Shown here one piece after another: positions 1 through 64,000 of a stretch of DNA of 64,000 nt (the first letter of the stretch is position 1; every line of letters starts with the position of its first letter). The stretch is taken from NCBI RefSeq assembly GCF_003018235.1, contig NZ_CP027437.1. The stretch is one strand, 5' to 3'. A model generated the notes under the pieces. The model made no database searches. It saw nothing but the letters and a program-made list of their open reading frames with translations, and was not told where the DNA came from. The translations under genes and the position numbers were made by a program. This DNA comes from Escherichia coli. Lineage in GTDB: Bacteria; Pseudomonadota; Gammaproteobacteria; Enterobacterales; Enterobacteriaceae.

Positions 1-6
1 GATATA

Positions 7-435
7 TTATTGGTGCTTCGATTTAAAAAACTCCCAATACTTTGGAGTATATCCTTTAAATGCTCTATGTTTCCCTTTTTCATAAGCTTTCAGGAAACAT
101 TCGTAAGCCTCATCGTTTTCACCTAATTCTAGACAAACACCCCCTAAGTTAATCAGTTCAGATGTGGAATATAGTGGAATTTCACACTTAAAAATTTCAA
201 CTGCCCAGTATTTTGCCTCATTATATTTTTTAAGGTCAAAATACACACCATAAATGCAACGAATCAACCATGCAGAAACTCCATCACCAAAAGAATATTT
301 CGGCTCAGGTAAACTATCCCACAAAGAAAGATAAAGTTTTAAAGCACCATAGGCATCTCCTTGATCTTCAAGAACGTTACCATCTTCGATTTGCTTTACT
401 ATGCTTTCTTCAAGCACTGGTCTGGTACTACTCAT
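7..435 (-). CDS. Putative immunity protein for the Rhs C-terminal toxin (142 aa)
   Basis: ORF begins 73 bp downstream of the rhs stop on the same strand; AT-rich like the toxin tip; helical, Tyr/Glu/Lys-rich sequence. Position and composition fit a cognate immunity gene; family not identified. Confidence 0.5.
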   Translation of the reverse strand: MSSTRPVLEESIVKQIEDGNVLEDQGDAYGALKLYLSLWDSLPEPKYSFGDGVSAWLIRCIYGVYFDLKKYNEAKYWAVEIFKCEIPLYSTSELINLGGVCLELGENDEAYECFLKAYEKGKHRAFKGYTPKYWEFFKSKHQ

Positions 436-508
436 TGCAAGCTACTCCATATGTATAAAATGAAAATTCACATAGTTCTAACTAGCTAATATATAACAAC
501 CGATTTCT

Positions 509-3500
509 CTATTTTATGATTGGCGGTACAATTGGAGGTGTCACTGGTGGTAAGTATACTTGACCAAGTTTAGCCCCAGCAGAACGGTTAAGAGAATAAT
601 GATCCAAATAATAATTTTTTGAATCCAGCATCCAATCCCTGACAGGTTTAGACTTCGGCCCCAAAAATCTACCAGTATTATTCCACCATGTAACGGCATC
701 TGTCTTATGAGACATATCTGCTTCACTTAATGGATGCCAGACACCTTCAGAATCTTTAAACTCCATCCGGGAACCTGTCCCTCTAATTTTTCCATCATTT
801 CTCATCCGAGCAATAACCTCACGGCCTGTTCGGCTATTCTTCCCTGGGGTTCTTCCTAAGAAATCACAACGTTTTGACAGCCCTAATGGGTCAATCCACC
901 CCAGCGGATTAGGCGCATAAGCATACAGGTTCAGCCCGCCCGCCAGCCCTATCGGGTCCGTTACCATGAACCGCCCGACATCCGGATCATAGTACCTGTG
1001 CAGATTGTAATGCAGCCCCGTTTCCCTGTCGAGGTACTGTCCCTGGTAGCGCAGGTTCTGCTCCACCCCGCCGTGGTCCTTCTCCTGTATCGTGTTACCC
1101 CAGACCTGATACCCCGTCTCCCACACGATTTTCCCGTCGCTGTCCGTCATCTCTTCCGGCGCGCCGTTCACATCCGTGTGAAAATACAGTATCCGGTTCG
1201 GGCCCTCTTTACCCACCTTATCCACCCGCGCCAGCGGTTCATAACTCCCCGGGTCGCTGTAGATATACAGGCTGCTTATTCCCTCCGGCCTGCTCTCCTG
1301 CGCCAGCCGCATTCCGTCCCATAAAAATGTCGTCCGGTTGTACGGTTTACCGTCAGGGCTGATGTGCTGTTTTTCCGTCCGCCTCCCCAGCGCATCGTAC
1401 ACATACCGGTACGTTCCCCGCGCTGTCGTCACTTCCACCATCCGGTGTTCCGCATCATAACGGTAACTCTGCGTGCCGCTCCGGCCCTCCTTTTCCACCG
1501 CACGGCCAAATTCGTCGTAACGGTAGTGCACACCACGGTAAGACATCAGCCGGTTGAACGGCACCACGCTGTTTTCTGCCGTGGCCCTTTCCCCCGCGCG
1601 CCGCGCCAGCAGGTTTCCCGCCGCGTCGTACTCCCAGCTCGCCAGATACCCCTCATCCTCCGAGCGGCACGCCGTGATGCGCCCCGTGGGGTCGTAGAAG
1701 TAATCCGTTTCCCCCCGCCGGCTGTGCCGCGTCTTCAGCAGTTCATCCTCGCCGCTGTAGCTGTACTGCCGGTCCGTGAACGTCTCCGGTACCACCCCGC
1801 GCATCCCGCTGTATGTCTCCCTGCGCTTCAGCCGCCCGGCGGGGTCATAAAGCTGCCGCGTGCTCAGTCGCCCCTGACTTCTGAGCACTTCCCGGTGCAG
1901 GGCGTCACGTGTGAACTCGCTGATGACCTCCCGGTCCAGATTTATCTGCTGGAGATGGCCGCTGCCGTAGTACAGATGACGCTGCGTTCTGCCGTCCGGA
2001 AAGGAGGTGGCTGTCCGGTTGCTGAGTTCATCGTACTGATGGGTCAGGACGCCCTGCGCCGTCTCCTCAGTCAGCATCCGCCCCAGTCTGTCGTAACTGA
2101 AGCGGATAATCTCCGGTGCGTCCATTTCCCCGGCATCCGACCGTCGGCGGCGGATTTCCAGTAGCTGGTCTGCCGCATCATGGACGTATTCCGTACGGCT
2201 ATCGGCTGTCTCCTTTGCCGTGAGCCGGCCCGCCGCATCACGTGCCAGCCGGTGGCGGATTTCACCGCCCCGGTCCCCTGTGAACACCACTTCCGTGACC
2301 GCGTTCAGCACGTTGTAACGGTACGTCTGGCGGCAGCCGTCCGGATTTATCTGCTCCGCCAGACGGTCCAGCACATCATGGCGGAACCGGTAGTTTTCTC
2401 CGTTCTCGTTCGTGAGCGTGACCAGACGCCCGTAAGCATCGTACCCGAACGCCGTCCTGCGCCCCGTCGCGTCTGTCCGGCTGCGCACCCGGCCCTGCCC
2501 GTCCCGCTGCCAGCGCGTTATCCTCCCCATCGGGCTGGTGTACTTCACGAGCCTGCCCGCCGCGTCCGACTGGTAATTCACCGTGCGGCCGTCCGCCAGT
2601 ATCACCTCCGTCAGGTGGCCGCTGTCGTCATACCCGTAGCGCGTGCTGTGGCTCTGCGCGTCTGTCATCCGTATCAGCCGCGTGCGTTCGTCGTAGAACC
2701 AGGCCGTCTGCGAGCCGGAACAGTCCGTGTGCCGCATGAGCTGTCCGTCTTCGTTCCACTGAAGGTATTTATTCCCCCCGCGCGCATCCGTTATCTGCAC
2801 CACCTGACCGTGGCGGTCATACTGATACCGGGTGTTCTGCTGCAGCGGGTCGGTCACCGCAAGAAGATTGCCGCGTTCATCGTACTCACAGCACCAGCTG
2901 TTCCCCGCCGCGTCCACCTCCGTTTCCGGCTGGTGCCACACCGGGTGCCACTGTGTCTGTGCCACCCGCCCCAGCGGGTCGTGCGTCTCCGTGATATGCC
3001 CCTGCCGGTCATACACATAGCGCCATTTGCCGCCCTGCGCATCGGTCATTCCCAGTAACAGCCGTTCTTCGTCGCTCCAGCGGAACGTCGTCACCTGCCC
3101 GGCTTCGTCCTGGTACGCCGTCACCTGGTTCTGCGCGTCCCACTGATGATAACGCGTGCGCCCCAGCCCGTCCGTCACGCACAGCCTGCGTGCCGCGAGG
3201 CTCCACGCCAGCCGGTACTGTTCACCGCTGTCCGTGTGGTGCCCCGTCACCCGCCACGCTGCGTCATCCGGGCCTTCATACCAGCCCCACTGGTAATAAT
3301 ACCCTTCGCCGCCCGGCTGGCGGTGCAGGGTCATGCAGTGGTTTTCGTCGTAAGCAAACTCGCGCAGCAGGTGCCCCGTGCTGTCGTACACGCCGTTCAG
3401 GTCGCCGGCCTCGTCATAGCGGTAACGACGCAGCAGTAAAGGAGCCGTCTCAGGGAAATGCTGATAAATCTGTGTCACCCGCCGGGGATGCGCCGCCAGT

Positions 3501-5188
3501 TCATAATGCAGACGGATGCACGGACGCTGCTGTTCACCGCTGATTTGCGTGATGCGCCCCAGCTCGTCGTAGTACAGATTCAGACAGTTGCTGTTGCGGT
3601 CGCCCAGCATTTTCAGCCGCTGGTGCTGCGGGTGATGCGGGTCGGCTTCAAACAGAAAAAACTGCCCGTCATCGCTGCTGATAAGCCAGTGCCCCTGCTC
3701 ACCCCGCCGTACTGCCAGTCCTTCGCCGGGGCTGTAAAACCCGCTCCCCGGCAGCACAGCCTCCATATCCAGGCGTCGTCCCATGCCCGACACAAAGGTC
3801 ATACAGTTTTCGTCAGCAGTACCCGGCGTGCGCACGAGGCTGACTTCATACATCACGCTCCAGCCCTGCCCGAACATCCCTTCCGTGCGGTCGTCACGAC
3901 TGCTGTACACGCGCTGCCAGTCCAGCGGAAAGTGGCCCGGCAGACTGAAGTCAAAATCATCGTCATCGGCCAGATATTTGGCTCCGGTGGCGGCATTGAC
4001 CGGATGCGGAAGGGCACTGATGGCCTTCTGCGTCATCACCCCCATCCCGACACTGGCAGCAAAACAGGCGATTTTAGAAAGCATTTTGCCCGGGCGAAGA
4101 AACATCAGCGCCACGGTTGCCACCAGGGTTATCTGCGACCTGCCGCTTCTGATATCCCTGACCACCAGTAACGGACCGCCAATGCGGACATCCGGTGACA
4201 CAAACGCCCCGTTCCCCGGCTCATTCACCACCCTGGCCTCGCAGGTGCAGCGTGCCCCGCTGCGTGCCGCCGGCTGGCTGTTGATACGCACATCCCGCGC
4301 GCCTTCCGCGATATATTCCGCTGCGGGCGGTTCATCATCGCCTTTGAACAGATTACTGATGCTGCCAATAACCGCATTCACTCCCTGAAAGGCGGTTTCC
4401 AGCATACCGCCCGGACTCAGCAGGTTAAGGGCCGTTCCCAGGGGGTCATCCAGAAAGGCGGCTTTTTTTTGTGCGAGAAACTGCGTCAGTGAGGAGGGAT
4501 GTTTATGGCAGTCGATTTTATCGTCAGGGGTCGGGGTGGAGCCCGGGGCCGCACTGGCCACGGTGGGCTGCCATAGTTCCGACACAAAATGTGTCACGCC
4601 ATCCACCATTTCAGAACGCCCTTCTTCCGTACTGAGCTGGTCATGCAGCGCCCGGGACATCAGCACAGGCCCTGTCACCGGGTTAACCGCCAGGGCTATG
4701 GCCCCCGCCATTTCCAGATATTCCCCGGCCACATCCAGGAACGTTCTGGCGTCCTCCTGACGCTGCGCTTCTTCCTGTTCCGCCTTCGCCTGCGCCTCCT
4801 GCGCCTCAATGTCCTGCCGCGATGCCGCAGTCGCCGCGGCCCGCGCGGCAGGTTTGCTGTTGATCCATGTGTCGCCAGAGCCGGTGAGGATGTAACCTTC
4901 AATCTGAGGCGGGAAAAGCATATTTGCGAGGTCTGAACAGACTTCGCTGACCTTTTCTGTCACGCCGGTGTACACCATCGCCACACCCGCCACAAAACCG
5001 GTCAGCACGACGGCCGTGCACCCCATAGTGATCCCCGCTGACGTCGCCAGTAACGAGGTTGTGCCGACAATGAGGGCATCAATAACGACATTTGCGGCCA
5101 CCTCCAGCACCGCCCCCAGCACATCTGCCATAAACGACGTATGCAGCAGGGCATCACCCTGCCTTGCCGCCCAGAATGCCTCTTCCAT
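509..5188 (-). CDS. Rhs-family polymorphic toxin (1559 aa): prePAAR/PAAR N-terminus, YD-repeat shell, DPLGL boundary, variable 122-aa C-terminal tip
   Basis: ATG at 5188. N-terminus carries AARQGDALLH (prePAAR consensus AARxxDxxxH), hydrophobic stretches at residues ~23-75, and PAAR tetrapeptides at residues 113-116 and 306-309. Many YD repeats (YRYDEAGDL, YQYDRHGQ, YGYDDSGHL). Core ends PNPLGWIDPLGL; the last 122 aa (nt 512-877) are AT-rich. Confidence 0.9.
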   Translation of the reverse strand: MEEAFWAARQGDALLHTSFMADVLGAVLEVAANVVIDALIVGTTSLLATSAGITMGCTAVVLTGFVAGVAMVYTGVTEKVSEVCSDLANMLFPPQIEGYILTGSGDTWINSKPAARAAATAASRQDIEAQEAQAKAEQEEAQRQEDARTFLDVAGEYLEMAGAIALAVNPVTGPVLMSRALHDQLSTEEGRSEMVDGVTHFVSELWQPTVASAAPGSTPTPDDKIDCHKHPSSLTQFLAQKKAAFLDDPLGTALNLLSPGGMLETAFQGVNAVIGSISNLFKGDDEPPAAEYIAEGARDVRINSQPAARSGARCTCEARVVNEPGNGAFVSPDVRIGGPLLVVRDIRSGRSQITLVATVALMFLRPGKMLSKIACFAASVGMGVMTQKAISALPHPVNAATGAKYLADDDDFDFSLPGHFPLDWQRVYSSRDDRTEGMFGQGWSVMYEVSLVRTPGTADENCMTFVSGMGRRLDMEAVLPGSGFYSPGEGLAVRRGEQGHWLISSDDGQFFLFEADPHHPQHQRLKMLGDRNSNCLNLYYDELGRITQISGEQQRPCIRLHYELAAHPRRVTQIYQHFPETAPLLLRRYRYDEAGDLNGVYDSTGHLLREFAYDENHCMTLHRQPGGEGYYYQWGWYEGPDDAAWRVTGHHTDSGEQYRLAWSLAARRLCVTDGLGRTRYHQWDAQNQVTAYQDEAGQVTTFRWSDEERLLLGMTDAQGGKWRYVYDRQGHITETHDPLGRVAQTQWHPVWHQPETEVDAAGNSWCCEYDERGNLLAVTDPLQQNTRYQYDRHGQVVQITDARGGNKYLQWNEDGQLMRHTDCSGSQTAWFYDERTRLIRMTDAQSHSTRYGYDDSGHLTEVILADGRTVNYQSDAAGRLVKYTSPMGRITRWQRDGQGRVRSRTDATGRRTAFGYDAYGRLVTLTNENGENYRFRHDVLDRLAEQINPDGCRQTYRYNVLNAVTEVVFTGDRGGEIRHRLARDAAGRLTAKETADSRTEYVHDAADQLLEIRRRRSDAGEMDAPEIIRFSYDRLGRMLTEETAQGVLTHQYDELSNRTATSFPDGRTQRHLYYGSGHLQQINLDREVISEFTRDALHREVLRSQGRLSTRQLYDPAGRLKRRETYSGMRGVVPETFTDRQYSYSGEDELLKTRHSRRGETDYFYDPTGRITACRSEDEGYLASWEYDAAGNLLARRAGERATAENSVVPFNRLMSYRGVHYRYDEFGRAVEKEGRSGTQSYRYDAEHRMVEVTTARGTYRYVYDALGRRTEKQHISPDGKPYNRTTFLWDGMRLAQESRPEGISSLYIYSDPGSYEPLARVDKVGKEGPNRILYFHTDVNGAPEEMTDSDGKIVWETGYQVWGNTIQEKDHGGVEQNLRYQGQYLDRETGLHYNLHRYYDPDVGRFMVTDPIGLAGGLNLYAYAPNPLGWIDPLGLSKRCDFLGRTPGKNSRTGREVIARMRNDGKIRGTGSRMEFKDSEGVWHPLSEADMSHKTDAVTWWNNTGRFLGPKSKPVRDWMLDSKNYYLDHYSLNRSAGAKLGQVYLPPVTPPIVPPIIK

Positions 5189-5206
5189 GTCCCGTTCCCT
5201 GTGTGA

Positions 5207-5436
5207 TTAATTCGTCCCGGCTTCCTGCCGCATCCTGAAGCGCAGATTCTTTTTAATTTCAGCCCAGCGCGTCATATCTGCCGGGGTCAGCGGTGTGGTT
5301 CTGGCGTAGGTGAAGGCCATCATGACCCGCTCACCCGGCAATACAAATGCCACCTGACACTGGTACACCTGCTCGTTACCCCGGAGAAACTGGCTCTGTA
5401 TTTGCAAACCGCCTCATTGAGATAATATTCCGTCAT
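5207..5436 (-). pseudogene. Disrupted short ORFs immediately upstream of rhs; possible remnant of an effector-associated chaperone gene
   Basis: A 66-aa ORF (5207-5407, TTG start) ends 19 bp before the rhs start. An ATG at 5436 with an upstream AGGA opens a different frame that stops at 5320. No intact ORF of chaperone size. Assignment is positional inference only. Confidence 0.2.
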
Positions 5437-6190
5437 AATAGAAGTCGTCCTTTTTAATAAATGAATTATTTATTGACAGGTTCTGTTTTTTAATCATGAA
5501 TGTAATGTCTATCACCGCTTTACAGCACTCTTTATCTTTCAAGCGGTAATCACTAATAACATTAAGCAATTACCCATATTTACAATGACCGGAACTGATA
5601 TGCCGTTATGTATTTAACAATCCCAACATATTCACCATACCAATAAAATCACGAGTAACAAACACGCTACCGCCTCCATATAAAAAATGGACAGCTTATA
5701 AAATTGCATCTTGCATAGAAAGGGCTGAGATATCGAGTGTATTTTAATTATCAACTATAAATCTTGAATATTTTCATTAACAGAAACACATCTTATCCCA
5801 TTAGATATGTTAACAATCAATTATTCTTAACATATCACTAAAGTATATATTACTCTCTTTACTATCTGTTTTTATTGCGGTAGCGATATTAATAGCAAAA
5901 TTCGGAATTTATTTAGATGCTGGAATAAGAAAAAATGATGACGGCTTTCTTACCTTACCCTGAAGTTTCAGGAAAGTGTGTAAGGAAGGATGCAACCTAA
6001 CTGGAGATTTCTGAGGATCTAGTTGCTTAGAGCGACAATGAAGGTGAACGCATCCAGAGTAGTCCTATGAAAGGATACTATTGAAAATTGATGCTAAAAC
6101 AGTGATTAAATGAACAACACCATGGAACCCGTTGATTCAAAACGCCTAAACCAGCCCCCTGATACGAGGCTGGCTTAAACGCGCAGGCAA

Positions 6191-6397
6191 TCAGTAAAAA
6201 TCACCAGTTGCCTTTTCTGCCTGATCCATCCACACCGGTTTCTCGCTGGTTTTCGACCAGACGCGGTGCAGGTAGCTGTAAAAGCGGGCGCGGTCTTTCC
6301 AGAAAAGCATGAAAGGCAGCGCCAGAACGCCCGCTGCAACCGCATAAGTACGGCGTAAAAAGATAAGCCATGCAGGATATTCTCTGTAGAGTTCCAT
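6191..6397 (-). CDS. ybfA: YbfA, small DUF2517 protein (68 aa)
   Basis: 68-aa translation [16 protein letters not shown]... matches recalled K-12 YbfA; sits between rhs and kdpF as in K-12. Confidence 0.8.
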
Positions 6398-6606
6398 ACT
6401 TTTCTCCCCCTTTTGTATCTACCCGGTGAATGGCACCGGAAAAATGAATTTGTTTATCTGATGAAAATAGTACCGCCTTTTGTGTAATTTTACTACTCAT
6501 CCGACCACTTATTTTTGCTTATTGATGGTTTATTTACATTCATACCGTAATTAAGTTACACAAAGGTTAAATTAATACTAAACATTAGTTAAATCATGGC
6601 TTTTGC

Positions 6607-6675
6607 CATTTTTATACTTTTTTTACACCCCGCCCGCAGATTTTTGCGAAATCTTTGCAGCCAGAATTCTACCCT
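6607..6675 (+). promoter_or_regulatory. kdpFABC promoter region with KdpE-binding direct repeat
   Basis: T-rich direct repeat TTTTTATACTTTTTTTACACC about 80 bp upstream of kdpF, followed by TTGCGA as a -35 candidate. Matches the recalled KdpE box; exact -10 uncertain. Confidence 0.5.
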
Positions 6676-6709
6676 TCCGGTATCACTTTTAGGCCACTGG
6701 AGGTGCACT

Positions 6710-6799
6710 GTGAGTGCAGGCGTGATAGCCGGCGTGTTGCTGGTGTTTTTATTACTGGGTTATCTGGTTTATGCCCTGATCAATGCGGAGGCGTTCTGA
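6710..6799 (+). CDS. kdpF: KdpF, K+-ATPase small subunit (29 aa)
   Basis: GTG start; translation [29 protein letters not shown]; stop overlaps the kdpA ATG. Below the ORF-track size cut-off. Confidence 0.85.
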
Positions 6800-8472
6800 T
6801 GGCTGCGCAAGGGTTCTTACTGATCGCCACGTTTTTACTGGTGTTAATGGTGCTGGCACGTCCTTTAGGCAGCGGGCTGGCGCGGCTGATTAACGACATA
6901 CCTCTTCCCGGTACAGCGGGCGTTGAACGTATACTCTTTCGTTTACCTGGCGTCTCTGACAGTGAGATGAACTGGAAGCAGTATCTCTGTGCCATTCTCG
7001 GCCTGAACATGCTGGGGCTGGCGGTGCTGTTTTTTATGTTGCTCGGTCAGCACTATCTGCCGCTTAATCCACAGCAGTTGCCAGGGCTGTCGTGGGATCT
7101 GGCGCTGAATACCGCCGTCAGCTTTGTCACCAATACCAACTGGCAATCTTATAGCGGTGAAACCACGTTGAGCTATTTCAGCCAGATGGCGGGCTTAACG
7201 GTACAAAACTTTCTTTCTGCCGCCAGCGGGATTGCGGTGATTTTTGCCCTCATTCGTGCGTTTACCCGCCAGAGCATGAGCACACTCGGGAATGCCTGGG
7301 TCGATCTGTTACGTATCACGTTATGGGTGCTAGTCCCTGTGGCGTTGTTGATCGCACTGTTTTTTATTCAACAAGGTGCACTGCAAAACTTTCTGCCCTA
7401 TCAGGCGGTGAATACCGTTGAAGGAGCGAAACAGCTGTTACCCATGGGTCCGGTGGCTTCTCAGGAAGCGATAAAGATGCTCGGCACTAACGGCGGTGGC
7501 TTCTTTAATGCCAACTCGTCGCATCCGTTTGAAAACCCAACCGCACTGACCAACTTCGTGCAGATGCTGACGATCTTCTTGATCCCAACGGCACTGTGCT
7601 TTGCCTTTGGCGAAGTGGCGGGCGATCGCCGTCAGGGGCGCATGTTGCTGTGGGCGATGTCAGTGATTTTTGTCATCTGCGTAGGCGTGGTGATGTGGGC
7701 AGAAGTTCAGGGTAATCCTCATCTGCTGGCGCTGGGTGCGGACAGCAGCATCAATATGGAAGGTAAAGAGAGCCGTTTCGGCGTGCTGGTCAGTAGCCTG
7801 TTTGCGGTCGTGACTACGGCGGCTTCCTGTGGCGCGGTGATTGCGATGCATGATTCGTTTACCGCTCTCGGTGGCATGGTGCCGATGTGGCTGATGCAAA
7901 TTGGTGAAGTGGTATTCGGCGGTGTCGGTTCTGGTCTTTACGGCATGATGCTGTTTGTTCTGCTGGCGGTGTTTATTGCCGGGCTGATGATTGGTCGTAC
8001 ACCGGAATATCTGGGTAAAAAAATCGACGTACGTGAGATGAAACTGACCGCGCTGGCGATTCTGGTCACCCCGACGCTGGTGCTGATGGGCGCGGCGCTG
8101 GCAATGATGACCGACGCCGGACGTAGCGCCATGCTCAACCCTGGCCCGCATGGTTTTAGCGAAGTGCTGTACGCCGTGTCATCCGCCGCTAACAACAACG
8201 GCAGCGCCTTTGCCGGATTAAGCGCCAACTCTCCGTTCTGGAACTGTTTACTGGCGTTCTGCATGTTTGTCGGTCGCTTCGGGGTGATTATCCCGGTGAT
8301 GGCAATTGCCGGTTCGCTGGTGAGTAAAAAGAGCCAACCCGCCAGCTCCGGCACATTGCCAACGCACGGCCCGCTGTTTGTTGGCCTGTTAATCGGCACC
8401 GTGTTGCTGGTTGGCGCACTGACCTTTATCCCTGCCCTGGCGCTTGGTCCGGTGGCGGAATATCTCTCCTGA
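6799..8472 (+). CDS. kdpA: KdpA, K+-transporting ATPase potassium-binding subunit (557 aa)
   Basis: Translation from [12 protein letters not shown]... matches KdpA; ATG overlaps the kdpF stop (ATGA). The ORF-track N-terminal extension from 6655 is rejected. Confidence 0.95.
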
Positions 8473-8494
8473 TGATATTGAGTGAGCACTGAAT

Positions 8495-10543
8495 ATGAGT
8501 CGTAAACAACTGGCGCTATTCGAACCAACACTTGTCCTTCAGGCGCTGAAAGAAGCGGTGAAAAAATTAAACCCGCAGGCGCAATGGCGCAATCCGGTGA
8601 TGTTTATCGTCTGGATCGGCAGTCTGCTGACCACCTGTATTAGCATCGCGATGGCAAGCGGTGTGATGCCTGGCAATGCGCTGTTTAGCGCGGTAATTAG
8701 CGGCTGGCTGTGGGTCACCGTACTGTTCGCTAATTTCGCCGAGGCGTTGGCAGAAGGCCGCAGTAAAGCGCAGGCCAACAGTCTGAAAGGGGTGAAAAAA
8801 ACTGCCTTTGCCCGCAAGCTGCGTGAGCCGAAATATGGCGCTGCGGCGGACAAAGTTCCCGCCGATCAACTGCGTAAAGGCGATATCGTACTGGTGGAAG
8901 CTGGCGATATTATCCCCTGCGATGGTGAAGTCATTGAAGGGGGCGCATCGGTCGATGAAAGCGCCATCACCGGGGAATCGGCACCGGTGATCCGTGAATC
9001 CGGCGGCGATTTTGCCTCCGTCACTGGCGGCACGCGTATTCTTTCTGACTGGCTGGTGATTGAGTGCAGCGTTAACCCCGGCGAGACATTTCTGGATCGG
9101 ATGATCGCGATGGTGGAAGGCGCGCAGCGACGCAAAACGCCGAACGAGATTGCCCTGACCATCCTGCTGATTGCCCTGACTATCGTCTTTTTACTGGCAA
9201 CCGCCACGCTGTGGCCGTTTTCCGCGTGGGGCGGTAATGCAGTCAGCGTAACGGTACTGGTGGCGCTGCTGGTCTGTCTGATCCCAACGACCATTGGCGG
9301 TCTGTTGTCAGCGATCGGCGTCGCCGGGATGAGTCGGATGCTGGGCGCGAATGTGATTGCCACCAGCGGACGTGCAGTTGAAGCGGCGGGTGACGTTGAC
9401 GTCCTGCTGCTGGATAAAACCGGCACCATCACACTCGGTAACCGTCAGGCGTCGGAGTTTATCCCCGCGCAGGGCGTGGATGAAAAAATGCTGGCTGACG
9501 CCGCACAACTGGCTTCGCTGGCTGATGAAACGCCGGAAGGCCGCAGTATTGTGATCCTCGCCAAGCAGCGTTTTAACCTGCGCGAGCGCGATGTGCAGTC
9601 GCTCCATGCCACCTTTGTACCGTTTACTGCGCAAAGCCGGATGAGCGGGATCAACATCGACAACCGCATGATCCGTAAAGGTTCTGTCGATGCCATTCGC
9701 CGCCATGTTGAGGCTAATGGTGGTCACTTCCCAGCCGATGTTGATCAAAAAGTCGATCAGGTTGCGCGTCAGGGGGCCACGCCGCTGGTGGTGGTGGAAG
9801 GTTCCCGTGTGCTGGGCGTTATTGCGCTGAAAGATATCGTCAAAGGCGGTATTAAAGAGCGCTTCGCCCAGCTGCGCAAAATGGGCATTAAAACGGTGAT
9901 GATTACCGGCGATAACCGTCTGACTGCCGCCGCCATTGCTGCGGAAGCGGGCGTCGATGATTTTCTCGCCGAAGCGACACCGGAGGCCAAGCTGGCATTG
10001 ATTCGTCAGTATCAGGCGGAAGGCCGTTTGGTGGCGATGACCGGCGACGGCACCAATGATGCTCCGGCGCTGGCGCAGGCAGATGTCGCGGTAGCGATGA
10101 ACTCCGGTACTCAGGCGGCGAAAGAAGCGGGCAATATGGTGGATCTCGACTCTAACCCGACCAAGTTGATCGAGGTGGTGCACATTGGCAAACAGATGCT
10201 GATGACCCGTGGCTCGCTGACCACCTTCAGCATTGCCAACGATGTGGCGAAATACTTCGCCATTATTCCGGCGGCGTTCGCGGCAACATATCCACAGTTA
10301 AATGCGCTGAACATCATGCGCCTGCATTCGCCCGACTCCGCAATCCTCAGTGCGGTCATTTTCAACGCCTTGATTATCGTCTTTTTGATTCCCCTGGCGT
10401 TAAAAGGCGTGAGTTATAAACCGCTTACCGCTTCTGCCATGTTGCGCCGTAACTTATGGATTTACGGTCTGGGTGGGCTGCTGGTGCCGTTTATTGGTAT
10501 CAAAGTCATTGATTTACTGCTGACCGTTTGCGGTCTGGTGTGA
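8495..10543 (+). CDS. kdpB: KdpB, P-type ATPase catalytic subunit (682 aa)
   Basis: P-type ATPase motifs DKTGT and GDGTNDAP present; operon context. Confidence 0.95.
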
Positions 10544-10551
10544 GGTTTACC

Positions 10552-11124
10552 ATGCGTGGATTACGTCCGGCATTATCGACATTTATCTTTCTGTTATTGA
10601 TTACTGGCGGCGTTTACCCGCTGCTAACCACCGCGCTGGGGCAATGGTGGTTTCCCTGGCAGGCCAACGGTTCGTTGATCCGTGAAGGTGATACGGTGCG
10701 CGGTTCGGCATTAATCGGGCAGAATTTTACCGGCAACGGCTATTTTCATGGTCGCCCGTCGGCAACGGCAGAAATGCCCTATAATCCACAGGCTTCTGGC
10801 GGGAGCAATCTGGCGGTCAGTAACCCTGAGCTGGATAAACTAATAGCCGCACGCGTTGCTGCATTACGGGCCGCTAACCCTGATGCCAGCGCGAACGTTC
10901 CGGTTGAACTGGTGACGGCATCGGCAAGCGGGCTGGACAATAACATCACCCCGCAAGCGGCAGCCTGGCAGATCCCACGCGTGGCGAAAGCGCGTAATCT
11001 CAGCGTTGAACAGCTCACGCAACTGATCGCAAAATACAGCCAACAACCGCTGGTGAAATATATCGGCCAGCCGGTCGTCAACATTGTCGAACTCAATCTG
11101 GCGCTGGATAAGCTTGATGAATAA
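10552..11124 (+). CDS. kdpC: KdpC (190 aa)
   Basis: ATG at 10552 gives [16 protein letters not shown]..., matching KdpC length; the ORF-track TTG start at 10528 overlaps kdpB and is unlikely. Confidence 0.9.
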
Positions 11125-13801
11125 CGAACCCTTACGTCCCGACCCCGATCGTCTGCTGGAACAAACTGCCGCGCCGCATCGGGGGAAGCTGAAAGTTTTC
11201 TTCGGTGCCTGCGCAGGCGTCGGGAAGACCTGGGCGATGCTGGCAGAAGCCCAGCGACTGCGGGCGCAAGGGCTGGATATTGTGGTTGGCGTGGTAGAAA
11301 CCCACGGGCGGAAAGATACCGCCGCAATGCTGGAAGGGCTGGCTGTTCTGCCGTTAAAACGCCAGGCGTACCGTGGGCGGCACATCAGCGAGTTTGATCT
11401 CGATGCCGCCCTCGCCCGCCGTCCGGCACTGATCTTAATGGACGAACTGGCGCACAGTAATGCGCCAGGTTCTCGTCATCCTAAACGCTGGCAGGACATC
11501 GAAGAGCTGCTGGAAGCTGGCATTGATGTTTTCACAACCGTCAACGTTCAGCATCTGGAAAGTCTGAATGATGTGGTCAGCGGCGTCACCGGAATTCAGG
11601 TACGGGAAACCGTGCCCGATCCTTTTTTCGATGCCGCCGACGACGTGGTGCTGGTGGACTTGCCCCCGGACGATCTGCGTCAACGGCTGAAAGAAGGTAA
11701 AGTCTATATTGCCGGGCAGGCGGAACGCGCCATTGAACATTTTTTTCGCAAAGGCAATCTGATCGCCCTGCGCGAACTGGCACTGCGCCGTACTGCCGAT
11801 CGCGTAGATGAGCAAATGCGCGCCTGGCGGGGGCATCCTGGCGAAGAGAAAGTCTGGCACACGCGCGACGCGATCCTTTTATGCATCGGGCATAACACCG
11901 GCAGCGAAAAACTGGTCCGCGCGGCGGCGCGGCTGGCGTCACGGCTGGGTAGCGTCTGGCACGCGGTGTATGTTGAAACCCCTGCCCTGCATCGCTTACC
12001 GGAGAAAAAACGTCGGGCAATTCTCAGCGCCTTACGTCTGGCGCAGGAGCTGGGCGCAGAGACGGCAACACTTTCTGATCCAGCGGAAGAGAAAGCGGTA
12101 GTGCGTTATGCCCGTGAACATAATCTTGGCAAGATTATTCTCGGTCGCCCGGCCTCGCGCCGCTGGTGGCGTCGGGAAACGTTTGCTGACCGACTGGCGC
12201 GCATCGCCCCCGATCTCGATCAGGTGCTGGTCGCGCTTGATGAACCACCCGCCCGCACGATAAACAACGCGCCGGATAGCCGCTCTTTTAAAGACAAGTG
12301 GCGGGTACAGATTCAGGGATGCGTGGTTGCCGCCGCGTTATGCGCCGTTATCACCTTAATTGCCATGCAGTGGCTGATGGCGTTTGATGCCGCCAACCTG
12401 GTGATGCTGTATCTACTTGGCGTGGTGGTGGTGGCGCTATTTTATGGGCGCTGGCCTTCGGTGGTTGCTACCGTCATTAATGTGGTGAGTTTCGATCTCT
12501 TTTTTATCGCCCCACGCGGCACGCTCGCCGTCTCTGATGTGCAATATCTGCTGACCTTCGCGGTGATGTTAACCGTCGGGCTGGTGATCGGGAACCTTAC
12601 TGCTGGCGTTCGTTATCAGGCGCGGGTAGCCCGTTACCGCGAGCAACGCACACGGCACTTATATGAAATGTCGAAAGCTCTGGCGGTGGGCCGCAGTCCG
12701 CAGGACATCGCCGCCACCAGCGAACAATTTATTGCCTCCACGTTTCATGCCCGCAGTCAGGTGTTGTTGCCCGATGACAACGGTAAATTGCAGCCGTTAA
12801 CACATCCGCAAGGAATGACGCCGTGGGACGATGCCATCGCGCAGTGGAGTTTTGATAAAGGCCTGCCTGCGGGCGCGGGCACCGACACGTTACCCGGTGT
12901 ACCGTACCAGATTTTGCCGCTAAAAAGCGGCGAGAAAACCTACGGGCTGGTGGTGGTGGAACCGGGGAATCTGCGCCAGTTGATGATCCCGGAACAGCAA
13001 CGCCTGCTGGAGACGTTTACGCTGTTAGTCGCCAATGCCCTTGAGCGGCTGACACTGACCGCCAGCGAAGAACAGGCGCGGATGGCAAGCGAACGAGAAC
13101 AGATCCGCAACGCCCTGCTGGCGGCGCTTTCGCATGATTTACGCACGCCGCTTACGGTGCTGTTCGGTCAGGCAGAAATCTTAACGCTCGATCTGGCGAG
13201 CGAAGGATCGCCCCACGCCCGCCAGGCCAGCGAGATTCGTCAGCATGTGCTGAACACGACCCGACTGGTGAATAATCTACTGGATATGGCGCGAATTCAG
13301 TCCGGCGGCTTTAATTTGAAGAAAGAGTGGTTAACGCTGGAAGAAGTGGTCGGCAGCGCGCTGCAAATGCTGGAACCGGGTTTATCGTCGCCCATCAATC
13401 TTTCTCTGCCAGAACCGCTGACCTTAATCCACGTTGACGGGCCACTCTTTGAACGGGTGCTGATTAATCTGCTGGAGAACGCGGTGAAATACGCGGGTGC
13501 GCAGGCCGAAATTGGTATCGATGCCCACGTTGAGGGCGAAAATCTACAACTGGATGTCTGGGATAATGGCCCCGGTCTTCCGCCAGGCCAGGAGCAGACG
13601 ATATTTGATAAGTTTGCTCGCGGGAATAAAGAGTCGGCGGTACCGGGTGTAGGGCTTGGGCTGGCAATTTGTCGGGCGATTGTGGATGTACACGGCGGCA
13701 CCATTACCGCGTTCAACCGACCGGAAGGTGGTGCCTGTTTTCGTGTTACACTTCCCCAGCAAACTGCCCCTGAACTTGAAGAATTTCATGAGGATATGTG
13801 A
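11117..13801 (+). CDS. kdpD: KdpD sensor histidine kinase (894 aa)
   Basis: ATG at 11117 ([16 protein letters not shown]...) overlaps the kdpC stop; Walker-type GVGKT, membrane segments and C-terminal histidine kinase domain. Confidence 0.95.
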
Positions 13802-14475
13802 CAAACGTTCTGATTGTTGAAGATGAACAGGCTATTCGTCGCTTTCTGCGCACGGCGCTGGAGGGCGATAGGATGCGCGTCTTTGAGGCCGAAACGCTGC
13901 AACGCGGCTTGCTGGAAGCGGCTACCCGTAAGCCAGATTTGATTATTCTCGATCTCGGCCTGCCCGATGGTGATGGGATTGAGTTTATCCGCGACCTGCG
14001 CCAGTGGAGCGCAGTGCCGGTGATTGTGCTTTCCGCACGTAGCGAAGAGAGCGACAAAATCGCCGCGCTGGATGCCGGAGCGGATGATTATCTGAGTAAG
14101 CCGTTTGGCATTGGCGAATTGCAGGCCCGTCTGCGCGTCGCATTACGCCGCCACTCTGCCACCACCACGCCCGATCCGCTGGTGAAATTTTCCAATGTTA
14201 CCGTCGATTTAGCGGCTCGAGTGATCCATCGCGGTGAGGAAGAGGTGCATCTCACCCCGATTGAGTTCCGCCTGCTGGCGGTGTTGCTTAATAATGCGGG
14301 AAAAGTGCTCACCCAGCGCCAGCTCCTTAACCAGGTGTGGGGGCCAAACGCGGTCGAACACAGTCATTATTTGCGTATTTATATGGGGCATCTGCGACAA
14401 AAACTGGAACAGGATCCCGCCCGCCCACGCCATTTCATTACTGAAACCGGTATTGGGTATCGGTTTATGCTTTGA
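13798..14475 (+). CDS. kdpE: KdpE response regulator (225 aa)
   Basis: GTG start overlapping the kdpD stop; receiver plus winged-helix translation [17 protein letters not shown]... Confidence 0.95.
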   Translation: MTNVLIVEDEQAIRRFLRTALEGDRMRVFEAETLQRGLLEAATRKPDLIILDLGLPDGDGIEFIRDLRQWSAVPVIVLSARSEESDKIAALDAGADDYLSKPFGIGELQARLRVALRRHSATTTPDPLVKFSNVTVDLAARVIHRGEEEVHLTPIEFRLLAVLLNNAGKVLTQRQLLNQVWGPNAVEHSHYLRIYMGHLRQKLEQDPARPRHFITETGIGYRFML

Positions 14476-14519
14476 ATTGTTATTCAATAAATTCGCTTTA
14501 ATAGTGATTAATTTATTAT

Positions 14520-14554
14520 TAAACCTGCTCCAAATATTATTATTTGGCAGGTTT
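14520..14554 (+). terminator. Hairpin downstream of kdpE (possible terminator)
   Basis: 8-bp inverted repeat AAACCTGC ... GCAGGTTT with an 18-nt AT-rich loop, 45 bp after the kdpE stop; T-tract weak. Confidence 0.3.
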
Positions 14555-14749
14555 AATTTCTTAACGCAAATATAAAACACGAAATTACAACATTTAAGTA
14601 ACAAAACAGCATCTAATATAGCAATATTCATAATTAATGATTTATTATCTGGGGTATGATCGTTTTTTTTTGATCTTCTTCACAGATTATAGCCATTTCA
14701 TGGATAGAATAACTCTACCTTCAACTGACACAGCAAGAGGTAAAGGTAA

Positions 14750-14854
14750 ATGGAAAATAATAACCGCTTAATGCCTCATATAAGGCGGACAACCCATATC
14801 ATGAAGTTTGCCCATCGTAATAGTTTTGACTTTCATTTCTTTAATGCCCGCTAG
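14750..14854 (+). CDS. speFL: SpeFL, ornithine-sensing leader peptide of speF (34 aa)
   Basis: Translated by hand: MENNNRLMPHIRRTTHIMKFAHRNSFDFHFFNAR, stop TAG at 14852-14854; about 300 bp upstream of speF. Matches the recalled arrest peptide in length and HIRRTTH core. Not in the ORF track (under 60 aa). Confidence 0.8.
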   Translation: MENNNRLMPHIRRTTHIMKFAHRNSFDFHFFNAR

Positions 14855-15164
14855 TCTTCTGACTAAAGGGCACCCCAACGTACAGGTCTCCCTGACTTTA
14901 AGCATTACAGGTTAATACCTGTATCCTTCGGTGCTCATATACTGCTAACCCTTTTAAACTCTAAATAATTCGAGTCGCAGCACTTGCAACTTGAGGTATG
15001 ACGAGTATAGCCAGTTACCGGGCTGGTCTGGGTTATTGCATCTACAAAAAGCAAACTACTGATTTATTTATCAGCGGTGGGGTTTTGCTTTTTTTCCGGC
15101 GTGATCGATTTCTCCTTTGAGAAATTGAGGACCTGCTATTACCTGAAATAAAGAGATGAACAAA

Positions 15165-17363
15165 ATGTCAGAATTAAAAATTGCCGTTAGTCGTTCTTGC
15201 CCGGATTGTTTTTCAACTCATCGCACATGCGTGAATATTGACGAAAGTAATTATATTGACGTTGCCGCCATTATTTTATCGGTCAATGATGTGGAACGTG
15301 GAAAACTCGATGAAATAGACGCTACTGGCTATGGCATTCCTGTTTTTATTGCAACGGAAAATGAAGAACGTGTACCCGCAGAATATCTGCCACGTATTTC
15401 TGGTGTCTTCGAACATTGCGAATCACGTAAAGAGTTTTATGGACGTCAGTTAGAAACCGCTGCAAGCCATTATGAAACGCAACTGCGCCCGCCCTTCTTC
15501 CGCGCACTGGTCGATTATGTTAATCAGGGCAATAGTGCTTTTGACTGCCCTGGTCATCAGGGGGGTGAGTTTTTCCGTCGCCATCCGGCAGGCAATCAGT
15601 TCGTGGAATACTTTGGTGAGGCGCTGTTCCGTGCTGACTTGTGCAACGCCGACGTAGCGATGGGCGATCTGCTGATTCACGAAGGCGCGCCATGCATTGC
15701 ACAGCAACATGCGGCTAAAGTCTTTAATGCCGATAAAACCTATTTCGTTTTAAACGGTACTTCATCTTCTAATAAAGTGGTCTTAAACGCATTGCTGACG
15801 CCGGGCGATCTGGTGTTGTTTGACCGCAATAACCATAAATCTAACCACCACGGTGCGTTGCTACAGGCTGGCGCGACACCGGTTTATCTGGAAACCGCAC
15901 GTAACCCGTATGGTTTTATCGGTGGTATTGACGCTCACTGTTTTGAAGAAAGTTACCTGCGTGAGCTGATTATAGAAGTTGCACCGCAGCGGGCAAAAGA
16001 GGCTCGTCCTTTCCGCCTCGCCGTTATTCAGCTAGGCACTTACGACGGTACGATTTATAACGCCCGTCAGGTGGTGGATAAAATTGGTCATCTGTGTGAC
16101 TACATCCTCTTTGACTCCGCATGGGTCGGCTATGAGCAGTTTATCCCGATGATGGCGGACTGTTCACCACTGTTGCTGGATCTTAATGAGAACGATCCGG
16201 GTATTCTGGTTACGCAATCCGTACATAAACAGCAGGCTGGTTTTTCTCAAACTTCACAAATCCATAAAAAAGACAGCCACATCAAAGGGCAACAGCGTTA
16301 TGTACCGCACAAACGCATGAACAACGCCTTTATGATGCACGCCTCCACCAGCCCGTTCTATCCGCTGTTTGCCGCACTGGATATCAACGCCAAAATGCAT
16401 GAAGGTGTCAGCGGTCGTAATATGTGGATGGATTGTGTGGTAAATGGCATTAATGCCCGCAAACTGATCCTCGATAACTGTCAGCATATTCGTCCGTTCG
16501 TACCTGAACTGGTGGATGGTAAACCCTGGCAGTCGTATGAAACAGCGCAAATTGCGGTTGATCTGCGCTTCTTCCAGTTTGTACCAGGGGAACACTGGCA
16601 TTCTTTTGAAGGCTATGCAGAGAATCAATACTTTGTTGATCCGTGCAAACTGTTGCTGACAACCCCAGGTATTGATGCACGTAACGGCGAATATGAAGCG
16701 TTCGGTGTACCCGCGACGATTCTTGCTAATTTCCTGCGCGAAAATGGCGTAGTGCCGGAAAAATGCGATCTTAACTCCATCCTCTTCCTGCTGACTCCAG
16801 CAGAAGATATGGCCAAACTTCAGCAACTTGTTGCCCTGCTGGTACGCTTCGAAAAACTGCTGGAATCTGATGCGCCGCTGGCGGAAGTGCTACCTTCCAT
16901 CTACAAACAGCATGAAGAGCGCTACGCCGGTTATACGCTTCGTCAGTTGTGCCAGGAAATGCATGATTTGTATGCCCGCCACAACGTGAAACAACTGCAA
17001 AAAGAGATGTTCCGTAAGGAACACTTCCCACGCGTCAGCATGAATCCGCAAGAAGCTAACTACGCCTATTTACGCGGTGAAGTGGAGCTGGTTCGTCTGC
17101 CGGATGCAGAAGGCCGTATCGCTGCCGAAGGTGCGCTTCCTTATCCTCCGGGTGTGCTGTGTGTTGTTCCGGGTGAAATCTGGGGTGGTGCTGTTTTGCG
17201 TTACTTCAGCGCTCTGGAAGAAGGGATCAACCTGCTGCCAGGTTTTGCACCGGAGCTGCAGGGTGTCTATATCGAAGAACATGATGGTCGTAAGCAAGTT
17301 TGGTGCTATGTCATCAAGCCTCGTGATGCGCAAAGCACCCTGTTGAAAGGGGAAAAATTATGA
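15165..17363 (+). CDS. speF: SpeF, inducible ornithine decarboxylase (732 aa)
   Basis: Fold-III PLP decarboxylase translation. ATG at 15165 has AAGAG about 10 nt upstream and gives the K-12 length; the ORF-track ATG at 15156 lacks spacing to the same motif. Confidence 0.9.
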   Translation: MSELKIAVSRSCPDCFSTHRTCVNIDESNYIDVAAIILSVNDVERGKLDEIDATGYGIPVFIATENEERVPAEYLPRISGVFEHCESRKEFYGRQLETAASHYETQLRPPFFRALVDYVNQGNSAFDCPGHQGGEFFRRHPAGNQFVEYFGEALFRADLCNADVAMGDLLIHEGAPCIAQQHAAKVFNADKTYFVLNGTSSSNKVVLNALLTPGDLVLFDRNNHKSNHHGALLQAGATPVYLETARNPYGFIGGIDAHCFEESYLRELIIEVAPQRAKEARPFRLAVIQLGTYDGTIYNARQVVDKIGHLCDYILFDSAWVGYEQFIPMMADCSPLLLDLNENDPGILVTQSVHKQQAGFSQTSQIHKKDSHIKGQQRYVPHKRMNNAFMMHASTSPFYPLFAALDINAKMHEGVSGRNMWMDCVVNGINARKLILDNCQHIRPFVPELVDGKPWQSYETAQIAVDLRFFQFVPGEHWHSFEGYAENQYFVDPCKLLLTTPGIDARNGEYEAFGVPATILANFLRENGVVPEKCDLNSILFLLTPAEDMAKLQQLVALLVRFEKLLESDAPLAEVLPSIYKQHEERYAGYTLRQLCQEMHDLYARHNVKQLQKEMFRKEHFPRVSMNPQEANYAYLRGEVELVRLPDAEGRIAAEGALPYPPGVLCVVPGEIWGGAVLRYFSALEEGINLLPGFAPELQGVYIEEHDGRKQVWCYVIKPRDAQSTLLKGEKL

Positions 17364-18679
17364 GTCAGGCTAAATCGAACAAAATGGGCGTCGTTCAGTT
17401 AACCATACTGACGATGGTCAACATGATGGGCTCCGGTATCATCATGCTGCCGACAAAGCTTGCCGAAGTTGGGACAATTTCAATTATCTCCTGGCTGGTG
17501 ACAGCCGTAGGCTCAATGGCACTGGCATGGGCATTCGCAAAATGCGGTATGTTCAGCCGTAAATCAGGCGGTATGGGCGGTTATGCGGAGTATGCTTTCG
17601 GTAAATCCGGGAACTTTATGGCGAACTATACCTACGGCGTCTCACTGCTAATTGCTAACGTCGCGATTGCTATTTCGGCGGTTGGTTACGGCACCGAACT
17701 GCTCGGCGCGAGTTTGTCGCCAGTGCAGATTGGTCTTGCGACCATCGGGGTGCTGTGGATTTGTACCGTGGCTAACTTTGGTGGTGCGCGCATTACCGGG
17801 CAAATCAGTAGCATTACCGTGTGGGGGGTCATTATTCCGGTGGTAGGCCTGTGCGTTATCGGCTGGTTCTGGTTTAGCCCGACGCTTTACGTTGATTCCT
17901 GGAATCCGCATCATGCACCGTTCTTCAGTGCGGTAGGTTCTTCCATCGCTATGACGCTGTGGGCTTTTCTTGGTCTGGAGTCTGCGTGTGCGAATACTGA
18001 TGTAGTGGAAAACCCGGAACGTAATGTGCCAATCGCGGTACTCGGCGGTACGTTAGGTGCGGCGGTGATTTATATCGTCTCCACCAACGTGATTGCAGGG
18101 ATTGTGCCTAATATGGAGCTGGCAAATTCAACGGCACCATTTGGCCTGGCCTTCGCACAGATGTTCACGCCAGAAGTGGGTAAAGTCATTATGGCGCTGA
18201 TGGTGATGTCCTGCTGCGGTTCGCTGCTTGGCTGGCAGTTCACCATTGCCCAGGTGTTTAAATCTTCATCTGATGAAGGCTACTTCCCTAAAATTTTCTC
18301 CCGTGTAACCAAAGTGGATGCACCGGTGCAGGGAATGTTGACCATTGTGATTATCCAGAGCGGGTTGGCGCTGATGACGATTAGCCCGTCGCTAAACAGT
18401 CAGTTCAACGTGCTGGTTAACCTAGCCGTGGTGACCAATATCATTCCGTATATTCTGTCAATGGCGGCATTAGTCATTATTCAGAAGGTCGCTAATGTGC
18501 CCCCCTCAAAAGCGAAAGTTGCAAACTTTGTTGCTTTTGTTGGCGCGATGTACAGCTTTTATGCGCTGTACTCATCCGGGGAAGAAGCCATGCTATACGG
18601 TTCCATCGTGACCTTCCTCGGTTGGACACTGTATGGTCTGGTCTCACCACGCTTTGAACTGAAAAATAAACACGGTTAA
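17360..18679 (+). CDS. potE: PotE, putrescine-ornithine antiporter (439 aa)
   Basis: APC-family transporter; ATG overlaps the speF stop (ATGA). Confidence 0.95.
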   Translation: MSQAKSNKMGVVQLTILTMVNMMGSGIIMLPTKLAEVGTISIISWLVTAVGSMALAWAFAKCGMFSRKSGGMGGYAEYAFGKSGNFMANYTYGVSLLIANVAIAISAVGYGTELLGASLSPVQIGLATIGVLWICTVANFGGARITGQISSITVWGVIIPVVGLCVIGWFWFSPTLYVDSWNPHHAPFFSAVGSSIAMTLWAFLGLESACANTDVVENPERNVPIAVLGGTLGAAVIYIVSTNVIAGIVPNMELANSTAPFGLAFAQMFTPEVGKVIMALMVMSCCGSLLGWQFTIAQVFKSSSDEGYFPKIFSRVTKVDAPVQGMLTIVIIQSGLALMTISPSLNSQFNVLVNLAVVTNIIPYILSMAALVIIQKVANVPPSKAKVANFVAFVGAMYSFYALYSSGEEAMLYGSIVTFLGWTLYGLVSPRFELKNKHG

Positions 18680-18690
18680 TTAAGCAAAGC

Positions 18691-18722
18691 AAAAAAGGGC
18701 GATCTTCCGACCGCCCTTTTTC
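18691..18722. terminator. Bidirectional intrinsic terminator between convergent potE and pgm
   Basis: A6 - GGGCG..CGCCC hairpin - T5, in the 56-bp gap between the potE stop (18679) and pgm stop (18736). Confidence 0.55.
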
Positions 18723-18735
18723 TTATTTAATGTGT

Positions 18736-20376
18736 TTACGCGTTTTTCAGAACTTCGCTAACAATCTCAACCGCTTCTTTCTCGATCTGCTTGCGATGCT
18801 CTTCACCGAGGAAGCTTTCGCAATAAATCTTGTACGCGTCTTCCGTGCCTGACGGACGCGCGGCGAACCAGCCGTTGTCAGTCATCACTTTCAGACCGCC
18901 AATAGAAGCACCGTTGCCCGGAGCAGCAGTCAGGCGTGCGGTGATCGGGTCACCTGCCAGGGTGCTGGCGCTCACCATTTCCGGAGACAGCTTAGACAGC
19001 GCCGCTTTTTGTGCGGAAGTCGCAGCTGCCTGCAAACGGTTGTAGCTCGGCGCACCAAAGCGTTTTGCCAGTTCGTTGTAGTGTTCCTGCGGGTTCTTAC
19101 CGGTGACAGCGGTGATTTCCGCCGCCAGCAGACACATGATGATGCCGTCTTTGTCGGTGGACCACGGCGTGCCGTCGAAACGCAGGAAGGAAGCCCCCGC
19201 ACTCTCTTCGCCGCCAAAGCCGAAGCTGCCGTCAAACAGACCATCAACAAACCATTTGAAACCTACCGGGACTTCTACCAGTTTACGGCCCAAATCGTTG
19301 ACCACACGGTCGATCATCGCAGAAGAAACCAGCGTTTTACCGACAGCAACATCTTTGCCCCACTGCGGACGGTGCTGGAACAGGTAGTTGATCGCCACCG
19401 CCAGGTAGTGGTTCGGATTCATCAAACCTGCCGGAGTGACGATACCGTGACGGTCATAATCCGGGTCGTTAGCAAACGCCAGATCGAACTTATCACGCAG
19501 TGCCAGCAGACCCGCCATCGCACACTCGGAGGAGCAGTCCATACGGATCGCACCGTCTTTATCTAGGTGCATAAAGCGGAAGGTTTGATCGACCTGATCG
19601 TTAACGATGGTCAGGTTGAGGTTGTAATACTCGCCAATGCGCTTCCAGTATTCGATACCGGAACCACCCAGCGGATCAACGCCCAGCGTCAGGCCCGCTT
19701 TCTGAATCGCCGCCATATCAACGATATCGGCCAGCCCTTCCACAAACGGCTGCACCAGATCCTGCTCTTTCACATGACCGGATGCCATCGCTTCGTCGAG
19801 GGAGATACGCTTCACGCCTTTCAGGCCATCGGCCATCAGTGCGTTGGCCCTGTCTTCCACCACTTTGGTGACGTTAGTATCAGCCGGGCCACCATTTGGC
19901 GGATTGTACTTGATACCACCATCTTCCGGCGGGTTATGGGACGGTGTAATCACGATACCGTCTGCCAGCGGGCCACCTTTTTTATTGTGAACCAGAATGG
20001 CATTGGAAATGGCAGGTGTCGGAGTGAAGCCATTGTTTTCCTGCACAATGACATCAACGCCGTTCGCTGCCAGCACTTCCAGAACGGAAATGAACGCAGG
20101 CTCGGACAGGGCGTGAGTATCTTTACCCACATAGCAAGGGCCAGTGATGCCGTTTTTCGCACGTTCTTCAGCAATTGCCTGAGCGATCGCCAGAATGTGC
20201 GGCTCGTTAAAGCTGTGGCGCGCTGCACTGCCACGGTGACCGGAAGTACCGAATTTCACCGCGTGCTCCGCATTCCCTGCTTCTGGTTTCAGTACATAAT
20301 ATTGCGCCGTTAGTTGGGCGACGTTAATCAAATCACTCTGTTGTGCAGGTTGGCCTGCACGATTGTGGATTGCCAT
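18736..20376 (-). CDS. pgm: Phosphoglucomutase (546 aa)
   Basis: ATG at 20376 gives [22 protein letters not shown]...; TSGHRG and SHNP motifs of alpha-D-phosphohexomutases. The 17-aa ORF-track extension is rejected. Confidence 0.95.
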
Positions 20377-20401
20377 TGCTTTGTCCTTTGTCTGCAACGT
20401 T

Positions 20402-20947
20402 TTAGATAGTTCCGCAAACCTTCTCAATCAATTCCGCCGGGAATTGCATCGACTGCATGATGTGTTCGATCATGCTGCATTTACGGCCGGTGTTGGTGTT
20501 GGTGATCACCCAATACGGCGTGCCAGGCACATGTTTCGGCTTGGTCTGATTACCATTTTTCAGCAGCGTTTGTTCATCTGCCGCAAAGTAAACGCGTGTA
20601 CGACCGTGCAACGATTCCGTTGCTTCGGCAAACGCCTGGGCGTCAAGAGAATATAGTGTAGACAACAGCAGCATAAAGCGATTGACCGCTCGCTTTTGCT
20701 CTGCGTATTCATCCGAAAGCAGAAGTTCACGCATTGCGCGAACCTTGTCTTTAATCGTTTTGACCGGCTTCGCTTCGACGATAGCAGGTGACGCAACGCG
20801 AACCTCTTTCGTCACCGGAGCAGCAGGCTGTGATGCGGCGGAAAATTTCAACATACGCCGTAAAATGTCGGATGCGCTCTCGCCGATATGCTTAGTGTGG
20901 CTGGCAATATAGCTGTAGAGTTCATCATCAACTTCAATCGTTTTCAT
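20402..20947 (-). CDS. seqA: SeqA, replication-origin sequestration protein (181 aa)
   Basis: ATG at 20947 gives [33 protein letters not shown]...; the longer ORF-track start is rejected. Confidence 0.95.
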
Positions 20948-21131
20948 CTTAATCCAGTGCAGTGTCTTAGCTGAATACAAGTCGCCAGGAGTATATGAAT
21001 AAATCCCGGCAGCGGATAGCGTCAAGCCTGGCTTGCAGAAAAACTCGGAATAAACCTTATTTGTTGCAGCCCTGTGGCACAATGGTCAACATAATACCCT
21101 AACCCGACAACGCGAAAAAAAGAACTTTGCC

Positions 21132-21896
21132 ATGAAATTGAATATCCGCGCGCAAACTGCACAAAACCAGCACAATAATTCTCCCATCGTTCTTGTCCAT
21201 GGTCTGTTTGGCAGTCTCGACAACCTTGGCGTACTGGCTCGCGATCTGGTAAACGATCACAATATCATCCAGGTTGATATGCGTAACCACGGTCTTTCAC
21301 CGAGAGATCCAGTGATGAATTACCCGGCGATGGCGCAGGATCTTGTTGATACCCTGGATGCACTGCAGATCGACAAAGCAACATTTATCGGTCACTCCAT
21401 GGGCGGTAAAGCGGTAATGGCACTTACTGCACTGACCCCCGATCGGATTGACAAGCTGGTGGCAATTGATATTGCTCCGGTCAATTATCACGTTCGCCGG
21501 CATGATGAGATTTTCGCGGCCATCAACGCAGTCAGTGAATCGGACGCACAAACTCGCCAGCAAGCAGCAGCAATAATGCGCCAGCATCTTAATGAAGAAG
21601 GGGTGATTCAGTTTCTGCTGAAATCTTTTGTTGATGGGGAGTGGCGCTTTAACGTGCCGGTATTGTGGGATCAGTATCCGCATATTGTGGGTTGGGAGAA
21701 AATCCCGGCATGGGATCACCCTGCCCTGTTTATCCCTGGCGGCAATTCTCCGTATGTTAGCGAGCAGTACCGCGATGATTTACTGGCACAATTTCCACAG
21801 GCACGGGCGCATGTGATTGCAGGCGCGGGTCACTGGGTCCATGCTGAAAAACCGGATGCGGTATTACGCGCTATCCGTCGCTATCTCAATGATTAA
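21132..21896 (+). CDS. ybfF: YbfF, alpha/beta-hydrolase esterase (254 aa)
   Basis: HGLFGS ... GHSMGG nucleophile elbow; divergent from seqA as in K-12. Confidence 0.9.
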   Translation: MKLNIRAQTAQNQHNNSPIVLVHGLFGSLDNLGVLARDLVNDHNIIQVDMRNHGLSPRDPVMNYPAMAQDLVDTLDALQIDKATFIGHSMGGKAVMALTALTPDRIDKLVAIDIAPVNYHVRRHDEIFAAINAVSESDAQTRQQAAAIMRQHLNEEGVIQFLLKSFVDGEWRFNVPVLWDQYPHIVGWEKIPAWDHPALFIPGGNSPYVSEQYRDDLLAQFPQARAHVIAGAGHWVHAEKPDAVLRAIRRYLND

Positions 21897-21901
21897 CGCA
21901 A

Positions 21902-21917
21902 CTGATTAAAAACCCAG
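21902..21917 (+). promoter_or_regulatory. LexA (SOS) box candidate upstream of ybfE
   Basis: CTG-N10-CAG (CTGATTAAAAACCCAG) about 120 bp upstream of ybfE; ybfE is recalled as LexA-regulated in K-12. Confidence 0.5.
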
Positions 21918-22035
21918 CGCCCGCGTCGCTTTCCGCGCGCGGGCGTTGGCGTGACTCATCGCGCTGATGTATTATGGCGCGCTATCCATCCGGGCAGAGG
22001 CCTGGCTGATTGTTTCCCCCGAAGTCACCAAAATC

Positions 22036-22329
22036 ATGGCCAAAGAACAAACGGACCGTACGACATTAGATCTGTTCGCGCACGAGCGTCGACCGGGACG
22101 ACCGAAAACTAATCCGCTTTCGCGCGATGAACAGCTGCGTATTAATAAACGCAACCAGCTAAAACGCGACAAAGTACGTGGCCTTAAGCGTGTCGAACTG
22201 AAGCTGAACGCGGAAGCTGTCGAGGCGCTGAACGAGCTGGCGGAATCGCGCAATATGAGCCGTAGCGAACTGATCGAAGAGATGTTAATGCAGCAACTGG
22301 CGGCGCTGCGTAGTCAGGGCATCGTTTAA
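22036..22329 (+). CDS. ybfE: YbfE, small SOS-regulated protein (97 aa)
   Basis: ATG at 22036 gives [33 protein letters not shown]...; upstream ORF-track extension rejected. Confidence 0.8.
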
Positions 22330-22468
22330 ATTTCCACTTTCATGTAGCACAGTGTGCAGTCCTGCTCGTTTGCTGATTCCGCAAGACTGCCTGTTCTGCT
22401 ATGATTGCCTTTATCCGTGGGCAATTTTCCACCCCCATTTCAATAAGTTTCAAGAGGTTATTTCACTC

Positions 22469-22999
22469 ATGGCTATCACTGGCATCTTTTTCGGCAGCGA
22501 CACCGGTAATACCGAAAATATCGCAAAAATGATTCAAAAACAGCTTGGTAAAGACGTTGCCGATGTCCATGACATTGCAAAAAGCAGCAAAGAAGATCTG
22601 GAAGCATATGACATTCTGCTGCTGGGCATCCCAACCTGGTATTACGGCGAAGCGCAGTGTGACTGGGATGACTTCTTCCCGACTCTCGAAGAGATTGATT
22701 TCAATGGCAAACTGGTTGCGCTGTTTGGCTGTGGTGACCAGGAAGATTACGCTGAATACTTCTGTGACGCATTGGGCACCATCCGCGACATCATTGAACC
22801 GCGCGGTGCAACCATTGTTGGTCACTGGCCAACTGCGGGCTACCATTTCGAAGCGTCAAAAGGTCTGGCAGATGACGACCACTTTGTCGGTCTGGCTATC
22901 GACGAAGACCGTCAGCCGGAACTGACCGCTGAACGTGTAGAAAAATGGGTTAAACAGATTTCTGAAGAGTTGCATCTCGACGAAATTCTCAATGCCTGA
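22469..22999 (+). CDS. fldA: Flavodoxin 1 (176 aa)
   Basis: ATG at 22469 gives [23 protein letters not shown]..., the long-chain flavodoxin FMN-binding motif. Confidence 0.95.
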
Positions 23000-23204
23000 T
23001 GTGATGCGGCGTAGACTCATGTCTACGCCGTATTAATAGATAATGCCAATCAAAATAATTGCTACAAATTTGTAACTTTTGCTGTTGTACCTGTACAATG
23101 TCCCGGTGTTCAAGTGGCCTTGCCGTTGTAAATGTAAGCTGTGCCACGTTTTTATTAACAATATTTGCCAGGGACTTGTGGTTTTCATTTAGGCGTGGCA
23201 ACTC

Positions 23205-23223
23205 TATAATGATACGCATTATC
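23205..23223 (+). promoter_or_regulatory. Fur box at the uof-fur promoter
   Basis: TATAATGATACGCATTATC against consensus GATAATGATAATCATTATC; overlaps the uof start codon. Confidence 0.6.
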
Positions 23224-23295
23224 TCAAGAGCAAATTCTGTCACTTCTCCTAATGAAGTGAACCGCTTAGTAACAGGACAGATTCCGCATGACTGA
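23209..23295 (+). CDS. uof: Uof, upstream leader ORF of fur (28 aa)
   Basis: ATG at 23209 gives MIRIISRANSVTSPNEVNRLVTGQIPHD; its stop overlaps the fur start region. Confidence 0.75.
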   Translation: MIRIISRANSVTSPNEVNRLVTGQIPHD

Positions 23296-23734
23296 TAACA
23301 ATACCGCCCTAAAGAAAGCTGGCCTGAAAGTAACGCTTCCTCGTTTAAAAATCCTGGAAGTTCTTCAGGAGCCGGACAACCATCACGTCAGTGCGGAAGA
23401 TTTATACAAACGTCTGATCGATATGGGTGAAGAAATTGGTCTGGCTACGGTATATCGCGTACTGAACCAGTTTGACGATGCTGGTATCGTCACCCGCCAC
23501 AATTTTGAAGGCGGTAAATCCGTATTTGAACTGACACAGCAACATCACCACGATCACCTGATCTGCCTCGACTGCGGCAAGGTTATCGAATTTAGTGATG
23601 ATTCCATCGAAGCGCGTCAGCGTGAAATTGCCGCAAAACATGGCATTCGCCTGACTAACCACAGTCTCTATCTTTACGGTCACTGTGCCGAAGGCGATTG
23701 CCGCGAAGATGAGCACGCGCACGAAGGCAAATAA
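23288..23734 (+). CDS. fur: Fur, ferric uptake regulator (148 aa)
   Basis: Translation MTDNNTALKKAGLKVTLPRLKILEVLQ... with HHHDH and C-terminal Cys pairs. Confidence 0.97.
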   Translation: MTDNNTALKKAGLKVTLPRLKILEVLQEPDNHHVSAEDLYKRLIDMGEEIGLATVYRVLNQFDDAGIVTRHNFEGGKSVFELTQQHHHDHLICLDCGKVIEFSDDSIEARQREIAAKHGIRLTNHSLYLYGHCAEGDCREDEHAHEGK

Positions 23735-23749
23735 GCCAGCCGGAACGAG

Positions 23750-23778
23750 AAAAGCCAACCTGCGGGTTGGCTTTTTTA
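23750..23778 (+). terminator. Intrinsic terminator after fur
   Basis: AGCCAACC-TGCG-GGTTGGCT hairpin followed by TTTTTT, 16 bp after the fur stop. Confidence 0.7.
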
Positions 23779-23817
23779 TACACGGGAAATAAGAAAAGCG
23801 AGAGTTACAGCTCTCAC

Positions 23818-24144
23818 TTATTTGTTATTACTGCGAATTTCCTGCCAGACCTTATCACAATCGGCTTTCACCGCCTGATCATTACCGGTTTGCGTTGCGC
23901 GCAGACACTGCTGATAATCCAGTACGCGTACACTTTCCTGGTCGGCAAACTGCTGATGTTGTTTCTCTTTCTTCAGCACGTTTAACACGCTCTGGCAGGC
24001 TTCAATTTTTTCTGGCGAACCTTGTGCGGTGTTGATACAGGCGCTGTATGCCTCTTTCAGACGACTGTCTTCCTGTGGCGCGGTTGATTGCGCACAAGCT
24101 ACCAGCCCCGATGCCATTATGGCGATGAGAATCAGTTTTTTCAT
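23818..24144 (-). CDS. chiQ: ChiQ (YbfN) lipoprotein (108 aa)
   Basis: Lipoprotein signal MKKLILIAIMASGLVAC (lipobox LVAC); immediately downstream of chiP. Confidence 0.85.
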   Translation of the reverse strand: MKKLILIAIMASGLVACAQSTAPQEDSRLKEAYSACINTAQGSPEKIEACQSVLNVLKKEKQHQQFADQESVRVLDYQQCLRATQTGNDQAVKADCDKVWQEIRSNNK

Positions 24145-24193
24145 AGCAAATTCCTCAAACGTGCGGCAGGCACAAAACCTGCCGCGTCGGGCA

Positions 24194-25600
24194 TCAGAAG
24201 ATGGTGAATGGTGCGATTACCATAAATTTCACGTCACGCTCATCCTGGAAAATGTTGCCGTAACCACCGCCCCAGCTTGGGATGTCGGAGTGGTTGTCGT
24301 ATTCGGTGAAGTGCAGTTTGAACATCGTGCCTTTGGCGCGACCGTCCTGAATGGTGTAGACCGCATCCAGGCTGTAGGCAGACTCTTCAATAGTCCGGTT
24401 TTTGTCGTAGTACGCATCCGGATTGCTCTGCCAGGTAGCGGGTTTAGCATCCCATGCGTAAACGTAGGAAGCGCCGATGGCGAAGCCTGGAAGATTCCAG
24501 TTTTTCAAGTCATACATCGCACCGAAGAAGACCGCTTTTTCGCCGTTGGCGTTGAAGTCAGAACGGTTATCCCACCAGATATCCAGGCGACCGTTGGAGG
24601 AAGCGTAGGTTGGAGTCATACGTTGCAGGAAGTATCCCTGCTGACCGTCGGCTTTAACCCAGGTGCCTTCCAGACGCAAATCCACTACATCAGCCGCCCG
24701 GTAACCAAAGGTCAATGCTTGCAGCCAGGCAGTGCCGTCGTAAAGGTCGTTGACGCTGCGATCGTCAACTTTATCGCGCGTACCGTAGAACTGGTAGCTG
24801 GTGGTTAACGGGCTACCGGCGATATCAAATTTGTAGCTGGCTTTGGCAAAGTATTGATCGATATACCCTTCCGCCTGACCAAATGCTGCTTCCAGTACGA
24901 AGTTATTTTTGAAGTCGTATTTCGCACCGATGGAGTGCAGATAATCAACTTTGGTGGTTTTATCGTTCTGATAAAACTCATCCATTTCCAGATGCCACGG
25001 TGCTTTGTATTCGTTGGTCCACATGTAGGAGAAACTCAACGCACCAGCATCGCCGTAATCAAAATTCGCCCCGGCTTCCGCCCCCTGATAAGTACCCGGC
25101 ATAAAGCTCCAGTGCGGCGCTAACAGCGTTTGACCAGTTGGCTGAATGTAACCTGCCCTCGCCCAAACCGGACCGTATTTAAATTTGGCCGCTGCTTTAT
25201 ACAGGCTTATACCGCTTTTATCGCCGGACCAGTCTTCGTCATAGGCTTTATTACTTTTTGAAAACGCGATTTCGTTCGGGTGAGAGCTGTCACCGTTTTC
25301 CGCCATTTCAATCGCCGTAAACGCGGCAATATCAAGGCCGAACATATCAGCAGCATAACCGGACTGAAAATCGAGGTTGGCGTTCCAGGTGGAGTGAGAA
25401 AGGTTGGTTTTGTATTTGTCGCCGTCGGTAACATCTTTACGGTCGCGTTCACGCTGCCAGTAATAGATACCGCCGGTTAAGGTTGAATCGTCGATGAATC
25501 CTTCGGCGCGAGCCTCCGGCATTGCCATAAAGCCCGACATTGCTGTAACACCGGCGATAGCCAGCGCCAGCGTACTACGTTTGCCACTAAACGTACGCAT
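24194..25600 (-). CDS. chiP: ChiP (YbfM) chitooligosaccharide outer-membrane porin (468 aa)
   Basis: Signal peptide, aromatic-rich beta-barrel sequence ending in terminal Phe (FTIF); downstream of glnS as in K-12. Confidence 0.9.
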
Positions 25601-25953
25601 GGGTTAATCCTCTTTGACGTATAAATTGCTGCACCAAAGGTGAACAGCGAAAAAAATAAAAATTAAAAAAGTAGCGTTGAGAAAAGTCTCGCTGACTACA
25701 GGAACAGACTATTTTTCGCGACGCGAATTATCAATCTCTTTCTGTAACCAGAATGTAAGAACATGAGCAACCGCACATATTTTGATGATTTTTGTTACAA
25801 GGCTTAAGTTTGCAGTTGAAAGGCTTGCAGAAGAATAAAAACGTGAAATTCCAGCAAGATGAAAGCGGTTACATTTTATTTAATTATGTTTTGTGATTTT
25901 AAATTTATTTTATGGATAAATTGCGAAGCGGAATTAATTCGCGAAGAAAAGCA

Positions 25954-25980
25954 GAAAAAAACGCCGCAGAGCGCGGCATT
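25954..25980 (-). terminator. Intrinsic terminator downstream of glnS
   Basis: On the minus strand, GCCGCGC-TCT-GCGGCG hairpin followed by a T-run. Confidence 0.5.
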
Positions 25981-26002
25981 TTGAATTGTTTGCATGTTTC
26001 AT

Positions 26003-26038
26003 GCCGGATGCGGCGTAAACGCCTCACCCGGCCTGGTA
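26003..26038. repeat. REP-like palindromic element
   Basis: GCCGGATGCGGCGTAAACGCCTCACCCGGCCTGGTAG resembles the REP consensus; lies between the glnS stop and chiP promoter. Confidence 0.5.
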
Positions 26039-26048
26039 GAACTTAAAA

Positions 26049-27713
26049 TTACTCGCCTACTTTCGCCCAGGTATCACGCAGCCCAACGGTGCGGTTAAAT
26101 ACCGGTTTTTCCGCCGTAGAATGGCGGCTGTCGAGGCAGAAATAACCTTCACGCTCAAACTGGAATGCTTTACCCGCTACCGCGTCTTTCAGAGACGGTT
26201 CAGCAAAGCCCTGTTTGATCACCAGCGATTCCGGGTTAATCACCGACAGGAAATCATCCGCAGCACCTGGGTTCGGCACGCTGAACAGACGATCGTACAG
26301 GCGGATTTCAACCGGCAGCGCATGTGCCGCGCTCACCCAGTGGATAACACCTTTCACTTTACGACCATCTGCCGGATCTTTGCTTAAGGTGTCGGCGTCA
26401 TAAGTACAGAAGATGGTGGTGATATTGCCTTCGGCATCTTTCTCCACGCGTTCTGCCTTAATGACGTAAGCATTACGCAGACGCACTTCTTTACCCAGCA
26501 CCAGACGCTTGTACTGCTTGTTAGCTTCTTCGCGGAAATCGGCGCGGTCGATCCAAATCTCACCGCTAAACGGCACCTGACGGCTCCCCATTTCCGGTTT
26601 GTTCGGATGGTTCGGCATGGTAACCATTTCGCCTTCGCCCTGGTAGTTTTCGATAACCAGTTTCACCGGATCGATAACCGCCATTGCGCGCGGGGCGTTT
26701 TCGTTGAGATCTTCACGGATGCAGGATTCCAGCGACGCCATTTCAATGGTGTTGTCCTGCTTGGTCACGCCGATGCGTTTGCAGAACTCACGAATAGAAG
26801 CCGCAGTGTAACCACGACGACGCAGACCGGAAATGGTCGGCATACGCGGGTCATCCCAGCCTTCAACGTGCTTGTCGGTCACCAGCAGGTTCAGCTTACG
26901 CTTGGACATCACAGTGTATTCCAGATTCAGGCGCGAGAATTCGTACTGGCGCGGGTGAACAGGAATGGTGATGTTGTCCAGCACCCAGTCGTACAGGCGA
27001 CGGTTGTCCTGGAACTCAAGCGTACACAGAGAGTGCGTAATACCTTCCAGCGCATCGCTGATGCAATGGGTGAAGTCGTACATCGGGTAGATGCACCACT
27101 TGTTGCCAGTCTGGTGGTGTTCAGCAAATTTAATGCGGTACAGCACCGGATCGCGCATTACGATAAATGGCGACGCCATGTCGATTTTCGCACGCAGGCA
27201 GGCTTTACCTTCTTCAAAACCACCGGTACGCATTTTTTCGAACAGCGCCAGGTTCTCTTCAACGCTGCGGTCGCGGTACGGGCTGTTTTTACCCGGCTGC
27301 GTCAGGGTGCCGCGGTATTCGCGGATCTGTTCCGGTGTCAGTTCATCAACGTACGCCAGGCCTTTATTGATCAGTTCGATCGCATAGGCGTGGAGCTGAT
27401 CAAAATAATCGGAGGAGTAACGGACGTTACCAGACCAGTGAAAACCTAACCACTCTACGTCGTTTTTGATCGACTCAACATACTCGATATCTTCTTTTAC
27501 CGGGTTAGTGTCGTCGAAACGCAGGTTGCACTGGCCTTTATAGTCCTGGGCGATCCCGAAGTTCAGGCAGATAGATTTCGCATGGCCAATATGCAGATAG
27601 CCATTCGGCTCCGGCGGGAAACGGGTGTGTACTGTGGTGTGCTTACCACTGGCCAGATCTTCATCGATGATCTGACGAATAAAGTTAGTCGGGCGGGCTT
27701 CTGCCTCACTCAT
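26049..27713 (-). CDS. glnS: Glutaminyl-tRNA synthetase (554 aa)
   Basis: Class I synthetase HIGH motif ([11 protein letters not shown]) and VMSKR (KMSKS-type) motif. Confidence 0.97.
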
Positions 27714-27915
27714 CGTGGATTCCTCAAAGCGTAAACAACGTATAACGGCGTATGATCTTATAAGCGGGACAGGCTGACAACTGTTAGTTAGTGAAAATCG
27801 AAAATCTCACTGAGATTATGGGGATGATTGATGAAAAAAAAAGCGGCAGAGAAGATCTCCACCGCTTGTCATTGTTGGATGCGACGCTGCCGTGTCGCAT
27901 CAGGTATAAAGCAGA

Positions 27916-29862
27916 TTACTTTTTGATTTCATACAGCGGTGTTTGACCCGCCACGACATGGCCCTGAGCTTTAATGATCAAGCCGCTGAAATCGTCGATA
28001 TTGCTGCAAACCACCGGGCTAATCATCGAGCGGGCGTTTTCGTTCAGATAATCCAGATCCATTTCCAGAATCGGTTGCCCTGCGCTTACTTGCGCGCCCT
28101 CTTCCACCAGACGTTTAAAGCCTTTACCTTCCAGCGCTACGGTGTCGATACCCATATGGACGACGATCTCCGCGCCTTTTTCGGTTTCCAGGCAGAACGC
28201 GTGGTTGGTGTTGAAGATTTTCACGATTGTCCCTGCGGCTGGTGATACGACGATTTTATCTGTCGGTTTCACCGCCACACCGTCACCCACCGCTTTGCTG
28301 GCGAATGCTTCGTCAGGAACCTGATCCAGTGCCACAACATCACCGGTAATCGGCGATACCAGCTCCGCGACAGACACCGCGTTTGGTATAGCCTGCGGTT
28401 TTGCTACAGGCGCGGCAGTTGCAGGCGCAGTTTCAGCTGACGCAGCGGCTACCGGACCACGGGCAACAACTTTCTTCATTGCATCGCCAATGGATTCCGC
28501 TTTCGCGCCAACAATCACCTGAATAGTCTGTTTGTTCAGTTTCACTACCCCAGAAGCACCCAGCCGTTTACACATCGCATCGTTGACGCGAGCCGAGTCA
28601 ACCACGGTCAGGCGCAGACGAGTAATACAGGCGTCAATTGCTTTCAGGTTGTCAGTGCCGCCAACCGCAGCAATATAGTTGGTCGCCAGTTGATTGAGGC
28701 CTTCTTCAGTGTTGCTGTTGGCTTCTTCAGTAACGATCTCATCTTCTTTATCTTCACGACCCGGCGTTTTCAGGTTGAACATGCGGATAACCAAACTGAA
28801 CACCACGAAGTAGATAGCGAAGAAGACAACACCCATAACCAGCAGCATCCAGACGTTCTGGCTGGCGGCCGGCAGGTTATACATCAACGCGTAGTCGATA
28901 GCCCCCGCAGAGAAGGAGAAGCCCGCGTGGATACCCAGCAGCGTTGCCACAAACAGGCTGATACCGGTCAGCAGTGCGTGCAGGAGGTACAGCAGCGGCG
29001 CAAGGAACATGAACAGGAATTCCAGCGGCTCAGTCACACCGGTCAGGAACGCAGTAACAGCAACAGAAAGCAGCATACCGCCAACCATCGGACGACGCTC
29101 TTTCGGTGCTGCAAAGTACATCGCCAGCGCCGCACCCGGCAGACCGAACATCATGATCGGGAAGAAGCCGGACATGAACATCCCCGCGGTGCCGTCACCG
29201 GCATAGAAGCGGTTGATGTCACCGTGGAAAACCGTACCCGCCGCGTTGGTGAATTCACCAATCTGGAACCAGGCGATGGTGTTCAGTACCTGATGCAGAC
29301 CGGTTGGGATCAGCAGACGGTTGATGAAACCAAAGATACCGGAACCCAGCGCGCCCGCAGAAACGATCCACTCGCCGCCTGCATGGATAGCGTGCTGTAC
29401 CGGCGGCCAGACGTAACCAAAAATGGCCGCCAGCACCAGGCAGAAGAAGCCGGTGGCGATCGGCACAAAGCGTTTGCCGCCGAAGAAGCTCAGGAAGTCC
29501 GGCAGTTTAATATCGGACCAACGGTTATAGGCTGCACCACCGACCAGACCGGTAATGATACCCGCCAGTACACCCATGTTAATTTCCGGGTTGATGGTCA
29601 CCATCGCTTTGGTTAACACAAAGTAACCTACCGCACCCGCCAGTGCCGCCGCACCTGCGCTGTCTTTCGACCAGCTGGATGCCACGCCGATGGCGAAGAT
29701 TAATGCGAGGTTATCAAAAATCGCACCGCCCGCCTGGGCAATAAACGCAACGTTAAGTAAATCTGGCTGACCGAATCGCAGCAACAGCGCCGCCACCGGC
29801 AGCACCGCGATAGGGAGCTGTAACGCCCTACCGAGTCGCTGGAAAAAACCTAAAATATTCAT
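27916..29862 (-). CDS. nagE: NagE, PTS N-acetylglucosamine transporter EIICBA (648 aa)
   Basis: Membrane EIIC domain followed by EIIB (..CITRLR..) and EIIA domains. Confidence 0.95.
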   Translation of the reverse strand: MNILGFFQRLGRALQLPIAVLPVAALLLRFGQPDLLNVAFIAQAGGAIFDNLALIFAIGVASSWSKDSAGAAALAGAVGYFVLTKAMVTINPEINMGVLAGIITGLVGGAAYNRWSDIKLPDFLSFFGGKRFVPIATGFFCLVLAAIFGYVWPPVQHAIHAGGEWIVSAGALGSGIFGFINRLLIPTGLHQVLNTIAWFQIGEFTNAAGTVFHGDINRFYAGDGTAGMFMSGFFPIMMFGLPGAALAMYFAAPKERRPMVGGMLLSVAVTAFLTGVTEPLEFLFMFLAPLLYLLHALLTGISLFVATLLGIHAGFSFSAGAIDYALMYNLPAASQNVWMLLVMGVVFFAIYFVVFSLVIRMFNLKTPGREDKEDEIVTEEANSNTEEGLNQLATNYIAAVGGTDNLKAIDACITRLRLTVVDSARVNDAMCKRLGASGVVKLNKQTIQVIVGAKAESIGDAMKKVVARGPVAAASAETAPATAAPVAKPQAIPNAVSVAELVSPITGDVVALDQVPDEAFASKAVGDGVAVKPTDKIVVSPAAGTIVKIFNTNHAFCLETEKGAEIVVHMGIDTVALEGKGFKRLVEEGAQVSAGQPILEMDLDYLNENARSMISPVVCSNIDDFSGLIIKAQGHVVAGQTPLYEIKK

Positions 29863-29985
29863 CTTATTCCCCCTACGAGAACCCTATTTGGCTCGTTTAA
29901 AGCCGTATTTTTATTTTGCTGCAAATTGTACTGCCGATGTTCTGTAATCAGATTGTTAGATCATCTGCTACAGAGTGTGTGAAAA

Positions 29986-30007
29986 TTTAATTCGTATCGC
30001 AAATTAA
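29986..30007. promoter_or_regulatory. Dyad-symmetric operator in the nagE-nagB divergent region (NagC-type)
   Basis: Perfect inverted repeat TTTAATT-CGTATCG-CAAATTAAA (arms are exact reverse complements) next to the CRP site. Confidence 0.45.
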
Positions 30008-30015
30008 ACGCGTGT

Positions 30016-30037
30016 CTTTTGTGAGTTTTGTCACCAA
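30016..30037. promoter_or_regulatory. CRP binding site in the nagE-nagB divergent region
   Basis: TGTGA-GTTTTG-TCACC, matching the TGTGA-N6-TCACA consensus. Confidence 0.6.
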
Positions 30038-30194
30038 ATATCGTTATCATCACTCCCTTTTACTGGCTAAACCAGAAAACTTATTTTATCATTCAAAAAA
30101 TCAGGTCGGATTGACGCCTGTCTGCGCAAATCCAGGTTACGCTTAAAGATGCCTAATCCGCCAACGGCTTACATTTTACTTATTGAGGTGAATA

Positions 30195-32203
<2,009 letters not shown>

Positions 32204-32211
32204 GAGAAAGT

Positions 32212-33432
32212 ATGACACCAGGCGGACAAGCTCAGATAGGTAATGTTGATCTCGTAAAACAGCTTAACAGCGCGGCGGTTTATCGCCTGATTGACCAGTA
32301 TGGGCCAATCTCGCGGATTCAGATTGCCGAGCAAAGCCAGCTTGCCCCCGCCAGCGTAACCAAAATTACGCGTCAGCTTATCGAACGCGGGCTGATCAAA
32401 GAAGTTGATCAGCAGGCCTCCACCGGGGGCCGCCGCGCTATCTCTATCGTCACCGAAACCCGCAATTTCCACGCAATCGGCGTACGGCTTGGTCGTCACG
32501 ACGCCACCATCACTCTGTTTGATCTCAGTAGCAAAGTGCTGGCGGAAGAACATTACCCGCTGCCGGAACGTACCCAGCAGACGCTGGAACATGCCCTGCT
32601 GAATGCCATTGCTCAGTTTATTGATAGCTACCAGCGCAAGCTGCGCGAGCTGATCGCCATTTCCGTGATCCTGCCAGGGCTTGTTGACCCGGACAGCGGC
32701 AAAATTCATTACATGCCGCATATTCAGGTAGAAAACTGGGGGCTGGTAGAAGCACTGGAAGAACGTTTTAAAGTGACCTGTTTCGTCGGTCACGATATCC
32801 GTAGTCTGGCGCTGGCGGAGCACTACTTCGGTGCAAGTCAGGATTGCGAAGACTCCATTCTGGTGCGTGTACATCGCGGAACCGGGGCCGGGATTATCTC
32901 TAACGGGCGCATTTTTATTGGCCGCAACGGTAACGTCGGTGAAATTGGCCATATTCAGGTCGAACCGCTGGGTGAACGCTGCCACTGCGGCAACTTTGGC
33001 TGCCTGGAAACTATCGCCGCCAATGCTGCCATTGAACAACGGGTATTGAATCTGTTAAAGCAGGGCTACCAGAGCCGTGTGCCACTGGACGACTGCACCA
33101 TAAAAACTATCTGCAAAGCTGCGAACAAAGGCGATAGCCTGGCGTCGGAAGTGATTGAGTATGTCGGTCGTCATCTGGGCAAAACCATCGCCATTGCCAT
33201 CAACCTGTTTAACCCGCAAAAAATTGTTATTGCCGGAGAAATCACCGAAGCCGATAAAGTGCTGCTCCCTGCTATTGAAAGCTGCATTAATACCCAGGCG
33301 CTGAAGGCGTTTCGCACTAATCTGCCGGTGGTACGTTCTGAGCTGGATCACCGCTCGGCAATCGGCGCTTTTGCGCTGGTAAAACGCGCCATGCTCAACG
33401 GTATTTTGCTCCAGCATTTGCTGGAAAATTAA
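32212..33432 (+). CDS. nagC: NagC, ROK-family transcriptional regulator (406 aa)
   Basis: N-terminal HTH followed by ROK domain with CHCGNFGCLE zinc motif. Confidence 0.97.
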   Translation: MTPGGQAQIGNVDLVKQLNSAAVYRLIDQYGPISRIQIAEQSQLAPASVTKITRQLIERGLIKEVDQQASTGGRRAISIVTETRNFHAIGVRLGRHDATITLFDLSSKVLAEEHYPLPERTQQTLEHALLNAIAQFIDSYQRKLRELIAISVILPGLVDPDSGKIHYMPHIQVENWGLVEALEERFKVTCFVGHDIRSLALAEHYFGASQDCEDSILVRVHRGTGAGIISNGRIFIGRNGNVGEIGHIQVEPLGERCHCGNFGCLETIAANAAIEQRVLNLLKQGYQSRVPLDDCTIKTICKAANKGDSLASEVIEYVGRHLGKTIAIAINLFNPQKIVIAGEITEADKVLLPAIESCINTQALKAFRTNLPVVRSELDHRSAIGAFALVKRAMLNGILLQHLLEN

Positions 33433-33479
33433 TGTGCTTTTATAGTGGCGCTTATTGTTGTCAATATTCTGGGTAGTCC

Positions 33480-34232
33480 ATGACCATTAAAAATGTAATT
33501 TGCGATATCGACGGCGTGCTGATGCACGATAACGTCGCCGTACCGGGTGCAGCGGAATTTTTGCACGGGATTATGGATAAAGGCCTGCCGCTGGTGTTGC
33601 TGACCAACTATCCTTCGCAGACCGGGCAAGATCTGGCGAACCGCTTTGCCACTGCGGGTGTCGATGTGCCGGACAGCGTGTTTTATACCTCCGCGATGGC
33701 AACCGCCGATTTCCTGCGTCGCCAGGAAGGCAAGAAAGCATATGTGGTGGGCGAAGGCGCACTGATTCATGAACTGTACAAAGCCGGTTTCACTATTACC
33801 GATGTGAACCCTGATTTTGTGATTGTTGGCGAAACGCGTTCCTACAACTGGGACATGATGCATAAAGCAGCCTATTTCGTCGCTAACGGTGCACGCTTTA
33901 TCGCCACCAACCCGGACACCCATGGGCGCGGTTTTTATCCGGCCTGTGGCGCGCTATGCGCGGGGATCGAAAAAATCTCCGGACGTAAACCGTTCTATGT
34001 TGGTAAGCCGAGTCCGTGGATCATCCGCGCAGCATTAAACAAAATGCAGGCGCATTCGGAAGAAACGGTGATTGTCGGCGATAACCTGCGTACCGATATT
34101 CTGGCGGGCTTCCAGGCCGGTCTGGAGACGATTCTGGTACTCTCCGGTGTTTCGTCGCTCGACGATATCGACAGTATGCCATTCCGCCCCAGCTGGATTT
34201 ACCCATCGGTCGCCGAAATCGACGTTATCTGA
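33480..34232 (+). CDS. nagD: NagD (UmpH), HAD-family UMP phosphatase (250 aa)
   Basis: HAD motif I DIDGVL near the N-terminus; last gene of the nag cluster. Confidence 0.95.
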   Translation: MTIKNVICDIDGVLMHDNVAVPGAAEFLHGIMDKGLPLVLLTNYPSQTGQDLANRFATAGVDVPDSVFYTSAMATADFLRRQEGKKAYVVGEGALIHELYKAGFTITDVNPDFVIVGETRSYNWDMMHKAAYFVANGARFIATNPDTHGRGFYPACGALCAGIEKISGRKPFYVGKPSPWIIRAALNKMQAHSEETVIVGDNLRTDILAGFQAGLETILVLSGVSSLDDIDSMPFRPSWIYPSVAEIDVI

Positions 34233-34488
34233 ATAGCAACCACGCCTCAGGGCGTGGTTTCTTATTTTTACCCATCACTAAAATTCGCCCATTCAATAAA
34301 ACCCGCCAAAAATTATCGATTCATCAATAAATACACCTCTACACCCTACCCTTTTTCATTAATCAGCAATCATCATTACGTTTTTTATTTACCCCCTGCC
34401 AAATCGCTTGCGCACAGTGCTGCTTTGCGGCATTTTTTTAAACAAGCAAACACAACAAGCAACAAATACCAGGTTAACGGAGAAGGTT

Positions 34489-36153
34489 ATGTGTTCAATT
34501 TTTGGCGTATTCGATATCAAAACAGACGCAGTTGAGCTGCGTAAGAAAGCACTCGAGCTGTCACGCCTGATGCGTCATCGTGGCCCGGACTGGTCCGGTA
34601 TTTATGCCAGCGATAACGCCATTCTCGCCCACGAACGTCTGTCCATTGTTGACGTTAACGCGGGGGCGCAACCTCTCTACAACCAACAAAAAACTCATGT
34701 GCTGGCGGTAAACGGTGAAATCTACAACCACCAGGCACTGCGCGCCGAATATGGCGATCGTTATCAGTTCCAGACCGGGTCTGACTGTGAAGTGATCCTC
34801 GCGCTGTATCAGGAAAAAGGGCCGGAATTTCTTGACGACTTGCAGGGCATGTTTGCCTTTGCCCTGTACGACAGCGAAAAAGATGCCTACCTGATTGGTC
34901 GCGACCATCTGGGGATCATCCCACTGTATATGGGCTATGACGAACATGGTCAGCTGTATGTGGCCTCAGAAATGAAAGCCCTGGTGCCGGTATGCCGCAC
35001 GATTAAAGAGTTCCCGGCGGGGAGCTATTTGTGGAGTCAGGACGGCGAAATCCGTTCTTATTATCACCGCAACTGGTTCGACTTTGATGCAGTGAAAGAT
35101 AACGTGACCGACAAAAACGAGCTGCGTCAGGCACTGGAAGATTCCGTTAAAAGCCATCTGATGTCTGATGTGCCTTACGGTGTGCTGCTTTCTGGTGGTC
35201 TGGATTCCTCAATTATTTCCGCGATCACCAAGAAATACGCCGCCCGTCGCGTGGAAGATCAGGAACGTTCTGAAGCCTGGTGGCCGCAGTTACACTCCTT
35301 TGCTGTAGGTCTGCCGGGTTCACCAGATCTGAAAGCAGCCCAGGAAGTGGCAAACCATCTGGGTACGGTGCATCACGAAATTCACTTCACTGTACAGGAA
35401 GGTCTGGACGCCATCCGCGACGTGATTTACCACATCGAAACCTATGATGTGACCACTATTCGCGCTTCAACACCGATGTATTTAATGTCGCGTAAGATCA
35501 AAGCGATGGGCATTAAAATGGTGCTGTCCGGTGAAGGTTCTGATGAAGTGTTTGGCGGTTATCTTTACTTCCACAAAGCACCGAATGCCAAAGAACTGCA
35601 TGAAGAGACGGTGCGTAAACTGCTGGCCCTGCATATGTATGACTGCGCGCGTGCCAACAAAGCGATGTCAGCCTGGGGCGTGGAAGCACGCGTTCCGTTC
35701 CTCGACAAAAAATTCCTTGATGTGGCGATGCGCATTAACCCACAGGATAAAATGTGCGGTAACGGCAAAATGGAAAAACACATCCTGCGTGAATGTTTTG
35801 AAGCATATCTGCCCGCAAGCGTGGCCTGGCGGCAGAAAGAGCAGTTCTCCGATGGCGTCGGTTACAGTTGGATTGACACCCTGAAAGAAGTAGCGGCGCA
35901 GCAGGTTTCTGATCAACAGCTGGAAACTGCCCGCTTCCGCTTCCCGTACAACACGCCGACGTCCAAAGAAGCGTATCTGTACCGGGAGATCTTTGAAGAA
36001 CTGTTCCCGCTTCCGAGCGCCGCTGAGTGCGTGCCGGGCGGCCCTTCCGTCGCGTGTTCTTCCGCTAAAGCGATCGAGTGGGATGAGGCGTTCAAGAAAA
36101 TGGACGATCCGTCTGGTCGTGCGGTTGGTGTTCACCAGTCGGCGTATAAGTAA
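34489..36153 (+). CDS. asnB: Asparagine synthetase B (554 aa)
   Basis: ATG at 34489 gives MCSIFGV (N-terminal nucleophile Cys2) and SGGLDSS PP-loop; the 27-aa ORF-track extension is rejected. Confidence 0.97.
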   Translation: MCSIFGVFDIKTDAVELRKKALELSRLMRHRGPDWSGIYASDNAILAHERLSIVDVNAGAQPLYNQQKTHVLAVNGEIYNHQALRAEYGDRYQFQTGSDCEVILALYQEKGPEFLDDLQGMFAFALYDSEKDAYLIGRDHLGIIPLYMGYDEHGQLYVASEMKALVPVCRTIKEFPAGSYLWSQDGEIRSYYHRNWFDFDAVKDNVTDKNELRQALEDSVKSHLMSDVPYGVLLSGGLDSSIISAITKKYAARRVEDQERSEAWWPQLHSFAVGLPGSPDLKAAQEVANHLGTVHHEIHFTVQEGLDAIRDVIYHIETYDVTTIRASTPMYLMSRKIKAMGIKMVLSGEGSDEVFGGYLYFHKAPNAKELHEETVRKLLALHMYDCARANKAMSAWGVEARVPFLDKKFLDVAMRINPQDKMCGNGKMEKHILRECFEAYLPASVAWRQKEQFSDGVGYSWIDTLKEVAAQQVSDQQLETARFRFPYNTPTSKEAYLYREIFEELFPLPSAAECVPGGPSVACSSAKAIEWDEAFKKMDDPSGRAVGVHQSAYK

Positions 36154-36166
36154 GAAATGCGGTACT

Positions 36167-36192
36167 GCCCCGGAGAAATCCGGGGCTGTTTC
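36167..36192 (+). terminator. Intrinsic terminator after asnB
   Basis: GCCCCGG-AGAAAT-CCGGGGC hairpin followed by TGTTT. Confidence 0.55.
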
Positions 36193-36464
36193 AGTTATTG
36201 AGCTGCTTGTTGATTCTGATATGCAGTAAGGAAATGTTCCGGTTTTGCCACATCACTGTTTGACAATTCATCACTGTAGGCCAGTACTTCATAGATTAAT
36301 TTCCCACCACTATTGTTGAATTCCGAATTTCATCCTGTATGACAAAAGAATGGCTGTAGGGTGGGGAAAAAACACAAAGTAAACAATAATTGACGAATAT
36401 AGCGCCACGCTGTTCGCAACCTAACCAAACAGTCACTTTCGAGCAATTTTCCTTGAAAAAGAGG

Positions 36465-36500
36465 TTGACGCTGCAAGGCTCTATACGCATAATGCGCCCC
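36465..36500 (+). promoter_or_regulatory. Promoter of the metT tRNA operon (stringent-type)
   Basis: TTGACG, 17-bp spacer, CATAAT, then GC-rich discriminator GCGCCCC, about 35 bp before the first tRNA. Confidence 0.6.
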
Positions 36501-36533
36501 GCAACGCCGATAAGGTATCGCGAAAAAAAAGAT

Positions 36534-36610
36534 GGCTACGTAGCTCAGTTGGTTAGAGCACATCACTCATAATGATGGGGTCACAGGTTCGAATCCCGTC
36601 GTAGCCACCA
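36534..36610 (+). tRNA. metT: tRNA-Met (elongator, anticodon CAU)
   Basis: 77-nt GGCTACGTAGCTCAGTTGGTTAGAGCACATCACTCATAATGATGGGGTCACAGGTTCGAATCCCGTCGTAGCCACCA with encoded CCA. Confidence 0.95.
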
Positions 36611-36620
36611 TCTTTTTTTT

Positions 36621-36705
36621 GCGGGAGTGGCGAAATTGGTAGACGCACCAGATTTAGGTTCTGGCGCCGCAAGGTGTGCGAGTTCAAGTCTCGCCTCCCG
36701 CACCA
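36621..36705 (+). tRNA. leuW: tRNA-Leu (anticodon UAG), class II with long variable arm
   Basis: 85-nt GCGGGAGTGGCGAAATTGGTAGACGCACCAGATTTAGGTTCTGG...CGCACCA. Confidence 0.95.
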
Positions 36706-36728
36706 TTCACCAGAAAGCGTTGTACGGA

Positions 36729-36803
36729 TGGGGTATCGCCAAGCGGTAAGGCACCGGTTTTTGATACCGGCATTCCCTGGTTCGAATCCAGGTACCCCAG
36801 CCA
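36729..36803 (+). tRNA. glnU: tRNA-Gln (anticodon UUG)
   Basis: 75-nt TGGGGTATCGCCAAGCGGTAAGGCACCGGTTTTTGATACCGG...CCAGCCA. Confidence 0.95.
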
Positions 36804-36837
36804 TCTTCTTCGAGTAAGCGGTTCACCGCCCGGTTAT

Positions 36838-36912
36838 TGGGGTATCGCCAAGCGGTAAGGCACCGGTTTTTGATACCGGCATTCCCTGGTTCGAATCCAG
36901 GTACCCCAGCCA
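36838..36912 (+). tRNA. glnW: tRNA-Gln (anticodon UUG), second copy
   Basis: Identical to the glnU sequence. Confidence 0.95.
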
Positions 36913-36927
36913 TCGAAGAAACAATCT

Positions 36928-37004
36928 GGCTACGTAGCTCAGTTGGTTAGAGCACATCACTCATAATGATGGGGTCACAGGTTCGAATCCCGTCGTAGCC
37001 ACCA
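36928..37004 (+). tRNA. metU: tRNA-Met (elongator, anticodon CAU), second copy
   Basis: Identical to the metT sequence. Confidence 0.95.
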
Positions 37005-37052
37005 AATTCTGAATGTGTCGAATATGTTCGGCAAATTCAAAAACCAATTTGT

Positions 37053-37127
37053 TGGGGTATCGCCAAGCGGTAAGGCACCGGATTCTGATTCCGGCATTCC
37101 GAGGTTCGAATCCTCGTACCCCAGCCA
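37053..37127 (+). tRNA. glnV: tRNA-Gln (anticodon CUG)
   Basis: 75-nt TGGGGTATCGCCAAGCGGTAAGGCACCGGATTCTGATTCCGG...CCAGCCA. Confidence 0.95.
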
Positions 37128-37164
37128 ATTTATTCAAGACGCTTACCTTGTAAGTGCACCCAGT

Positions 37165-37239
37165 TGGGGTATCGCCAAGCGGTAAGGCACCGGATTCTGA
37201 TTCCGGCATTCCGAGGTTCGAATCCTCGTACCCCAGCCA
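37165..37239 (+). tRNA. glnX: tRNA-Gln (anticodon CUG), second copy
   Basis: Identical to the glnV sequence. Confidence 0.95.
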
Positions 37240-37243
37240 CATT

Positions 37244-37272
37244 AAAAAAGCTCGCTTCGGCGAGCTTTTTGC
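37244..37272 (+). terminator. Intrinsic terminator of the tRNA operon
   Basis: AGCTCGC-TTCG-GCGAGCT hairpin flanked by an A-run and followed by TTTTT. Confidence 0.8.
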
Positions 37273-37289
37273 TTTTCTGCGTATATTCA

Positions 37290-37385
37290 ATGTCGAATGC
37301 GATGTTGACACGTCTTATCCTTCAAAGTCGGATGCGACGCTGATGCGTCTTATCCGACCTACAGTTGGCATGCATCCGGCAATGT
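37290..37385. repeat. REP-like palindromic units (BIME-like)
   Basis: Repeated (G)ATGCG..CGTCTTATCC units and GTCGGATGCGACGCTGATGCGTCTTATCCGACCTAC between the tRNA terminator and the ubiF 3' end. Confidence 0.5.
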
Positions 37386-37392
37386 TGTAAGG

Positions 37393-38568
37393 CTACAACC
37401 CTAACGCATATTTCAGCGCCTGACGTTTCAACATGCCAGCACGCTCCGCCGCCATCAAACCAAGATTACGCACAAAACGCAGCGGCGGCAGATTATTACT
37501 GAATCCGGCATAAAACAGATCCATACCACTTTGCATAATGAAGTTATCCGCCATGCGCCGCATCTGGTAACGCTTGAGGACAGGATAACTGGCCCACGCT
37601 TCGCCGTAGCTGCGAGCGTTGACCAGAACGTCAATCAGGGTATCGACATCACGATAACCAAGATTCACCCCCTGCCCCGCCAGCGGATGGATGGTGTGCG
37701 CGGCATCACCCACCAGCGCAAGCCCCGGCTGCACATACTGCAACGCATGGCGGCGTGTCAGCGGAAACGCACCAGCGGCAAGCGGTGTCACGTAACCCAG
37801 ACGCGACGGGAAATGCTTCGCGATTTCTGCCTGTAGCTGCGCCATATTCATATTCTGCAACTGGCGAATGCGCGCCGGAGAGTCATACCACACCAGCGAT
37901 GCCCAGTTATCAAACAACGGCAGAAACGCACGCGGTCCGTCCGGGGTAAATTGCTGCCAGGTGCTGTCGCCGGGATCGTTCTCACACTGGACGCTAATCA
38001 ACATACACGACTGTGCATACTGCCAGGCATGAACGCCAATTCCCGCCATCTGCCGCACCTGCGAATTTGCGCCGTCGGCACCAATCACCAGCTTCGCGCG
38101 GATCGTTTCACCGCCCTTCAGTTCCAGCTCCTGAAGATCATTATGGCGATGCAGCGCAATCAGCGAGCCTGGCACACGTAACGTTACTTTCGGATGTGCT
38201 TCCAGCGCCTGCCACAGCGCCTGTTGCAGGACTGTGTTTTCCACCATATAGCCAAGCAGCGGCAGCTTAAGTTCAGCGGCATCAAACACCACATGCGCCG
38301 TTTCCCACTCCCACGTTTCCAGTCTGCGGTAAGGATGGCAACGCATAGCCTGTACTGCATCCCAGACCCCTAACCCTTTAAGCAATGATACCGAAGCAGC
38401 GCTGATCGCCGAGATCCGCACGTCCGGTTGGCTATCAGCGACAAACGGCGCTGGTTCTGCGTGCTCGATCACCGTTACCGCAAATCCATGCTGTGCCAGC
38501 CCCAGCGCCAGTGCGCCGCCGACCATTCCTCCGCCGACAATGGCAATTTCCGTTGGTTGATTTGTCAT
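37393..38568 (-). CDS. ubiF: UbiF, ubiquinone biosynthesis flavin monooxygenase (391 aa)
   Basis: ATG at 38568 gives MTNQPTEIAIVGGGMVGGALALG (FAD-binding GxGxxG); the ORF-track start two codons upstream is a TTG. Confidence 0.93.
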   Translation of the reverse strand: MTNQPTEIAIVGGGMVGGALALGLAQHGFAVTVIEHAEPAPFVADSQPDVRISAISAASVSLLKGLGVWDAVQAMRCHPYRRLETWEWETAHVVFDAAELKLPLLGYMVENTVLQQALWQALEAHPKVTLRVPGSLIALHRHNDLQELELKGGETIRAKLVIGADGANSQVRQMAGIGVHAWQYAQSCMLISVQCENDPGDSTWQQFTPDGPRAFLPLFDNWASLVWYDSPARIRQLQNMNMAQLQAEIAKHFPSRLGYVTPLAAGAFPLTRRHALQYVQPGLALVGDAAHTIHPLAGQGVNLGYRDVDTLIDVLVNARSYGEAWASYPVLKRYQMRRMADNFIMQSGMDLFYAGFSNNLPPLRFVRNLGLMAAERAGMLKRQALKYALGL

Positions 38569-38713
38569 GGTCAATCATCCTGTTAGCAATATGCTTTAAG
38601 TTTACAGGATTTTTACCCCCAAGGGCTGATAACGCTCATACTGGTCACAACGGCAGCAAAGCATTACACTATGCGCCCTGCATTCCTGGCTACTATTTCG
38701 CAAGAGCAAGTCG

Positions 38714-40138
38714 ATGACCAAAAAACTCCATATTAAAACCTGGGGCTGTCAGATGAACGAGTACGATTCATCGAAGATGGCCGATCTGCTGGATGCCACC
38801 CACGGCTATCAACTGACCGACGTGGCGGAAGAAGCGGATGTGCTGCTGCTGAACACCTGCTCAATCCGCGAGAAGGCTCAGGAAAAAGTCTTCCATCAGT
38901 TGGGTCGCTGGAAACTGTTAAAAGAGAAGAATCCAGACCTGATTATCGGCGTCGGCGGCTGCGTGGCATCGCAAGAAGGTGAGCACATTCGCCAGCGCGC
39001 CCACTATGTCGATATTATTTTTGGGCCGCAAACGCTGCACCGTCTGCCGGAGATGATCAACTCCGTGCGCGGCGACCGCAGCCCGGTTGTAGATATCAGC
39101 TTCCCGGAAATCGAGAAGTTTGACCGTCTGCCGGAACCGCGTGCCGAAGGGCCGACCGCGTTTGTCTCCATCATGGAAGGCTGCAATAAATATTGTACCT
39201 ACTGCGTAGTGCCTTACACCCGTGGTGAAGAGGTAAGCCGTCCGTCCGACGATATTCTGTTTGAGATCGCCCAGCTTGCGGCTCAGGGCGTGCGTGAAGT
39301 CAACCTGCTCGGTCAGAACGTGAACGCCTGGCGTGGTGAAAACTACGACGGCACCACCGGATCGTTTGCCGATCTGCTGCGTCTGGTTGCTGCGATCGAC
39401 GGGATCGATCGTATTCGCTTTACCACCAGCCATCCGATCGAATTCACCGACGATATCATCGAAGTGTACCGCGACACGCCGGAGCTGGTGAGCTTCCTGC
39501 ATCTGCCGGTGCAGAGCGGTTCCGATCGCATTCTGAACCTGATGGGACGTACCCATACAGCGCTGGAGTACAAAGCGATCATCCGTAAGCTGCGTGCGGC
39601 GCGTCCGGATATTCAGATCAGTTCTGACTTCATCGTTGGCTTCCCTGGCGAAACCACCGAAGACTTCGAGAAAACGATGAAGCTGATTGCCGACGTCAAT
39701 TTCGACATGAGCTACAGCTTTATCTTCTCCGCTCGTCCAGGTACACCAGCCGCCGACATGGTTGATGATGTTCCGGAAGAAGAGAAGAAGCAGCGTCTGT
39801 ATATTCTGCAAGAACGCATTAATCAGCAAGCGATGGCATGGAGCCGCCGAATGCTCGGCACCACCCAGCGTATTCTGGTAGAAGGTACATCGCGTAAGAG
39901 CATCATGGAGCTTTCCGGTCGCACTGAAAATAACCGCGTGGTTAACTTCGAAGGTACACCGGATATGATCGGTAAATTCGTCGATGTAGAAATTACCGAC
40001 GTCTACCCGAACTCTCTGCGCGGTAAAGTGGTGCGAACTGAAGATGAAATGAGTCTGCGCGTGGCAGAAACACCGGAATCGGTGATTGCCCGTACCCGCA
40101 AAGAAAACGACCTTGGCGTGGGTTATTATCAGCCGTAA
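38714..40138 (+). CDS. miaB: MiaB, tRNA methylthiotransferase (474 aa)
   Basis: Radical-SAM CxxxCxxC (CNKYCTYC) and C-terminal TRAM domain; divergent from ubiF. Confidence 0.97.
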
Positions 40139-40290
40139 TTCTCAGGCCCGCCGTTCCGGTGGGCCTTGTTTTTTCTCTCTTTATCCCCATCTTTATCGCA
40201 ATGCTTGCGCCTTTTTCCTGTGGCGTGAATAATTTCCTTATAGGCCGGTGAATGTTCAGCTTCCGGCGGCATACAGATAAGAGGAACGGT

Positions 40291-41331
40291 TTGAACATAG
40301 ACACTCGCGAAATCACCCTGGAGCCAGCAGACAACGCGCGTCTGTTGAGCCTGTGCGGCCCGTTTGATGACAACATCAAGCAGCTCGAACGCCGTCTCGG
40401 CATCGAGATCAATCGCCGCGATAACCACTTTAAACTGACCGGCCGTCCGATTTGCGTCACCGCTGCGGCAGACATTCTGCGTAGCCTGTATGTCGATACC
40501 GCCCCGATGCGCGGTCAGATTCAGGATATCGAACCGGAACAGATCCACCTTGCGATTAAAGAAGCGCGGGTACTGGAGCAAAGCGCGGAGAGCGTGCCGG
40601 AGTACGGCAAAGCGGTCAATATCAAAACCAAACGCGGCGTAATCAAGCCGCGCACGCCAAACCAGGCGCAGTACATTGCCAATATTCTCGACCATGACAT
40701 CACCTTCGGCGTTGGCCCGGCGGGTACGGGTAAAACCTACCTGGCAGTGGCTGCGGCAGTTGATGCCCTGGAGCGTCAGGAAATTCGCCGTATTCTGCTG
40801 ACTCGTCCGGCGGTCGAAGCCGGTGAGAAACTGGGCTTCCTGCCTGGCGATTTAAGCCAGAAAGTAGACCCGTATCTGCGCCCACTGTACGACGCGCTGT
40901 TTGAAATGCTGGGCTTTGAGAAAGTCGAGAAACTGATTGAGCGCAACGTTATTGAAGTCGCGCCGCTGGCCTATATGCGTGGTCGTACGCTGAACGACGC
41001 GTTTATCATTCTCGATGAGAGCCAGAACACCACCATCGAACAGATGAAGATGTTCCTGACCCGTATCGGTTTTAACTCAAAAGCGGTTATCACCGGCGAC
41101 GTCACACAGATCGACCTGCCGCGTAATACCAAGTCAGGCTTGCGTCACGCCATCGAAGTGCTGGCCGATGTTGAAGAGATCAGCTTTAACTTCTTCCACA
41201 GCGAAGACGTGGTTCGTCACCCGGTGGTGGCGCGTATCGTTAACGCTTATGAAGCCTGGGAAGAAGCAGAACAAAAACGTAAAGCGGCGCTGGCAGCAGA
41301 ACGCAAGCGCGAAGAACAGGAACAAAAATGA
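40291..41331 (+). CDS. ybeZ: YbeZ, PhoH-like ATPase (346 aa from TTG; 359 aa if the ATG at 40252 is used)
   Basis: Walker [12 protein letters not shown] at 40291 has AAGAGGA 5 nt upstream and gives the recalled K-12 length; the ATG at 40252 has a weaker RBS. Confidence 0.85.
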
Positions 41332-41795
41332 GTCAGGTGATCCTCGATTTACAACTGGCATGTGAAGATAATTCCGGGTTACCGGAAGAGAGCCAGTTTC
41401 AAACATGGCTGAATGCGGTGATCCCGCAGTTTCAGGAAGAGTCGGAAGTGACGATTCGCGTGGTCGATACCGCCGAAAGCCACAGTCTGAATCTGACCTA
41501 TCGCGGTAAGGATAAGCCGACCAACGTGCTCTCCTTCCCGTTTGAAGTACCGCCTGGCATGGAAATGTCGCTACTGGGCGATCTGGTTATCTGCCGTCAG
41601 GTGGTTGAGAAGGAAGCACAGGAGCAAGGCAAACCACTGGAGGCGCACTGGGCGCATATGGTGGTGCACGGCAGTCTGCATTTGTTAGGTTACGATCACA
41701 TCGAAGATGACGAAGCAGAAGAAATGGAAGCCCTCGAAACAGAGATTATGCTTGCTCTGGGCTATGAGGATCCGTACATTGCCGAGAAAGAATAA
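41328..41795 (+). CDS. ybeY: YbeY, endoribonuclease for 16S rRNA 3' maturation (155 aa)
   Basis: Zinc motif [11 protein letters not shown]; ATG overlaps the ybeZ stop. Confidence 0.95.
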
Positions 41796-41884
41796 TTTGC
41801 CAGGCATTTGACTGGCAGACGTCCCCGCCGTTGGTGATTAACGACGGCGTTTTGATTAACTAACATGAGAACCCATACGACGCC

Positions 41885-42763
41885 ATGAGCGACGACAATT
41901 CACACAGTAGTGACACGATAAGCAACAAGAAGGGATTTTTCTCCCTGTTACTCAGCCAACTTTTCCACGGTGAACCGAAAAACCGTGACGAACTGCTGGC
42001 GCTGATCCGTGATTCCGGGCAGAACGACCTTATCGACGAAGATACGCGCGATATGCTCGAAGGGGTGATGGACATCGCAGACCAACGCGTCCGCGACATC
42101 ATGATCCCCCGCTCCCAGATGATTACCCTGAAACGCAACCAGACGCTGGACGAATGCCTTGATGTCATCATCGAGTCCGCCCACTCACGTTTCCCGGTGA
42201 TTAGCGAAGACAAAGATCACATTGAAGGGATTCTGATGGCGAAAGACTTGCTGCCGTTTATGCGCAGCGATGCTGAAGCCTTCAGCATGGACAAAGTGTT
42301 ACGTCAGGCAGTTGTCGTTCCTGAAAGTAAGCGCGTAGACCGGATGCTGAAAGAGTTTCGCTCTCAGCGTTACCACATGGCGATCGTCATTGACGAATTC
42401 GGTGGGGTTTCCGGTCTGGTGACCATTGAAGACATCCTGGAACTGATTGTTGGTGAGATTGAAGACGAGTATGACGAAGAAGATGATATCGACTTCCGTC
42501 AGCTGAGTCGTCATACCTGGACCGTGCGCGCACTGGCTTCCATTGAAGACTTCAACGAAGCGTTCGGCACCCACTTTAGCGATGAAGAGGTTGACACTAT
42601 CGGTGGTCTGGTGATGCAGGCATTTGGGCATCTTCCGGCGCGTGGCGAAACCATCGACATCGACGGTTACCAGTTCAAAGTGGCGATGGCCGACAGTCGG
42701 CGTATTATTCAGGTTCATGTCCAAATCCCGGATGACTCACCCCAGCCGAAGCTGGATGAATAA
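41885..42763 (+). CDS. corC: CorC (YbeX), CBS-domain magnesium/cobalt efflux-associated protein (292 aa)
   Basis: CBS pair plus CorC/HlyC C-terminal domain in the translation. Confidence 0.93.
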
Positions 42764-42787
42764 AACCGAAACTGGATAGATAACTAC

Positions 42788-44326
42788 ATGGCTTTTGCCT
42801 CATTAATTGAACGCCAGCGCATTCGCCTGCTGCTGGCGTTATTATTCGGTGCCTGCGGAACGCTGGCCTTCTCTCCTTACGACGTCTGGCCTGCGGCGAT
42901 TATTTCGCTGATGGGGCTTCAGGCGCTGACCTTTAACCGCCGTCCACTCCAGTCTGCCGCTATTGGCTTTTGCTGGGGATTTGGCCTCTTTGGCAGCGGT
43001 ATTAACTGGGTCTATGTCAGCATCGCGACCTTTGGCGGAATGCCTGGCCCGGTTAACATCTTCCTGGTGGTACTGCTGGCGGCGTATTTGTCGCTGTATA
43101 CCGGATTATTTGCTGGCGTGCTGTCGCGTCTGTGGCCGAAAACCACCTGGCTGCGCGTGGCGATTGCCGCCCCTGCTCTCTGGCAAGTGACCGAGTTTCT
43201 GCGCGGTTGGGTGCTGACTGGTTTCCCGTGGTTACAGTTCGGCTATAGCCAGATTGATGGCCCGTTAAAAGGGCTGGCACCGATAATGGGCGTGGAAGCC
43301 ATTAACTTCCTGCTAATGATGGTTAGCGGCCTGCTGGCACTGGCGTTGGTTAAACGCAACTGGCGTCCGATGGTGGTGGCCGTCGTGCTGTTCGCCCTTC
43401 CCTTCCCGCTGCGTTACATCCAGTGGTTTACCCCGCAACCGGAGAAAACCATTCAGGTTTCGATGGTTCAGGGCGATATTCCGCAATCGCTGAAGTGGGA
43501 CGAAAGCCAGCTTCTTAATACGCTGAAAATTTATTACAACGCGACGGCACCGCTGATGGGCAAATCGTCGCTGATTATCTGGCCGGAGTCGGCGATAACC
43601 GATCTGGAAATTAATCAGCAACCGTTCCTCAAAGCACTGGACGGTGAGTTGCGTGATAAAGGTAGCTCGCTGGTAACCGGGATTGTCGACGCGCGTCTCA
43701 ATAAGCAGAACCGCTACGATACCTACAACACCATCATCACGCTGGGTAAAGGTGCACCGTACAGCTACGAATCAGCCGATCGCTATAACAAAAACCATCT
43801 GGTGCCGTTTGGCGAGTTTGTCCCGCTGGAGTCGATTCTGCGTCCGTTAGCGCCGTTCTTTGATCTGCCGATGTCGTCGTTCAGCCGTGGGCCATATATC
43901 CAGCCACCGCTGTCGGTAAACGGTATTGAGCTTACTGCGGCTATTTGCTACGAGATCATTCTTGGCGAGCAAGTGCGTGATAACTTCCGCCCGGATACCG
44001 ATTATCTGCTGACTATCTCCAACGATGCATGGTTTGGTAAGTCTATTGGTCCATGGCAGCACTTCCAGATGGCGCGAATGCGTGCGCTGGAGCTGGCGCG
44101 CCCGCTGCTACGCAGCACCAACAACGGCATTACGGCGGTGATTGGCCCGCAGGGTGAGATTCAGGCGATGATCCCGCAATTCACCCGCGAGGTGTTAACC
44201 ACTAACGTGACACCGACCACCGGACTCACACCGTACGCACGTACCGGCAACTGGCCGCTGTGGGTACTGACGGCACTGTTTGGTTTTGCTGCTGTGCTGA
44301 TGAGCCTGCGTCAACGACGTAAATAA
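42788..44326 (+). CDS. lnt: Lnt, apolipoprotein N-acyltransferase (512 aa)
   Basis: N-terminal membrane segments then nitrilase-fold domain with the catalytic-Cys region (AAICYEI). Confidence 0.95.
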
Positions 44327-44722
44327 TCCCTTCTTATCGTGCCGGAATACATCCCGTATTTCGGCACGCTCACCGGATGCGGCATCAGTGCGTTATCCGG
44401 ATTACAAAATTCCCCTATCCAACTTTGGCACATCTATTGCTTTGTTATACAAGGCAAAGCTTGAACCAGCATCAGTACAACCCGGTTGCACCACAGCAAT
44501 CCACGGGTAGCACCAAAAGAGTGCATTTTAAGAATTTTGCTTCGGAATGGTGCGGCGCATCTCGCAAAAACAAACAATAAAACAGCAATATCTTTACATT
44601 TAGCCAAACTAAATGTTACCTAACAAGCACAACACTGCACAATAAAGTTGCAGATGATAACAACACAAACACTCACAACGGGTATCCATGCGTTCTTAAC
44701 GCAGAAGATAAAGGAGTTGGAT

Positions 44723-45631
44723 ATGCAATTACGTAAACCTGCCACAGCAATCCTGGCCTTGGCGCTTTCCGCAGGACTGGCACAGGCAGATGACGCCGCC
44801 CCGGCAGCGGGCAGTACGCTGGACAAAATCGCCAAAAACGGTGTGATTGTCGTCGGTCACCGTGAATCTTCAGTACCTTTCTCTTATTACGACAATCAGC
44901 AAAAAGTGGTGGGTTACTCGCAGGATTACTCCAACGCCATTGTTGAAGCAGTGAAAAAGAAACTCAACAAACCGGACTTGCAGGTAAAACTGATTCCGAT
45001 CACCTCACAAAACCGTATTCCACTGCTGCAAAACGGCACTTTCGATTTTGAATGTGGTTCTACCACCAACAACGTCGAACGCCAAAAACAGGCGGCTTTC
45101 TCTGACACTATTTTCGTGGTCGGTACGCGCCTTCTGACCAAAAAGGGCGGCGATATCAAAGATTTTGCCGACCTGAAAGGCAAAGCCGTAGTCGTCACTT
45201 CCGGCACTACCTCTGAAGTTTTGCTCAACAAACTGAATGAAGAGCAAAAAATGAATATGCGAATTATCAGCGCCAAAGATCACGGTGACTCTTTCCGTAC
45301 CCTGGAAAGCGGTCGTGCCGTTGCCTTTATGATGGATGATGCTCTGCTGGCTGGTGAACGTGCGAAAGCGAAGAAACCAGACAACTGGGAAATCGTCGGC
45401 AAGCCGCAGTCTCAGGAAGCCTACGGTTGCATGTTGCGTAAAGACGATCCGCAGTTCAAAAAGCTGATGGATGACACCATCGCGCAGGTGCAGACCTCCG
45501 GTGAAGCGGAAAAATGGTTTGATAAATGGTTCAAAAATCCAATTCCGCCGAAAAACCTGAACATGAATTTCGAACTGTCAGACGAAATGAAAGCACTGTT
45601 CAAAGAACCGAATGACAAGGCACTGAACTAA
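44723..45631 (+). CDS. gltI: GltI, glutamate/aspartate periplasmic binding protein (302 aa)
   Basis: ATG at 44723 after AAGGAG; signal peptide MQLRKPATAILALALSAGLAQA. Confidence 0.95.
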   Translation: MQLRKPATAILALALSAGLAQADDAAPAAGSTLDKIAKNGVIVVGHRESSVPFSYYDNQQKVVGYSQDYSNAIVEAVKKKLNKPDLQVKLIPITSQNRIPLLQNGTFDFECGSTTNNVERQKQAAFSDTIFVVGTRLLTKKGGDIKDFADLKGKAVVVTSGTTSEVLLNKLNEEQKMNMRIISAKDHGDSFRTLESGRAVAFMMDDALLAGERAKAKKPDNWEIVGKPQSQEAYGCMLRKDDPQFKKLMDDTIAQVQTSGEAEKWFDKWFKNPIPPKNLNMNFELSDEMKALFKEPNDKALN

Positions 45632-45788
45632 TTACAAGAACCAGGGGCGGAAATTCCAGCCCTCTCGATTGTTACGTAGCACGGACAGACTATACGCCTG
45701 ATGGTCGTTCCCCATCGGGCCTGAAAACCGCAATACGCTGGGTAACAATCTTCGAGGGTAGCAGTTAACGCTGCTACCCTCTTTTTTC
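45632..45788 (+). ncRNA. sroC: SroC sRNA (processed gltI-gltJ spacer, GcvB sponge)
   Basis: Whole gltI-gltJ intergenic spacer, ending in GAGGGTAGCAG-TTAACG-CTGCTACCCTC hairpin plus TTTTTT (45754-45788). Assigned from recalled K-12 location; 5' end approximate. Confidence 0.55.
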
Positions 45789-45800
45789 TGGAGTAGATTT

Positions 45801-46541
45801 ATGTCTATAGACTGGAACTGGGGTATTTTTTTACAACAAGCCCCGTTCGGCAACACCACCTATCTTGGTTGGATCTGGAGTGGTTTTCAGGTGACGATCG
45901 CTTTGTCGATCTGCGCCTGGATTATCGCTTTCCTCGTCGGTTCATTTTTCGGCATTTTACGTACCGTTCCAAACCGTTTTCTCTCCGGTCTGGGTACGTT
46001 GTATGTCGAACTGTTCCGCAACGTGCCGTTGATTGTGCAATTCTTTACCTGGTATCTGGTGATCCCGGAGTTGCTGCCAGAGAAAATCGGCATGTGGTTT
46101 AAGGCCGAGCTGGATCCCAATATTCAGTTTTTCCTTTCATCCATGCTCTGCCTTGGGCTGTTTACCGCCGCCCGTGTTTGCGAACAGGTACGCGCCGCGA
46201 TTCAGTCGCTGCCGCGTGGGCAGAAGAATGCCGCGCTGGCGATGGGTCTGACACTACCGCAGGCTTACCGCTACGTACTGCTGCCTAATGCTTATCGCGT
46301 TATCGTCCCGCCGATGACCTCAGAGATGATGAACCTGGTGAAAAACTCCGCCATCGCCTCGACTATCGGTCTGGTGGATATGGCGGCGCAGGCGGGTAAA
46401 TTGCTCGATTACTCGGCCCACGCCTGGGAGTCGTTTACCGCCATTACGCTGGCGTATGTATTGATTAACGCTTTTATCATGCTGGTGATGACGCTGGTTG
46501 AACGTAAAGTTCGCCTGCCCGGCAACATGGGGGGCAAATAA
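45801..46541 (+). CDS. gltJ: GltJ, glutamate/aspartate ABC permease (246 aa)
   Basis: Polar amino-acid ABC permease; operon context. Confidence 0.95.
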
Positions 46542-47215
46542 TGTACGAGTTTGACTGGAGTTCCATTGTCCCTTCCCTGCCATATCTGCTGGATGGGCTG
46601 GTGATCACCCTGAAAATCACCGTCACGGCAGTGGTGATTGGTATTTTATGGGGCACCATGCTGGCGGTGATGCGCTTATCCAGCTTTGCGCCCGTAGCGT
46701 GGTTTGCCAAAGCCTACGTTAACGTATTCCGCTCGATTCCTTTAGTTATGGTTTTGCTGTGGTTTTACCTGATCGTGCCGGGTTTTCTGCAAAACGTGCT
46801 GGGATTATCGCCAAAAAATGATATCCGTTTAATTTCGGCAATGGTGGCGTTTTCGATGTTTGAAGCGGCCTACTATTCAGAGATTATCCGTGCCGGTATT
46901 CAAAGTATTTCCCGTGGTCAGTCGAGCGCCGCGCTGGCGTTGGGGATGACTCACTGGCAGTCGATGAAACTGATTATTCTGCCGCAGGCGTTCCGCGCGA
47001 TGGTGCCGCTGCTGCTCACTCAGGGCATCGTACTGTTCCAGGATACCTCACTGGTGTATGTGTTATCTCTGGCCGATTTCTTCCGTACCGCTTCAACCAT
47101 TGGTGAGCGTGATGGTACGCAGGTCGAGATGATCCTGTTTGCCGGATTTGTTTATTTCGTTATTAGCCTTAGCGCGTCGTTGTTGGTCAGCTACTTGAAA
47201 AGAAGGACAGCATAA
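46541..47215 (+). CDS. gltK: GltK, glutamate/aspartate ABC permease (224 aa)
   Basis: ABC permease; ATG overlaps the gltJ stop. Confidence 0.95.
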
Positions 47216-47940
47216 TGATTACCCTGAAAAATGTTTCAAAATGGTATGGTCACTTTCAGGTGCTGACCGACTGCTCAACCGAAGTGAAAAAAGGCGAAGT
47301 GGTGGTGGTTTGCGGCCCGTCTGGTTCCGGCAAATCAACGCTGATTAAAACCGTCAACGGCCTCGAACCGGTGCAGCAAGGTGAAATTACCGTCGATGGT
47401 ATCGTGGTTAACGATAAGAAAACCGATCTGGCAAAGCTGCGTTCCCGCGTCGGGATGGTGTTCCAGCATTTCGAGTTGTTCCCCCATTTGTCGATTATCG
47501 AAAACCTGACCCTGGCGCAGGTGAAAGTGCTTAAACGCGATAAAGCGCCCGCTCGTGAAAAAGCATTGAAATTGCTGGAGCGCGTGGGACTTTCCGCACA
47601 TGCCAATAAATTTCCGGCGCAGCTTTCCGGCGGTCAGCAGCAGCGTGTGGCGATCGCTCGCGCATTGTGTATGGATCCTATTGCCATGCTGTTCGACGAA
47701 CCGACATCGGCGCTGGATCCGGAGATGATCAACGAAGTGCTGGACGTGATGGTGGAACTGGCGAACGAAGGAATGACCATGATGGTGGTGACCCACGAAA
47801 TGGGCTTTGCCCGTAAAGTGGCGAATCGGGTGATCTTTATGGATGAGGGTAAAATTGTCGAAGACTCGCCGAAAGATGCGTTCTTCGATGATCCGAAATC
47901 GGACCGCGCAAAAGACTTCCTCGCGAAAATCCTGCATTAA
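47215..47940 (+). CDS. gltL: GltL, glutamate/aspartate ABC ATPase (241 aa)
   Basis: Walker [10 protein letters not shown], signature LSGGQQQR, Walker [11 protein letters not shown]; start overlaps the gltK stop. Confidence 0.95.
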
Positions 47941-48057
47941 TCACTCTGGCGCGCATACCCAAGTGCGCGCCATCTCACGCTTTATCGTTTCGCTCCTCGT
48001 ATCTGTTACATCCTGGCGTTACCCTTGTCGCAAAGAAGCACACAACAAGGAGCAACA

Positions 48058-48993
48058 ATGGCACTGCCAATTCTGTTAGATTGCGACCCAGGTCATGATG
48101 ACGCTATCGCAATAGTTCTCGCCCTCGCCTCACCAGAGCTTGATGTCAAAGCAATTACGTCTTCCGCCGGAAACCAGACACCAGAAAAAACCTTACGCAA
48201 TGTTCTGCGTATGCTGACCTTGCTTAATCGCACCGATATTCCGGTGGCAGGCGGCGCGGTAAAACCGTTAATGCGTGAGTTGATTATCGCGGACAATGTG
48301 CACGGTGAAAGCGGTCTCGACGGCCCGGCATTACCGGAACCGACGTTCGCACCGCAAAACTGTACGGCGGTGGAGCTGATGGCGAAAACGCTGCGTGAAA
48401 GTGAGGAACCTGTCACGATTGTGTCTACCGGACCGCAAACTAACGTTGCCTTGCTGCTCAATAGCCATCCGGAACTGCATAGCAAAATCGCCCGTATCGT
48501 GATTATGGGCGGCGCAATGGGGCTTGGTAACTGGACGCCAGCCGCCGAGTTTAATATTTATGTTGACCCGGAAGCGGCAGAAATTGTTTTCCAGTCAGGG
48601 ATCCCGGTGGTGATGGCCGGTCTGGATGTTACTCATAAAGCGCAAATCCACGTTGAAGACACCGAGCGTTTCCGCGCGATTGGCAACCCTGTTTCAACCA
48701 TTGTTGCCGAACTGCTGGATTTCTTCCTCGAATATCATAAAGACGAAAAATGGGGTTTTGTCGGCGCACCGCTGCATGACCCATGCACCATCGCCTGGCT
48801 GTTGAAACCGGAGTTGTTTACCACTGTTGAGCGCTGGGTTGGCGTGGAAACACAAGGGAAATATACCCAGGGTATGACGGTTGTTGATTATTATTATCTG
48901 ACTGGCAATAAACCGAATGCCACTGTAATGGTCGATGTTGATCGTCAGGGCTTTGTTGATTTACTGGCTGATCGTCTGAAATTTTACGCTTAA
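48058..48993 (+). CDS. rihA: RihA, pyrimidine-specific ribonucleoside hydrolase (311 aa)
   Basis: ATG at 48058 gives [22 protein letters not shown] (nucleoside hydrolase DxDxxxDD motif). Confidence 0.95.
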
Positions 48994-49037
48994 TCACTCG
49001 CCGGATGACATCACGCCATCCGGCACCACTCATTTCA

Positions 49038-49520
49038 TTACGGCTCGAACGGGCGTCTCTGGAACTGGTCATGACCACATTTCGGGCATAGCGTCAGCAC
49101 TTCCGGTGTATAGATCGGGAGATGGAAATGACATTTCTCGCAGACCAGATTACCCAGCCCTACCACTTCTCCGCTGTGATAAACCCCGTGATGATTGAGG
49201 TCCTGGAAAACTTCGCGCCATTCAAGCTGCGTTTTATCGGTGATGTCTGCCAGCTCCTGCCACAAGCTTTCTTTAATCACCCGCATAAAGACGCTGTCAG
49301 ACTCTTCTTTCAGGCTCTCTTCATAGCTCATGGCGAACTCTTCCAGGTCACGTCTGACAGCTCGCGTCAGCTCATCGACTTCGGTTCGCGTTAACTCCCC
49401 TGTTTTTATTACGCGCTCGCGCGCCTGTTCCACCAGTGCGTCGATATCACGTTCGCCATTGCGCAGGCGTTCGCTCAGTGACGCGACCAGTTCACGGTAA
49501 TATTGAGCAACCTTGTTCAT
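49038..49520 (-). CDS. ybeL: YbeL, DUF1451 zinc-ribbon protein (160 aa)
   Basis: C-terminal CxxC...CxxC pair (CEKCHF / CPKCGH); divergent from leuS as in K-12. Confidence 0.8.
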   Translation of the reverse strand: MNKVAQYYRELVASLSERLRNGERDIDALVEQARERVIKTGELTRTEVDELTRAVRRDLEEFAMSYEESLKEESDSVFMRVIKESLWQELADITDKTQLEWREVFQDLNHHGVYHSGEVVGLGNLVCEKCHFHLPIYTPEVLTLCPKCGHDQFQRRPFEP

Positions 49521-49754
49521 CGTTTCATCTCCCGGGTCGTTAACTGACTATAATAATAGACGTTCTTTGTTCCTTGCTTTGCTAATACGCCCACAAACTC
49601 TGTAAATTAATGTATGAATAATCCGGGCATCATTTCAACGTCGAATGCGCGAAAGGCTGTTTTGACGCGGACGTTTGGGCTATGCTATGCGGATCTGAAA
49701 AACCACCTCAACGCTACATTTGTAGCCGTATTGAAAACAGGACCACTGGCTGCC

Positions 49755-52337
49755 ATGCAAGAGCAATACCGCCCGGAAGAGATAGAATCCAAAGTACAGC
49801 TTCATTGGGATGAGAAGCGCACATTTGAAGTAACCGAAGACGAGAGCAAAGAGAAGTATTACTGCCTGTCTATGCTTCCCTATCCTTCTGGTCGACTACA
49901 CATGGGCCACGTACGTAACTACACCATCGGTGACGTGATCGCCCGCTACCAGCGTATGCTGGGCAAAAACGTCCTGCAGCCGATCGGCTGGGACGCGTTT
50001 GGTCTGCCTGCGGAAGGCGCGGCGGTGAAAAACAACACCGCACCGGCACCGTGGACGTACGACAACATCGCGTACATGAAAAACCAGCTCAAAATGCTGG
50101 GCTTTGGTTATGACTGGAGCCGCGAGCTGGCAACCTGTACACCGGAATACTACCGTTGGGAACAGAAATTCTTCACCGAGCTGTATAAAAAAGGCCTGGT
50201 ATATAAGAAGACTTCTGCAGTCAACTGGTGCCCGAACGACCAGACCGTACTGGCGAACGAACAAGTTATCGACGGCTGCTGCTGGCGCTGCGATACCAAA
50301 GTTGAGCGTAAAGAGATCCCGCAATGGTTTATCAAAATCACCGCTTACGCTGACGAGCTGCTCAACGATCTGGATAAACTGGATCACTGGCCAGACACCG
50401 TTAAAACCATGCAGCGTAACTGGATTGGTCGTTCCGAAGGCGTAGAAATCACTTTCAACGTTAACGACTATGACAACACGCTGACCGTTTACACTACCCG
50501 CCCGGACACCTTTATGGGTTGTACCTACCTGGCGGTAGCGGCAGGTCATCCGCTGGCGCAGAAAGCGGCGGAAAATAATCCTGAACTGGCCGCCTTTATT
50601 GACGAATGCCGTAACACCAAAGTTGCCGAAGCTGAAATGGCAACGATGGAGAAAAAAGGCGTCGATACTGGCTTTAAAGCGGTTCACCCATTAACGGGCG
50701 AAGAAATTCCCGTTTGGGCAGCAAACTTCGTATTGATGGAGTACGGCACGGGCGCAGTTATGGCGGTTCCGGGTCACGACCAGCGCGACTACGAGTTTGC
50801 CTCTAAATACGGCCTGAACATCAAACCGGTTATCCTGGCAGCTGACGGCTCTGAGCCAGATCTTTCTCAGCAAGCCCTGACTGAAAAAGGCGTTCTGTTC
50901 AACTCTGGCGAGTTCAACGGTCTTGACCATGAAGCGGCCTTCAACGCTATCGCCGATAAACTGACTGCGATGGGCGTTGGCGAGCGTAAAGTGAACTACC
51001 GCCTGCGCGACTGGGGTGTTTCCCGTCAACGTTACTGGGGCGCGCCGATTCCGATGGTGACGCTGGAAGACGGTACCGTAATGCCGACCCCGGACGACCA
51101 GCTGCCGGTGATCCTGCCGGAAGATGTGGTGATGGACGGTATTACCAGCCCGATTAAAGCAGATCCGGAGTGGGCAAAAACTACGGTTAACGGTATGCCA
51201 GCGCTGCGTGAAACCGACACTTTCGACACCTTTATGGAGTCCTCCTGGTACTATGCGCGCTACACTTGCCCGGAGTACAAAGAAGGTATGCTGGATTCCA
51301 AAGCGGCTAACTACTGGCTGCCGGTGGATATCTACATTGGTGGTATCGAACACGCCATTATGCACCTGCTCTACTTCCGCTTCTTCCACAAACTGATGCG
51401 TGATGCAGGCATGGTGAACTCTGACGAACCAGCGAAACAGTTGCTGTGTCAGGGTATGGTGCTGGCAGATGCCTTCTACTATGTTGGCGAAAACGGCGAA
51501 CGTAACTGGGTTTCCCCGGTTGATGCTATCGTTGAACGTGACGAGAAAGGCCGTATCGTGAAAGCGAAAGATGCGGCAGGCCATGAACTGGTTTATACCG
51601 GCATGAGCAAAATGTCCAAGTCGAAGAACAACGGTATCGACCCGCAGGTGATGGTTGAACGTTACGGCGCGGACACCGTTCGTCTGTTTATGATGTTTGC
51701 TTCTCCGGCTGATATGACTCTCGAATGGCAGGAATCCGGCGTGGAAGGGGCTAACCGCTTCCTGAAACGTGTCTGGAAACTGGTTTACGAGCACACAGCG
51801 AAAGGTGATGTTGCGGCACTGAACGTTGATGCGCTGACTGAAGATCAGAAAGCGCTGCGTCGCGATGTGCATAAAACGATCGCTAAAGTGACCGATGATA
51901 TCGGCCGTCGTCAGACCTTCAACACCGCAATTGCGGCGATTATGGAGCTGATGAACAAACTGGCGAAAGCACCGACCGATGGCGAGCAGGACCGCGCCCT
52001 GATGCAGGAAGCGCTGCTGGCGGTAGTCCGTATGCTTAACCCGTTCACCCCGCACATCTGCTTCACGCTGTGGCAGGAACTGAAAGGCGAAGGCGATATC
52101 GACAACGCACCGTGGCCGGTTGCTGACGAAAAAGCGATGGTGGAAGACTCCACGCTGGTCGTGGTGCAGGTTAACGGTAAAGTCCGTGCAAAAATCACCG
52201 TTCCGGTGGACGCAACGGAAGAACAGGTTCGCGAACGTGCTGGCCAGGAACATCTGGTAGCAAAATATCTTGATGGCGTTACCGTGCGTAAAGTGATTTA
52301 CGTACCCGGTAAACTCCTCAATCTGGTCGTTGGCTAA
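49755..52337 (+). CDS. leuS: Leucyl-tRNA synthetase (860 aa)
   Basis: ATG at 49755 gives [15 protein letters not shown]...; HMGH and KMSKS motifs. The 47-aa ORF-track extension is rejected. Confidence 0.97.
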
Positions 52338-52351
52338 GCGCGGGAGGAAGC

Positions 52352-52933
52352 GTGCGATATCTGGCAACATTGTTGTTATCTCTGGCGGTGTTAATCACCG
52401 CCGGGTGTGGCTGGCATCTGCGTGATACCACGCAGGTTCCTTCCACTATGAAGGTCATGATCCTGGACTCAGGCGATCCGAACGGGCCATTAAGCCGTGC
52501 GGTGCGTAACCAGTTACGTCTGAATGGTGTCGAGTTGCTTGATAAAGAAACCACGCGTAAGGACGTTCCATCCCTGCGTTTGGGTAAAGTGAGCATCGCG
52601 AAAGATACCGCATCGGTATTCCGTAACGGTCAAACAGCAGAGTATCAGATGATCATGACGGTCAATGCGACCGTGTTGATCCCCGGCCGTGACATCTACC
52701 CGATTAGCGCCAAAGTCTTCCGTTCGTTCTTCGATAACCCGCAAATGGCGTTAGCGAAAGATAACGAACAAGACATGATCGTAAAAGAGATGTACGACCG
52801 TGCTGCCGAACAGCTGATTCGTAAGCTGCCAAGCATCCGTGCTGCGGATATTCGTTCCGACGAAGAACAGACGTCGACCACAACGGATACTCCGGCAACG
52901 CCTGCACGCGTCTCTACCACGCTGGGTAACTGA
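52352..52933 (+). CDS. lptE: LptE (RlpB), LPS-assembly lipoprotein (193 aa)
   Basis: GTG start; lipobox LITAGC; stop overlaps the holA ATG. Confidence 0.93.
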
Positions 52934-53964
52934 TGATTCGGTTGTACCCGGAACAACTCCGCGCGCAGCTCAATGAAGGGCTGCGCGCGGCGTATCTTTT
53001 ACTTGGTAACGATCCTCTGTTATTGCAGGAAAGCCAGGACGCTATTCGTCAGGTCGCTGCGGCGCAAGGGTTCGAAGAACACCACACTTTTTCCATTGAT
53101 CCCAACACCGACTGGAATGCGATTTTTTCGTTATGCCAGGCCATGAGCCTGTTTGCCAGTCGACAAACGCTATTGCTGTTGTTACCCGAAAACGGACCGA
53201 ATGCGGCGATCAATGAACAACTTCTCACACTCACCGGACTTCTGCATGACGACCTGCTGTTGATCGTCCGCGGTAATAAATTAAGCAAAGCGCAAGAAAA
53301 TGCCGCCTGGTTTACTGCTCTTGCGAATCGCAGCGTGCAGGTGACCTGTCAGACACCGGAGCAGGCTCAGCTTCCCCGCTGGGTTGCTGCGCGTGCAAAA
53401 CAGCTCAACTTAGAACTGGATGACGCGGCAAACCAAGTGCTCTGCTACTGTTATGAAGGTAACCTGCTGGCGCTGGCTCAGGCACTGGAGCGTTTATCGC
53501 TACTCTGGCCAGACGGCAAACTGACATTACCTCGCGTTGAACAGGCGGTGAATGATGCCGCGCATTTCACCCCTTTTCATTGGGTTGATGCTTTGTTGAT
53601 GGGAAAAAGTAAGCGCGCGTTGCATATTCTTCAGCAACTGCGTCTGGAAGGCAGCGAACCGGTTATTTTGTTGCGCACATTACAACGTGAACTGTTGTTA
53701 CTGGTTAACCTGAAACGCCAGTCTGCCCATACGCCACTGCGTGCGTTGTTTGATAAGCATCGGGTATGGCAGAACCGCCGGGGCATGATGGGCGAGGCGT
53801 TAAATCGCTTAAGCCAGCCGCAGTTACGTCAGGCCGTGCAACTCCTGACACGAACGGAACTCACCCTCAAACAAGATTACGGTCAGTCAGTGTGGGCAGA
53901 GCTGGAAGAGTTATCTCTTCTGTTATGCCATAAACCCCTGGCGGACGTATTTATCGACGGTTGA
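52933..53964 (+). CDS. holA: HolA, DNA polymerase III delta subunit (343 aa)
   Basis: Translation [30 protein letters not shown]... Confidence 0.95.
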
Positions 53965-53965
53965 T

Positions 53966-54607
53966 ATGAAATCTTTACAGGCTCTGTTTGGCGGCACCTT
54001 TGATCCGGTGCACTATGGTCATCTTAAACCCGTGGAAACGCTGGCGAATTTGATTGGTCTGACGCGGGTCACAATCATCCCTAATAATGTTCCTCCGCAT
54101 CGTCCCCAGCCGGAAGCGAACAGCGTGCAGCGTAAACACATGCTTGAACTGGCGATTGCCGACAAGCCATTATTTACTCTTGATGAACGCGAGCTAAAGC
54201 GCAATGCCCCCTCTTACACTGCGCAAACACTGAAAGAGTGGCGGCAGGAACAAGGGCCGGACGTGCCGCTGGCGTTTATTATTGGTCAGGATTCACTGCT
54301 GACCTTTCCGACCTGGTACGAATACGAAACGATACTCGACAATGCACATTTGATCGTCTGTCGGCGTCCAGGTTACCCACTTGAAATGGCGCAACCGCAA
54401 TACCAGCAATGGCTGGAAGATCATTTGACACATAACCCGGAAGATCTTCACCTTCAGCCTGCCGGTAAAATTTATCTGGCTGAAACGCCGTGGTTTAACA
54501 TCTCCGCGACCATCATCCGCGAACGTTTGCAAAACGGTGAATCGTGTGAGGATTTATTGCCGGAACCGGTACTGACTTACATTAACCAACAAGGCTTGTA
54601 TCGCTGA
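53966..54607 (+). CDS. nadD: NadD, nicotinate-nucleotide adenylyltransferase (213 aa)
   Basis: [11 protein letters not shown] nucleotidyltransferase motif; start 2 bp after the holA stop. Confidence 0.95.
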
Positions 54608-54630
54608 TACCTGTCGTTACGGAGGGCATG

Positions 54631-55242
54631 ATGCGACTGTGGTTAATTCGTCATGGTGAAACGCAAGCGAATATCGATGGTCTGTACAGCGGTCATGCTC
54701 CCACACCCCTGACTGCGCGCGGTATTGAGCAAGCGCAAAATCTGCATACGCTGCTACATGGTGTTTCCTTTGACCTGGTTTTATGCAGTGAACTGGAACG
54801 GGCACAGCATACCGCGCGACTGGTTATCAGTGATCGCCAGCTCCCCGTGCAAATCATCCCTGAACTCAACGAAATGTTTTTTGGCGACTGGGAGATGCGA
54901 CATCATCGCGACCTCATGCAAGAAGATGCCGAAAACTATAGCGCGTGGTGCAATGACTGGCAGCATGCTATCCCCACGAACGGTGAAGGATTTCAGGCAT
55001 TTTCACAACGTGTGGAACGGTTTATCGCAAGGCTTAGTGAATTTCAGCACTATCAGAATATTTTAGTCGTCAGCCATCAGGGTGTACTGAGTCTGTTAAT
55101 CGCCCGTTTAATTGGTATGCCTGCCGAAGCTATGTGGCATTTTCGCGTTGACCAGGGGTGTTGGAGCGCCATTGATATCAACCAAAAATTCGCGACGCTA
55201 CGCGTCCTCAATAGCCGTGCCATCGGGGTCGAGAATGCATGA
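54631..55242 (+). CDS. cobC: CobC (PhpB), histidine-phosphatase-family alpha-ribazole phosphatase (203 aa)
   Basis: RHG motif (LIRHGETQAN). Two adjacent ATGs at 54628 and 54631; the second has better spacing from GGAGGG. Confidence 0.9.
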   Translation: MRLWLIRHGETQANIDGLYSGHAPTPLTARGIEQAQNLHTLLHGVSFDLVLCSELERAQHTARLVISDRQLPVQIIPELNEMFFGDWEMRHHRDLMQEDAENYSAWCNDWQHAIPTNGEGFQAFSQRVERFIARLSEFQHYQNILVVSHQGVLSLLIARLIGMPAEAMWHFRVDQGCWSAIDINQKFATLRVLNSRAIGVENA

Positions 55243-55483
55243 CTTTTCTGTTTTTTTACGGGCAAGCCGCAACGACCATTGACAGCCCCGGGCAGGCTGA
55301 TATTCTCCGCAGCCAGACTTTTTTCGCCAGACACGACTTTGTAGAAATTGTTTTACAAAAATGGCGATGCAATCTGCGGCTCGGGGTGGGATGATAGCCC
55401 ACTTTCGAAAGCCGATTCGGCGACAATTGTCCCGAAATCGCCTCTGGTTCAGGTATACTGACAGACCATTTTTATCTATTTGA

Positions 55484-55819
<336 letters not shown>

Positions 55820-55822
55820 TGC

Positions 55823-56290
55823 GTGAAGCTGCAACTTGTCGCCGTGGGAACGAAAATGCCGGACTGGGTACAAACTGGTTTTACCGAGTACCTGCGTCGT
55901 TTTCCGAAAGATATGCCCTTCGAGCTGATTGAAATTCCGGCCGGAAAACGCGGCAAGAATGCGGACATCAAGCGCATACTCGACAAAGAGGGTGAGCAGA
56001 TGTTGGCGGCCGCAGGCAAAAACCGCATTGTCACCCTCGATATTCCAGGCAAGCCCTGGGATACGCCGCAGTTAGCCGCTGAGCTGGAACGCTGGAAGCT
56101 GGATGGTCGCGACGTCAGTCTACTGATTGGCGGGCCTGAAGGGTTGTCGCCTGCCTGTAAAGCGGCGGCGGAGCAGAGCTGGTCGCTGTCGGCGCTTACC
56201 CTTCCCCATCCGCTGGTTCGCGTGCTGGTCGCAGAGAGTCTGTACCGGGCGTGGAGCATCACCACCAACCATCCTTATCACCGTGAGTGA
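55823..56290 (+). CDS. rlmH: RlmH (YbeA), 23S rRNA pseudouridine-1915 methyltransferase (155 aa)
   Basis: GTG start 4 bp after the rsfS stop; SPOUT-fold translation [16 protein letters not shown]... Confidence 0.93.
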
Positions 56291-56320
56291 TAAGGGAGCT
56301 TTGAGTAGAAAACGCAGCGG

Positions 56321-58222
56321 ATGAAACTACAGAACTCTTTTCGCGACTATACGGCAGAGTCCGCGCTGTTTGTGCGCCGGGCGCTGGTCGCCTTTTTGGG
56401 GATTTTGCTGCTGACCGGCGTGCTTATCGCCAACCTGTATAATCTGCAAATTGTTCGCTTTACCGATTACCAGACCCGCTCTAATGAAAACCGCATTAAG
56501 CTGGTGCCTATCGCACCCAGCCGCGGCATTATCTACGACCGTAACGGTATCCCTCTGGCACTTAACCGCACTATCTACCAGATAGAAATGATGCCGGAGA
56601 AAGTCGATAACGTGCAGCAAACGCTGGACGCTTTGCGCAGCGTGGTTGATCTGACCGATGACGATATTGCTGCATTCCGAAAAGAGCGCGCACGTTCACA
56701 CCGTTTCACCTCCATTCCGGTGAAAACTAACCTGACCGAAGTACAAGTGGCGCGCTTTGCCGTCAATCAGTACCGTTTTCCGGGTGTTGAAGTTAAAGGC
56801 TATAAACGTCGTTACTATCCTTACGGTTCGGCGTTGACCCACGTCATCGGCTATGTGTCGAAAATCAACGATAAAGACGTCGAACGCCTGAATAATGACG
56901 GCAAACTGGCCAACTATGCGGCAACGCATGATATAGGTAAGCTGGGCATTGAGCGTTACTATGAAGACGTGCTGCACGGTCAGACTGGTTATGAAGAGGT
57001 TGAAGTTAACAACCGTGGGCGTGTTATCCGCCAGTTAAAAGAAGTACCACCGCAAGCCGGACACGATATTTACCTGACGCTGGATCTCAAACTCCAGCAA
57101 TATATTGAAACGCTGCTGGCGGGTAGCCGCGCAGCTGTGGTAGTCACCGATCCGCGTACAGGTGGGGTGCTGGCGCTGGTTTCCACGCCTAGTTATGACC
57201 CAAACCTATTTGTTGACGGTATCTCCAGCAAAGATTATTCCGCCTTGCTGAACGACCCGAATACACCGCTGGTGAACCGCGCCACACAGGGGGTTTATCC
57301 TCCCGCGTCTACAGTTAAACCCTATGTGGCGGTTTCGGCATTGAGCGCCGGAGTGATCACGCGCAATACGACGCTGTTTGACCCAGGCTGGTGGCAACTG
57401 CCAGGTTCGGAAAAACGTTATCGTGACTGGAAAAAATGGGGCCACGGGCGTCTGAATGTCACAAGATCGCTGGAAGAATCTGCGGATACCTTCTTCTATC
57501 AGGTGGCCTACGATATGGGAATCGATCGCCTCTCCGAATGGATGGGTAAATTCGGTTATGGTCATTACACCGGTATCGACCTGGCGGAAGAACGTTCCGG
57601 CAACATGCCTACCCGCGAATGGAAACAGAAACGCTTTAAAAAACCGTGGTATCAGGGTGACACCATTCCGGTTGGTATCGGTCAGGGTTACTGGACAGCG
57701 ACCCCAATCCAGATGAGTAAGGCACTGATGATCCTGATTAATGACGGTATCGTGAAGGTTCCGCATTTGTTGATGAGCACCGCCGAAGACGGCAAACAGG
57801 TGCCATGGGTACAACCGCATGAACCGCCCGTCGGCGATATTCATTCCGGTTACTGGGAGCTGGCAAAAGACGGTATGTACGGTGTTGCTAACCGCCCTAA
57901 CGGTACGGCGCATAAATACTTTGCCAGCGCACCGTACAAAATTGCGGCGAAATCTGGTACAGCTCAGGTCTTCGGTCTGAAAGCGAACGAAACCTATAAT
58001 GCGCACAAAATTGCCGAGCGTTTACGTGACCACAAACTGATGACTGCCTTTGCGCCATACAACAATCCGCAAGTGGCTGTCGCCATGATTCTGGAGAACG
58101 GTGGCGCGGGTCCAGCGGTTGGTACGCTGATGCGCCAGATCCTCGACCACATTATGCTGGGTGATAACAACACCGATCTGCCTGCGGAAAATCCAGCGGT
58201 TGCCGCAGCGGAGGACCATTAA
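56321..58222 (+). CDS. mrdA: MrdA, penicillin-binding protein 2 (633 aa)
   Basis: Transpeptidase motifs STVK, SAD and KSGT. Confidence 0.97.
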
Positions 58223-58224
58223 TC

Positions 58225-59337
58225 ATGACGGATAATCCGAATAAAAAAACATTCTGGGATAAAGTCCATCTCGATCCCACAATGCTGCTGATCTTACTGG
58301 CATTGCTGGTTTACAGCGCCCTGGTTATCTGGAGCGCCAGCGGTCAGGATATTGGCATGATGGAGCGTAAAATCGGCCAAATCGCGATGGGTCTGGTCAT
58401 CATGGTGGTGATGGCGCAAATTCCTCCACGCGTTTATGAAGGCTGGGCCCCCTATCTCTATATCATCTGTATTATTTTGCTGGTGGCAGTAGATGCTTTT
58501 GGTGCCATCTCTAAAGGCGCTCAACGCTGGCTGGACCTCGGTATCGTTCGTTTTCAGCCGTCGGAAATTGCCAAAATAGCCGTACCACTGATGGTAGCGC
58601 GCTTTATCAACCGCGACGTTTGCCCGCCATCGTTGAAGAACACTGGCATCGCGCTGGTGCTGATATTTATGCCCACGCTGCTGGTGGCTGCACAGCCTGA
58701 CCTGGGAACATCAATCCTCGTTGCGCTTTCCGGTCTGTTTGTACTGTTCCTCTCTGGCCTTAGCTGGCGTCTGATTGGCGTCGCAGTAGTGCTGGTAGCG
58801 GCGTTCATTCCGATTCTGTGGTTCTTCCTGATGCATGATTACCAGCGCCAGCGCGTAATGATGCTCCTGGACCCGGAATCAGACCCACTCGGCGCGGGCT
58901 ATCACATTATTCAGTCTAAAATTGCTATTGGCTCCGGCGGATTACGCGGCAAAGGCTGGCTGCACGGCACTCAGTCACAACTTGAATTTCTCCCCGAACG
59001 CCATACCGACTTTATCTTCGCGGTACTGGCGGAAGAGCTGGGATTAGTGGGCATTTTGATTCTGCTCGCTCTCTACATTCTGCTGATCATGCGCGGGCTG
59101 TGGATAGCCGCCAGAGCGCAAACCACCTTTGGTCGCGTCATGGCTGGCGGCTTAATGCTGATATTATTCGTTTATGTCTTCGTAAATATTGGTATGGTAA
59201 GCGGTATTCTGCCGGTTGTAGGGGTTCCGCTCCCACTGGTCAGTTATGGAGGATCGGCGCTAATTGTGCTGATGGCTGGGTTCGGGATTGTAATGTCAAT
59301 CCACACCCACAGGAAAATGTTGTCGAAAAGCGTGTAA
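58225..59337 (+). CDS. mrdB: MrdB (RodA), SEDS-family elongation glycosyltransferase (370 aa)
   Basis: Polytopic membrane protein immediately after mrdA. Confidence 0.97.
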
Positions 59338-59347
59338 GAGGTGCGCA

Positions 59348-60436
59348 ATGCGTAAGCTGTGGCTCGGGATCTGCATCGCGGCAGGAATGCTCGCGGCATG
59401 TACAAGCGATGATGGTCAGCAACAGACGGTAAGTGTACCGCAGCCTGCGGTATGTAACGGCCCCATAGTTGAAATTAGCGGGGCGGACCCGCGTTTCGAA
59501 CCACTGAACGCGACGGCAAATCAGGATTACCAGCGCGACGGTAAAAGCTACAAAATCGTGCAGGATCCGTCTCGATTTAGCCAGGCGGGACTGGCGGCAA
59601 TCTATGATGCCGAACCCGGCAGTAACCTGACGGCCTCTGGCGAAGCTTTCGATCCGACACAGCTGACGGCGGCCCATCCAACGCTTCCGATCCCCAGCTA
59701 CGCCAGAATCACTAACCTGGCTAACGGGCGAATGATCGTGGTGCGCATTAATGATCGCGGTCCTTACGGCAACGACCGCGTTATTTCGCTTTCTCGCGCG
59801 GCAGCTGACCGTCTTAACACGTCAAACAACACCAAAGTTCGTATCGATCCGATTATTGTCGCCCAGGATGGTTCGCTTTCTGGTCCTGGTATGGCCTGTA
59901 CCACAGTTGCTAAACAGACTTACGCCCTGCCTGCACCTCCCGATTTAAGCGGTGGCGCGGGAACAAGTTCAGTGTCTGGCCCGCAGGGTGACATTCTTCC
60001 GGTCAGTAATTCGACGCTAAAAAGCGAAGATCCGACCGGCGCGCCGGTAACCAGCAGCGGTTTCCTCGGTGCACCAACGACCTTAGCGCCTGGAGTTCTG
60101 GAAGGCAGCGAACCAACACCTGCGCCACAGCCCGTTGTTACAGCTCCGTCGACAACGCCTGCAACCTCGCCTGCAATGGTGACACCGCAAGCCGCCTCGC
60201 AAAGCGCCAGCGGCAACTTTATGGTGCAAGTTGGGGCCGTAAGCGATCAGGCGCGTGCGCAACAGTACCAACAGCAACTGGGACAGAAGTTCGGCGTCCC
60301 CGGTCGCGTAACTCAAAATGGCGCGGTCTGGCGGATCCAGCTTGGCCCATTCGCCAGCAAAGCCGAAGCCAGTACCTTGCAGCAACGTTTGCAAACCGAA
60401 GCCCAATTACAGTCATTTATTACCACCGCGCAGTAG
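59348..60436 (+). CDS. rlpA: RlpA, septal lytic transglycosylase lipoprotein with SPOR domain (362 aa)
   Basis: Lipobox LAAC, DPBB domain, Pro/Ala/Thr-rich linker, C-terminal SPOR domain. Confidence 0.95.
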   Translation: MRKLWLGICIAAGMLAACTSDDGQQQTVSVPQPAVCNGPIVEISGADPRFEPLNATANQDYQRDGKSYKIVQDPSRFSQAGLAAIYDAEPGSNLTASGEAFDPTQLTAAHPTLPIPSYARITNLANGRMIVVRINDRGPYGNDRVISLSRAAADRLNTSNNTKVRIDPIIVAQDGSLSGPGMACTTVAKQTYALPAPPDLSGGAGTSSVSGPQGDILPVSNSTLKSEDPTGAPVTSSGFLGAPTTLAPGVLEGSEPTPAPQPVVTAPSTTPATSPAMVTPQAASQSASGNFMVQVGAVSDQARAQQYQQQLGQKFGVPGRVTQNGAVWRIQLGPFASKAEASTLQQRLQTEAQLQSFITTAQ

Positions 60437-60575
60437 CGTAAAGCAGGCATCTGATGTGTCAATTTCTGTAAATGACGTTAACAAAGTCACGCGGAAAGTC
60501 AGATGCCTGCCGGTAGTGCATTTGCTATAGTAGGGCACTTTTTTTAATTCCATCACGGATGTCGTAGTTCAGACC

Positions 60576-61787
60576 ATGAATACCATTTTTTCCGCTCGTA
60601 TCATGAAGCGCCTGGCGCTCACCACGGCTCTTTGCACAGCCTTTATCTCTGCTGCACATGCCGATGACCTGAATATCAAAACTATGATCCCGGGTGTACC
60701 GCAGATCGATGCGGAGTCCTACATCCTGATTGACTATAACTCCGGCAAAGTGCTCGCCGAACAGAACGCAGATGTCCGCCGCGATCCTGCCAGCCTGACC
60801 AAAATGATGACCAGTTACGTTATCGGCCAGGCAATGAAAGCCGGTAAATTTAAAGAAACTGATTTAGTCACCATCGGCAACGACGCATGGGCCACCGGTA
60901 ACCCGGTATTTAAAGGTTCTTCGCTGATGTTCCTCAAACCGGGCATGCAGGTTCCGGTTTCTCAGCTGATCCGCGGTATTAACCTGCAATCGGGTAACGA
61001 TGCTTGTGTCGCCATGGCCGATTTTGCCGCTGGTAGCCAGGACGCTTTTGTTGGCTTGATGAACAGCTACGTTAACGCACTGGGCCTGAAAAATACCCAC
61101 TTCCAGACGGTACATGGTCTGGATGCTGATGGTCAGTACAGCTCCGCGCGAGATATGGCGCTGATCGGCCAGGCGTTGATCCGTGACGTACCGAATGAAT
61201 ACTCGATCTATAAAGAAAAAGAATTTACGTTTAACGGTATTCGCCAGCTGAACCGTAACGGTCTGTTATGGGATAACAGCCTGAATGTCGACGGCATCAA
61301 AACCGGACACACTGACAAAGCAGGTTACAACCTTGTTGCTTCTGCGACTGAAGGCCAGATGCGCTTGATCTCTGCGGTGATGGGCGGACGTACTTTTAAA
61401 GGCCGTGAAGCCGAAAGTAAAAAACTGCTGACCTGGGGCTTCCGTTTCTTCGAAACCGTTAACCCACTGAAAGTAGGTAAAGAGTTCGCCTCTGAACCGG
61501 TTTGGTTTGGTGATTCTGATCGCGCTTCGTTAGGTGTTGATAAAGACGTGTATCTGACCATTCCGCGTGGCCGCATGAAAGATCTGAAAGCCAGCTATGT
61601 GCTGAACAGCAGTGAATTGCATGCGCCGCTGCAAAAGAATCAGGTCGTCGGTACTATCAACTTCCAGCTTGATGGCAAAACGATCGAACAACGCCCGCTG
61701 GTTGTGCTGCAAGAAATCCCGGAAGGCAACTTCTTCGGCAAAATCATTGATTACATTAAATTAATGTTCCATCACTGGTTTGGTTAA
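60576..61787 (+). CDS. dacA: DacA, D-Ala-D-Ala carboxypeptidase PBP5 (403 aa)
   Basis: Signal peptide plus SLTK, SGN and KTG motifs. Confidence 0.97.
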
Positions 61788-61840
61788 AAATCGAACACTT
61801 GAAAGTGTAATTTCCGTCCCCATATACTAAGCATCAGTAA

Positions 61841-61872
61841 AAAACTCCCGCCTTCTGGCGGGAGTTGCTATT
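61841..61872 (+). terminator. Intrinsic terminator after dacA
   Basis: CTCCCGCC-TTCT-GGCGGGAG hairpin followed by a T-rich tract. Confidence 0.55.
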
Positions 61873-61896
61873 TAATTACGTTACGCCGGAGCTGAC

Positions 61897-62160
61897 ATGA
61901 AAACCAAACTTAACGAACTGCTTGAATTCCCTACTCCTTTTACTTACAAAGTTATGGGGCAGGCGTTACCTGAGCTGGTTGATCAGGTGGTTGAAGTGGT
62001 ACAGCGCCATGCGCCAGGTGACTACACCCCAACGGTAAAACCAAGCAGCAAAGGCAACTACCACTCGGTATCTATCACTATCAACGCTACTCATATCGAG
62101 CAGGTTGAAACACTGTATGAAGAACTGGGCAAAATCGATATTGTCCGCATGGTTCTGTAA
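61897..62160 (+). CDS. ybeD: YbeD, UPF0250 protein (87 aa)
   Basis: Translation [31 protein letters not shown]...; precedes lipB as in K-12. Confidence 0.93.
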
Positions 62161-62259
62161 CTCGCTTCTCCGTTACCCGGCTCCTGGTCGGGTAACTCCC
62201 CTCTCCTCGCTGTGATATACTTTTCCCCACTTTTACTCATTCTCCACGGAGATGCCGTT

Positions 62260-62901
62260 TTGTATCAGGATAAAATTCTTGTCCGCCAGCTCGGTCTTCA
62301 GCCTTACGAGCCAATCTCCCAGGCTATGCATGAATTCACCAATACCCGCGATGATAGTACCCTTGATGAAATCTGGCTGGTCGAGCACTATCCGGTATTC
62401 ACCCAAGGGCAGGCAGGAAAGGCGGAGCACATTTTAATGCCGGGTGATATTCCGGTGATTCAGAGCGATCGCGGTGGGCAGGTGACTTATCACGGGCCGG
62501 GGCAACAGGTGATGTATGTGTTGCTTAACCTGAAACGCCGTAAACTCGGTGTGCGTGAACTGGTGACCTTGCTTGAGCAAACAGTGGTGAATACCCTGGC
62601 TGAACTGGGTATAGAAGCGCATCCTCGGGCTGACGCGCCTGGTGTCTATGTCGGGGAAAAGAAAATTTGCTCACTGGGTTTACGTATTCGACGCGGTTGT
62701 TCATTCCACGGTCTGGCATTAAACGTCAATATGGATCTTTCACCATTTTTACGTATTAATCCTTGTGGGTATGCCGGAATGGAAATGGCTAAAATATCAC
62801 AATGGAAACCCGAAGCGACGACTAATAATATTGCACCACGTTTACTGGAAAATATTTTAGCGCTACTAAACAATCCTGACTTCGAATATATTACCGCTTA
62901 A
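62260..62901 (+). CDS. lipB: LipB, octanoyltransferase (213 aa)
   Basis: TTG at 62260 gives (M)[17 protein letters not shown]...; the ORF-track ATG at 62212 adds 16 residues. Confidence 0.9.
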
Positions 62902-63160
62902 TTCCATACATCAATGGCCCAATTTACACTGGGTCATTACTCATAATACCTGCTAATGCTTTACATCTCCTTCGCGTTTGTATATTTTCTTTATCACTTG
63001 CAGAAATGCGATGCTACGCCTTGCTCCGTAACTCACCCCATTGATTAACTTATTGAAATAGTTGATTATGGTGAGCAAAAGCGTTCCGTTCCAATTAGAC
63101 ATAAGATTATTGTAATTTTTTTAAATATTATTTTTCCATGAATAAAATTGGAGTAAGTGC

Positions 63161-64000
63161 GTGGATAGTAATAATCAAATTGAAACCTGTTTAAGCAGAA
63201 AGTCGTCAGAAGGTAAACCACAAATATTTACAACCTTACGAAATATTGATCTTAACCTTCTGACTATTTTTGAAGCTGTATATGTACATAAAGGGATCGT
63301 TAATGCAGCGAAAGTGCTTAATCTGACACCCTCGGCAATCAGTCAGTCTATTCAGAAACTGCGCGTTATATTCCCTGACCCATTGTTTATTCGCAAAGGC
63401 CAGGGTGTCACTCCTACCGCATTTGCGATGCATCTACATGAGTATATCAGTCAGGGCCTTGAGTCCATTCTTGGCGCGCTGGATATCGAAGGAAGCTATG
63501 ATAAGCAACGAACGATAACTATTGCGACCACCCCCTCAGTCGGAGCCTTGGTCCTTCCTGTCATCTATCGGGCGATTAAAACTCACTATCCGCAGCTTTT
63601 ACTGCGCAACCCGCCCATCAGCGACGCGGAAAACCAACTCAGTCAGTTTCAAACCGATCTCATCATCGATAACATGTTTTGCACCAATCGTACGGTGCAA
63701 CATCATGTTCTGTTCACCGACAATATGGTGTTAATTTGCCGTGAGGGAAATCCACTACTCTCTTTAGAAGATGACAGGGAGACTATCGACAACGCTGCGC
63801 ATATACTCCTGTTACCGGAAGGGCAAAATTTCAGCGGTCTGCGGCAGAGAGTTCAAGAGATGTTTCCGGACCGGCAAATCAGTTTCACCAGCTACAACAT
63901 TTTGACAATCGCTGCACTGGTTGCCAACAGTGACATGTTAGCGATTATTCCCAGCCGTTTTTATAACCTGTTTAGCCGTTGTTGGCCGCTGGAAAAACTG
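63161..64000 (+). CDS. ybeF: YbeF, LysR-family transcriptional regulator (3' end beyond window)
   Basis: GTG at 63161 after GGAGTAAG; hand translation VDSNNQIETCLSRKSSEGKPQIFTTLRNIDLNLLTIFEAVYVHKGIVNAAKVLNLTPSAISQSIQKLR... stays open to the window end. Missing from the ORF track because it has no stop. Confidence 0.85.
   Translation, partial: MDSNNQIETCLSRKSSEGKPQIFTTLRNIDLNLLTIFEAVYVHKGIVNAAKVLNLTPSAISQSIQKLRVIFPDPLFIRKGQGVTPTAFAMHLHEYISQGLESILGALDIEGSYDKQRTITIATTPSVGALVLPVIYRAIKTHYPQLLLRNPPISDAENQLSQFQTDLIIDNMFCTNRTVQHHVLFTDNMVLICREGNPLLSLEDDRETIDNAAHILLLPEGQNFSGLRQRVQEMFPDRQISFTSYNILTIAALVANSDMLAIIPSRFYNLFSRCWPLEKL

Follow-up and report, generated by a model that had tools for sequence, protein, structure and literature searches.

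The open reading frame at positions 7..435 (minus strand) of the 64,000-nucleotide stretch of Escherichia coli DNA analyzed here (the window) is highly likely to encode the cognate immunity protein (RhsI) of the PAAR-Rhs toxin tip encoded immediately upstream, and it would act by direct 1:1 binding of the tip's predicted nuclease. We infer this binding and neutralization from conserved gene linkage, charge complementarity, and structure prediction. A preliminary description of the DNA had named this ORF as a candidate cognate immunity gene; the proposal now has computational support from the adjacency of the two genes, their pairing across phyla, their exchange as a single module, their opposite charges, and AlphaFold2 (AF2) docking.

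Organization of the rhs locus

The rhs ORF (509..5188, minus strand, from the ORF list) encodes a 1559-aa PAAR-Rhs protein. Its delivery part (881..5188, minus strand; GC 0.618) comprises a prePAAR-like motif, a PAAR motif, a YD-repeat shell, and a core end reading DPIGLAGG... The PAAR_motif profile matched with an E value of 1.5e-5, and the N-terminal segment AARQGDALLH, with a weak Pfam match, may represent a prePAAR motif. The toxin tip (509..880, minus strand; 372 bp), i.e. the 123 aa after ...DPLGL plus the stop codon, starts directly after the core motif PxxxxDPxGL of the YD-repeat Rhs, the core ending at window positions 878-880; we describe it as GH-E-like HNH/EndoVII.

A DcrB/Eag-type chaperone gene normally precedes PAAR-Rhs effectors of this class. 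In the window, a remnant of such a gene is found at 5207..5407 (minus strand), consisting of its last 66 codons. The product is 97% identical to residues 85-150 of an intact 150-aa DcrB-family protein encoded in a related locus (L001), and the chaperone gene before the window rhs is thus 5'-truncated. The equivalent gene in NZ_CM149870.1 is annotated by PGAP as a partial pseudogene. No ORF large enough to be vgrG was found between rhs and kdpA, and none is adjacent to rhs. Because the Eag/DcrB chaperone gene is truncated and vgrG is not adjacent, the window's Rhs toxin may lack delivery from its own locus, in which case the immunity gene would serve mainly against the toxin of neighboring cells. 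kdpFABCDE and ybfA, which flank the locus, share 99% identity with their counterparts on E. coli chromosomes, and rhs is therefore placed in the kdp/ybfA-ybgA/phr slot, the rhsC-type locus.

The immunity gene (142 aa plus stop codon; ATG at 435..433, stop at 9..7) follows on the same strand after an AT-rich spacer of 73 bp (436..508, minus strand; GC 0.288) that separates the rhs stop from the immunity start, just as first described. Its start is unambiguous because an in-frame stop lies two codons 5' of the ATG; a GGAG Shine-Dalgarno match is located at 448..445, 9 nt before the ATG. No terminator-like sites were found in window 1..1500, and the one weak promoter-like match (minus strand, 544..516) is a consensus match only. 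The low GC that had been noted as common to the ORF and the toxin tip is real, with values of 0.357 and 0.422, respectively, versus 0.618 for the Rhs core and 0.520 for the whole window. Likewise, the product fits its earlier portrayal as an acidic, aromatic-rich, helical protein: it has a pI of 5.1, a net charge of -5.3, and 16% aromatic residues, and it is all-helical in the AF2 model.

Close homologs of the immunity protein fall into 13 clusters (137-143 aa, 45-76% identity) from E. coli, Salmonella, Enterobacter, and metagenomes, among which the C-terminal half is nearly invariant. The ratio dN/dS for the ORF is 0.08-0.30 against five homologs, the least saturated pair giving a dN of 0.062, a dS of 0.577, and a ratio of 0.107. 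These homologs and ratios rule out a chance or spurious ORF and establish 7..435 as a real gene. Purifying selection is seen on the toxin gene as well as on the immunity gene.

The toxin tip resembles GH-E nucleases

The toxin tip is basic, with a pI of 10.0 and a charge of +9, and it has more than 50 homolog clusters at 48-92% identity. Some of these homologs are annotated at NCBI as "GH-E family nuclease", others as "HNH/ENDO VII family nuclease"; a homolog from JGI bears the name "filamentous hemagglutinin". The window tip gave no match to Pfam GH-E (PF14410) even at E<=10 and no family match in Pfam, NCBIfam, or PADLOC; a PDB sequence search with the tip, used alone and as a profile, returned nothing meaningful and no solved relative. 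Among 33 aligned members of the tip family, Pfam GH-E matched 5 at E<=1e-3 and 14 at E<=0.1, with a best value of 2.3e-6. We call the tip GH-E-like and not a GH-E member because the PF14410 profile test failed on the window sequence.

Several residues are invariant in the tip family, namely H58 (in the motif D-M-[SAG]-H), D61, N67, N89, and N98-R99-S100. All of them are intact in the window, so protection from the toxin would be needed. In the tethered AF2 model described below, the tip forms two strands (residues 48-50 and 54-58) followed by a helix (residues 62-73), and this modeled strand-strand-helix order is the beta-beta-alpha arrangement of His-Me finger nucleases (beta-beta-alpha-metal finger). 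Zhang et al. 2012 give the conserved residues of GH-E as GH, E, N, and E. Taken together, sequence and model portray the tip as a putative divergent GH-E-like HNH/EndoVII nuclease outside the Pfam GH-E family proper. A Foldseek search with the tethered model returned TPR (tetratricopeptide repeat) matches only and thus gave no independent assignment of a nuclease fold. The modeled fold of the tip would predict a DNase. The one tested GH-E (PF14410) toxin in a review's listing, YqcG of Bacillus subtilis, is given there as an RNase, hence the substrate of the tip clade may be either DNA or RNA.

The tip and the downstream gene form an exchangeable cassette

In the closest complete E. coli genome, the Rhs of NZ_CM149870.1 occupies the same slot and is 96.5% identical to the window from position 5400 down to 888. 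Past window 888, NZ_CM149870.1 shows no detectable similarity and carries instead an unrelated tip, a 146-aa hypothetical gene, and a SymE gene. Tip and ORF are swapped as one unit relative to locus L021. Similarity to other E. coli rhs genes ends at window 878-888, and the drop in GC from 0.62 to 0.42 and 0.36 coincides with this breakpoint. From the shared breakpoint at 888 it follows that the toxin tip and the immunity gene are one AT-rich exchangeable cassette, swapped by recombination at the conserved Rhs core end. The earlier suggestion that the two had moved together as a module is therefore borne out by their replacement as a unit at the same slot, with a breakpoint at ~888. The cassette also persists in the form of orphan cassettes.

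Tip and ORF (window 1..880) are absent from 5,426 complete RefSeq E. coli genomes searched with megablast and blastn, in which the Rhs core alone was matched. An identical immunity protein is encoded on 32 contigs from draft, GenBank, and metagenome assemblies. The tip/immunity cassette is a rare allele at a common locus.

Linkage in enterobacterial loci

We retrieved 13 loci for six of the 13 close immunity clusters and searched them by tblastn with the tip, the ORF product, and the Rhs core end. In all 13 loci, the immunity homolog lies directly 3' of a homolog of the window tip, on the same strand, and starts 5-73 bp after it. The paired toxin/immunity identities to the window are 100/100, 81/71, 81/66, 78/55, 73/50, and 70/44%; the Salmonella homologs have 78-81% identity for the toxin and 55-76% for the immunity protein. 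Pairwise identities of toxin and immunity correlate (r=0.94, Mantel p=4e-4), the immunity protein diverging faster. Such co-divergence would arise in a cognate pair and likewise in any two neighbors that are inherited together. Homologs outside an Rhs or toxin context, which the preliminary description had cited as evidence that would speak against its proposal, appeared in none of the loci examined.

The tip and immunity genes are carried by a full-length Rhs in the window and in L004, and they occur as orphan copies in L001, L002, L006, L007, and L010. The orphan cassette of L001 lies behind an EndoU-tipped Rhs in a vgrG-DcrB-rhs locus, L006 and L007 are Salmonella arrays in which cassettes are interleaved with SymE genes, and L009 is an Enterobacter locus with a tip-immunity pair. 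As a separate observation, small SymE-family type I toxin genes recur in the E. coli and Salmonella arrays (L001, L006, L007, and L021), where they separate one Rhs tip/immunity cassette from the next and have the opposite orientation.

The window ends shortly after the immunity stop, and the first description had left further orphan cassettes beyond this edge out of sight. They are present in related E. coli loci, ~140 bp after the immunity stop. In L004 (3530..5600), and in the same way in L002, L003, and L005, the sequence corresponding to the region beyond the left window edge holds an orphan Rhs-tip/immunity cassette, which starts about 137-140 bp past the immunity stop with a remnant of the Rhs core end (DPxGL region, 85% over 27 aa). 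The remnant is followed by an orphan 110-aa tip ORF and an overlapping 118/121-aa ORF, presumed to be its immunity gene, then by what appear, judged from translations, to be fragments of a broken H-repeat/ISAs1-type transposase, and finally by ybgA and phr. In L002 (GCA_017767305.1, 1..12000), the upstream amino-acid permease gene and 39-aa ORF resemble, by gene order, E. coli ansP-yncH, the flank of rhsE. Downstream, the L002 cassette is bordered by ybgA and phr, as at the rhsC-type locus. With an rhsE-like flank on one side and an rhsC-type flank on the other, this strain may have undergone a chromosomal rearrangement or deletion mediated by rhs.

Predicted TPR fold of the immunity protein

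The AF2 model of the immunity protein, computed from a 13-sequence alignment, has a pLDDT of 93.7, a pTM of 0.87, and seven helices. Its architecture is that of three TPR repeats with a C-terminal capping helix, the helices being paired antiparallel and arranged in a right-handed superhelix. Foldseek against the PDB gave TM scores to 1elr, 1na0, 2wqh, and 3kd7 of 0.62-0.69 when normalized by query length and of up to 0.85 by target length; the matched proteins include HOP TPR2A, the designed CTPR3, Sec72, and the type III secretion system (T3SS) chaperones PcrH and IpgC, at 13-22% sequence identity. In the AlphaFold database (AFDB), a 395-aa protein annotated with an Imm33 immunity domain shows the same fold over 128 columns.

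At the level of sequence, the family profile matched consensus TPR proteins over positions 14-116 with an E value of 6e-14. The window protein alone matched Pfam TPR_1/TPR_2 below threshold (E ~0.007, a single repeat, residues 94-119), and 21 of 27 immunity-family members matched Pfam TPR_2 at E<=0.1. On this evidence, the immunity ORF product is modeled as an acidic protein in which a capping helix follows three TPR repeats. TPR is a generic protein-binding fold.

A profile search against immunity families had been proposed as a check in the preliminary description. It returned no match in Pfam, NCBIfam, or PADLOC, the matches being to TPR only and sub-threshold. No curated immunity family was hit by the immunity protein in the Pfam, NCBIfam, and PADLOC scans, and none of the Pfam immunity families, including SuFu, ankyrin, and SUKH, was matched by the window protein or its ~26-27 relatives, for which TPR families alone were found. 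In all sources searched, relatives are named "hypothetical" or "tetratricopeptide repeat protein", and no source searched for homologs names the family as immunity.

A wider TPR family and its two-paralog form

An exhaustive profile search yielded 845 representative clusters at E<=1e-3, of which 119 reach E<=1e-10, all of these labeled only "TPR protein" or "hypothetical". Many members, at ~140-150 aa, are matched over their full length, whereas proteins of ~290 aa contain two copies. The genomic contexts of distant members were sampled protein by protein, and the three that could be placed are all in polymorphic-toxin contexts. The first (L014, 2..634) is adjacent to an Rhs fragment in which the repeat region is joined directly to the final 26 residues of a GH-E-like tip (...FEQNYYLGHFSINRSQGAKLGEIYRSPVP). 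This deletion removes the catalytic part of the tip and leaves the downstream TPR immunity gene intact, which therefore behaves as an orphan immunity gene. The second lies behind an Rhs with an HNH-type tip and a SUKH gene, and the third, which is paired in tandem with another copy, follows a gene for a protein matching WHH faintly and a DUF7716 gene.

We also performed the reverse look-up, starting from tip homologs of Chryseobacterium, Rhizobiaceae, and Bacillus; a fourth tip, truncated and unannotated, was found on a B. cereus megaplasmid. Two genes that match the immunity-family HMM, with E values of 1e-14 to 1e-25, immediately follow each of these four tips. The Rhizobiaceae tip belongs to a PAAR-DUF4123 T6SS cargo effector. 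The tip-immunity pairing thus also occurs in Bacteroidota, Alphaproteobacteria, and Bacillota.

This wider pairing bears on the reading that the ORF is a non-cognate orphan immunity gene directed against a different toxin, its adjacency to the tip being a coincidence of cassette stacking. Orphan cassettes do stack in Rhs loci, and distant family members do lie behind other HNH-type toxins with SUKH or DUF7716 genes. However, direct adjacency to the tip clade was found in 13/13 loci of the closer homologs and in 4/4 non-enterobacterial loci, the divergences of the two proteins are correlated, and tip and ORF share one recombination boundary, so that we consider a chance neighborhood highly unlikely and retain the ORF as the probable cognate immunity gene of the tip.

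Outside the enterobacteria, two tandem TPR paralogs follow the GH-E-like toxin (L016, 3384..4246; L017, 3561..4453; L018, 3343..4192; L020, 2561..3417). Type A, to which the window protein belongs, has a C-terminus of the form ...RAF..KY..FY, and type B ends in ...LEG..IF.D.D.KYF; the two occur in either order, and fused two-domain proteins of ~290 aa exist, e.g. P0076 and P0081. The enterobacterial Rhs-linked cassettes contain type A only. The 118-aa ORF beyond the window was considered as a type B paralog and rejected, having no match to the family HMM and being part of a separate orphan cassette. In the Bacillus locus L018, the gene after a canonical Pfam GH-E gene belongs to the SUFU family and not to the TPR family.

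Given the two TPR paralogs outside the enterobacteria, one copy may not be the whole story. The tandem or fused occurrence of types A and B suggests a two-part immunity complex outside the enterobacteria that would have been reduced to one subunit in the Rhs-linked version. We tentatively propose that the ORF could be the enterobacterial single-copy form of an unnamed, multi-phylum TPR immunity family dedicated to one GH-E-like nuclease clade, a generalization that we hold with well under even confidence. By analogy with the peptide binding of HOP-type TPRs, one may further speculate that the extended, invariant tail at the C-terminus of the toxin (NRSxGAxLGQxYLPP) is held in the TPR groove.

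Predicted complex and proposed mechanism

In order to model the pair, we joined the tip to the ORF product through a 30-residue Gly/Ser linker and used a 57-row alignment of paired and unpaired homologs. The resulting tethered single-chain AF2 model, computed for the cognate pair only, has a mean pLDDT of 86.5 and a pTM of 0.79, and the five models score 83-86. Both domains are mostly above pLDDT 90, and the linker is below 50. If only the larger domain were placed, the pTM could not exceed 142/295 = 0.48; because 0.79 is above this ceiling, the model asserts a defined interface. The confident placement of both domains is supporting evidence for the predicted docking of tip and immunity protein, and the charges of toxin (pI 10.0) and immunity protein (pI 5.1) are complementary.

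In the mechanism that we propose, the TPR protein would bind the nuclease domain 1:1, both in the producer and in sibling cells receiving the toxin. The bound TPR module would block the active site of the nuclease or its nucleic-acid-binding face, and this block of catalysis or of substrate binding would prevent self-intoxication. Characterized nuclease toxin-immunity pairs in these systems generally act by direct binding. Protection could in principle be indirect, through shielding of the target or turnover of the toxin and with no stable inhibitory complex; the confident placement of both domains by AF2 and their complementary charges speak against this, no result favors it, and we judge such a mode of protection highly unlikely.

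The docking would also fit a toxin-specific chaperone or adaptor that stabilizes the Rhs tip or helps to load it for secretion, in the manner of the TPR class II chaperones of T3SS, and the structural neighbors of the immunity protein do include the T3SS chaperones PcrH and IpgC (TM 0.65-0.70). Nevertheless, the pairing of tip and TPR gene held across Rhs/T6SS loci, a PAAR-DUF4123 cargo effector, Bacillus toxin arrays, and Bacteroidota, and such a variety of delivery contexts argues against a helper specific to one secretion system. Chaperone-type genes also sit upstream, DcrB/Eag-family genes before Rhs genes and DUF4123 before the Rhizobiaceae effector, whereas the TPR gene is downstream of the toxin, is found within orphan cassettes, and outlives a toxin degraded to 26 residues, as immunity genes do. 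On the downstream position, the orphan cassettes, and the retention beside degraded toxins, we rejected a secretion chaperone as very unlikely and favor an immunity protein that would act by binding the tip.

Discussion

An Rhs tip with a downstream antidote is an ordinary arrangement, and the combination of a PAAR-Rhs-GH-E effector with a TPR immunity protein has already been predicted in Salmonella; the added interest is modest and lies in the unnamed, multi-phylum TPR family and its two-paralog form. For the window, the toxin tip, its immunity gene, and the boundary of the module are now assigned, which completes the annotation of the Rhs effector locus. On a wider view, small proteins so far named "TPR" or "hypothetical" are connected with immunity to a clade of GH-E-like nucleases that spans Rhs/T6SS and PAAR-cargo effector contexts as well as Bacillus and Bacteroidota loci. 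A dedicated family profile would improve the annotation of polymorphic-toxin loci and immunity islands, and the toxin-immunity pair is a tractable target for biochemistry. As none of the 5,426 complete RefSeq E. coli genomes searched has the module, it could serve as a rare weapon and shield that discriminates between strains.

The folds closest to the immunity protein, i.e. HOP TPR2A (1elr), CTPR3 (1na0), PcrH, and IpgC, share with it three repeats and a capping helix at TM 0.6-0.8 over ~130 residues, but they differ by their low sequence identity (13-22%) and their unrelated biology. The C-terminal motif R-A-F-x5-K-Y-W-x-F-F is a signature of the immunity family's own alignment.

Repeat-protein immunity has precedents in the Sel1-like, ankyrin, and HEAT families. 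PMC7216683 cites the Sel1-like-repeat proteins PA5087/PA5088 as immunity proteins against T6SS phospholipase D effectors. Solenoid immunity proteins (PA5087/PA5088, Imm-ank, and Imm-HEAT) resemble the window protein in being alpha-helical repeat proteins that inhibit toxins by direct binding, but they differ from it in repeat type and in the class of toxin.

In the survey of Zhang et al. 2012, Tox-GH-E is paired only with Imm-SuFu and Imm-ank, and TPR repeats are fused to multi-immunity proteins. The window pair has in common with canonical GH-E toxins the GH-E clade of the His-Me finger superfamily and an immunity gene directly downstream; the differences are that canonical GH-E toxins have SuFu or ank immunity in place of the TPR module found here, and that the window tip is below Pfam GH-E detection.

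The islet genes SPC1575 (Rhs fragment) and SPC1576 (TPR) of Salmonella Paratyphi C (PMC7400221), compared by description only, may be the same module as the tip and immunity gene of the window. A 2024 survey of Chilean Salmonella (PMC11669294) predicted in silico a 1,566-aa PAAR-RhsA-GH-E effector, FA1443_1959, whose gene would be co-transcribed with that of a TPR immunity protein, FA1443_1960. This pair, from Salmonella Albany, is located in the SPI-6 T6SS island and was likewise compared with the window by description only; like the window pair, it combines a PAAR-Rhs protein of ~1560 aa that carries a GH-E-type tip with a small TPR protein encoded directly downstream. The window pair differs in occupying the E. 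coli kdp/ybgA (rhsC-type) slot, where vgrG is not adjacent and the Eag chaperone gene is truncated. FA1443_1959/1960 is very probably the Salmonella counterpart of the window module.

Follow-up and report, generated by a model that had tools for sequence, protein, structure and literature searches.

[quoted passage not shown] The earlier note had read the gene as a T6SS effector of the VgrG/Eag-dependent kind, and this reading is supported by the published definition of the class, by the best-matching solved structure (PDB 7q97) and by the presence of the same N-terminus in genes linked to vgrG and eag elsewhere in E. coli; export itself would follow by analogy with those systems. Class I prePAAR effectors are Eag-dependent Rhs proteins in which an AARxxDxxxH motif is combined with one TMD region preceding the PAAR domain, and Escherichia, Shigella and Salmonella were among the genera in the survey that described them (Ahmad et al. 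2020, PMC7773334). The window protein belongs to this well-characterized kind of effector and shows no departure from known T6SS biology.

Organization of the effector and its toxin tip

The 4.7-kb open reading frame was uninterrupted, with every motif intact, and its 1559-aa product starts MEEAFWAARQGDALLH. The exact prePAAR consensus claimed for the N-terminus was found as AARQGDALLH (aa 7-16, 5141..5170; definition from PMC7773334), the sole AARxxDxxxH match within the whole protein. The match is not a chance one, given that A7, A8, R9, D12 and H16 were near-invariant across the homologue alignment and that the motif was present in 52 of 65 relatives in a deeper alignment; the Pfam prePAAR_I model returned a weak score (E 1.9). 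Hydropathy values of at least 1.6 (Kyte-Doolittle scale, 19-residue windows) were confined to aa 18-77 (4958..5137), the only peak measured and close to the hydrophobic stretch expected at aa 23-75, while helices were placed at aa 19-91 in the AlphaFold model. Hydropathy and model together thus describe a single TMD region N-terminal to PAAR, as in class I effectors.

The product is a large Rhs/YD-repeat protein with a C-terminal toxin: the Rhs cage was recognized through DUF6531 (E 2e-17), the Rhs-associated core model TIGR03696 (E 4.8e-29) and 14 YDxxG repeats, and the best solved-structure match by sequence was RhsA of Pseudomonas protegens (PDB 7q97, E 7.6e-54). RhsA of strain Pf-5, which has EagR1 as chaperone and VgrG1 as spike, is a characterized class I prePAAR effector that cleaves itself between H304 and P305, and it shares with the window protein, in the same order, the prePAAR motif, TMD, split PAAR, linker, HP site, Rhs cage, DPxGL motif and toxin. 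In the window protein, a linker with amphipathic helices (aa 347-394) followed by H395|P396 (4001..4150 in all) corresponds to the RhsA region ending at H304/P305, and the segment LPH395|P396VNAATGAK was aligned with the N-terminal autocleavage site of RhsA. The part preceding the cleavage site is longer in the window protein than in RhsA (395 vs. 304 aa) because its PAAR insertions are longer; RhsA differs as well in its shorter linker, in a toxin tip unlike that of the window and in a chaperone encoded in cis. Tre23 of Photorhabdus (7pq5) could also be aligned at the prePAAR motif; its PAAR halves are contiguous.

At the other end of the cage, the motif PLGWIDPLGL (aa 1428-1437, 878..907), with DPLGL at aa 1433-1437, preserves the PxxxxDPxGL boundary between core and tip, where C-terminal autoproteolysis is predicted. 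Identity to all other copies in complete E. coli genomes stopped at about window position 887-902, exactly at this boundary. The N-terminal cleavage site and the DPxGL autoproteolysis boundary are therefore both present, as sequence motifs. Base composition followed the same division, with GC values of 0.58-0.67 over positions 900-5400 and 0.33-0.43 over positions 1-900 of the window, in keeping with the GC-rich core and AT-rich tip described previously. An exact look-up of the 1559-aa protein returned no record, and PADLOC reported nothing. A promoter and terminator scan of positions 1-6600 detected no terminators and 8 promoter candidates, no better than in shuffled sequences (5.0 ± 2.5), and is uninformative as to expression.

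The 122-aa C-terminal tip (aa 1438-1559, 512..877) is predicted from homology to be a divergent GH-E/HNH-EndoVII-like nuclease. Its closest homologues (80-90% identity) were rhs fragments from Salmonella, Proteus and Pectobacterium, and remoter relatives came from Bacillus, Bacteroidetes and Actinobacteria, among which several bear the name GH-E or HNH/EndoVII nuclease. Residues H57, D60, W65, N66, N88 and R98 of the tip were invariant in the homologues. The window tip itself had no direct match in Pfam (including PF14410) or NCBIfam, whereas PF14410 was matched by 4 of 20 aligned relatives at E ≤ 0.001 and by 10 of the 20 at E ≤ 0.1. Downstream, an ORF of 142 aa with faint TPR-like character (7..435) is the probable cognate immunity gene, judging from its pairing with the tip: in Salmonella, a gene whose product shares 62% identity with it lies immediately 3' of a toxin that is 81% identical to the window tip, and the exact 142-aa protein, found on many contigs, stands beside the tip in loci L013 to L016. 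The immunity ORF, like the tip and the eag remnant described below, had no match in NCBIfam.

None of 5,426 complete RefSeq E. coli genomes contained the toxin/immunity pair (blastn of window positions 1-900 against complete E. coli genomes gave no match), and it was present in draft assemblies and in Salmonella. L016, a contig of assembly GCA_022441185.1, matched window positions 1-3535 at 99.94% identity and ran on into ybgA-phr. L013 carries, behind a vgrG-eag-rhs(EndoU) gene, an orphan copy made up of the final 2.3 kb of the window gene and the immunity gene. The tip is therefore found elsewhere as an orphan as well, and recombination takes place between the two rhs loci; the arrangement in L013 fits the usual replacement of Rhs tips through recombination with orphan copies.

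A decayed chaperone-spike module and the possible route of export

No vgrG and no intact chaperone gene flank the rhs gene, as had been noted earlier from the sequence, and closer comparison made the remains of both recognizable. The 3' part of an eag (DcrB/DUF1795) gene was located at 5207..5406; it covers approximately residues 84-150 (95.5% identity to Eag aa 84-150 by tblastn), and PGAP labels the equivalent gene a partial DcrB-related pseudogene. Further upstream, positions 5414..5539 contain a diverged 3' stub of vgrG, of which about 35 codons survive, the intergenic region and the first ~10 codons of eag (ATG at 5436), as indicated by 77% blastn identity to strain c1-17 and by the junction with strain D6. 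Between 5414 and 5406, an internal deletion of approximately 226 bp was delimited by a gapless junction in the comparison with D6, leaving the two parts of eag out of frame and the window locus without a complete DcrB domain (PF08786; ~residues 18-135 of 150). An AT-rich spacer (5540..6190; GC 0.30-0.37), which is 86% identical to that of D6, absent from K-12 and specific to such ybfA-adjacent rhs loci, separates these remnants from ybfA (6191..6397), a conserved flank common to the K-12 rhsC locus.

Rhs genes of this type adjoined ybfA in about 170-190 of the 5,426 complete E. coli genomes, and in D6, as in some 48 other genomes, the kdp locus still contains an intact eag together with the AT-rich spacer, whereas vgrG is missing. 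At pptA-ansP, the position of rhsE in K-12, the same N-terminus was found immediately behind a vgrG and a 'DcrB-related' gene of 150 aa. This arrangement, exemplified by c1-17, corresponds to the E. coli VgrG-EagR-Rhs islands (known from the VgrG_O1/EagR-dependent PAAR-Rhs effectors of Ma et al. 2017; the vgrG of c1-17 may be of the VgrG_O1 type), whose Rhs proteins share 97-98% identity with the window protein over the N-terminus and 95% over the core, and whose eag is 95-98% identical to the remnant; the window copy differs in its position at ybfA-ybgA, its lack of vgrG, its deleted eag and its other tip. The window locus is, to judge from these sequence comparisons, a decayed copy of the standard module. 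Since D6 has an intact eag without vgrG, and the window a deleted eag and a vgrG stub, the window locus would have arisen by deletion from an eag-rhs module already stripped of most of its vgrG.

The intact Eag orthologue is a clear member of the DcrB/DUF1795 family (Pfam DcrB, E 2.2e-18). Two interchangeable TMD alleles would be served by this one nearly invariant Eag. Over the N-terminal 400 aa, the window protein was 98-100% identical to entries from E. coli and Shigella flexneri and, end to end, 60% identical to Salmonella Rhs proteins. The latter are of the kind encoded in SPI-6 of Salmonella enterica (crystallized pair Rhs1/SciW, PDB 6xrr), the similarity extending over all 400 residues and including both PAAR insertions; the matched protein may or may not be Rhs1, and since the first 83 aa of the window protein matched no PDB sequence, no direct link is made to the crystallized Rhs1 N-terminus. 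The E. coli Eag differs from Salmonella SciW in that its similarity to the crystallized protein is weak (E 1e-3).

In the proposed mechanism, drawn from RhsA, Salmonella Rhs1 and the E. coli VgrG-EagR-Rhs islands, an Eag chaperone would shield the TMD, the PAAR cone would cap the VgrG spike, and the Rhs cage would cleave itself at H395|P396 and after DPLGL1437. Firing by the T6SS would carry this assembly into an adjacent cell and free the 122-aa GH-E/HNH-like tip there, and the 142-aa downstream protein would protect the producer. Because eag is deleted and vgrG reduced to a stub, any export would depend on a VgrG spike, an Eag chaperone and a T6SS whose genes lie at other sites in the genome. 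No T6SS genes were found within the 64-kb window, where only core genes (speF, pgm, glnS, leuS, mrdA and others) lie beyond kdp.

The availability of these components was surveyed with composite queries, in which genomes with a window-type locus were ranked first and extra matches were then counted. Among the matches listed, a second, intact eag was found elsewhere in 9 of 11 genomes with the deleted eag, in one case within a complete vgrG-eag-rhs-immunity module. Strain ETEC1721 possesses a complete T6SS cluster with tae4/tai4 at aspV, and tssBC of this type were detected by megablast in 7 of the best 60 genomes with a window-type locus, including the three closest to the window, which also have an eag in trans. 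Supply from a distance has a precedent in Shigella flexneri, where a class I effector was co-purified with an Eag whose gene lies far from its own (SF0266/SF0267 with chaperone SF3490; Ahmad et al. 2020, PMC7773334); the S. flexneri proteins with the near-identical N-terminus may or may not include SF0266, a cluster look-up having given no tie between them and that locus tag. VgrG/EagR-dependent delivery of PAAR-Rhs effectors has likewise been described in E. coli. With such genomes and precedents, export through borrowed components is plausible.

It is nonetheless possible, although we would not favour it, that the host has ceased to export this effector, the chaperone gene being broken, the spike gene gone and the T6SS perhaps absent. 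The locus would then be kept as a store of toxin and immunity sequences on which recombination can draw, or because its immunity gene is protective. Besides the internal deletion of eag and the vgrG stub, this possibility draws on the 53 of the best 60 genomes without tssBC of the associated T6SS type, on strain Res13-Lact-PER13-34, where aspV keeps just tssA, an rhs fragment and an ISAs1 element, on at least two related genomes that show no second eag copy, and on the recombining rhs loci with their orphan copy of the same tip. The 4.7-kb reading frame, however, is fully open with all its motifs, the three genomes nearest to the window combine tssBC with an eag in trans, and the megablast survey addressed one T6SS type only, so that more divergent types would escape it and a negative result is not proof of T6SS absence. 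Given the 53 genomes without the associated tssBC, the effector may not be exportable in many hosts, and it is likely to be stranded in many of them; for the window gene itself, a complete class I effector, with any export relying on components in trans, is the preferred reading.

One split PAAR domain and the contrast with K-12 RhsC

Two PAAR motifs had been proposed for the N-terminal region, and the tetrapeptides were indeed found where claimed, at aa 113-116 (INSKPAAR) and aa 306-309 (INSQPAAR), but both belong to one split PAAR domain. The PAAR profile (PF05488) suggested as a check matched with an E value of 1.8e-5, in two complementary halves of one model: aa 97-118 corresponded to model positions 8-29 and aa 291-321 to positions 39-69. 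The first half lies in PAAR segment a (aa 94-118, 4835..4909; strands at aa 95-120 in the AlphaFold model) and the second in segment b (aa 289-346, 4151..4324), which holds the second tetrapeptide and C316. Between the halves, a middle segment, WQPTVA...DKIDCHKHP (aa 205-232, 4493..4576; model strands at aa 209-227), was kept in all relatives of the homologue alignment, with P208, V210, D223, I225, C227 and H230 near-invariant; C227 and H230 are putative Zn ligands. The published PAAR scheme has three Zn ligands from the PAAR part and one from prePAAR, and the near-invariant residues H16, C227, H230 and C316 fit this 3+1 arrangement at the sequence level.

The stretches separating these pieces varied in length among relatives. 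Helical insertion 1 (aa 119-204, 4577..4834; model helices at aa 124-206) falls in the gap after the first PAAR motif, which ranged from 2 to 92 aa across the 65 relatives and measures 87 aa here. Helical insertion 2 (aa 233-288, 4325..4492; model helices at aa 234-282) occupies the gap after CxKHP, which was 0-7 aa long in most of the 65 relatives, 21-39 aa in five of them and 51-57 aa in the Escherichia/Salmonella group only. An AlphaFold model built from a 13-sequence alignment was discarded (pLDDT 38.7). With 65 sequences, the prediction reached a pLDDT of 79.3 and a pTM of 0.74, with beta-strands in the four PAAR pieces and helices in the TMD and both insertions. The Pfam halves, the conserved middle segment, the Zn-ligand residues, the gap lengths and the model therefore point to a single canonical PAAR cone, predicted to be built from discontinuous segments (prePAAR, a, middle and b) with the TMD and the two insertions looping out; the PAAR domain is completed by the prePAAR segment, as in class I effectors. 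A Foldseek search against the PDB gave no more than four matches, all of them weak (E 1.8-9.6), and the best three were PAAR proteins aligned over half the domain, a result ascribed to the inability of a local method to bridge the insertions. Two independent PAAR domains in tandem, each tetrapeptide marking its own spike-capping domain, might be suggested by the 190 residues between the tetrapeptides, but this was rejected as highly improbable in view of the complementary Pfam halves and the variation in insertion length among relatives.

There is a small chance that the two helical PAAR insertions form a structured accessory module rather than a passive linker; if so, possible roles would be an extra contact with VgrG or Eag, or that of a membrane-active element during entry.

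The comparison with K-12 RhsC called for in the earlier note confirmed the contrast it had drawn. K-12 RhsC starts MSGKPAARQGDMTQYGG (MSGKPAARQGD...), a short, PAAR-only N-terminus with no TMD, no hydrophobic segment and no AARxxDxxxH motif. Its alignment with the window protein began only at aa 373, with 29% identity over the core and no N-terminus in common, so that neither the N-terminus nor the core of the window protein is of the K-12 RhsC lineage; what the two share is the chromosomal site between ybfA and ybgA, the Rhs cage and the DPxGL organization. That shared site, together with the lack of T6SS genes in the 64-kb window, could be taken to indicate a T6SS-independent Rhs of the K-12 RhsA-D kind with an incidental hydrophobic leader, e.g. 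for Sec or membrane targeting, yet this is very unlikely considering the distance from RhsC, an N-terminus that is that of vgrG-eag-linked genes, the conserved prePAAR residues and the predicted position of the hydrophobic region between two PAAR-fold pieces.

Implications for the rhs loci of E. coli

The class I prePAAR effector encoded in the window leaves the current understanding of T6SS effectors unchanged. Its tip and the adjacent ORF would add one more GH-E-like nuclease/immunity pair to the repertoire of E. coli. Should the insertions prove to be an accessory module, then this module and the two TMD alleles on one Eag would point to a level, as yet undescribed, at which spike loading is made specific in the Rhs effectors of enterobacteria. 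Two unrelated Rhs lineages can occupy the rhs site between ybfA and ybgA, one or the other, and an 'RhsC' annotation carried over from K-12 would be wrong for the window gene. The decayed eag/vgrG context makes the locus a clear example of an effector that either borrows its loading factors or is stranded.

Variation within the Rhs TMD

The comparison of the first 90 residues of the window Rhs effector (positions 4919-5188) with the corresponding regions of two loci from other genomes (L008 and L012) resulted in two distinct alleles of the TMD. The type shared by the window, strain c1-17 and strain D6 was just 54% identical over aa 1-90 to the type found in Res13-Lact-PER13-34 (pptA-ansP locus, the K-12 rhsE position) and ETEC1738 (kdp locus, the ybfA-ybgA site), whereas aa 91-396 were approximately 99% identical across both types, and their partner Eag (DcrB/DUF1795) chaperones were at least 97% identical. 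This combination of a diverged TMD with a nearly constant adjoining region and chaperone suggests that recombination was limited to the TMD, and that a single Eag chaperone serves both alleles.

Surroundings of the kdp locus and the aspV site

Between ybfA and the vgrG stub lies a spacer of approximately 650 bp (window 5540-6190; GC 30-37%), common to strain D6 at 86% identity and not found in K-12 in the locus comparison. For the core genes of window positions 14000-63999, the best match among 5,426 complete RefSeq E. coli genomes reached 98.8-99.3% over 25 kb, and none was higher. The lineage from which the window comes is therefore either missing from those complete genomes or belongs to Shigella or to a group known only from draft assemblies. 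In strain Res13-Lact-PER13-34 (L010, NZ_CP062824.1, 1566-4445), the aspV T6SS site was cut down to tssA/ImpA, a 97-aa RHS fragment and an ISAs1 transposase, and a full vgrG-eag-rhs module was retained at another place.

Probable exchange of tips and flanks between rhs loci

In L013 (CP177202.1, 6096-8435), window 1-2341, which covers the 3' part of the rhs core together with the nuclease tip and the immunity gene, recurred at 98.9% as an orphan copy with an intact vgrG-eag-rhs(EndoU) gene upstream of it. This arrangement is a likely donor for the replacement of Rhs tips. In the rhs arrays of L001, L002, L004, L012 and L013, nearly every rhs-immunity unit was followed directly by a SymE-family type I toxin gene on the opposite strand.

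At a larger scale, L014 (GCA_017767305.1, contig DADTAP010000002.1, 1-16429) combined flanks of two loci: pqqU-yncE-ansP, which borders the rhs locus at pptA-ansP, was connected by way of rhs sequence with immunity gene-ybgA-phr, which borders the kdp locus. The joining of these two flanks implies a large chromosomal rearrangement between the kdp and pptA-ansP rhs loci.

Follow-up and report, generated by a model that had tools for sequence, protein, structure and literature searches.

The question raised by this locus, which lies in a 64,000-nucleotide stretch of Escherichia coli DNA (hereafter the window), is what the AT-rich C-terminal tip of a long Rhs protein does and which gene protects against it. 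The initial annotation had left the tip without a family and had offered an HxxD DNase of the Ntox15/Tde type as one idea. Our analysis leads us, with good confidence, to view the tip as a GH-E (PF14410, YqcG-C-terminal type) His-Me finger nuclease, encoded by an AT-rich toxin-plus-immunity cassette that recombined into a conserved prePAAR/PAAR-Rhs of E. coli, at its DPLGL end, at the ybfA-kdp locus. On this explanation the cassette is an ordinary polymorphic-toxin cassette of a known family, and no new toxin family is involved.

The Rhs gene, its exchanged tip and its locus

The Rhs ORF occupies 509..5188 on the minus strand (stop codon 509-511) and encodes 1559 aa. Its delivery part (878..5188, minus strand) was delimited by the ORF call and by NCBIfam and Pfam domain matches. 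NCBIfam detected RHS_core, YD_repeat and Rhs_assc_core (aa 1360-1437), and Pfam detected a split PAAR_motif at aa 291-321 (E 2e-5) and DUF6531 (E 1e-18). An N-terminal string, AARQGDALLH (aa 7-16), is prePAAR-like, with a weak match to Pfam prePAAR_I (E 1.4). The delivery part closes with PNPLGWIDPLGL (aa 1426-1437; 878..913, minus strand), the DPxGL-type end of the Rhs core, which was placed by mapped coordinates and allele alignment. The boundary had been given before as nt ~878-892; these positions cover only the last five codons of the motif.

The remaining residues, aa 1438-1559 (512..877, minus strand), form the toxin tip, which was assigned by coordinates and homology as a GH-E-type His-Me finger nuclease domain. 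The earlier description of a swapped, AT-rich tip of 122 aa holds exactly. GC content falls from 0.618 in the Rhs core to 0.421 in the tip and 0.357 in the downstream ORF, and GC3 falls from 0.74 to 0.30 and 0.26, respectively. The same Rhs core is present at the ybfA locus of 198 RefSeq E. coli genomes, where it carries other tips, with a DNA identity of 98.4-98.7% over ~5.3 kb. Identity to these alleles is lost within a few bases of the DPLGL codons, and in an alignment with two other E. coli alleles it ends directly after them. Because identity stops at these codons, the swap boundary is real. Rhs proteins undergo autoproteolytic cleavage at a DPxGL-type motif, and PNPLGWIDPLGL is predicted to be both the recombination boundary and the autoproteolytic boundary.

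The protein ends in LPPVTPPIVPPIIK. The Pro-rich tail pointed out by the initial annotation is present as the C-terminal extension VTPPIVPPIIK (512..544, minus strand), but comparison of homologues found it only in the E. coli copies and in Logan contig L004, while the homologues from Salmonella, Proteus and all other sources end 2-6 residues past Y-L-P-P. Judged from this comparison, the tail is a lineage-specific appendage rather than a family feature. Tandem Repeats Finder called no tandem array in it; the three PP[VI]x units that can be picked out there are a visual impression only.

When the tip and immunity genes were compared by megablast with 5426 RefSeq complete E. coli genomes, the matches were confined to ~120 nt at the end of the Rhs core, indicating that the cassette is absent from those 5426 genomes. 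The exact tip and immunity sequences do occur on other E. coli assemblies, and the exact immunity protein was found on at least 23 E. coli contigs.

These features of the locus bear on whether the source strain uses the toxin. The cassette could be intact and yet not be deployed there, with an Rhs protein that cannot be loaded or exported and a locus that serves mainly as an immunity gene and a recombination reservoir. We regard this as unlikely, while giving it some weight. Upstream of the Rhs gene, at 5207..5407 (minus strand), translation revealed only the C-terminal 66 aa of a DcrB-related/Eag-type chaperone, and other E. coli carry this truncated gene as an annotated pseudogene, including an identical remnant in two RefSeq loci (L010 and L011) labelled 'DcrB-related protein, incomplete, missing N-terminus'. 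Neither vgrG nor T6SS genes adjoin the locus, and the 64-kb window contains no second copy of an Rhs, toxin or immunity gene. In E. coli CP177202, moreover, the same tip and immunity gene exist solely as an orphan module that looks promoterless and follows an EndoU-tipped Rhs. However, the 1559-aa ORF is uninterrupted, the conservation of the core across the 198 genomes suggests selection, and the chaperone, VgrG and T6SS genes may sit outside the window. Because the chaperone is truncated and vgrG and T6SS genes are not adjacent, T6SS delivery by the source strain is given here as a prediction only.

Family assignment and substrate

When submitted alone, the tip gave no PF14410 match at E<=10 in Pfam, no match in NCBIfam or PADLOC, no PDB sequence match with either the single sequence or a profile, and nothing significant by Foldseek against PDB. 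The Pfam search of the last 122 aa proposed by the initial annotation is thus negative for the tip itself, but its homologues do match PF14410: 7/30 at E<=1e-3 and 17/30 at E<=0.1. One of them, P0067, is 62% identical to the tip (BLASTP, E 2e-49) and matches PF14410 at E 1.9e-5 across DMAH..NRSEG. Because the tip has no direct PF14410 match, its GH-E membership rests on transitive homology. Through the BLASTP alignment, the PF14410 match on P0067 residues 105-154 (model positions 16-66 of 68) was transferred to tip residues 52-101 (EADMSH...NRSAG; 575..724, minus strand), which we take as the PF14410-equivalent core. Together with the profile matches described below, this result replaces the former label of an unassigned family; in substance, the tip matches an already described Rhs C-terminal family.

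Relatives of the tip numbered 49 by phmmer and 258 by profile, many of them annotated as GH-E family nuclease or as HNH/ENDO VII family nuclease. In an exhaustive profile search, the number of cluster representatives was 627 with a cutoff of E<=1e-3 and 244 with E<=1e-30. Nearly all of the 150 representatives listed carry the domain at their very C-terminal end, in proteins of 100-2600 aa; none of the ~530-aa representatives carries the name YqcG in a name look-up. Matches of the tip in AFDB50 (E 1e-11 to 1e-16) included 'Toxin YqcG C-terminal domain-containing protein' and 'GH-E family nuclease' as well as LXG, Rhs, PT-HINT and DUF4150 toxins. The His-Me finger (HNH/EndoVII) fold class of the tip is weakly indicated. 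A novel fold was considered and rejected. The label 'IdrD' on the best AFDB match was also dropped, the match being a 144-aa orphan Rhs fragment; the studied IdrD-CT of Proteus strain BB2000 presumably belongs to a different family.

To our knowledge, no GH-E domain has a solved structure. The GH-E/YqcG-C-terminal clade of His-Me finger (HNH/EndoVII) nucleases was defined in 2011-2012 (PMC3113570, PMC3482391) and is group 14 in the His-Me finger classification of Jablonska et al. 2017, where its association with Rhs and T6SS had already been noted (PMC5714182). Like other GH-E domains, to which it is homologous via its PF14410-positive relatives, the tip conserves the D-x-x-H strand and the N-R-S turn. 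It follows an Rhs core and a DPLGL boundary, and has a downstream immunity gene, as a C-terminal polymorphic-toxin module; the family occurs as such a module on Rhs, LXG, PT-HINT, PAAR/DUF4150 and filamentous haemagglutinin proteins. Unlike them, it falls below any reportable Pfam threshold, has Ser for Gly and Asp for Glu in the signature, and carries the N-terminal extension G-x-T-P-G-K-x-S-x-T-G, which is conserved in the tip clade.

The tip had been suggested to be a nuclease, and homology to the GH-E clade makes such an activity likely; it is probably a DNase, by prediction. A rival reading keeps the family and fold and takes RNA, or DNA and RNA alike, as the relevant substrate, with killing via RNA degradation. 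We judge it distinctly unlikely. Sugar-nonspecific enzymes of the NucA/Serratia type cut both DNA and RNA. The GH-E active site was called NucA-like by Zhang et al. (PMC3113570), and the D-M-S-H of the tip parallels the D-R-G-H of NucA, Serratia nuclease and EndoG; the tip, however, is far smaller, is without their flanking three-stranded units or a detectable sequence match, and is not a member of that (Endonuclease_NS) family. An experimental guide is YqcG of Bacillus subtilis, the reference experimental member of PF14410 (PMC9990079), to which the tip can be likened through Bacillus proteins labelled 'YqcG C-terminal domain' that are ~62% identical to it in the fold search. As in the E. coli cassette, the YqcG toxin is followed by a downstream antitoxin, YqcF, but it is delivered through the LXG/type VII pathway and not through Rhs/type VI. 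From its expression in E. coli, the isolated YqcG C-terminal domain has been classed as an RNase (Holberger 2012, cited in PMC9990079 and PMC8321402). In its native host, by contrast, YqcG destroys the chromosome, producing DNA-less cells within minutes and depleting chromosomal DNA (PMC4436073, PMC8321402), and the T6SS-delivered His-Me finger toxins tested so far are mostly DNases (PMC9990079).

Conserved residues and predicted active site

The H-K-T-D motif previously noted at nt 698-709 was confirmed by mapped coordinates (aa 1494-1497, minus strand), with H1494 and D1497 corresponding to tip H57 and D60. By our estimate, an HxxD occurs by chance in ~1 in 7 sequences of 122 aa. The His is shared by all 261 family domains compared, and the Asp by 249 of them. 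The PF14410-equivalent core of the tip contains D54, H57, D60, N66, N88, D92 and N97-R98-S99, and conservation is 98% or higher for each of D54, H57, N66, N88 and N97-R98-S99, N97 being kept in 259/261. Three other columns vary. Position 56, directly before the His, is Ala in 132, Gly in 70 and Ser in 55 domains (Ser in the tip); position 92, in N-Y-x-L-[E/D/Q], is Glu in 119, Asp in 97 and Gln in 42 (Asp in the tip); and the residue after N-R-S, Ala in the tip, is Glu in only 24/261. The GH, E, N, E pattern of Zhang 2012 was placed on these columns by inference from the alignment.

In the AF2 model of the tip, H57 stands at the C-terminal end of strand 53-57 and D60 begins the next helix. A His at the end of a D-M-x-H strand is typical of His-Me fingers, which rely on one metal ion and on a His as general base (PMC5714182). 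From its sequence position, the secondary structure and this literature, H1494 is predicted to be the general base.

The Ser and Asp at positions 56 and 92, together with the failure of the Pfam model to find the tip, could also mean that replacement of the signature Gly and Glu has left the tip a degenerate GH-E relative without catalytic activity. This is very unlikely. Judged from the column counts given above, Ser for Gly and Asp for Glu are common natural variants in the tip clade; the His, Asp54, Asn66, Asn88 and Asn97-Arg-Ser are intact, and a tightly linked, co-varying immunity gene is retained, which argues against a dead toxin because immunity is needed only against an active one. 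An Ntox15/Tde-like HxxD DNase is effectively refuted: Ntox15 and Tde1 are also T6SS-delivered DNase toxins with H-x-x-D (delivery and activity being predicted for the tip), and both residues are conserved in the tip family, but these toxins are of another family and fold, and the Ntox15 profile matched neither the tip (E<=10) nor 30 homologues (E<=0.1).

The immunity gene and the proposed toxin-immunity pair

On the same strand, a 73-nt spacer (436..508; GC 0.29) separates the toxin stop from the start of a 142-aa ORF (7..435, minus strand). A GGAG lies 9 nt upstream of its ATG, and a terminator scan found no terminator-like site between the two genes. The AF2 model of the product is all-helical, with seven helices and a pLDDT of 93.6; Pfam returned weak TPR matches only, and NCBIfam gave no match. 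Homologues of this protein are encoded directly downstream of tip homologues in 10/10 lineages examined. A profile built from 8 of the downstream proteins matched toxin-adjacent downstream ORFs in another four lineages (Rhizobiaceae, an actinobacterium, Pseudomonas syringae and Chryseobacterium) at E 4e-18 to 2e-37, whereas two negative controls, immunity proteins that belong to other Rhs tips of E. coli, did not match it (E 0.45 and 1). Identities of the two proteins were recorded as pairs: where the tip is 81% identical, as in the orphan copies in Salmonella, the immunity protein is 58-61% identical, and where the tip is 90% identical, it is 96% identical. From this linkage, the model and the weak TPR matches, the ORF is predicted to encode the cognate, TPR-like immunity protein of the tip. 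Its relatives fall into 109 clusters of 75-150 aa that are named only 'hypothetical' or 'tetratricopeptide repeat protein'.

This partner sets the tip apart from described members of the family. The Tox-GH-E immunity types listed in 2012 are Imm-SuFu and Imm-ank (PMC3482391), and YjbI-like pentapeptide proteins were recorded as neighbours in 2017 (PMC5714182), whereas the partner of the tip is TPR-like. The closest described counterpart is FA1443_1959 of Salmonella Albany, a PAAR-RhsA-GH-E protein reported in 2024 with the TPR immunity protein FA1443_1960 (PMC11669294). Compared by description, it resembles the E. coli protein in architecture, size (1566 vs 1559 aa), predicted toxin family and kind of immunity protein, and both are known from bioinformatic prediction alone; FA1443_1959 lies in the SPI-6 T6SS cluster, whereas the E. 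coli Rhs lies at ybfA-kdp, with T6SS genes not alongside.

Tentatively, and at a little short of an even call, the tip and its partner can be read as a distinct, not yet catalogued toxin-immunity pair inside the GH-E superfamily. In such a pair, the toxin subclade may be marked by the G-x-T-P-G-K-x-S-x-T-G extension and a two-helix omega-loop, and it seems to have evolved jointly with its own TPR-like immunity family of ~140 aa across at least four phyla (Pseudomonadota, Bacillota, Bacteroidota and Actinomycetota). The immunity family often occurs as tandem paralogues or a fused double, and is missing from Pfam, NCBIfam and the 2012 Tox-GH-E immunity catalogue.

Returning to the GH-E nuclease assignment, we propose the following mechanism. 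It builds on homology, residue conservation, the cassette swap and toxin-immunity linkage across phyla, which are supported directly, and on the fold class, which is so weakly; from these we infer the enzymatic activity and its substrate, the residue roles, the cleavage and delivery steps and neutralisation through binding. The Rhs shell would enclose the tip. Once freed at the DPxGL boundary, the tip would be carried by a type VI secretion system into nearby bacterial cells, where it would hydrolyse nucleic acid, most probably chromosomal DNA, by one-metal-ion catalysis, with H1494 at the end of the D-M-S-H strand acting as the general base. The metal would be held by D1491 (D54) and by N1534 (N97), which lies in the N-R-S turn preceding the last helix, and an enlarged two-helix omega-loop would be braced by N1503 and N1525 (N66 and N88) together with D1497. 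The 142-aa TPR-like protein would bind the tip and protect the producer and its kin. We know of no Rhs-borne GH-E toxin that has been tested biochemically.

These results leave the general picture of polymorphic toxins as it is, and their value lies mainly in annotation. The E. coli Rhs protein WP_106906169.1 and its relatives, at present labelled only 'RHS repeat-associated core domain-containing protein', gain a probable activity, candidate catalytic residues and an assigned cognate immunity gene, the product of which is now labelled 'hypothetical'; the tip escapes the Pfam GH-E model altogether. From E. coli to Bacillus, Prevotella and actinobacteria, this GH-E subclade is found together with a compact TPR-like immunity family. 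If the two proteins do form a distinct pair, current profiles systematically miss the subclade, for which dedicated toxin and immunity models and a first structure would then be warranted. The small, soluble-looking tip and its immunity protein would be a convenient model for the question, raised by YqcG, of whether these enzymes act as DNases or RNases.

The Rhs gene and its C-terminal tip

A single long ORF in the first 5.2 kb of the window (509–5188, minus strand) encodes a 1559-aa Rhs protein, in which YD repeats, the RHS core and the RHS-associated core domain were matched, the last ending at aa 1437 (NCBIfam). The initial annotation had described an AT-rich tip of 122 aa with an H-K-T-D motif and a Pro-rich end, and all these features were present. 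The boundary motif PNPLGWIDPLGL, which had been placed at about nt 878–892, was also found, but its true span is 878–913 (aa 1426–1437, minus strand). A tip of exactly 122 residues comes after it (nt 512–877, minus strand), with H-K-T-D at nt 698–709 (minus strand), and the protein terminates in LPPVTPPIVPPIIK. GC content was 0.421 in the tip (GC3 0.30) and 0.357 in the next ORF, the predicted immunity gene at 7–435 (GC3 0.26), compared with 0.618 in the Rhs core (GC3 0.74). The observation was confirmed and its interpretation was partly supported.

The Pro-rich tail VTPPIVPPIIK (512–544, minus strand) resembles a series of three PP[VI]x units, and Tandem Repeats Finder called nothing in it. 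This tail occurred only in the E. coli alleles and in a single metagenomic relative, whereas the remaining family members end 2–6 residues past Y-L-P-P; the tail is not a family feature.

The N-terminus of the Rhs protein contains an AARQGDALLH string, a split PAAR motif (E = 2e-5) and DUF6531, and is consistent with a T6SS PAAR-Rhs effector. However, directly upstream of this prePAAR-type gene lies only the remnant of a DcrB-related/Eag-type chaperone gene (C-terminal 66 aa; 5207–5407, minus strand); in other E. coli, the same remnant carries a pseudogene annotation in RefSeq. Approximately 700 bp of very AT-rich DNA (5400–6100; GC 0.27–0.36) separates the remnant from ybfA. No T6SS genes were found beside the Rhs locus. 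If such effectors need an Eag chaperone, all of the ~200 alleles at this locus are without a local one.

Family, predicted active site and likely activity

The tip itself had no match in Pfam, NCBIfam, PDB sequences or PADLOC. When it was used as a phmmer query, 49 proteins were retrieved (E = 1e-20 to 1e-71; 48–92% identity), several of which are named 'GH-E family nuclease' or 'HNH/ENDO VII family nuclease' and two of which have precomputed PF14410 (GH-E) matches. A profile built from 24 trimmed sequences retrieved 258 clusters. When 1.84 billion representatives were scanned exhaustively with HMMER, the domain was detected in 627 of them at E ≤ 1e-3 (in 522 at 1e-10 and in 244 at 1e-30); these proteins range from 100 to 2600 residues in length, and nearly all have the domain at their very C-terminal end. 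When 30 homologues were scanned singly, PF14410 was the sole recurrent family (7/30 at E ≤ 1e-3, 17/30 at E ≤ 0.1). A Bacillus protein with 62% identity to the tip (E = 2e-49) matched PF14410 at 1.9e-5 through DMAH...NRSEG (model positions 16–66 of 68), a region corresponding to tip residues 52–101. A Foldseek search of AFDB50 with the AlphaFold model of the tip gave 80 matches at E ≤ 1e-3, including Rhs fragments of Proteus, Salmonella and Escherichia marmotae (73–79% identity), a Bacillus 'Toxin YqcG C-terminal domain-containing protein' (~62% identity), and LXG, PT-HINT, DUF4150/DUF4280 and filamentous-haemagglutinin toxins. These homology results are unambiguous and assign the tip, by transitive homology, to GH-E, a clade of HNH/EndoVII (His-Me finger) toxin nucleases that Zhang, Iyer and Aravind defined (PMC3113570, PMC3482391).

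Structural neighbours of the tip model included phage GVE2 HNH, Cas9 chains (three of the eleven neighbours), VcaM4I, caspase-activated DNase (CAD), Gme HNH, McrA, Vibrio endonuclease I, two retron HNH proteins and one Rhs2-CT endonuclease. Because Foldseek returned no significant match in the PDB, and the PDB search found a solved structure for no family member, the evidence from the modelled fold is consistent with a His-Me finger but weak. In the model, a strand (53–57) ends at H57, helices 61–72 and 77–84 fill the omega-loop, a second strand (89–93) pairs back, and N97-R98-S99 precedes the last helix. Such an elaborate omega-loop fits with endonuclease I/Vvn and CAD being structural neighbours.

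Over 261 non-identical domains, H57, W65 and G101 were conserved in 100%, M55 in nearly 100%, D54, N66, N97 and R98 in 99%, N88 in 98%, S99 in 97% and D60 in 95%. In His-Me fingers, strand 1 has the catalytic His at its C-terminus, closely preceded by an acidic residue; the omega-loop contributes an Asn, and the initial helix turn a metal-binding Asn/His (PMC5714182). By these rules, we infer that H57 (H1494 of the full protein) would act as the general base and D54 and N97 as metal ligands, while N66 and N88 would brace the loop and D60 would be a conserved helix cap beside the His.

YqcG of B. subtilis, the only well-studied PF14410 protein, causes growth arrest in minutes and loss of the chromosome, leaving DNA-less cells (PMC4436073), and depletion of chromosomal DNA by YqcG was also observed in an independent study (PMC8321402). 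An earlier report, as cited in PMC9990079 and PMC8321402, described RNase activity of the isolated YqcG C-terminal domain expressed in E. coli. Based on the DNA loss in vivo, the tip is probably a metal-dependent, sequence-nonspecific DNase, and the RNase report makes RNA or dual specificity the main alternative. An Ntox15/Tde-like HxxD DNase, hypothesized in the initial annotation from H-K-T-D, was rejected: the His and Asp are indeed conserved, but they lie in the His-Me finger, and neither the tip nor any of the 30 homologues matched Ntox15.

The predicted TPR-like immunity gene

The predicted immunity ORF (7–435, minus strand; 142 aa) starts 73 nt past the toxin stop and has GGAG ahead of it. 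Its TPR matches were weak, and its model has seven helices (pLDDT 93.6). In each lineage examined, a homologous gene of ~140 aa directly follows the tip homologue, namely in Salmonella (two contexts), a Logan contig, Proteus, Bacillus and Prevotella. A profile made from those proteins then matched the downstream ORFs, which had not gone into it, in four additional lineages (E = 4e-18 to 2e-37), namely a Rhizobiaceae PAAR-DUF4123 locus, an actinobacterial WXG100 locus, a Pseudomonas syringae Rhs array and Chryseobacterium; the same profile gave E = 0.45 and 1 with immunity proteins belonging to two different E. coli Rhs tips. Toxin and immunity diverge in parallel, with tip identities of 90%, 81% and 65% accompanied by immunity identities of 96%, 58–61% and ~29%, respectively.

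Beyond Enterobacteriaceae, the immunity gene is usually a tandem pair of diverged paralogues, or else a fused double. Such arrangements were seen in comparison loci L007 (3560–4404), L008 (3555–4425), L018 (3061–3953), L019 (3018–3878), L020 (3135–4010) and L021 (2884–3746), and one actinobacterial contig has a 286-aa fusion of two immunity copies, with the fusion gene occurring twice in the locus. A word-indexed search delineated 109 clusters, named only 'hypothetical' or 'tetratricopeptide repeat protein', and neither Pfam nor NCBIfam has a model for the family. The 2012 catalogue lists Imm-SuFu and Imm-ank for Tox-GH-E and no TPR protein (PMC3482391). This TPR-like family is thus uncatalogued though conserved across phyla, which is a mildly new point.

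Cassette exchange at the ybfA locus

Essentially every complete E. coli genome matches the ybfA-kdpFAB flanks at 95–99% identity. Of 5426 complete genomes in RefSeq, 198 have the Rhs core and upstream region at 98.4–98.7% identity over ~5.3 kb, likewise adjacent to ybfA. The alleles in those genomes have different tips and different immunity genes of 108 or 126 aa, and in a three-way allele alignment identity was lost directly past the DPLGL codons. The tip and immunity DNA was not found in the 5426 genomes; the exact 1559-aa protein is in NCBI (WP_106906169.1), and several other E. coli assemblies carry the exact tip and immunity. In E. coli CP177202 (L012, 1–13615), the ybfA-locus Rhs is EndoU-tipped and the exact GH-E pair is found downstream of it, in an orphan module. 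This E. coli Rhs site is polymorphic and shows the classic signature of C-terminal cassettes displaced by recombination, and the rarity of this allele in E. coli is also mildly new.

In CP177202, successive orphan Rhs modules are separated by opposite-strand toxin genes of the SymE family, and likewise in Salmonella L001–L003 and E. coli L010/L011. In every E. coli copy (L012–L017; e.g. L015, 4123–4479), a conserved 118-aa ORF without a Pfam match lies ~600 nt downstream of the immunity gene and precedes ybgA-phr; the window begins 6 nt past the immunity stop codon, so this ORF falls outside it. GH-E orphan-module arrays in Proteus mirabilis L005/L006 (1093–2459) and in L008 (5062–6248) also contain NucA/NucB-type DNase tips and DUF6707 proteins, a toxin/immunity pairing proposed in a Salmonella survey (PMC11669294).

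The pair forms a genuine, complete toxin-immunity cassette, and its kind is known: a nuclease of the GH-E His-Me finger type borne by an Rhs carrier. A close parallel is the PAAR-RhsA-GH-E effector of Salmonella Albany (1566 aa) with an adjoining TPR immunity gene, a published prediction from that 2024 genomic survey (PMC11669294). PF14410 is silent on the tip (512–877, minus strand), yet proteins 62% identical to it pass. Residue counts in the 261 domains indicate that Ser56 and Asp92 of the tip are ordinary variants, since the position preceding the His is Ala in 132, Gly in 70 and Ser in 55, and the N-Y-x-L-x position is Glu in 119, Asp in 97 and Gln in 42; these two residues probably explain the miss by the Pfam model. 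The curated GH-E model under-detects this subclade, a further mildly new point, and Rhs tips of this type are therefore likely to appear as 'unknown CT' in surveys.

Follow-up and report, generated by a model that had tools for sequence, protein, structure and literature searches.

The 1002 bp that separate ybfA from rhs in a 64,000-nucleotide stretch of Escherichia coli DNA (hereafter, the window) carry the remains of a chaperone gene of type VI secretion (T6SS). The 38-aa and 66-aa open reading frames (ORFs) located there are shown, by alignment with intact alleles, to be two pieces of one eag (DcrB/DUF1795) chaperone gene that has undergone an internal deletion. In the direction of transcription (minus strand), the gap consists of the presumed ybfA terminator hairpin, a leader of ~600 bp, a vgrG-eag junction of ~100 bp, and the eag pseudogene. 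We consider it highly probable that the locus as a whole is explained by these four parts together with a single deletion event, its spread among E. coli lineages, service of the Rhs protein in trans by a paralogous locus, gene conversion of the 3' part of the pseudogene, and a leader that would supply the promoter and be bound by H-NS. The features of the locus are as follows.

From ~6600, plus strand: kdpFABCDE; the window covers the kdp-ybfA region of E. coli, in which ybfA is followed by an rhs island
6191..6397, minus strand: ybfA, conserved flank of the variable rhs site
5189..6190: the whole ybfA-rhs gap, 1002 bp
6137..6182, minus strand: terminator-like hairpin, a 17-bp stem then UUUU, 9 nt after the ybfA stop
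5537..6136, no strand assigned: AT-rich, locus-specific non-coding leader, ~34% GC
5485..5536, minus strand: vestige of the vgrG 3' end, ~11-16 codons, from the DNA match and tblastn
5437..5484, minus strand: homologous to the spacer between vgrG and eag, with the Shine-Dalgarno sequence of eag, AAGGA
5407..5436, minus strand: 5' stub of eag, the start codon and codons 2-10, MTEYYLNEAV
5406..5407, minus strand: deletion junction, with eag nucleotides 31-253 gone (alignments with intact alleles)
5207..5406, minus strand: 3' part of the eag pseudogene, from the second base of codon 85 through codon 150 to the stop
5189..5206, minus strand: eag-rhs intergenic spacer, 18 nt, the same in intact loci (alignments)
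509..5188, minus strand: rhs, 1559 aa, its start MEEAFWAARQGDALLH being the prePAAR motif (ORF list)
7..435, minus strand: immunity-like ORF, 142 aa, 36% GC, intact and directly downstream of rhs

A preliminary description of the window, made from its letters, had estimated the gap at ~1 kb and that of K-12 at only ~0.2 kb; both estimates agree with the measured lengths. In K-12, rhsC occupies the same insertion point, directly after ybfA, but the ybfA-rhsC gap is 242 bp long, there is no eag, and the upstream sequence is unrelated: similarity between the two gaps ends at the ybfA stop codon, and the leader is not found in K-12. The N-terminus of K-12 RhsC is presumably of a different type than that of the window Rhs. 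The GC content of ~30% given in the same description applies to the AT-rich parts of the gap (29% at 5437-5540 and 34% at 5541-6130) and not to the gap as a whole, which at 39% GC is a mixture of high- and low-GC parts, the eag remnant at 5189-5436 having 54% and the window 52%. The lowest-GC 590-bp stretch of the 64-kb window is situated within the leader, only 0.3% of 590-bp windows being as low. Further low-GC troughs (~34-35% GC) were observed at ~14.4-15.0 kb of the window, where the Res13 annotation places a hypothetical gene of 164 aa, located between kdpE and pgm, and at ~62.7 kb, near ybeF.

The longer of the two ORFs (66 aa, 5207..5407 on the minus strand, TTG start) corresponds to the C-terminal part of the chaperone. 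The Pfam domain DcrB (PF08786) matches its frame over profile positions 77-126 of 127 (E 1.8e-5, 25.3 bits), the fragment alone scoring just under the Pfam cut-off of 27.2 bits. A tblastn search with Eag proteins, of the kind suggested in the preliminary description, aligned window positions 5410..5210 with residues 84-150 of intact Eag at 95.5% identity (E 4e-41). The shorter ORF (38 aa, 5320..5436 on the minus strand, reading MTEYYLNEAVCKY...) begins at the true ATG of the gene, as positions 5436..5413 encode residues 1-8, MTEYYLNE, identical in tblastn to those of intact Eag, and the first ten codons read MTEYYLNEAV here versus MTEYYLNETV in intact alleles. The preliminary description had located both ORFs correctly, and its proposal of a decayed Eag/DUF1795 chaperone gene ahead of the prePAAR Rhs is borne out by the DcrB match, the level of identity, and the ATG piece being the true start.

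Intact 150-aa proteins, annotated as "DcrB-related protein", are encoded at the same position in E. coli G3X16-2, D7, CUWW06, and PapRG. These intact alleles score 67.2 bits against DcrB and weakly match Salmonella SciW (PDB 6XRR, 6XRB), while no NCBIfam model was found for the intact 150-aa Eag. In nucleotide alignments, the window sequence differs from them by a single net gap of 223 nt (nucleotides 31-253) in the 453-nt eag, which takes out residues 11-84 and with them over half of the DcrB domain. At 5407-5405, the final base of codon 10 meets the second and third bases of codon 85, and these three form the TTG "start". As 223 nt is not divisible by three, the frame is shifted, and the frame that opens at the true ATG closes at the stop at 5320, yielding the 38-aa ORF. 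With residues 11-84 gone and the frame shifted, a functional chaperone cannot be made from the remnant; and since no complete DcrB domain (~150 aa expected) is present in one frame, this copy is to be regarded as a pseudogene rather than a functional member of the family. The remnant is situated in the canonical place, 18 nt upstream of the prePAAR rhs, and tblastn revealed no second eag within the 64-kb window. The chaperone remnant as such is already known: public annotation records a pseudogene, the RefSeq/PGAP label in sister genomes being "DcrB-related protein; incomplete; missing N-terminus", and it fits the known biology of T6SS Rhs loci.

Such an arrangement has counterparts in EagR1 of Serratia marcescens and SciW of Salmonella Typhimurium, which likewise belong to PF08786 and are encoded directly upstream of a prePAAR-TMD-PAAR-Rhs gene. 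The lengths agree as well, with 150 aa for the intact alleles versus 148-153 aa for SciW. The differences are that the similarity to SciW is remote (E about 1e-3) and that the window gene is dead, given the deletion and the frame shift. A much closer relative is the paralogous vgrG-eag-rhs cluster at ansP/yncE (the K-12 rhsE position): its Eags show 2-5 differences per 150 residues from those of the ybfA locus (~97% identity), the rhs cores are ~99% identical, and ~100 bp upstream of eag are homologous between the two loci. The ansP/yncE cluster contains an intact vgrG and two upstream small genes, whereas in the ybfA copy the homology starts 31 bp within the 3' end of vgrG, and the place of these genes is taken by an AT-rich leader of unrelated sequence. 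The only close Eag relatives found outside E. coli are those of Escherichia sp. E1V33, where they adjoin vgrG.

The homology with these clusters defines a small vestige of vgrG in the gap. Positions 5414-5516 match vgrG-eag junctions from elsewhere in E. coli and from Escherichia sp. E1V33 at 77-80% DNA identity, the match spanning the 46-bp intergenic region and 31 bp of the annotated vgrG coding end. At the protein level, tblastn with the last 16 VgrG residues aligned the vestige AVIDITFMIK with the VgrG C-terminus LAIDVTFMNK*, the position of the stop codon being mutated. No other similarity to VgrG was detected in 5189-6190 (tblastn, word size 2), and no vgrG ORF was found by tblastn adjacent to eag-rhs or elsewhere in the 64-kb window. 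The expectation, raised in the preliminary description, of a vgrG in this gap thus has to be divided: none is there, as had been remarked, but this is not a recent loss, as loci with an intact eag at ybfA lack the gene too and a vestige of only ~50 bp is left. Similarly, the comparison across E. coli genomes that it had proposed did reveal versions of the ybfA locus with an intact eag, but no vgrG in these. In G3X16-2, CUWW06, and PapRG, the intact eag is preceded by this very leader (~780 bp), and vgrG is absent. As the same leader without vgrG precedes an intact eag, vgrG must have been lost long before the deletion in eag occurred, and the ybfA module is, judging from these alignments, an old "vgrG-less" derivative of a vgrG-eag-rhs cluster.

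Among 5426 complete E. coli genomes, 96 contain a single copy of a 54-mer that spans the deletion junction. The identical junction occurs in three leader backgrounds, those of window/Res13, 2A/Q5, and the mosaic GF3-3. Between some strains, divergence in the leader plus remnant is far below that of the neighbouring kdpA: substitutions amount to 0.4% of the leader versus 8% of kdpA 4-fold sites between the window and Res13, and to 3% versus 17% between the window and 2A. Because the same junction occurs in three backgrounds and the leader is far more alike than kdpA in such pairs, the simplest reading would be that the deletion arose once and was then carried into further E. coli lineages by homologous recombination. 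The kdpA gene itself (window 6799-8472) shows 4-fold divergence of 8% to Res13 and 15-17% to Q5 and 2A, and the same genomes are near-identical to the window in ybfA and the leader (5437-6397), which points to recombination breakpoints between ybfA and kdpA and an unusually deep kdpA polymorphism.

The two parts of the pseudogene are in different condition. Codons 1-8 are invariant (MTEYYLNE) in all six intact alleles examined, whereas among 11 truncated alleles the stub has three non-synonymous changes in these codons (T2P, E3K, N7Y) and a rewritten codon 9. Such changes would reflect relaxed constraint, in keeping with a start that is no longer used. The 3' part is open in 11/11 truncated alleles and contains few variants, largely present in intact paralogues as well (L126, R148); the window fragment ends in QEAGTN, as do the Eags of the ansP locus. 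The 3' half of the pseudogene may be "clean" because this tract has been homogenised with the paralogue by gene conversion; exchange with intact copies, and not selection on the fragment, would then explain its good condition.

The rhs gene downstream of the remnant is predicted to be an intact class I-type prePAAR Rhs effector gene. Residues 7-16 of its product, AARQGDALLH, fit the AARxxDxxxH definition of the prePAAR motif (PMC7773334), a hydrophobic stretch is seen by eye at residues 20-75, and the Pfam domains PAAR_motif (33.9 bits), DUF6531 (68.9), RHS_repeat (256.8), and RHS (54.3) all score above their cut-offs. The C-terminal tip following a DPxGL-type motif (window 512-900, minus strand) has no Pfam match. 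The 142-aa ORF has the position of annotated immunity genes in sister loci and only weak TPR matches, below the Pfam cut-offs. The tip and this ORF may represent a toxin/immunity pair that has yet to be characterised. In sister genomes sharing the truncated eag, the immunity genes found instead are those for MafI, Imm26, barstar-family, or other proteins.

How such an effector could be retained next to a broken chaperone gene is suggested by the paralogous cluster. PrePAAR effectors require their Eag for stability and delivery (PMC7773334; PMC4524185); Eag chaperones can be effector-specific (PMC7773334), and in Serratia EagR1 is able to act in trans (PMC4524185). A copy of the deleted 223 nt was detected, at whatever location, in 204 genomes, and either this segment or the stretch of leader next to it in 212; an intact eag copy is therefore missing from no more than 8 of the 96 junction carriers. 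The resulting figure of at least 88/96 carriers with an intact eag counts the 223-nt segment anywhere in the genome, the ansP/yncE cluster having been seen in strain 104. That strain combines a truncated eag at ybfA with intact vgrG (664 aa), eag (150 aa), and rhs (1458 aa) at ansP/yncE, and Res13 has an eag with an intact N-terminus ~0.8 Mb away. The deletion would be tolerated because nearly all carriers have the paralogous vgrG-eag-rhs cluster at ansP/yncE, whose Eag and VgrG would serve the still-intact ybfA-linked prePAAR Rhs in trans. Given the intact paralogue in at least 88/96 carriers, we favour this reading and suggest that the ybfA-linked Rhs is probably served by the chaperone and spike of the paralogous cluster. 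T6SS effector modules of the orphan or auxiliary kind, which depend on distant VgrG proteins and adaptors, similarly comprise an effector-immunity pair with neither a spike gene of their own nor a working chaperone, with the difference that in our case the reliance on a distant locus is deduced from sequence.

A competing explanation, less probable in our opinion but a serious one, is that the whole ybfA-linked module is a decaying relic, whose Rhs, devoid of vgrG and chaperone, no longer works as a T6SS effector; the long rhs ORF would then survive only through gene conversion from the paralogous rhs, recency of the loss, and selection on the immunity gene. Indeed, the locus has decayed by several independent routes, including an ISEc1 insertion in the leader, an eag-rhs fusion deletion, frameshifts and fragmentation of rhs, and the 223-nt eag deletion itself, and the ~99% identity of the ybfA and ansP rhs cores makes conversion plausible. 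The ISEc1 copy was observed in strain D7, inserted in the leader upstream of the intact eag (locus record 4719-5855), and the fusion, in strain 2018-05-2CC, joins eag codon ~108 to the interior of rhs (locus record 986-1523). Moreover, strains Q5 and CT282 have an intact rhs, and no intact eag of the same family was found anywhere in their genomes; these two strains agree equally well with a recent loss or a relic and with a module still in use. On the other hand, 9 of the 11 truncated-allele loci examined retain an open rhs of 4.6-4.7 kb, and their toxin/immunity ends are of at least five kinds. Being unique, the toxin tips cannot be maintained through conversion from a paralogue, and the occurrence of the deletion allele in three leader backgrounds means that it is not brand new.

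The leader was found in 198 of 5426 E. coli genomes, always as a single copy beside ybfA. It was not found in phages, and the sole "plasmid" match turned out to be a mislabelled 4.9-Mb chromosome. An exact scan with a conserved 22-mer of the leader gave no match in any other GTDB species representative, and a conserved 21-mer recovered nothing but the same ybfA locus from metagenomes. In our reading, the leader is island DNA under essentially no constraint, in which the promoter of the module must lie: between the window and G3X16-2, 9.7% of leader positions are substituted, close to the 9.9% of kdpA 4-fold sites. The leader would supply whatever promoter the module has, although the gap shows no excess of sigma-70-like sites (1 versus 3.2 expected from shuffled and composition-matched controls); the only match, at 5493..5465, overlaps the vgrG-eag intergenic homologue. 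Sites resembling the H-NS high-affinity motif TCGATAAATT are not in excess either (2 versus 1.9 expected), and these counts weigh neither for nor against a silenced promoter. From its composition, that of strongly AT-rich foreign DNA, and from general knowledge of xenogeneic silencing, it is reasonable to expect that the leader is H-NS-bound and putatively silenced, as the preliminary description had surmised.

It is highly unlikely that the leader conceals a decayed gene, vgrG or other, or encodes a regulatory RNA. Its retention in about 200 genomes and the presence of several blocks invariant among nine variants would agree with a hidden function, as would the folding of 5900-6195, which is better than that of shuffled sequences (z = -2.95). 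However, the low fold energy of this segment comes mainly from the ybfA terminator hairpin, and a candidate hairpin at 5949-5989 has two non-compensatory changes in the CUWW06 leader type. The leader has no Rfam family match, a search at E up to 1 yielding two chance eukaryotic matches only. In 5437-6190, tblastn with word size 2 detected no similarity to VgrG or Eag past the last 16 VgrG residues, and the best small ORF (19 codons, GGAGG-N7-GTG) has five residue differences between leader types, the changes being non-synonymous only. The substitution rate of the leader, moreover, equals the neutral 4-fold rate. The specific possibility that the leader is a decayed vgrG was rejected, as the same leader precedes an intact eag in G3X16-2, CUWW06, and PapRG.

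The hairpin next to ybfA, presumably the ybfA terminator, is common to genomes that lack the island, and 58 bp beside ybfA match O157:H7; the terminator scan missed it because its T-run is too short. Just downstream of this terminator, at ~6124/6125, a 27-bp perfect palindrome, TCTTCCATGATAATTAACATGGAAGAC, is inserted in all other leader types and is absent from the window/Res13 type.

We regard it as extremely unlikely that the 66-aa C-terminal fragment is made as a genuine small protein, translated from the TTG created at the junction and acting, for instance, as a modulator of a full-length Eag paralogue. The frame is open, with neither stops nor indels, in 11/11 truncated alleles examined, and the GAGG located 4 nt upstream of the TTG is kept, as GAGG-N4-TTG, in all three junction variants. 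Were this reading true, it would explain the open frame in all sampled carriers. But the frame comprises only 67 codons inside a tract exchanged with intact paralogues, and at three of its six variable amino-acid positions the variants are also observed in intact genes. Private changes of the truncated set include three non-synonymous and two synonymous ones, plus one change of the stop codon (TAA to TAG), counts that are too small, in a tract recombining with intact paralogues, to give a dN/dS comparison any power. Over half of the DcrB domain is also missing from the fragment, which PGAP classes as a pseudogene. That such a protein would pair with or titrate the full-length Eag of the ansP locus, and so tune the loading of two competing Rhs proteins, seems to us scarcely credible. 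Finally, a sequencing or assembly artefact is rejected, since 96 complete genomes, sequenced independently by many laboratories, share the junction.

The result matters mainly for annotation hygiene, in that neither the 38-aa nor the 66-aa ORF should be called a gene. Its modest evolutionary interest lies in a prePAAR Rhs and its immunity gene being kept, with toxin tips swapped, in about 96 sequenced E. coli genomes despite a broken cis chaperone and no adjacent vgrG, nearly all of these genomes encoding a near-identical chaperone and a spike 0.8 Mb away. The locus offers a convenient natural test of Eag and VgrG sharing between paralogous Rhs effectors, for which Q5 and CT282 are natural "no chaperone" controls.

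The N-terminal TMD region of Rhs (residues 1-100, window 4889-5188) exists as two alleles that are 59% identical, within flanks of ~99% identity. Both alleles are found at the ybfA and the ansP loci, beside near-identical Eags, and it is this co-occurrence that suggests cross-service between the two alleles by one type of chaperone. The two-allele region itself looks like either a recombining cassette or the result of diversifying selection on the chaperone-bound segment.

Follow-up and report, generated by a model that had tools for sequence, protein, structure and literature searches.

Among the leader peptides that respond to small metabolites, SpeFL of Escherichia coli K-12 (b4803; PDB 6TBV and 6TC3; Herrero del Valle et al., 10.1101/604074) is a textbook example of the ribosome acting as a sensor of a small molecule. 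In the published mechanism, the ornithine-dependent stalling of the ribosome on the leader blocks Rho-dependent termination of transcription ahead of the speF-potE operon (10.1101/604074; PMC6386406). The biochemistry of the arrest was established on the K-12 allele, for which toeprints and a cryo-EM structure demonstrated the direct and selective capture of ornithine by the nascent peptide. The arrest requires an N-terminal hairpin, since the deletion of residues 1–7 abolishes it, followed by the HIRRXXH loop at residues 10–16, in which Pro9, Arg12 and Arg13 line the ornithine pocket, and by a phenylalanine core (F20/F26/F28/F30/F31) with N32 displacing U2585; a stop codon must also follow codon 34 immediately, and the rare Arg codons 12 and 13 keep polysomes off the Rho site (10.1101/604074). 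The arrest depends on ornithine, resists puromycin and is placed at codons 33-34.

The counterpart described in Salmonella enterica, orf34 (Ben-Zvi et al. 2019, PMC6386406), is likewise a 34-codon leader containing the consecutive AGG-CGG codons. [quoted passage not shown] A third system, TnaC, which senses tryptophan ahead of tnaCAB, follows the same logic, in that a short leader peptide and a free amino acid together prevent the peptide from being released at the stop codon; the ribosome halted there covers a Rho-utilisation site, and the catabolic genes downstream are therefore transcribed (10.1101/604074). Unlike the two former systems, TnaC is no homologue of SpeFL, having an unrelated sequence, another ligand and another exit-tunnel pocket.

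The locus considered here lies in a stretch of 64,000 nucleotides of E. coli DNA (NZ_CP027437.1), referred to below as the window, in which the gene order is kdpE – speFL – speF – potE, with kdpE ending at 14475, upstream of speFL. The genes of the locus and the translation signal of the leader are the following:

14750..14854, + strand: speFL, from the ORF listing, PDB and Pfam matches, RefSeq annotation and conservation.
14736..14740, + strand: Shine-Dalgarno sequence AGAGG of speFL, 9 nt ahead of the ATG, by direct reading of the sequence.
15165..17363, + strand: speF, the target of the regulation, encoding the inducible ornithine decarboxylase, intact, from the RefSeq annotation of a 99.6% identical locus.
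17360..18679, + strand: potE, which comes second in the operon and encodes the putrescine-ornithine antiporter, intact, from the ORF listing and RefSeq.

The leader reading frame has an ATG start, 34 codons and a TAG stop, and encodes the peptide MENNNRLMPHIRRTTHIMKFAHRNSFDFHFFNAR. The original prediction had placed an intact 34-codon frame about 300 bp upstream of speF, and both statements agree with the locus, where the distance from the speFL stop is 310 nt to the annotated speF ATG (15165, RefSeq, MSELK...) and 301 nt to an in-frame ATG at 15156, and where the 34 codons, all critical residues and codons and the UAG stop are kept. The match to SpeFL that it proposed is borne out by the alignment to the SpeFL chain of PDB 6TBV/6TC3, with 32/34 residues identical (94%, E 1.7e-18, phmmer), and by Pfam PF10940 'Leader peptide SpeFL' (formerly DUF2618), which gives 27.9 bits against a gathering cut-off of 25; the peptide is, however, not identical to that of K-12, from which it departs at S5N and T7L. 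The mechanism that it cited, ornithine-induced stalling that prevents Rho-dependent termination, corresponds to the published one. The claim that the leader had been missed by the ORF track is true for that track's own 60-aa cut-off but not for the NCBI pipeline, which annotates speFL: RefSeq carries 'speFL: leader peptide SpeFL' at the homologous site in thousands of E. coli genomes, and at least 1,000 public contigs carry exactly the peptide of the window under this name.

Sequence, position and annotation thus agree that the 34-codon frame is speFL, so that the finding is a correct re-identification of a known and already annotated element, which confirms that the control element of this operon is intact. 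It is very probable that the frame is the SpeFL leader of the speF-potE operon and works as in E. coli K-12 and Salmonella. Some observations weigh against this reading, namely the two residue differences from K-12 in the N-terminal hairpin, about 50 extra nucleotides in the spacer, a promoter-distal region almost unrelated to that of K-12, a C-over-G bias reaching only about the 90th–95th percentile, a sigma-70 scan without a promoter and the search of NCBIfam, in which no model matched the SpeFL peptide of the window.

A side observation concerns the start of speF, whose mechanically called ORF begins at 15156, the RefSeq start being equivalent to 15165. At 15156-15167 a 2-nt insertion in comparison to K-12 (GATGAACAAAATG vs GATGAAAAATG) brings the upstream ATG at 15156 in frame with the speF start at 15165, and a possible N-terminal extension of SpeF by the three residues MNK could result.

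The portions of the peptide to which the arrest of K-12 SpeFL is ascribed are located as follows:

14777..14797, + strand: HIRRTTH, codons 10-16, the ornithine-recognition motif HIRRXXH (motif and role from 10.1101/604074).
14780-14788, + strand: rare codons ATA-AGG-CGG, codons 11-13, from codon reading.
14789..14851, + strand: effector domain, codons 14-34, with F20, F26, F28, F30, F31 and N32, the residues needed for arrest (10.1101/604074).

The peptide of the window reads P9 H10 I11 R12 R13 T14 T15 H16, a run in which 78 homologues are invariant except at the first X of the motif, and it contains all of F20, F26, F28, F30, F31 and N32. Upstream of the loop, residues 1-4 (MENN) are the same as in K-12 and invariant in the homologues, while the two substitutions, S5N and T7L, both fall in the N-terminal hairpin, at the two positions that vary most within the family; N5 is found in 59/78 and L7 in 34/78 homologues, so that the window has the commonest N-terminus and the S5/T7 of K-12 represents a minority state. 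At the codon level, codon 12 is mostly AGG and codon 13 nearly always CGG or CGA in 80 related loci. The UAG stop at 14852-14854 follows codon 34 directly. Locus and length are those of the K-12 element, with which the window also shares the HIRRXXH motif, the Phe core, the AGG-CGG codons, the UAG stop and the pause hairpin. With respect to Salmonella, the sampled loci (L038, L039) differ from the window in having F7 and M19 and in the length of their spacer, about 379 nt, and S. Typhimurium orf34 ends in a UGA stop (PMC6386406).

Conservation of the leader was evaluated by scanning one genome per species, which gave 103 stretches encoding a relative, of which 80 loci were kept, belonging to Escherichia, Salmonella, Citrobacter, Enterobacter, Kluyvera, Lelliottia, Cedecea, Edwardsiella, Hafnia and other Enterobacterales. 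An absence of the frame from relatives would have spoken against the original prediction; instead, its length is exactly 34 codons in 80/80 loci, and a homologue of speF lies 197-381 nt downstream in 79/80. The substitution pattern is that of a coding sequence: among 78 distinct homologous DNA sequences the mean minor-allele fraction per column is 0.055/0.029/0.28 at codon positions 1/2/3, pN/pS averages 0.08, and neither of the other forward frames is open in any of the 78. Invariant residues in the 78 homologues include, among others, P9, H10, I11, R12, R13, H16, F26, F28, F31 and N32. An exhaustive HMMER search of representatives at 50% identity returned 14 matches, many of them mis-called or frameshifted ORFs, which helped with variant N-termini and were too sparse for statistics.

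In Edwardsiella hoshinae two speFL-like ORFs are found on different contigs of one genome (L082, L083). The protein encoded after the second ORF shares only about 35% identity with the N-terminus of SpeF in the aligned portion, so that this protein may be another decarboxylase controlled by a leader of this kind.

Beyond the peptide, the leader RNA has several elements that are predicted to fold or that show a compositional bias:

14845..14872, + strand: pause hairpin containing the UAG stop, UGCCC-GC-UAGUC-UUCU-GACUA-AA-GGGCA, -16.1 kcal/mol, z -3.2, corresponding to the RNA-polymerase pause hairpin of the published model.
14883..14894, + strand: small hairpin CAGG-UCUC-CCUG just 3' of the pause hairpin (helix 3), 78% of cells paired, 4/4 pairs with some double change.
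14906..14923, + strand: hairpin UACAGGU-UAAU-ACCUGUA (helix 5), 83.5% paired, 7/7 pairs changed on both sides.
14870..14934, + strand: alternative helix 14870-14874 : 14930-14934 plus 14881-14886 : 14918-14923, 86% of cells paired.
14760..14990, + strand: C-rich, G-poor candidate Rho-utilisation region, C/G 1.5-2.2 in 78-nt windows, from composition only.
14954..15004, + strand: extra spacer segment of about 50 nt with its own stem-loop, -15.1 kcal/mol, z -1.9, absent from K-12 and Citrobacter-type leaders.
15046..15128, + strand: conserved 3' part of the leader with AAAAAGCAAA/UUUGCUUUUU, the CUGAUUUAUUUAUCAG hairpin and the GAUUUCUC-N4-GAGAAAUU hairpin, highly conserved across genera.

The covariation of the leader was analysed on an alignment of 82 sequences. 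The pause hairpin, which also folds in K-12, covaries among 80 distinct sequences, its closing pair 18-49 being CG in 32, UA in 22 and UG in 17; of this pair, alignment column 18 falls on the third, synonymous position of codon 32 (Asn). The hairpin at 14906-14923 has a counterpart in K-12, ACAGGC...GCCUGU, in which a compensatory swap has replaced U-A by C-G. The alternative helix is mutually exclusive with both of these hairpins, and its pair 49-125, GC in 44 and AU in 23 sequences, has a covariation score of 0.276, higher than in all shuffles and all slid controls; this helix fits the alternative leader conformations reported in Salmonella (PMC6386406).

The C-rich stretch overlaps the 3' half of speFL and continues for ~135 nt past its end. 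Across the window the C/G background has a median of 1.0 and a 90th percentile of 1.56, and the bias of the leader ranks only at about the 90th-95th percentile; an excess of C over G is compatible with a predicted rut site, and composition of this kind is no proof of one. Further downstream, the 3' ~110-160 nt of the leader (15046-15150), including CUGAUUUAUUUAUCAG, UUGCUUUUUUUCCGG and GAUUUCUC-N4-GAGAAAUUGAGGACCUGCUAUUACC, are more conserved across genera than the synonymous sites of speFL, a conservation that suggests further RNA or DNA elements. The search of Rfam returned no family at gathering score in the speF leader; a match to isrH at 14953-15009 (17.3 bits against a cut-off of 45, E 0.025) was judged to be due to chance.

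A further element is a predicted long-range helix, whose two arms are:

14821..14843, + strand: 5' arm, speFL codons 24-32, from the minimum-energy fold of the window leader.
15149..15176, + strand: 3' arm, comprising the speF ribosome-binding site AAAGAG (15150-15155) and the start codon (15165), from the same minimum-energy fold.

The two arms would form 22 pairs. The predicted duplex energy is -19.5 kcal/mol (z -3.1) for the window leader, which resembles the -18.1 of locus L039 of Salmonella, where the corresponding helix was verified, and -8.9 (z -0.8) for K-12. By the same prediction, z lies below -2 in only 31/81 loci, and K-12 is not among them.

On the reading of the DNA, every sequence feature on which the published mechanism relies is present in the window, and we infer from published work on other alleles that this one binds ornithine, arrests the ribosome and depends on Rho, and where its transcription starts. 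The start would lie some 30 nt ahead of speFL, and RNA polymerase would pause at the stop-codon hairpin, which the ribosome translating speFL would open. At low ornithine, the ribosome would terminate at UAG and depart, while the rare codons ATA-AGG-CGG (11-13) would hold back the trailing ribosomes; because the first ribosome has left and its followers are held back, the C-rich RNA from the 3' half of speFL onward would be bare, Rho could load on it and transcription would end before speF. At high ornithine, one L-ornithine molecule would be trapped between the 23S rRNA and the nascent HIRRXXH loop, the Phe-rich C-terminal domain would compact and peptide release by RF1 would be blocked, and the stalled and queued ribosomes would cover the Rho site, allowing the transcription of speF-potE. 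The stalled ribosome would also occupy speFL codons 24-32, which are otherwise predicted to pair with the speF ribosome-binding site, and the translation of speF would thereby be opened simultaneously.

At the DNA level, the window and K-12 are about 97-98% identical over the flanking 25 kb and only 71-92% identical in a sharply bounded block at ~14450-16100, which begins at the kdpE stop, reaches some 900 nt into speF and includes the kdpE-speFL spacer, speFL and the leader. The two speFL alleles are separated by about 11 synonymous differences (pS 0.64) and by differences in 2 codons (pN 0.04), a divergence equal to that seen between genera. Searched for sensitively with speFL and the hairpin, the element was located in 5,043 of 5,426 complete E. 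coli genomes, with an identity to the window of at least 95% in 3,335, of 90-95% in 4 and of 80-90% in 1,704, the latter being of the K-12 type (~85%). The control region of E. coli is thus found in two discrete forms, essentially without intermediates (only 4 genomes between them), and the form of the window is present in about 61% of complete genomes, O157:H7 and strain 042 included.

The two forms also differ in the spacer between speFL and speF, which measures 310 nt in the window and 257 nt in K-12, the length of the latter (~255 nt) being that of Citrobacter, Enterobacter and most other genera. The extra segment at 14954-15004 is present, and fast-evolving, in E. albertii (L019) and in E. 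coli E69 (L021); its occurrence at 1 place per genome ruled it out as a dispersed repeat. Upstream of the leader, little of the kdpE-speFL spacer can be aligned between the window and K-12 apart from a block around 14657-14720.

These differences bear on a reading in which the frame is real and regulatory and the region of the window type behaves differently from that of K-12, with another threshold for ornithine, pH or anaerobiosis or with a stronger translational lock on speF; its causes could be the distinct upstream region, the stem-loop of about 50 extra nucleotides or the much stronger helix of speFL with the ribosome-binding site. The existence of two discrete haplotypes (3,335 vs 1,704 genomes, 4 between), the confinement of the divergence to ~14450-16100 against a 97-98% background, with a speFL pS of 0.64, the spacer of 310 vs 257 nt beside a largely unalignable kdpE-speFL spacer, and the predicted duplex of -19.5 (z -3.1) vs -8.9 (z -0.8) kcal/mol all point in this direction. 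However, the core sensor residues, codons and hairpins are the same in both forms, the duplex energies are predictions only, and the range of spacer lengths, 197-381 nt, among the species that keep the system indicates that the extra segment may be neutral. On balance a different behaviour is possible, and an operation of the window leader like that of K-12 and Salmonella appears the better account.

A broader proposal, which is put forward with rather low confidence, is that two ancient and discrete haplotypes of the speF control region, in a proportion of about 2:1 and with a synonymous divergence of genus level, are maintained in E. coli by balancing selection or derive from introgression, and that, the biochemically studied form being only the minority one of K-12, they might differ in the threshold at which they are induced, or in a further translational lock like that of Salmonella, with strain-dependent polyamine and acid-stress responses as a consequence. 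The conclusions drawn from K-12 reporters may not transfer quantitatively to most pathogenic strains. Among the papers returned by a literature search on speF, phylogroups and ornithine decarboxylase, none appears, from its title and the opening of its abstract, to deal with the speF leader or its variants.

A second reading attributes to the leader ORF mainly the sensing of arginine supply rather than of ornithine, the pausing at the two Arg codons altering the folding of the mRNA and its sensitivity to RNase G. The window keeps the AGG-CGG pair and covarying, mutually exclusive helices, and an arginine-dependent destabilisation through alternative structures was reported for Salmonella orf34 (PMC6386406). 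The same work, however, also found positive regulation by ornithine, so that the arginine effect would be a layer added to ornithine sensing and not an alternative to it; moreover, the toeprints and cryo-EM data show direct and selective ornithine capture (10.1101/604074), and the strict conservation of HIRRXXH and of the Phe core is left unexplained by codon pausing alone. Arginine as the main signal is therefore unlikely, and ornithine sensing by SpeFL remains the preferred function of the frame.

The candidate elements upstream of speFL are the following:

14657..14685, + strand: upstream block TGATCGTTTTTTTTTGATCTTCTTCACAG, kept in both E. coli forms, from the window/K-12 alignment.
14705..14710, + strand: candidate -10 hexamer TAGAAT, in the block GGATAGAATA conserved between the window and K-12.

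The block at 14657..14685 is a possible regulator-binding or promoter-proximal element. A simple sigma-70 scan did not call the TAGAAT promoter, finding no good -35, and the promoter and terminator scan of the + strand upstream of speFL gave nothing convincing, for which reason the promoter position is taken from Salmonella only; when placed from the start site of that species, the transcription start would be near 14717-14719.

Just 3' of kdpE, at 14518-14557, a perfect 11-nt inverted repeat, ATTAAACCTGC / GCAGGTTTAAT, is absent from K-12 and may be the terminator of the kdp operon or what is left of inserted DNA. The 112 nt that directly follow kdpE, which match alone in one genome (H20), were ruled out as a repeat or mobile element, IS1 replacing speFL-speF-potE there.

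A 44-aa ORF at 14637..14771 overlaps the start of speFL in another frame, and public records list it as 'hypothetical protein' or 'TonB-dependent receptor'; neither Pfam nor NCBIfam gives a match for it, and it is unannotated in K-12, where the region does not align, so that it was rejected as a rival gene and is probably a spurious call. The idea that the 34-codon frame arose by chance in an AT-rich intergenic region, or that the real gene is this 44-aa ORF, draws on the abundance of short ORFs around speFL (within 2 kb, 34 reach 20 aa or more) and on the public annotation of the longer one, and has next to no probability, being already refuted by the conservation data (pN/pS 0.08, other frames closed in 78/78 sequences, 34 codons in 80/80 loci). 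The PDB and Pfam matches of speFL, as against an ORF without family match, also speak against it, as does the position of the 44-aa ORF, which would begin upstream of the start of transcription suggested by Salmonella.

Individual strains depart from this arrangement. In the uropathogenic strain CFT073 (L085, NC_004431.1, 1475-1560) a 63-nt in-frame deletion removes codons 3-23 of speFL, HIRRXXH included; the remnant has 13 codons with the same stop codon and is labelled in RefSeq as a partial 'TonB-dependent receptor' pseudogene. In E. coli LAM_HS (L004, 2600-3400) IS1 replaces speFL-speF-potE between kdpE and pgm, and in another genome (H21, NZ_AP022177.1) IS1 is found inside a leader of the K-12 type. 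On the other side of the operon, potE of the window runs almost directly into the pgm-side ORF (18680-18735), and the 1.66-kb segment of K-12 at 715242-716906, with the ybfI and ybfG pseudogenes and ybfP, is absent after potE. Elsewhere in the window, and unrelated to the leader, Rfam matches at the gathering threshold mark a cluster of seven tRNAs at 36534-37236 and the sRNA sroC at 45627-45789.

Follow-up and report, generated by a model that had tools for sequence, protein, structure and literature searches.

A compact potE-pgm junction with one predicted bidirectional terminator in Escherichia coli: a majority allele that may have arisen repeatedly by deletion between terminator copies

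The window analysed here, a 64,000-nucleotide stretch of an E. coli genome, carries the compact form of the potE-pgm junction, in which the 3′ ends of the two convergent genes are contiguous, without ybfP, ybfG or ybfI between them. As a description of this strain the compact junction is correct but ordinary: the site is known to vary between strains, this allele is the one in the majority, and public annotation already implies it. Two additions are of some interest, namely that the block found at this place in K-12 is bracketed by terminators, and that, on the evidence, compact alleles can arise secondarily, by recurrent deletion.

In the window, speF (inducible ornithine decarboxylase; 15165..17363, + strand) is the first gene of the speF-potE operon and is followed by potE (putrescine-ornithine antiporter; 17360..18679, + strand), both placed from the list of open reading frames and the collinear annotation of strain ETEC1738. 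The potE gene ends with GGT TAA at 18674-18679, the stop codon being at 18677-18679. On the opposite strand, pgm (phosphoglucomutase; 18736..20376) has its stop at 18736-18738, seen as TTA on the + strand, and its start at 20376 was taken from the same collinear annotation. The spacer between the two stops, to which no strand is assigned, was read directly from the sequence. The sequence-only reading had claimed a gap of 56 bp holding one hairpin, and on both points the sequence and the list of open reading frames agree with it: the spacer is exactly 18680-18735, and nearly its whole length is made of a single hairpin with an A-tract on one side and a T-tract on the other. This hairpin (18691..18722), which we call the beta version, can be folded from either strand; it comprises an A6 tract (18691-18696), a left stem GGGCGATC (18697-18704), a TTCC loop (18705-18708), a right stem GACCGCCC (18709-18716) and a T5 tract (18717-18721), beginning 11 nt past the potE stop and ending 13 nt short of the pgm stop. 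A blastn search with the K-12 genes found no match to ybfP or ybfG in the whole 64-kb window, and ybfI-like sequence was confined to kdpE itself; the spacer has neither the 1.7-kb block nor the two terminator copies of the K-12-type allele.

Folding of the hairpin RNA gave −21.3 kcal/mol for the + strand (z = −2.8; 3 of 200 shuffled sequences were as good) and −25.7 kcal/mol for the − strand (z = −4.1; none of 200 as good). The + strand stem contains one A.C mismatch, at the position where the − strand has a G.U pair. Because of this mismatch, a scan with a terminator consensus called only the − strand (pgm) version, with a stem of 14 pairs. On both strands a U-tract lies directly 3′ of the stem, CCC-UUUUUCUUAUUU on the + strand and CCC-UUUUUUGCUUUGCUU on the − strand. 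The element thus combines a GC-rich stem-loop that folds better than shuffled sequences, U-tracts on both strands and a position after two convergent stops. From its structure, its position and the layout of the outgroups, we predict that it ends both converging transcripts by intrinsic termination. Termination is predicted to be stronger for pgm, since the latter has a perfect stem with a G.U pair followed by six U, versus an A.C mismatch and five U for potE.

It is very improbable that the hairpin is chiefly something else, for instance a small RNA gene, a palindrome bound by a protein or a REP/BIME unit. Other alleles do have REP elements at this locus (REP/BIME sequences are present in K-12, E69 and the speF-less alleles), but a direct read of 18680-18735 shows that the REP consensus palindrome (GCCGGATGCGGCG...CCGGCCTAC) is absent from the spacer of the window. 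A scan of positions 18300-19100 against Rfam 15 (E ≤ 1) returned no family at its gathering score and no small RNA; weak matches on the hairpin, the best being MicX (23.7 bits for a gathering score of 75) and STnc320 (22 for 50), might be quoted in favour of another function, but all are far under the gathering scores and span the generic stem and T-run only. In addition, an A-run, a GC-rich hairpin and a T-run follow the two stops in 41 of 54 outgroup potE-pgm spacers, although the stem sequences differ (GGGCGATC, GGAGCC, GGGAGCC, CGGCAACC, CAGGCTCC and GGGAGCGA in different genera). This layout, kept without conservation of the sequence itself, is what would be expected of a conserved terminator and therefore gives indirect support to such a role. 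Terminators that serve two convergent E. coli genes at once are an established class, according to a preprint that cites the SEnd-seq work of Ju et al. 2019 (bioRxiv 10.1101/2022.10.23.513370). As in the cases described there, a single element between converging genes would here set both 3′ ends; the preprint lays stress on non-canonical sites involving polymerase collision, whereas the hairpin of the window looks classical, with U-tracts on both strands.

Comparison with K-12 reveals what is missing. The order in MG1655 is pgm (stop at 715198), ybfP, the ybfG pseudogene, the ybfI pseudogene and potE (stop at 716946), with an inter-stop distance of 1,747 bp (the b0688-b0692 interval), versus 56 bp in the window. 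The sequence-only reading was thus right in placing ybfP and ybfG between pgm and potE in K-12, where it omitted ybfI, and in calling the strain non-K-12 at this junction. Read from potE, the K-12 block consists of a hairpin that we call alpha, a 43-nt repeat, ybfI, ybfG, ybfP (on the opposite strand), a second 43-nt repeat, a BIME and the beta hairpin, followed by pgm; in other words, it lies between two diverged terminator copies, alpha adjoining potE and beta adjoining pgm. The sequence of K-12 alpha is AAAAAAGGGCGAT-TGAATG-ATCGCCCTTT and that of K-12 beta is AAAAAAGGGCGATC-TTGC-GACCGCCCTTTTTTT; both are preceded by GT, which makes the left arm a perfect repeat of 15 nt. A repeat finder described the region as nested direct repeats, both with 81% identity: the 31-nt terminators (D2), and the 43-nt sequences (D1), one copy of which abuts alpha while the other is upstream of ybfP. 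When the window was aligned with K-12 by BLAST, two segments were obtained that overlap on exactly 13 nt, AAAAAAGGGCGAT, the left arm of the hairpin (18691..18703), and at this point the alignment passes from one flank, that of potE, to the other, that of pgm. This arm is thus the breakpoint of the indel, and the window equals K-12 minus everything between the terminator left arms. The flanking genes, their orientation and the pgm-proximal terminator are the same, K-12 beta differing from the hairpin of the window by one loop base, and potE and pgm each show about 95% identity over their last 100 bp; the second terminator (alpha), the 43-nt repeat, ybfI, ybfG, ybfP and the BIME are present in K-12 only.

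How the two states are distributed was assessed in 5,426 complete E. coli genomes. With a query of 661 bp spanning the junction of the window, a match with at least 80% coverage was obtained in 3,196 of them (59%), including O157:H7, IHE3034, NRG 857C and F11. The 1,747-bp interval of K-12, used as a query with the same coverage threshold, was matched in 1,851 (34%), among which are K-12 derivatives, a B-derived strain and an O6:H16 ETEC. A speF-potE query matched 5,048 genomes, leaving 378 (7%) without a match, and the three classes add up to 5,425 of the 5,426 genomes. The K-12 ybfP-ybfG-ybfI block is thus a strain-variable accessory segment. The sequence-only reading had allowed that K-12 and most strains might share the 56-bp junction; K-12 does not, but the compact state is indeed that of most genomes. 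Because of this majority, the junction is a weak marker and identifies no lineage: it splits the K-12-like genomes from the majority, and is of little use beyond strain typing. These counts also bear on whether the short spacer could be an assembly artefact, the 1.7-kb block having collapsed between similar hairpins. The 13-15 nt shared by the K-12 hairpins could in principle mislead an assembler, but a 15-nt repeat is far under the collapse length of any assembler, potE and pgm are adjacent in 3,196 complete genomes, many of them long-read, all 18 full-length matches listed for the compact query are single pieces of 660-661 bp, and the nearest relatives show no difference from the window in the spacer. 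The probability of such an artefact is therefore negligible. We came across no published description of the polymorphism; one pangenome paper mentions frequent speF pseudogenes only.

Outside K-12-like genomes, the layout of the window recurs widely. In other compact E. coli (e.g. O157:H7 NE 1169-1, ETEC1738 and D3), as in E. albertii NBRC 107761, there is one hairpin in a spacer of 55-57 bp. All the compact E. coli sampled have a spacer of 55-56 bp, in which few bases vary relative to the window, the loop being TTCC, TTGC or TTCT; in ETEC1738 and S1bESBLb the spacer is identical to that of the window. A scan for PotE with one genome per species gave 80 loci, from E. albertii and many genera; none of them came from a standard E. 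coli representative, E. fergusonii, E. marmotae or E. ruysiae. The potE and pgm genes are convergent in 54 of them (E. albertii and 53 others, from Enterobacteriaceae and related genera), where the order is kdpE-speF-potE/pgm-seqA-ybfF and the inter-stop gap has a median of 110 bp (range 35-1,086 bp). No tblastn match to YbfP or YbfG was found at any of these outgroup loci. A different insert of 0.57-1.1 kb is present between potE and pgm in L011, L013 (Salmonella enterica subspecies), L017, L024, L042, L044 (Kluyvera), L047, L051 and L053; it starts with a hairpin and an ORF (ATGAGCAATCCAG...) and is unrelated to ybfP/ybfG by tblastn. Since the outgroups are compact and devoid of ybfP and ybfG, and since YbfP is restricted to E. 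coli/Shigella, the family-level ancestor was probably compact and the ybf block would be an Escherichia-specific gain. The potE-pgm site itself has hosted inserts more than once.

The simplest way to extend this conclusion to the window would be to suppose that its compact allele is the retained ancestral state, the block having been inserted once elsewhere in E. coli and the beta hairpin, with the same bidirectional terminator function, descending in situ from a hairpin of the E. albertii type. This is the default reading, for the compact form is both the majority in E. coli and the state of every outgroup: the spacer of E. albertii, 57 bp long, is collinear with that of the window, 34 of the 54 outgroup gaps are under 150 bp without ybf genes, and YbfP is found in E. 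coli/Shigella only. We nevertheless regard retention as possible rather than probable, because it is difficult to reconcile with the age of the block, with the identity of the hairpins and with the way haplotypes are shared between structural states.

As to the block, the 144 nt of ybfI duplicate the 3′ end of kdpE, with about 91% identity to the resident gene, and in each of the seven block alleles examined the 5′ boundary of ybfI falls at one and the same position of kdpE (ybfI lies at 6722-6871 of locus L001, with equivalents in L085, L088, L089 and L105-L108). Given this common boundary, the ybf block was once directly downstream of a kdpE gene, and its architecture has a single origin. 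YbfG is a DUF2625 protein (Pfam, from an intact fragment; the K-12 ybfG is a pseudogene with an in-frame stop), and YbfP has no Pfam family. For YbfP, 27 homologue clusters were retrieved, all of which, where an organism is named, are from E. coli or ‘Enterobacteriaceae multispecies’, and no homologue was found outside E. coli/Shigella; an origin of ybfP in another genus was considered and set aside for lack of any such homologue or Pfam family. The gene is thus an E. coli-only lipoprotein gene with a conserved lipobox, LLLTAC. Its alleles are intact and have dS values of 0.1-0.3 and dN/dS values of 0.2-0.4 (comparison of L001 5413-5907, L083 5256-5750, L084 4191-4685, L085 4783-5277, L099 6001-6495 and L105 1739-2233), and YbfP of the common speF-less allele has only 78% protein identity to that of K-12. 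We infer that ybfP is an orphan lipoprotein gene under purifying selection, with unusually deep alleles. Since its dS is to be compared with a divergence of 0.7-3% at the adjacent 3′ end of pgm, the block is probably old, older than the typical core divergence of E. coli, a point against simple retention. In two genomes, genes for IS200-family transposases are found inside the block (L085 5546-6004; L108 828-1286), one between ybfP and pgm and the other directly after potE, at the usual site of the alpha hairpin.

The direction of change was examined in a small sample, made up of 8 compact loci, 7 with the block and about 8 that lack speF. The eight compact E. coli junctions, taken from across the range of identity, all have the beta hairpin, i.e. 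the copy that adjoins pgm in all forms with the block. In contrast, the one hairpin that E. albertii has is a single base from K-12 alpha and identical to the alpha of E69, and it differs from beta at 5 of 12 loop and upper-stem positions (alpha-type CGAATGAT in E. albertii, beta being CTTCCGAC). These distances point to alpha as the likely orthologue of the hairpin in E. albertii. Moreover, there are three haplotypes of the beta hairpin and its right flank, and each is found in both compact and block-bearing genomes. The TTGC loop followed by TTTTTTTATTAAATG is shared by K-12 and L107, which have the block, and by the compact D3 and 600468; TTCT with CTTATTAAATG is found in L105 (block) and L092 (compact); and TTCC with CTTATTTAATG occurs in L106, L108, the speF-less genomes and E69 on the one hand, and in the compact window, ETEC1738 and S1bESBLb on the other. 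The same is true on the potE side, where the final 300 bp of the gene fall into two deep haplotype families and compact and block states are present in each: the potE 3′ end of the compact L092 has 6 differences from that of L085, a block allele, versus 17-21 from other compact alleles and 18 from K-12, and the compact strain 600468 has no difference from K-12. On the other hand, the exact potE-side flank of the window, TTAATTAAGCAAAGC, was found in none of the seven block alleles examined, so that no parent allele was found for it, a point in favour of retention.

Sharing of haplotypes between states is directly explained by independent deletions from different block-bearing parents, an explanation that we favour. 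A similar pattern could result, without independent events, from homologous recombination close to the junction. But since homology between compact and block alleles ends in the 13-15-nt arm, a transfer of haplotypes from one state to the other needs a very short crossover target, and a single insertion would require that crossovers occurred repeatedly within about 15 bp of homology. On balance we consider it somewhat probable that recurrent deletion between terminator copies, rather than retention of the ancestral compact state, accounts for the compact alleles. In this scheme, a still older ancestor would have been compact, a single gain of the ybf block in the Escherichia lineage would have been followed by repeated losses, and the compact allele of the window would derive from a block-bearing ancestor by deletion between the alpha and beta terminator copies. 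A crossover in the perfectly repeated left arm, (GT)AAAAAAGGGCGAT, would join a pure beta hairpin to the potE flank. Such terminator-to-terminator deletion would have happened more than once.

Deletion between short direct repeats, by slipped misalignment or short-homology recombination, is well known in E. coli genetics. The present case resembles it in that the difference between K-12 and the window amounts to one repeat copy plus all that lies between two perfect repeats of 13-15 nt. It departs from the generic case in that the repeats are arms of two functional-looking hairpins, so that the product regenerates a complete predicted terminator. If deletion is the right reading, the locus would provide a clean natural example of duplicated terminator hairpins that bracket an accessory block and of a precise loss that leaves a functional terminator behind.

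A further illustration is provided by the allele of locus L005 (CP089930.1, labelled E. coli E69, a record that is not part of the RefSeq complete E. coli set). Between positions 2460 and 9183 its kdpE, speF and potE are 91.7, 87.6 and 88.1% identical to those of K-12, while seqA and pgm are 99.5 and 96.2% identical; kdpE-speF-potE therein looks like an introgressed or foreign segment. The E69 spacer, 222 bp long, contains alpha, one 43-nt copy, a BIME and beta, without ybf genes, and it corresponds to K-12 minus the sequence between the 43-nt repeats. The coexistence of alpha and beta in the absence of ybf genes is another argument against simple retention.

In the speF-less examples that were read, the elements downstream of kdpE are a BIME, ybfP and pgm, in this order, and speFL, speF, potE and ybfG are absent (L083 4467-5955; L084 3214-4862; L086 3562-5050; L087 7824-9284; L099-L104). 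The exact kdpE-BIME-ybfP junction of one of these genomes was matched with at least 80% coverage in 247 genomes, and L084 has an additional 79-nt fragment of the kdpE 3′ end and a second BIME. Formation of this allele by recombination between kdpE and ybfI was considered and discarded, the kdpE 3′ ends of these genomes carrying none of the signature substitutions of ybfI. That about 7% of complete E. coli genomes lack speF-potE at this site bears on polyamine and acid-stress phenotypes and on pangenome metabolic models. Taking the classes together, one may envisage that potE-pgm is an old multi-allelic polymorphism in which the diverged terminators act as a recombination hinge, the block, gained once and older than the typical coalescent of the E. 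coli core, being recurrently shed with regeneration of a working terminator, and the acid-inducible speF-potE system being separately lost in 7% of genomes; for us this broader view is evenly poised between acceptance and rejection.

The surroundings of the junction are themselves diverse. PotE of the window is 100% identical to that of K-12 at the protein level; speF is 93.5% identical in nucleotides (97% in protein), and kdpE, pgm and seqA are 96.5, 97.7 and 99.8% identical, respectively, in nucleotides. The best match of positions 6000-26000 among complete E. coli genomes is 99.2% over 20 kb (MEI003), and identity to ETEC1738 is 98.4-99.0%. Deep alleles thus segregate in the kdp-speF neighbourhood (13798-17363, comprising kdpE, speFL and speF), in line with the adjacent structural diversity. 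Three other differences from ETEC1738 were noted. Parts of the window at 1-905 and 4919-5094, in the region of an Rhs protein, are not alignable to it, as is usual for variable Rhs tips. An IS903B lies in the ETEC1738 porin gene beside chiQ and is absent from the window (at about 25050). Finally, seven tRNA genes (Met, Leu, Gln, Gln, Met, Gln, Gln) are found at 36534-37239 of the window, where ETEC1738 is annotated with six.

Follow-up and report, generated by a model that had tools for sequence, protein, structure and literature searches.

Analysis of the junction between ybfF and ybfE led to a LexA-like site that LexA probably binds weakly if at all and that probably adds little to the control of ybfE, a reading to which we assign a probability of roughly 60%. 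The site lies within the window, the 64-kb stretch of Escherichia coli DNA that was analysed as a whole, and it is the already known ybfE SOS box, catalogued in the SOS literature since 2000-2001. Judged from the comparison of orthologous loci, the bases behind its likeness to a LexA site seem for the most part to be explained by the ybfF stop codon, an A-tract and the foot of a hairpin. Two other explanations were weighed against this one. The site may be a genuine LexA operator, specific to Escherichia and Citrobacter, that gives ybfE a modest SOS input and acts non-classically from about -72; this is possible, but we consider it the less probable account. Alternatively, and improbably in our view, LexA may be irrelevant at this locus, where the pattern TG-N3-TAAAA and the hairpin would form a termination or RNA-stability module of ybfF, an antisense terminator or the site of another protein.

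The ybfE box and its genomic context

The core of the site, CTGATTAAAAACCCAG, harbors both the CTG and the CAG triplet of the LexA-operator type in inverted orientation and exactly 10 bp apart (Table 1). The earlier note had placed it between ybfF and ybfE, 6 bp from the ybfF stop and approximately 120 bp from ybfE, and these statements hold, as the CTG begins 6 bp past the TAA and the ATG at 22036 lies 119 bp beyond the last base of the motif. The surrounding 20-mer, AACTGATTAAAAACCCAGCG, is identical in K-12 MG1655, where it falls at about 712,015-712,034 of NC_000913.3 and where 3 of the 186 aligned bases around the box differ from the window. No paper turned up in a literature search with the 20-mer itself. 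Local gene order is pgm(-), seqA(-), ybfF(+), ybfE(+), fldA(+) and uof-fur(+), and the gene identities are backed by the RefSeq annotation of an E. coli genome that is 100% identical at the locus, in which the product name of ybfE is "LexA regulated protein". The stretch from 21100 to 22350 was matched in 5,424 of the 5,426 complete E. coli genomes and is 100% identical to that of strain CFIAFB20140388. Identity of at least 99% was reached in only 6 of the 5,424 genomes, with the others at 95-99%, pointing to an uncommon E. coli lineage.

Table 1. Features of the ybfF-ybfE junction, in coordinates of the 64-kb window.
Feature	Position	Strand	Remarks
LexA-like 20-mer	21900-21919		Published ybfE SOS box; identical in K-12 MG1655
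Core CTG-N10-CAG	21902-21917		Two inverted triplets with 10 bp between them
ybfF CDS, alpha/beta-hydrolase esterase	21132-21896	+	Stop TAA at 21894-21896
ybfE CDS, 97 aa, ribbon-helix-helix protein	22036-22329	+	Pfam RHH_1, E = 1.7e-10
In-frame TGA within the left half-site	21903-21905	+	ybfF stop codon in 53/76 enterobacterial species
A-tract TAAAAA, spacer of the box	21907-21912		TAAAA (21907-21911) invariant or nearly so in 44 genera/species
GC-rich hairpin	21914-21949	+	Arms 21914-21925 and 21938-21949; fold and covariation
ybfE sigma-70 promoter	21946-21975	+	-35 TTGGCG 21946-21951, 18-bp spacer, -10 TATTAT 21970-21975
GC-rich discriminator GGCGCGCT	21976-21983	+	Nearly invariant across genera

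Strength and conservation of the LexA-like match

The match was scored with a heterology-index (HI) matrix built from 25 E. coli LexA boxes that reportedly go back to Lewis 1994 and Fernandez de Henestrosa 2000. The indices obtained with this matrix follow the published ones closely (Spearman 0.90, n = 24; PMC11228462 Table 1). The 20-mer has an HI of 10.12 and is the best of the 127,962 positions in the window, followed by sites at 10.8, 11.9 and 12.0. Its published HI is about 11, and it has been termed a 'predicted (weak) LexA box' (PMC11228462). Both values fall below 15, the threshold used in searches for LexA sites (PMC11002266), and therefore within the range of LexA-binding sites. A true operator is favored by this result, as the CTG-N10-CAG is intact, an HI of 10-11 is within the accepted range and the boxes of polB and yoaA are weaker still, with a published HI of 13 (PMC11228462). 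Among the 24 boxes, the ybfE box ranks as the weakest on our scale and 23rd, that is, second weakest, on the published one. The HI scoring proposed in the earlier note gives a value at the weak extreme of the accepted boxes, which is half of what that note would take as a refutation; the weakness that was suggested is borne out (HI 10.1 on our scale and 11 as published), while the role as an operator is contested.

Compared with chance, the site is not stronger than expected in the sequence searched. Sites with an equal or better HI are expected 0.21 times per 64 kb (300 first-order Markov simulations), and at least one occurred in 17% of the simulated 64-kb sequences, so the ybfE site does not exceed the best match that chance would give in a window of this size. 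Scaled up, the expectation is about 15 sites per genome and about two in its non-coding DNA, which counts against an operator. The bare pattern CTG-N10-CAG is present in 35 copies in the window versus 13 expected from dinucleotide shuffles, an excess that we attribute to the frequent use of CTG (Leu) and CAG (Gln) codons, and it serves as a warning that the pattern alone is no evidence for LexA sites. The ybfE box shares with the E. coli LexA operators (consensus TACTGTATATATATACAGTA) the CTG-N10-CAG core, an AT-rich spacer and an HI of 10-11, but it stands at the weak extreme of their accepted range. Both triplets are needed in LexA boxes, and the left half of this one reads CTGA, which corresponds to the disfavoured T at the residue-15-equivalent position (PMC5999292).

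Conservation was studied at 80 ybfE loci across the Enterobacteriaceae (one genome scanned per species). With the invariant GTTGGC as the anchor, 76 of these could be aligned almost without gaps upstream of ybfE. No variation is seen at T9 and G10, which form the TG of the left CTG, at A14-A17 in the A-tract of the spacer, at C24 or in CGTTGGC, while T13 of the spacer is at least 90% conserved. The triplets vary. The left one is CTG in 48 sequences, TTG in 11, ATG in eight and GTG in seven, and the right one is CAG in 24, CGG in 13, CAT in nine, GAG in seven, GCC in six and CAA in six. CTG and CAG are retained together by only 16 of the 76 species (four Escherichia, eleven Citrobacter and one Yokenella), and the LexA triplets are lost from the orthologous position in Salmonella (CAT), Klebsiella, Enterobacter, Kluyvera and Kosakonia. 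Four further contigs whose YbfE protein is the same as that of the Salmonella arizonae representative all read AACTGATTAAAAACTCATCG; this exact protein is very widespread, being found in 1,008 index blocks. In contrast to what is seen for LexA operators, retention of the box as a LexA site is limited to Escherichia, Citrobacter and Yokenella. That the TG, the TAAAA and the stem-closing C-G/G-C pairs of the hairpin are invariant over 44 genera while the LexA triplets drift is an argument for an element to which LexA is irrelevant.

Part of the constraint can be read from ybfF itself. In 53 of the 76 sequences the ybfF stop codon is the TGA within CTGA, and in most genera the last codon and the stop are AAC-TGA, giving the CTG; in Escherichia the reading frame closes a few codons before it, in E. 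coli with TAA. The heptamer TGATTAA occurs twice at this place, 14 bp apart (21889-21895 and 21903-21909), the first copy being the stop region of ybfF in Escherichia and the second carrying the TGA that is the stop in most genera. However, T9 and G10 are invariant even in Klebsiella-type sequences, where the ybfF stop codon is elsewhere, so part of the conservation must have another cause than the stop codon, a point in favor of the operator. A second such point is found within Escherichia and Citrobacter. The 20-mer is fully conserved in E. coli, another Escherichia species and E. albertii, and is 19/20 identical in most Citrobacter, although the loop of the neighboring hairpin has diverged; the retention of the 20-mer beside a diverged loop would fit selection on the site.

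Promoter and hairpin of ybfE

A classical LexA operator lies across the -35, the -10 or the start site. Upstream of ybfE, the promoter scan gave a single sigma-70-like site, TTGGCG-18-TATTAT, which matches the consensus at 9/12 positions and predicts a transcription start at about 21981-21984. Relative to this predicted start, the box is centred at about -72, and 27 bp separate its proximal edge from the -35 downstream of it, so that, unlike the E. coli operators placed over their promoters, the box neither overlaps nor abuts the -35, the -10 or the predicted start. With the box clear of both hexamers, classical occlusion of RNA polymerase would be impossible. The HI scan of the window gave no second LexA-like site near the ybfE promoter, and the promoter scan gave no promoter-like site over the box at its threshold; like the distance of the box from the conserved ybfE promoter, the latter result stands against an operator. 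If LexA did act from this position, it could block an upstream activating contact (the alpha-CTD or an activator on the A-tract), it could be a roadblock to read-through out of ybfF, or it could repress a minor promoter at the end of ybfF with its start inside the box.

The identification of the ybfE promoter itself agrees with published data. Its hexamers are within a spacing of 16-18 bp, both elements, GTTGGC(G) and TATGAT/TATTAT, are maintained from genus to genus, and a genomic SELEX catalogue of constitutive promoters bound by the RpoD holoenzyme gives the identical hexamer pair (PMC3946193). RNA-seq operon mapping showed that the promoter heads a ybfE-fldA-uof-fur operon, works in log phase and falls silent in stationary phase (PMC4161252). 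The discriminator may explain this log-phase-only activity as well as the dependence on SspA, through a link to the stringent response and SspA that we infer. The whole arrangement, GTTGGCG-N18-TATTAT/TATGAT followed by GGCGCGCT, is almost invariant in about 70 species.

Other candidates around the box were rejected. A promoter overlapping it, with AATGAT (21888-21893) as the -10, has a best -35 with only 2/6 positions and is unreported by the scan. UP elements usually lie at -40 to -60, and the A-tract, at about -77 to -71, is outside this usual region. An IHF site at the A-tract and box was judged by eye to fit the consensus poorly. Two minor features were also recorded. In the spacer between ybfE and fldA, a promoter-like TTGAAA-18-GAAAAT (22424-22453, - strand), a consensus match only, is aimed antisense into ybfE. 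In the 5' leader of ybfE (21987-22028), CCGGGC/GCCUGG (21990-22005) forms a short hairpin, and the conserved TTGTTTCCCCCGAAGTCAC comes after it. The position of this leader hairpin is kept with differing sequences (74% paired versus 22-54% in slid controls); RNAalifold calls no structure in the leader and its fold is unexceptional (z = +0.98).

The hairpin that follows the box is considerably stronger. Its fold has an energy of -34.1 kcal/mol (z = -4.4) on the + strand and -33.6 kcal/mol (z = -3.1) on the - strand. Pairs were counted for named structures, as RNAalifold returned only a trivial 5-pair structure for the ungapped alignment of 44 sequences. In these sequences, in the E. coli register, 77.5% of the cells are paired versus 27-56% when the partner is slid, and four pairs show compensatory change, values attained by none of 500 shuffles. 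On the + strand G.U pairs outnumber A.C pairs by 146 to 41, an excess that favors an RNA structure on this strand, and both differences between K-12 and the window that fall in the hairpin arms create G.U pairs. The 5' foot of the hairpin contains the right CAG of the box and the 3' foot contains the TTGG of the ybfE -35, so that this CAG and the invariant TTG of the hexamer are base-paired. Right triplets that pair fully with UUG, CAG, CGG and CAA included, are found in 43 of the 76 sequences.

These features lead to the mechanism that we favor. The CTG would come from the end of ybfF (AAC-TGA, last codon and stop in most genera), the spacer from the separately constrained, invariant A-tract, and the CAG from the foot of the conserved hairpin, where it would be paired with the UUG of the -35 region; in Escherichia and Citrobacter, a LexA-like palindrome would arise where these three constrained elements meet. 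As judged from its HI, weak binding of LexA may occur when the repressor is abundant. The box would then contribute little or nothing to the control of ybfE, which would be driven by the conserved, growth-phase-sensitive sigma-70 promoter with its GC-rich discriminator, and the variable response of ybfE to DNA-damaging treatments would be mostly LexA-independent.

The same features also bear on the improbable case in which LexA plays no part at all. A stable, covarying hairpin would fit a module for termination or RNA stability, and the - strand shows the canonical shape of a stem plus U-tract, with the stem followed by GUUUUUAAU. YbfE is moreover a DNA-binding protein of the ribbon-helix-helix type, and putative autoregulation by YbfE is one possibility for the site of another protein. 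On the other hand, the + strand lacks a U-tract after the hairpin, no gene on the - strand ends at the hairpin (21914-21949), and the terminator scan called it on neither strand. Rfam, searched over 21700-22500 at a permissive E-value, had no matching family. The junction resembles the intrinsic, bidirectional-type terminators between tandem genes in its GC-rich stem of 11-12 bp right after a stop codon, in its upstream A-tract and in the U-tract on the opposite strand, and differs from them in having no sense-strand U-tract and a 3' arm that overlaps the -35 of the next gene. An element of this kind is also compatible with weak LexA binding in E. coli. A combined scheme, which we rate as an equally long shot, would treat TG-N3-TAAAA, the covarying hairpin and the -35 as one module, coupling ybfF termination to ybfE initiation (as could happen since the 3' arm contains part of the -35) or serving as the operator of YbfE, with the LexA box as a recent addition that provides a weak SOS input from about -72 by anti-activation and not by occlusion.

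Expression of ybfE and its place in the LexA regulon

The published record on ybfE is divided. Reviews and later papers, with reference to Fernandez de Henestrosa 2000 and Courcelle 2001, count ybfE as a LexA-regulated gene, and the reviews trace this to the Northern and array work that they cite, which favors a functional operator. A ybfE promoter-GFP reporter was UV-inducible, again in its favor, and was set aside by the authors as an outlier with strong late down-regulation and without a sigma-70 prediction (PMC5999292). In contrast, a 2024 RNA-seq study with the non-cleavable lexA3 allele reported that AZT induces ybfE 4.0-fold, with a lexA dependence of 0.74-fold and an SspA dependence of 2.9-fold, and concluded that the induction is not lexA-dependent (PMC11228462). 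Ciprofloxacin left ybfE mRNA of K-12 unchanged (PMC11002266), and in EHEC treated with it ybfE has no entry at 2 h and later values of 1.0 and -1.3 (PMC11125564). The persistence of induction in lexA3 and the lack of response to ciprofloxacin both count against the operator. The earlier note had named ybfE as LexA-regulated, which agrees with the catalogued box, the RefSeq name and the reviews and conflicts with the lexA3 RNA-seq with AZT and the two ciprofloxacin studies.

The data from Salmonella, where CAT replaces CAG, can be read both ways. The mutagen MX left ybfE uninduced (0.9-fold) while classical SOS genes were induced (PMC2225428), as would be expected if the intact box of E. coli mattered, whereas nalidixic acid raised ybfE expression although an SOS box was not found (PMC8072944). 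In the same genus, LexA-independent behaviour accompanies boxes that have an HI near 10 and are remote from the ATG (PMC8072944), and the ybfE box resembles these distant, high-HI boxes. A further likeness is with ssb, which has a recognisable SOS box and yet inconsistent regulation (PMC11228462 and PMC9505508). The two cases differ in that the ssb box is shared with uvrA, for which it is clearly functional, while no second gene is served by the ybfE box.

The comparative analysis offers a sequence-level reason for the inconsistency of ybfE as an "SOS gene", because its box is badly placed, barely above chance and made of bases that are mostly conserved for other reasons. The marginal box that we favor supports the conclusion of the 2024 RNA-seq study that ybfE induction is not lexA-dependent, and it suggests caution with ybfE in lists of the LexA regulon and in motif training sets. 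Apart from its regulation, a transposon-sequencing screen found that insertions in ybfE, as well as its deletion, confer a gain of function under mitomycin C or bleomycin (PMC10165496).
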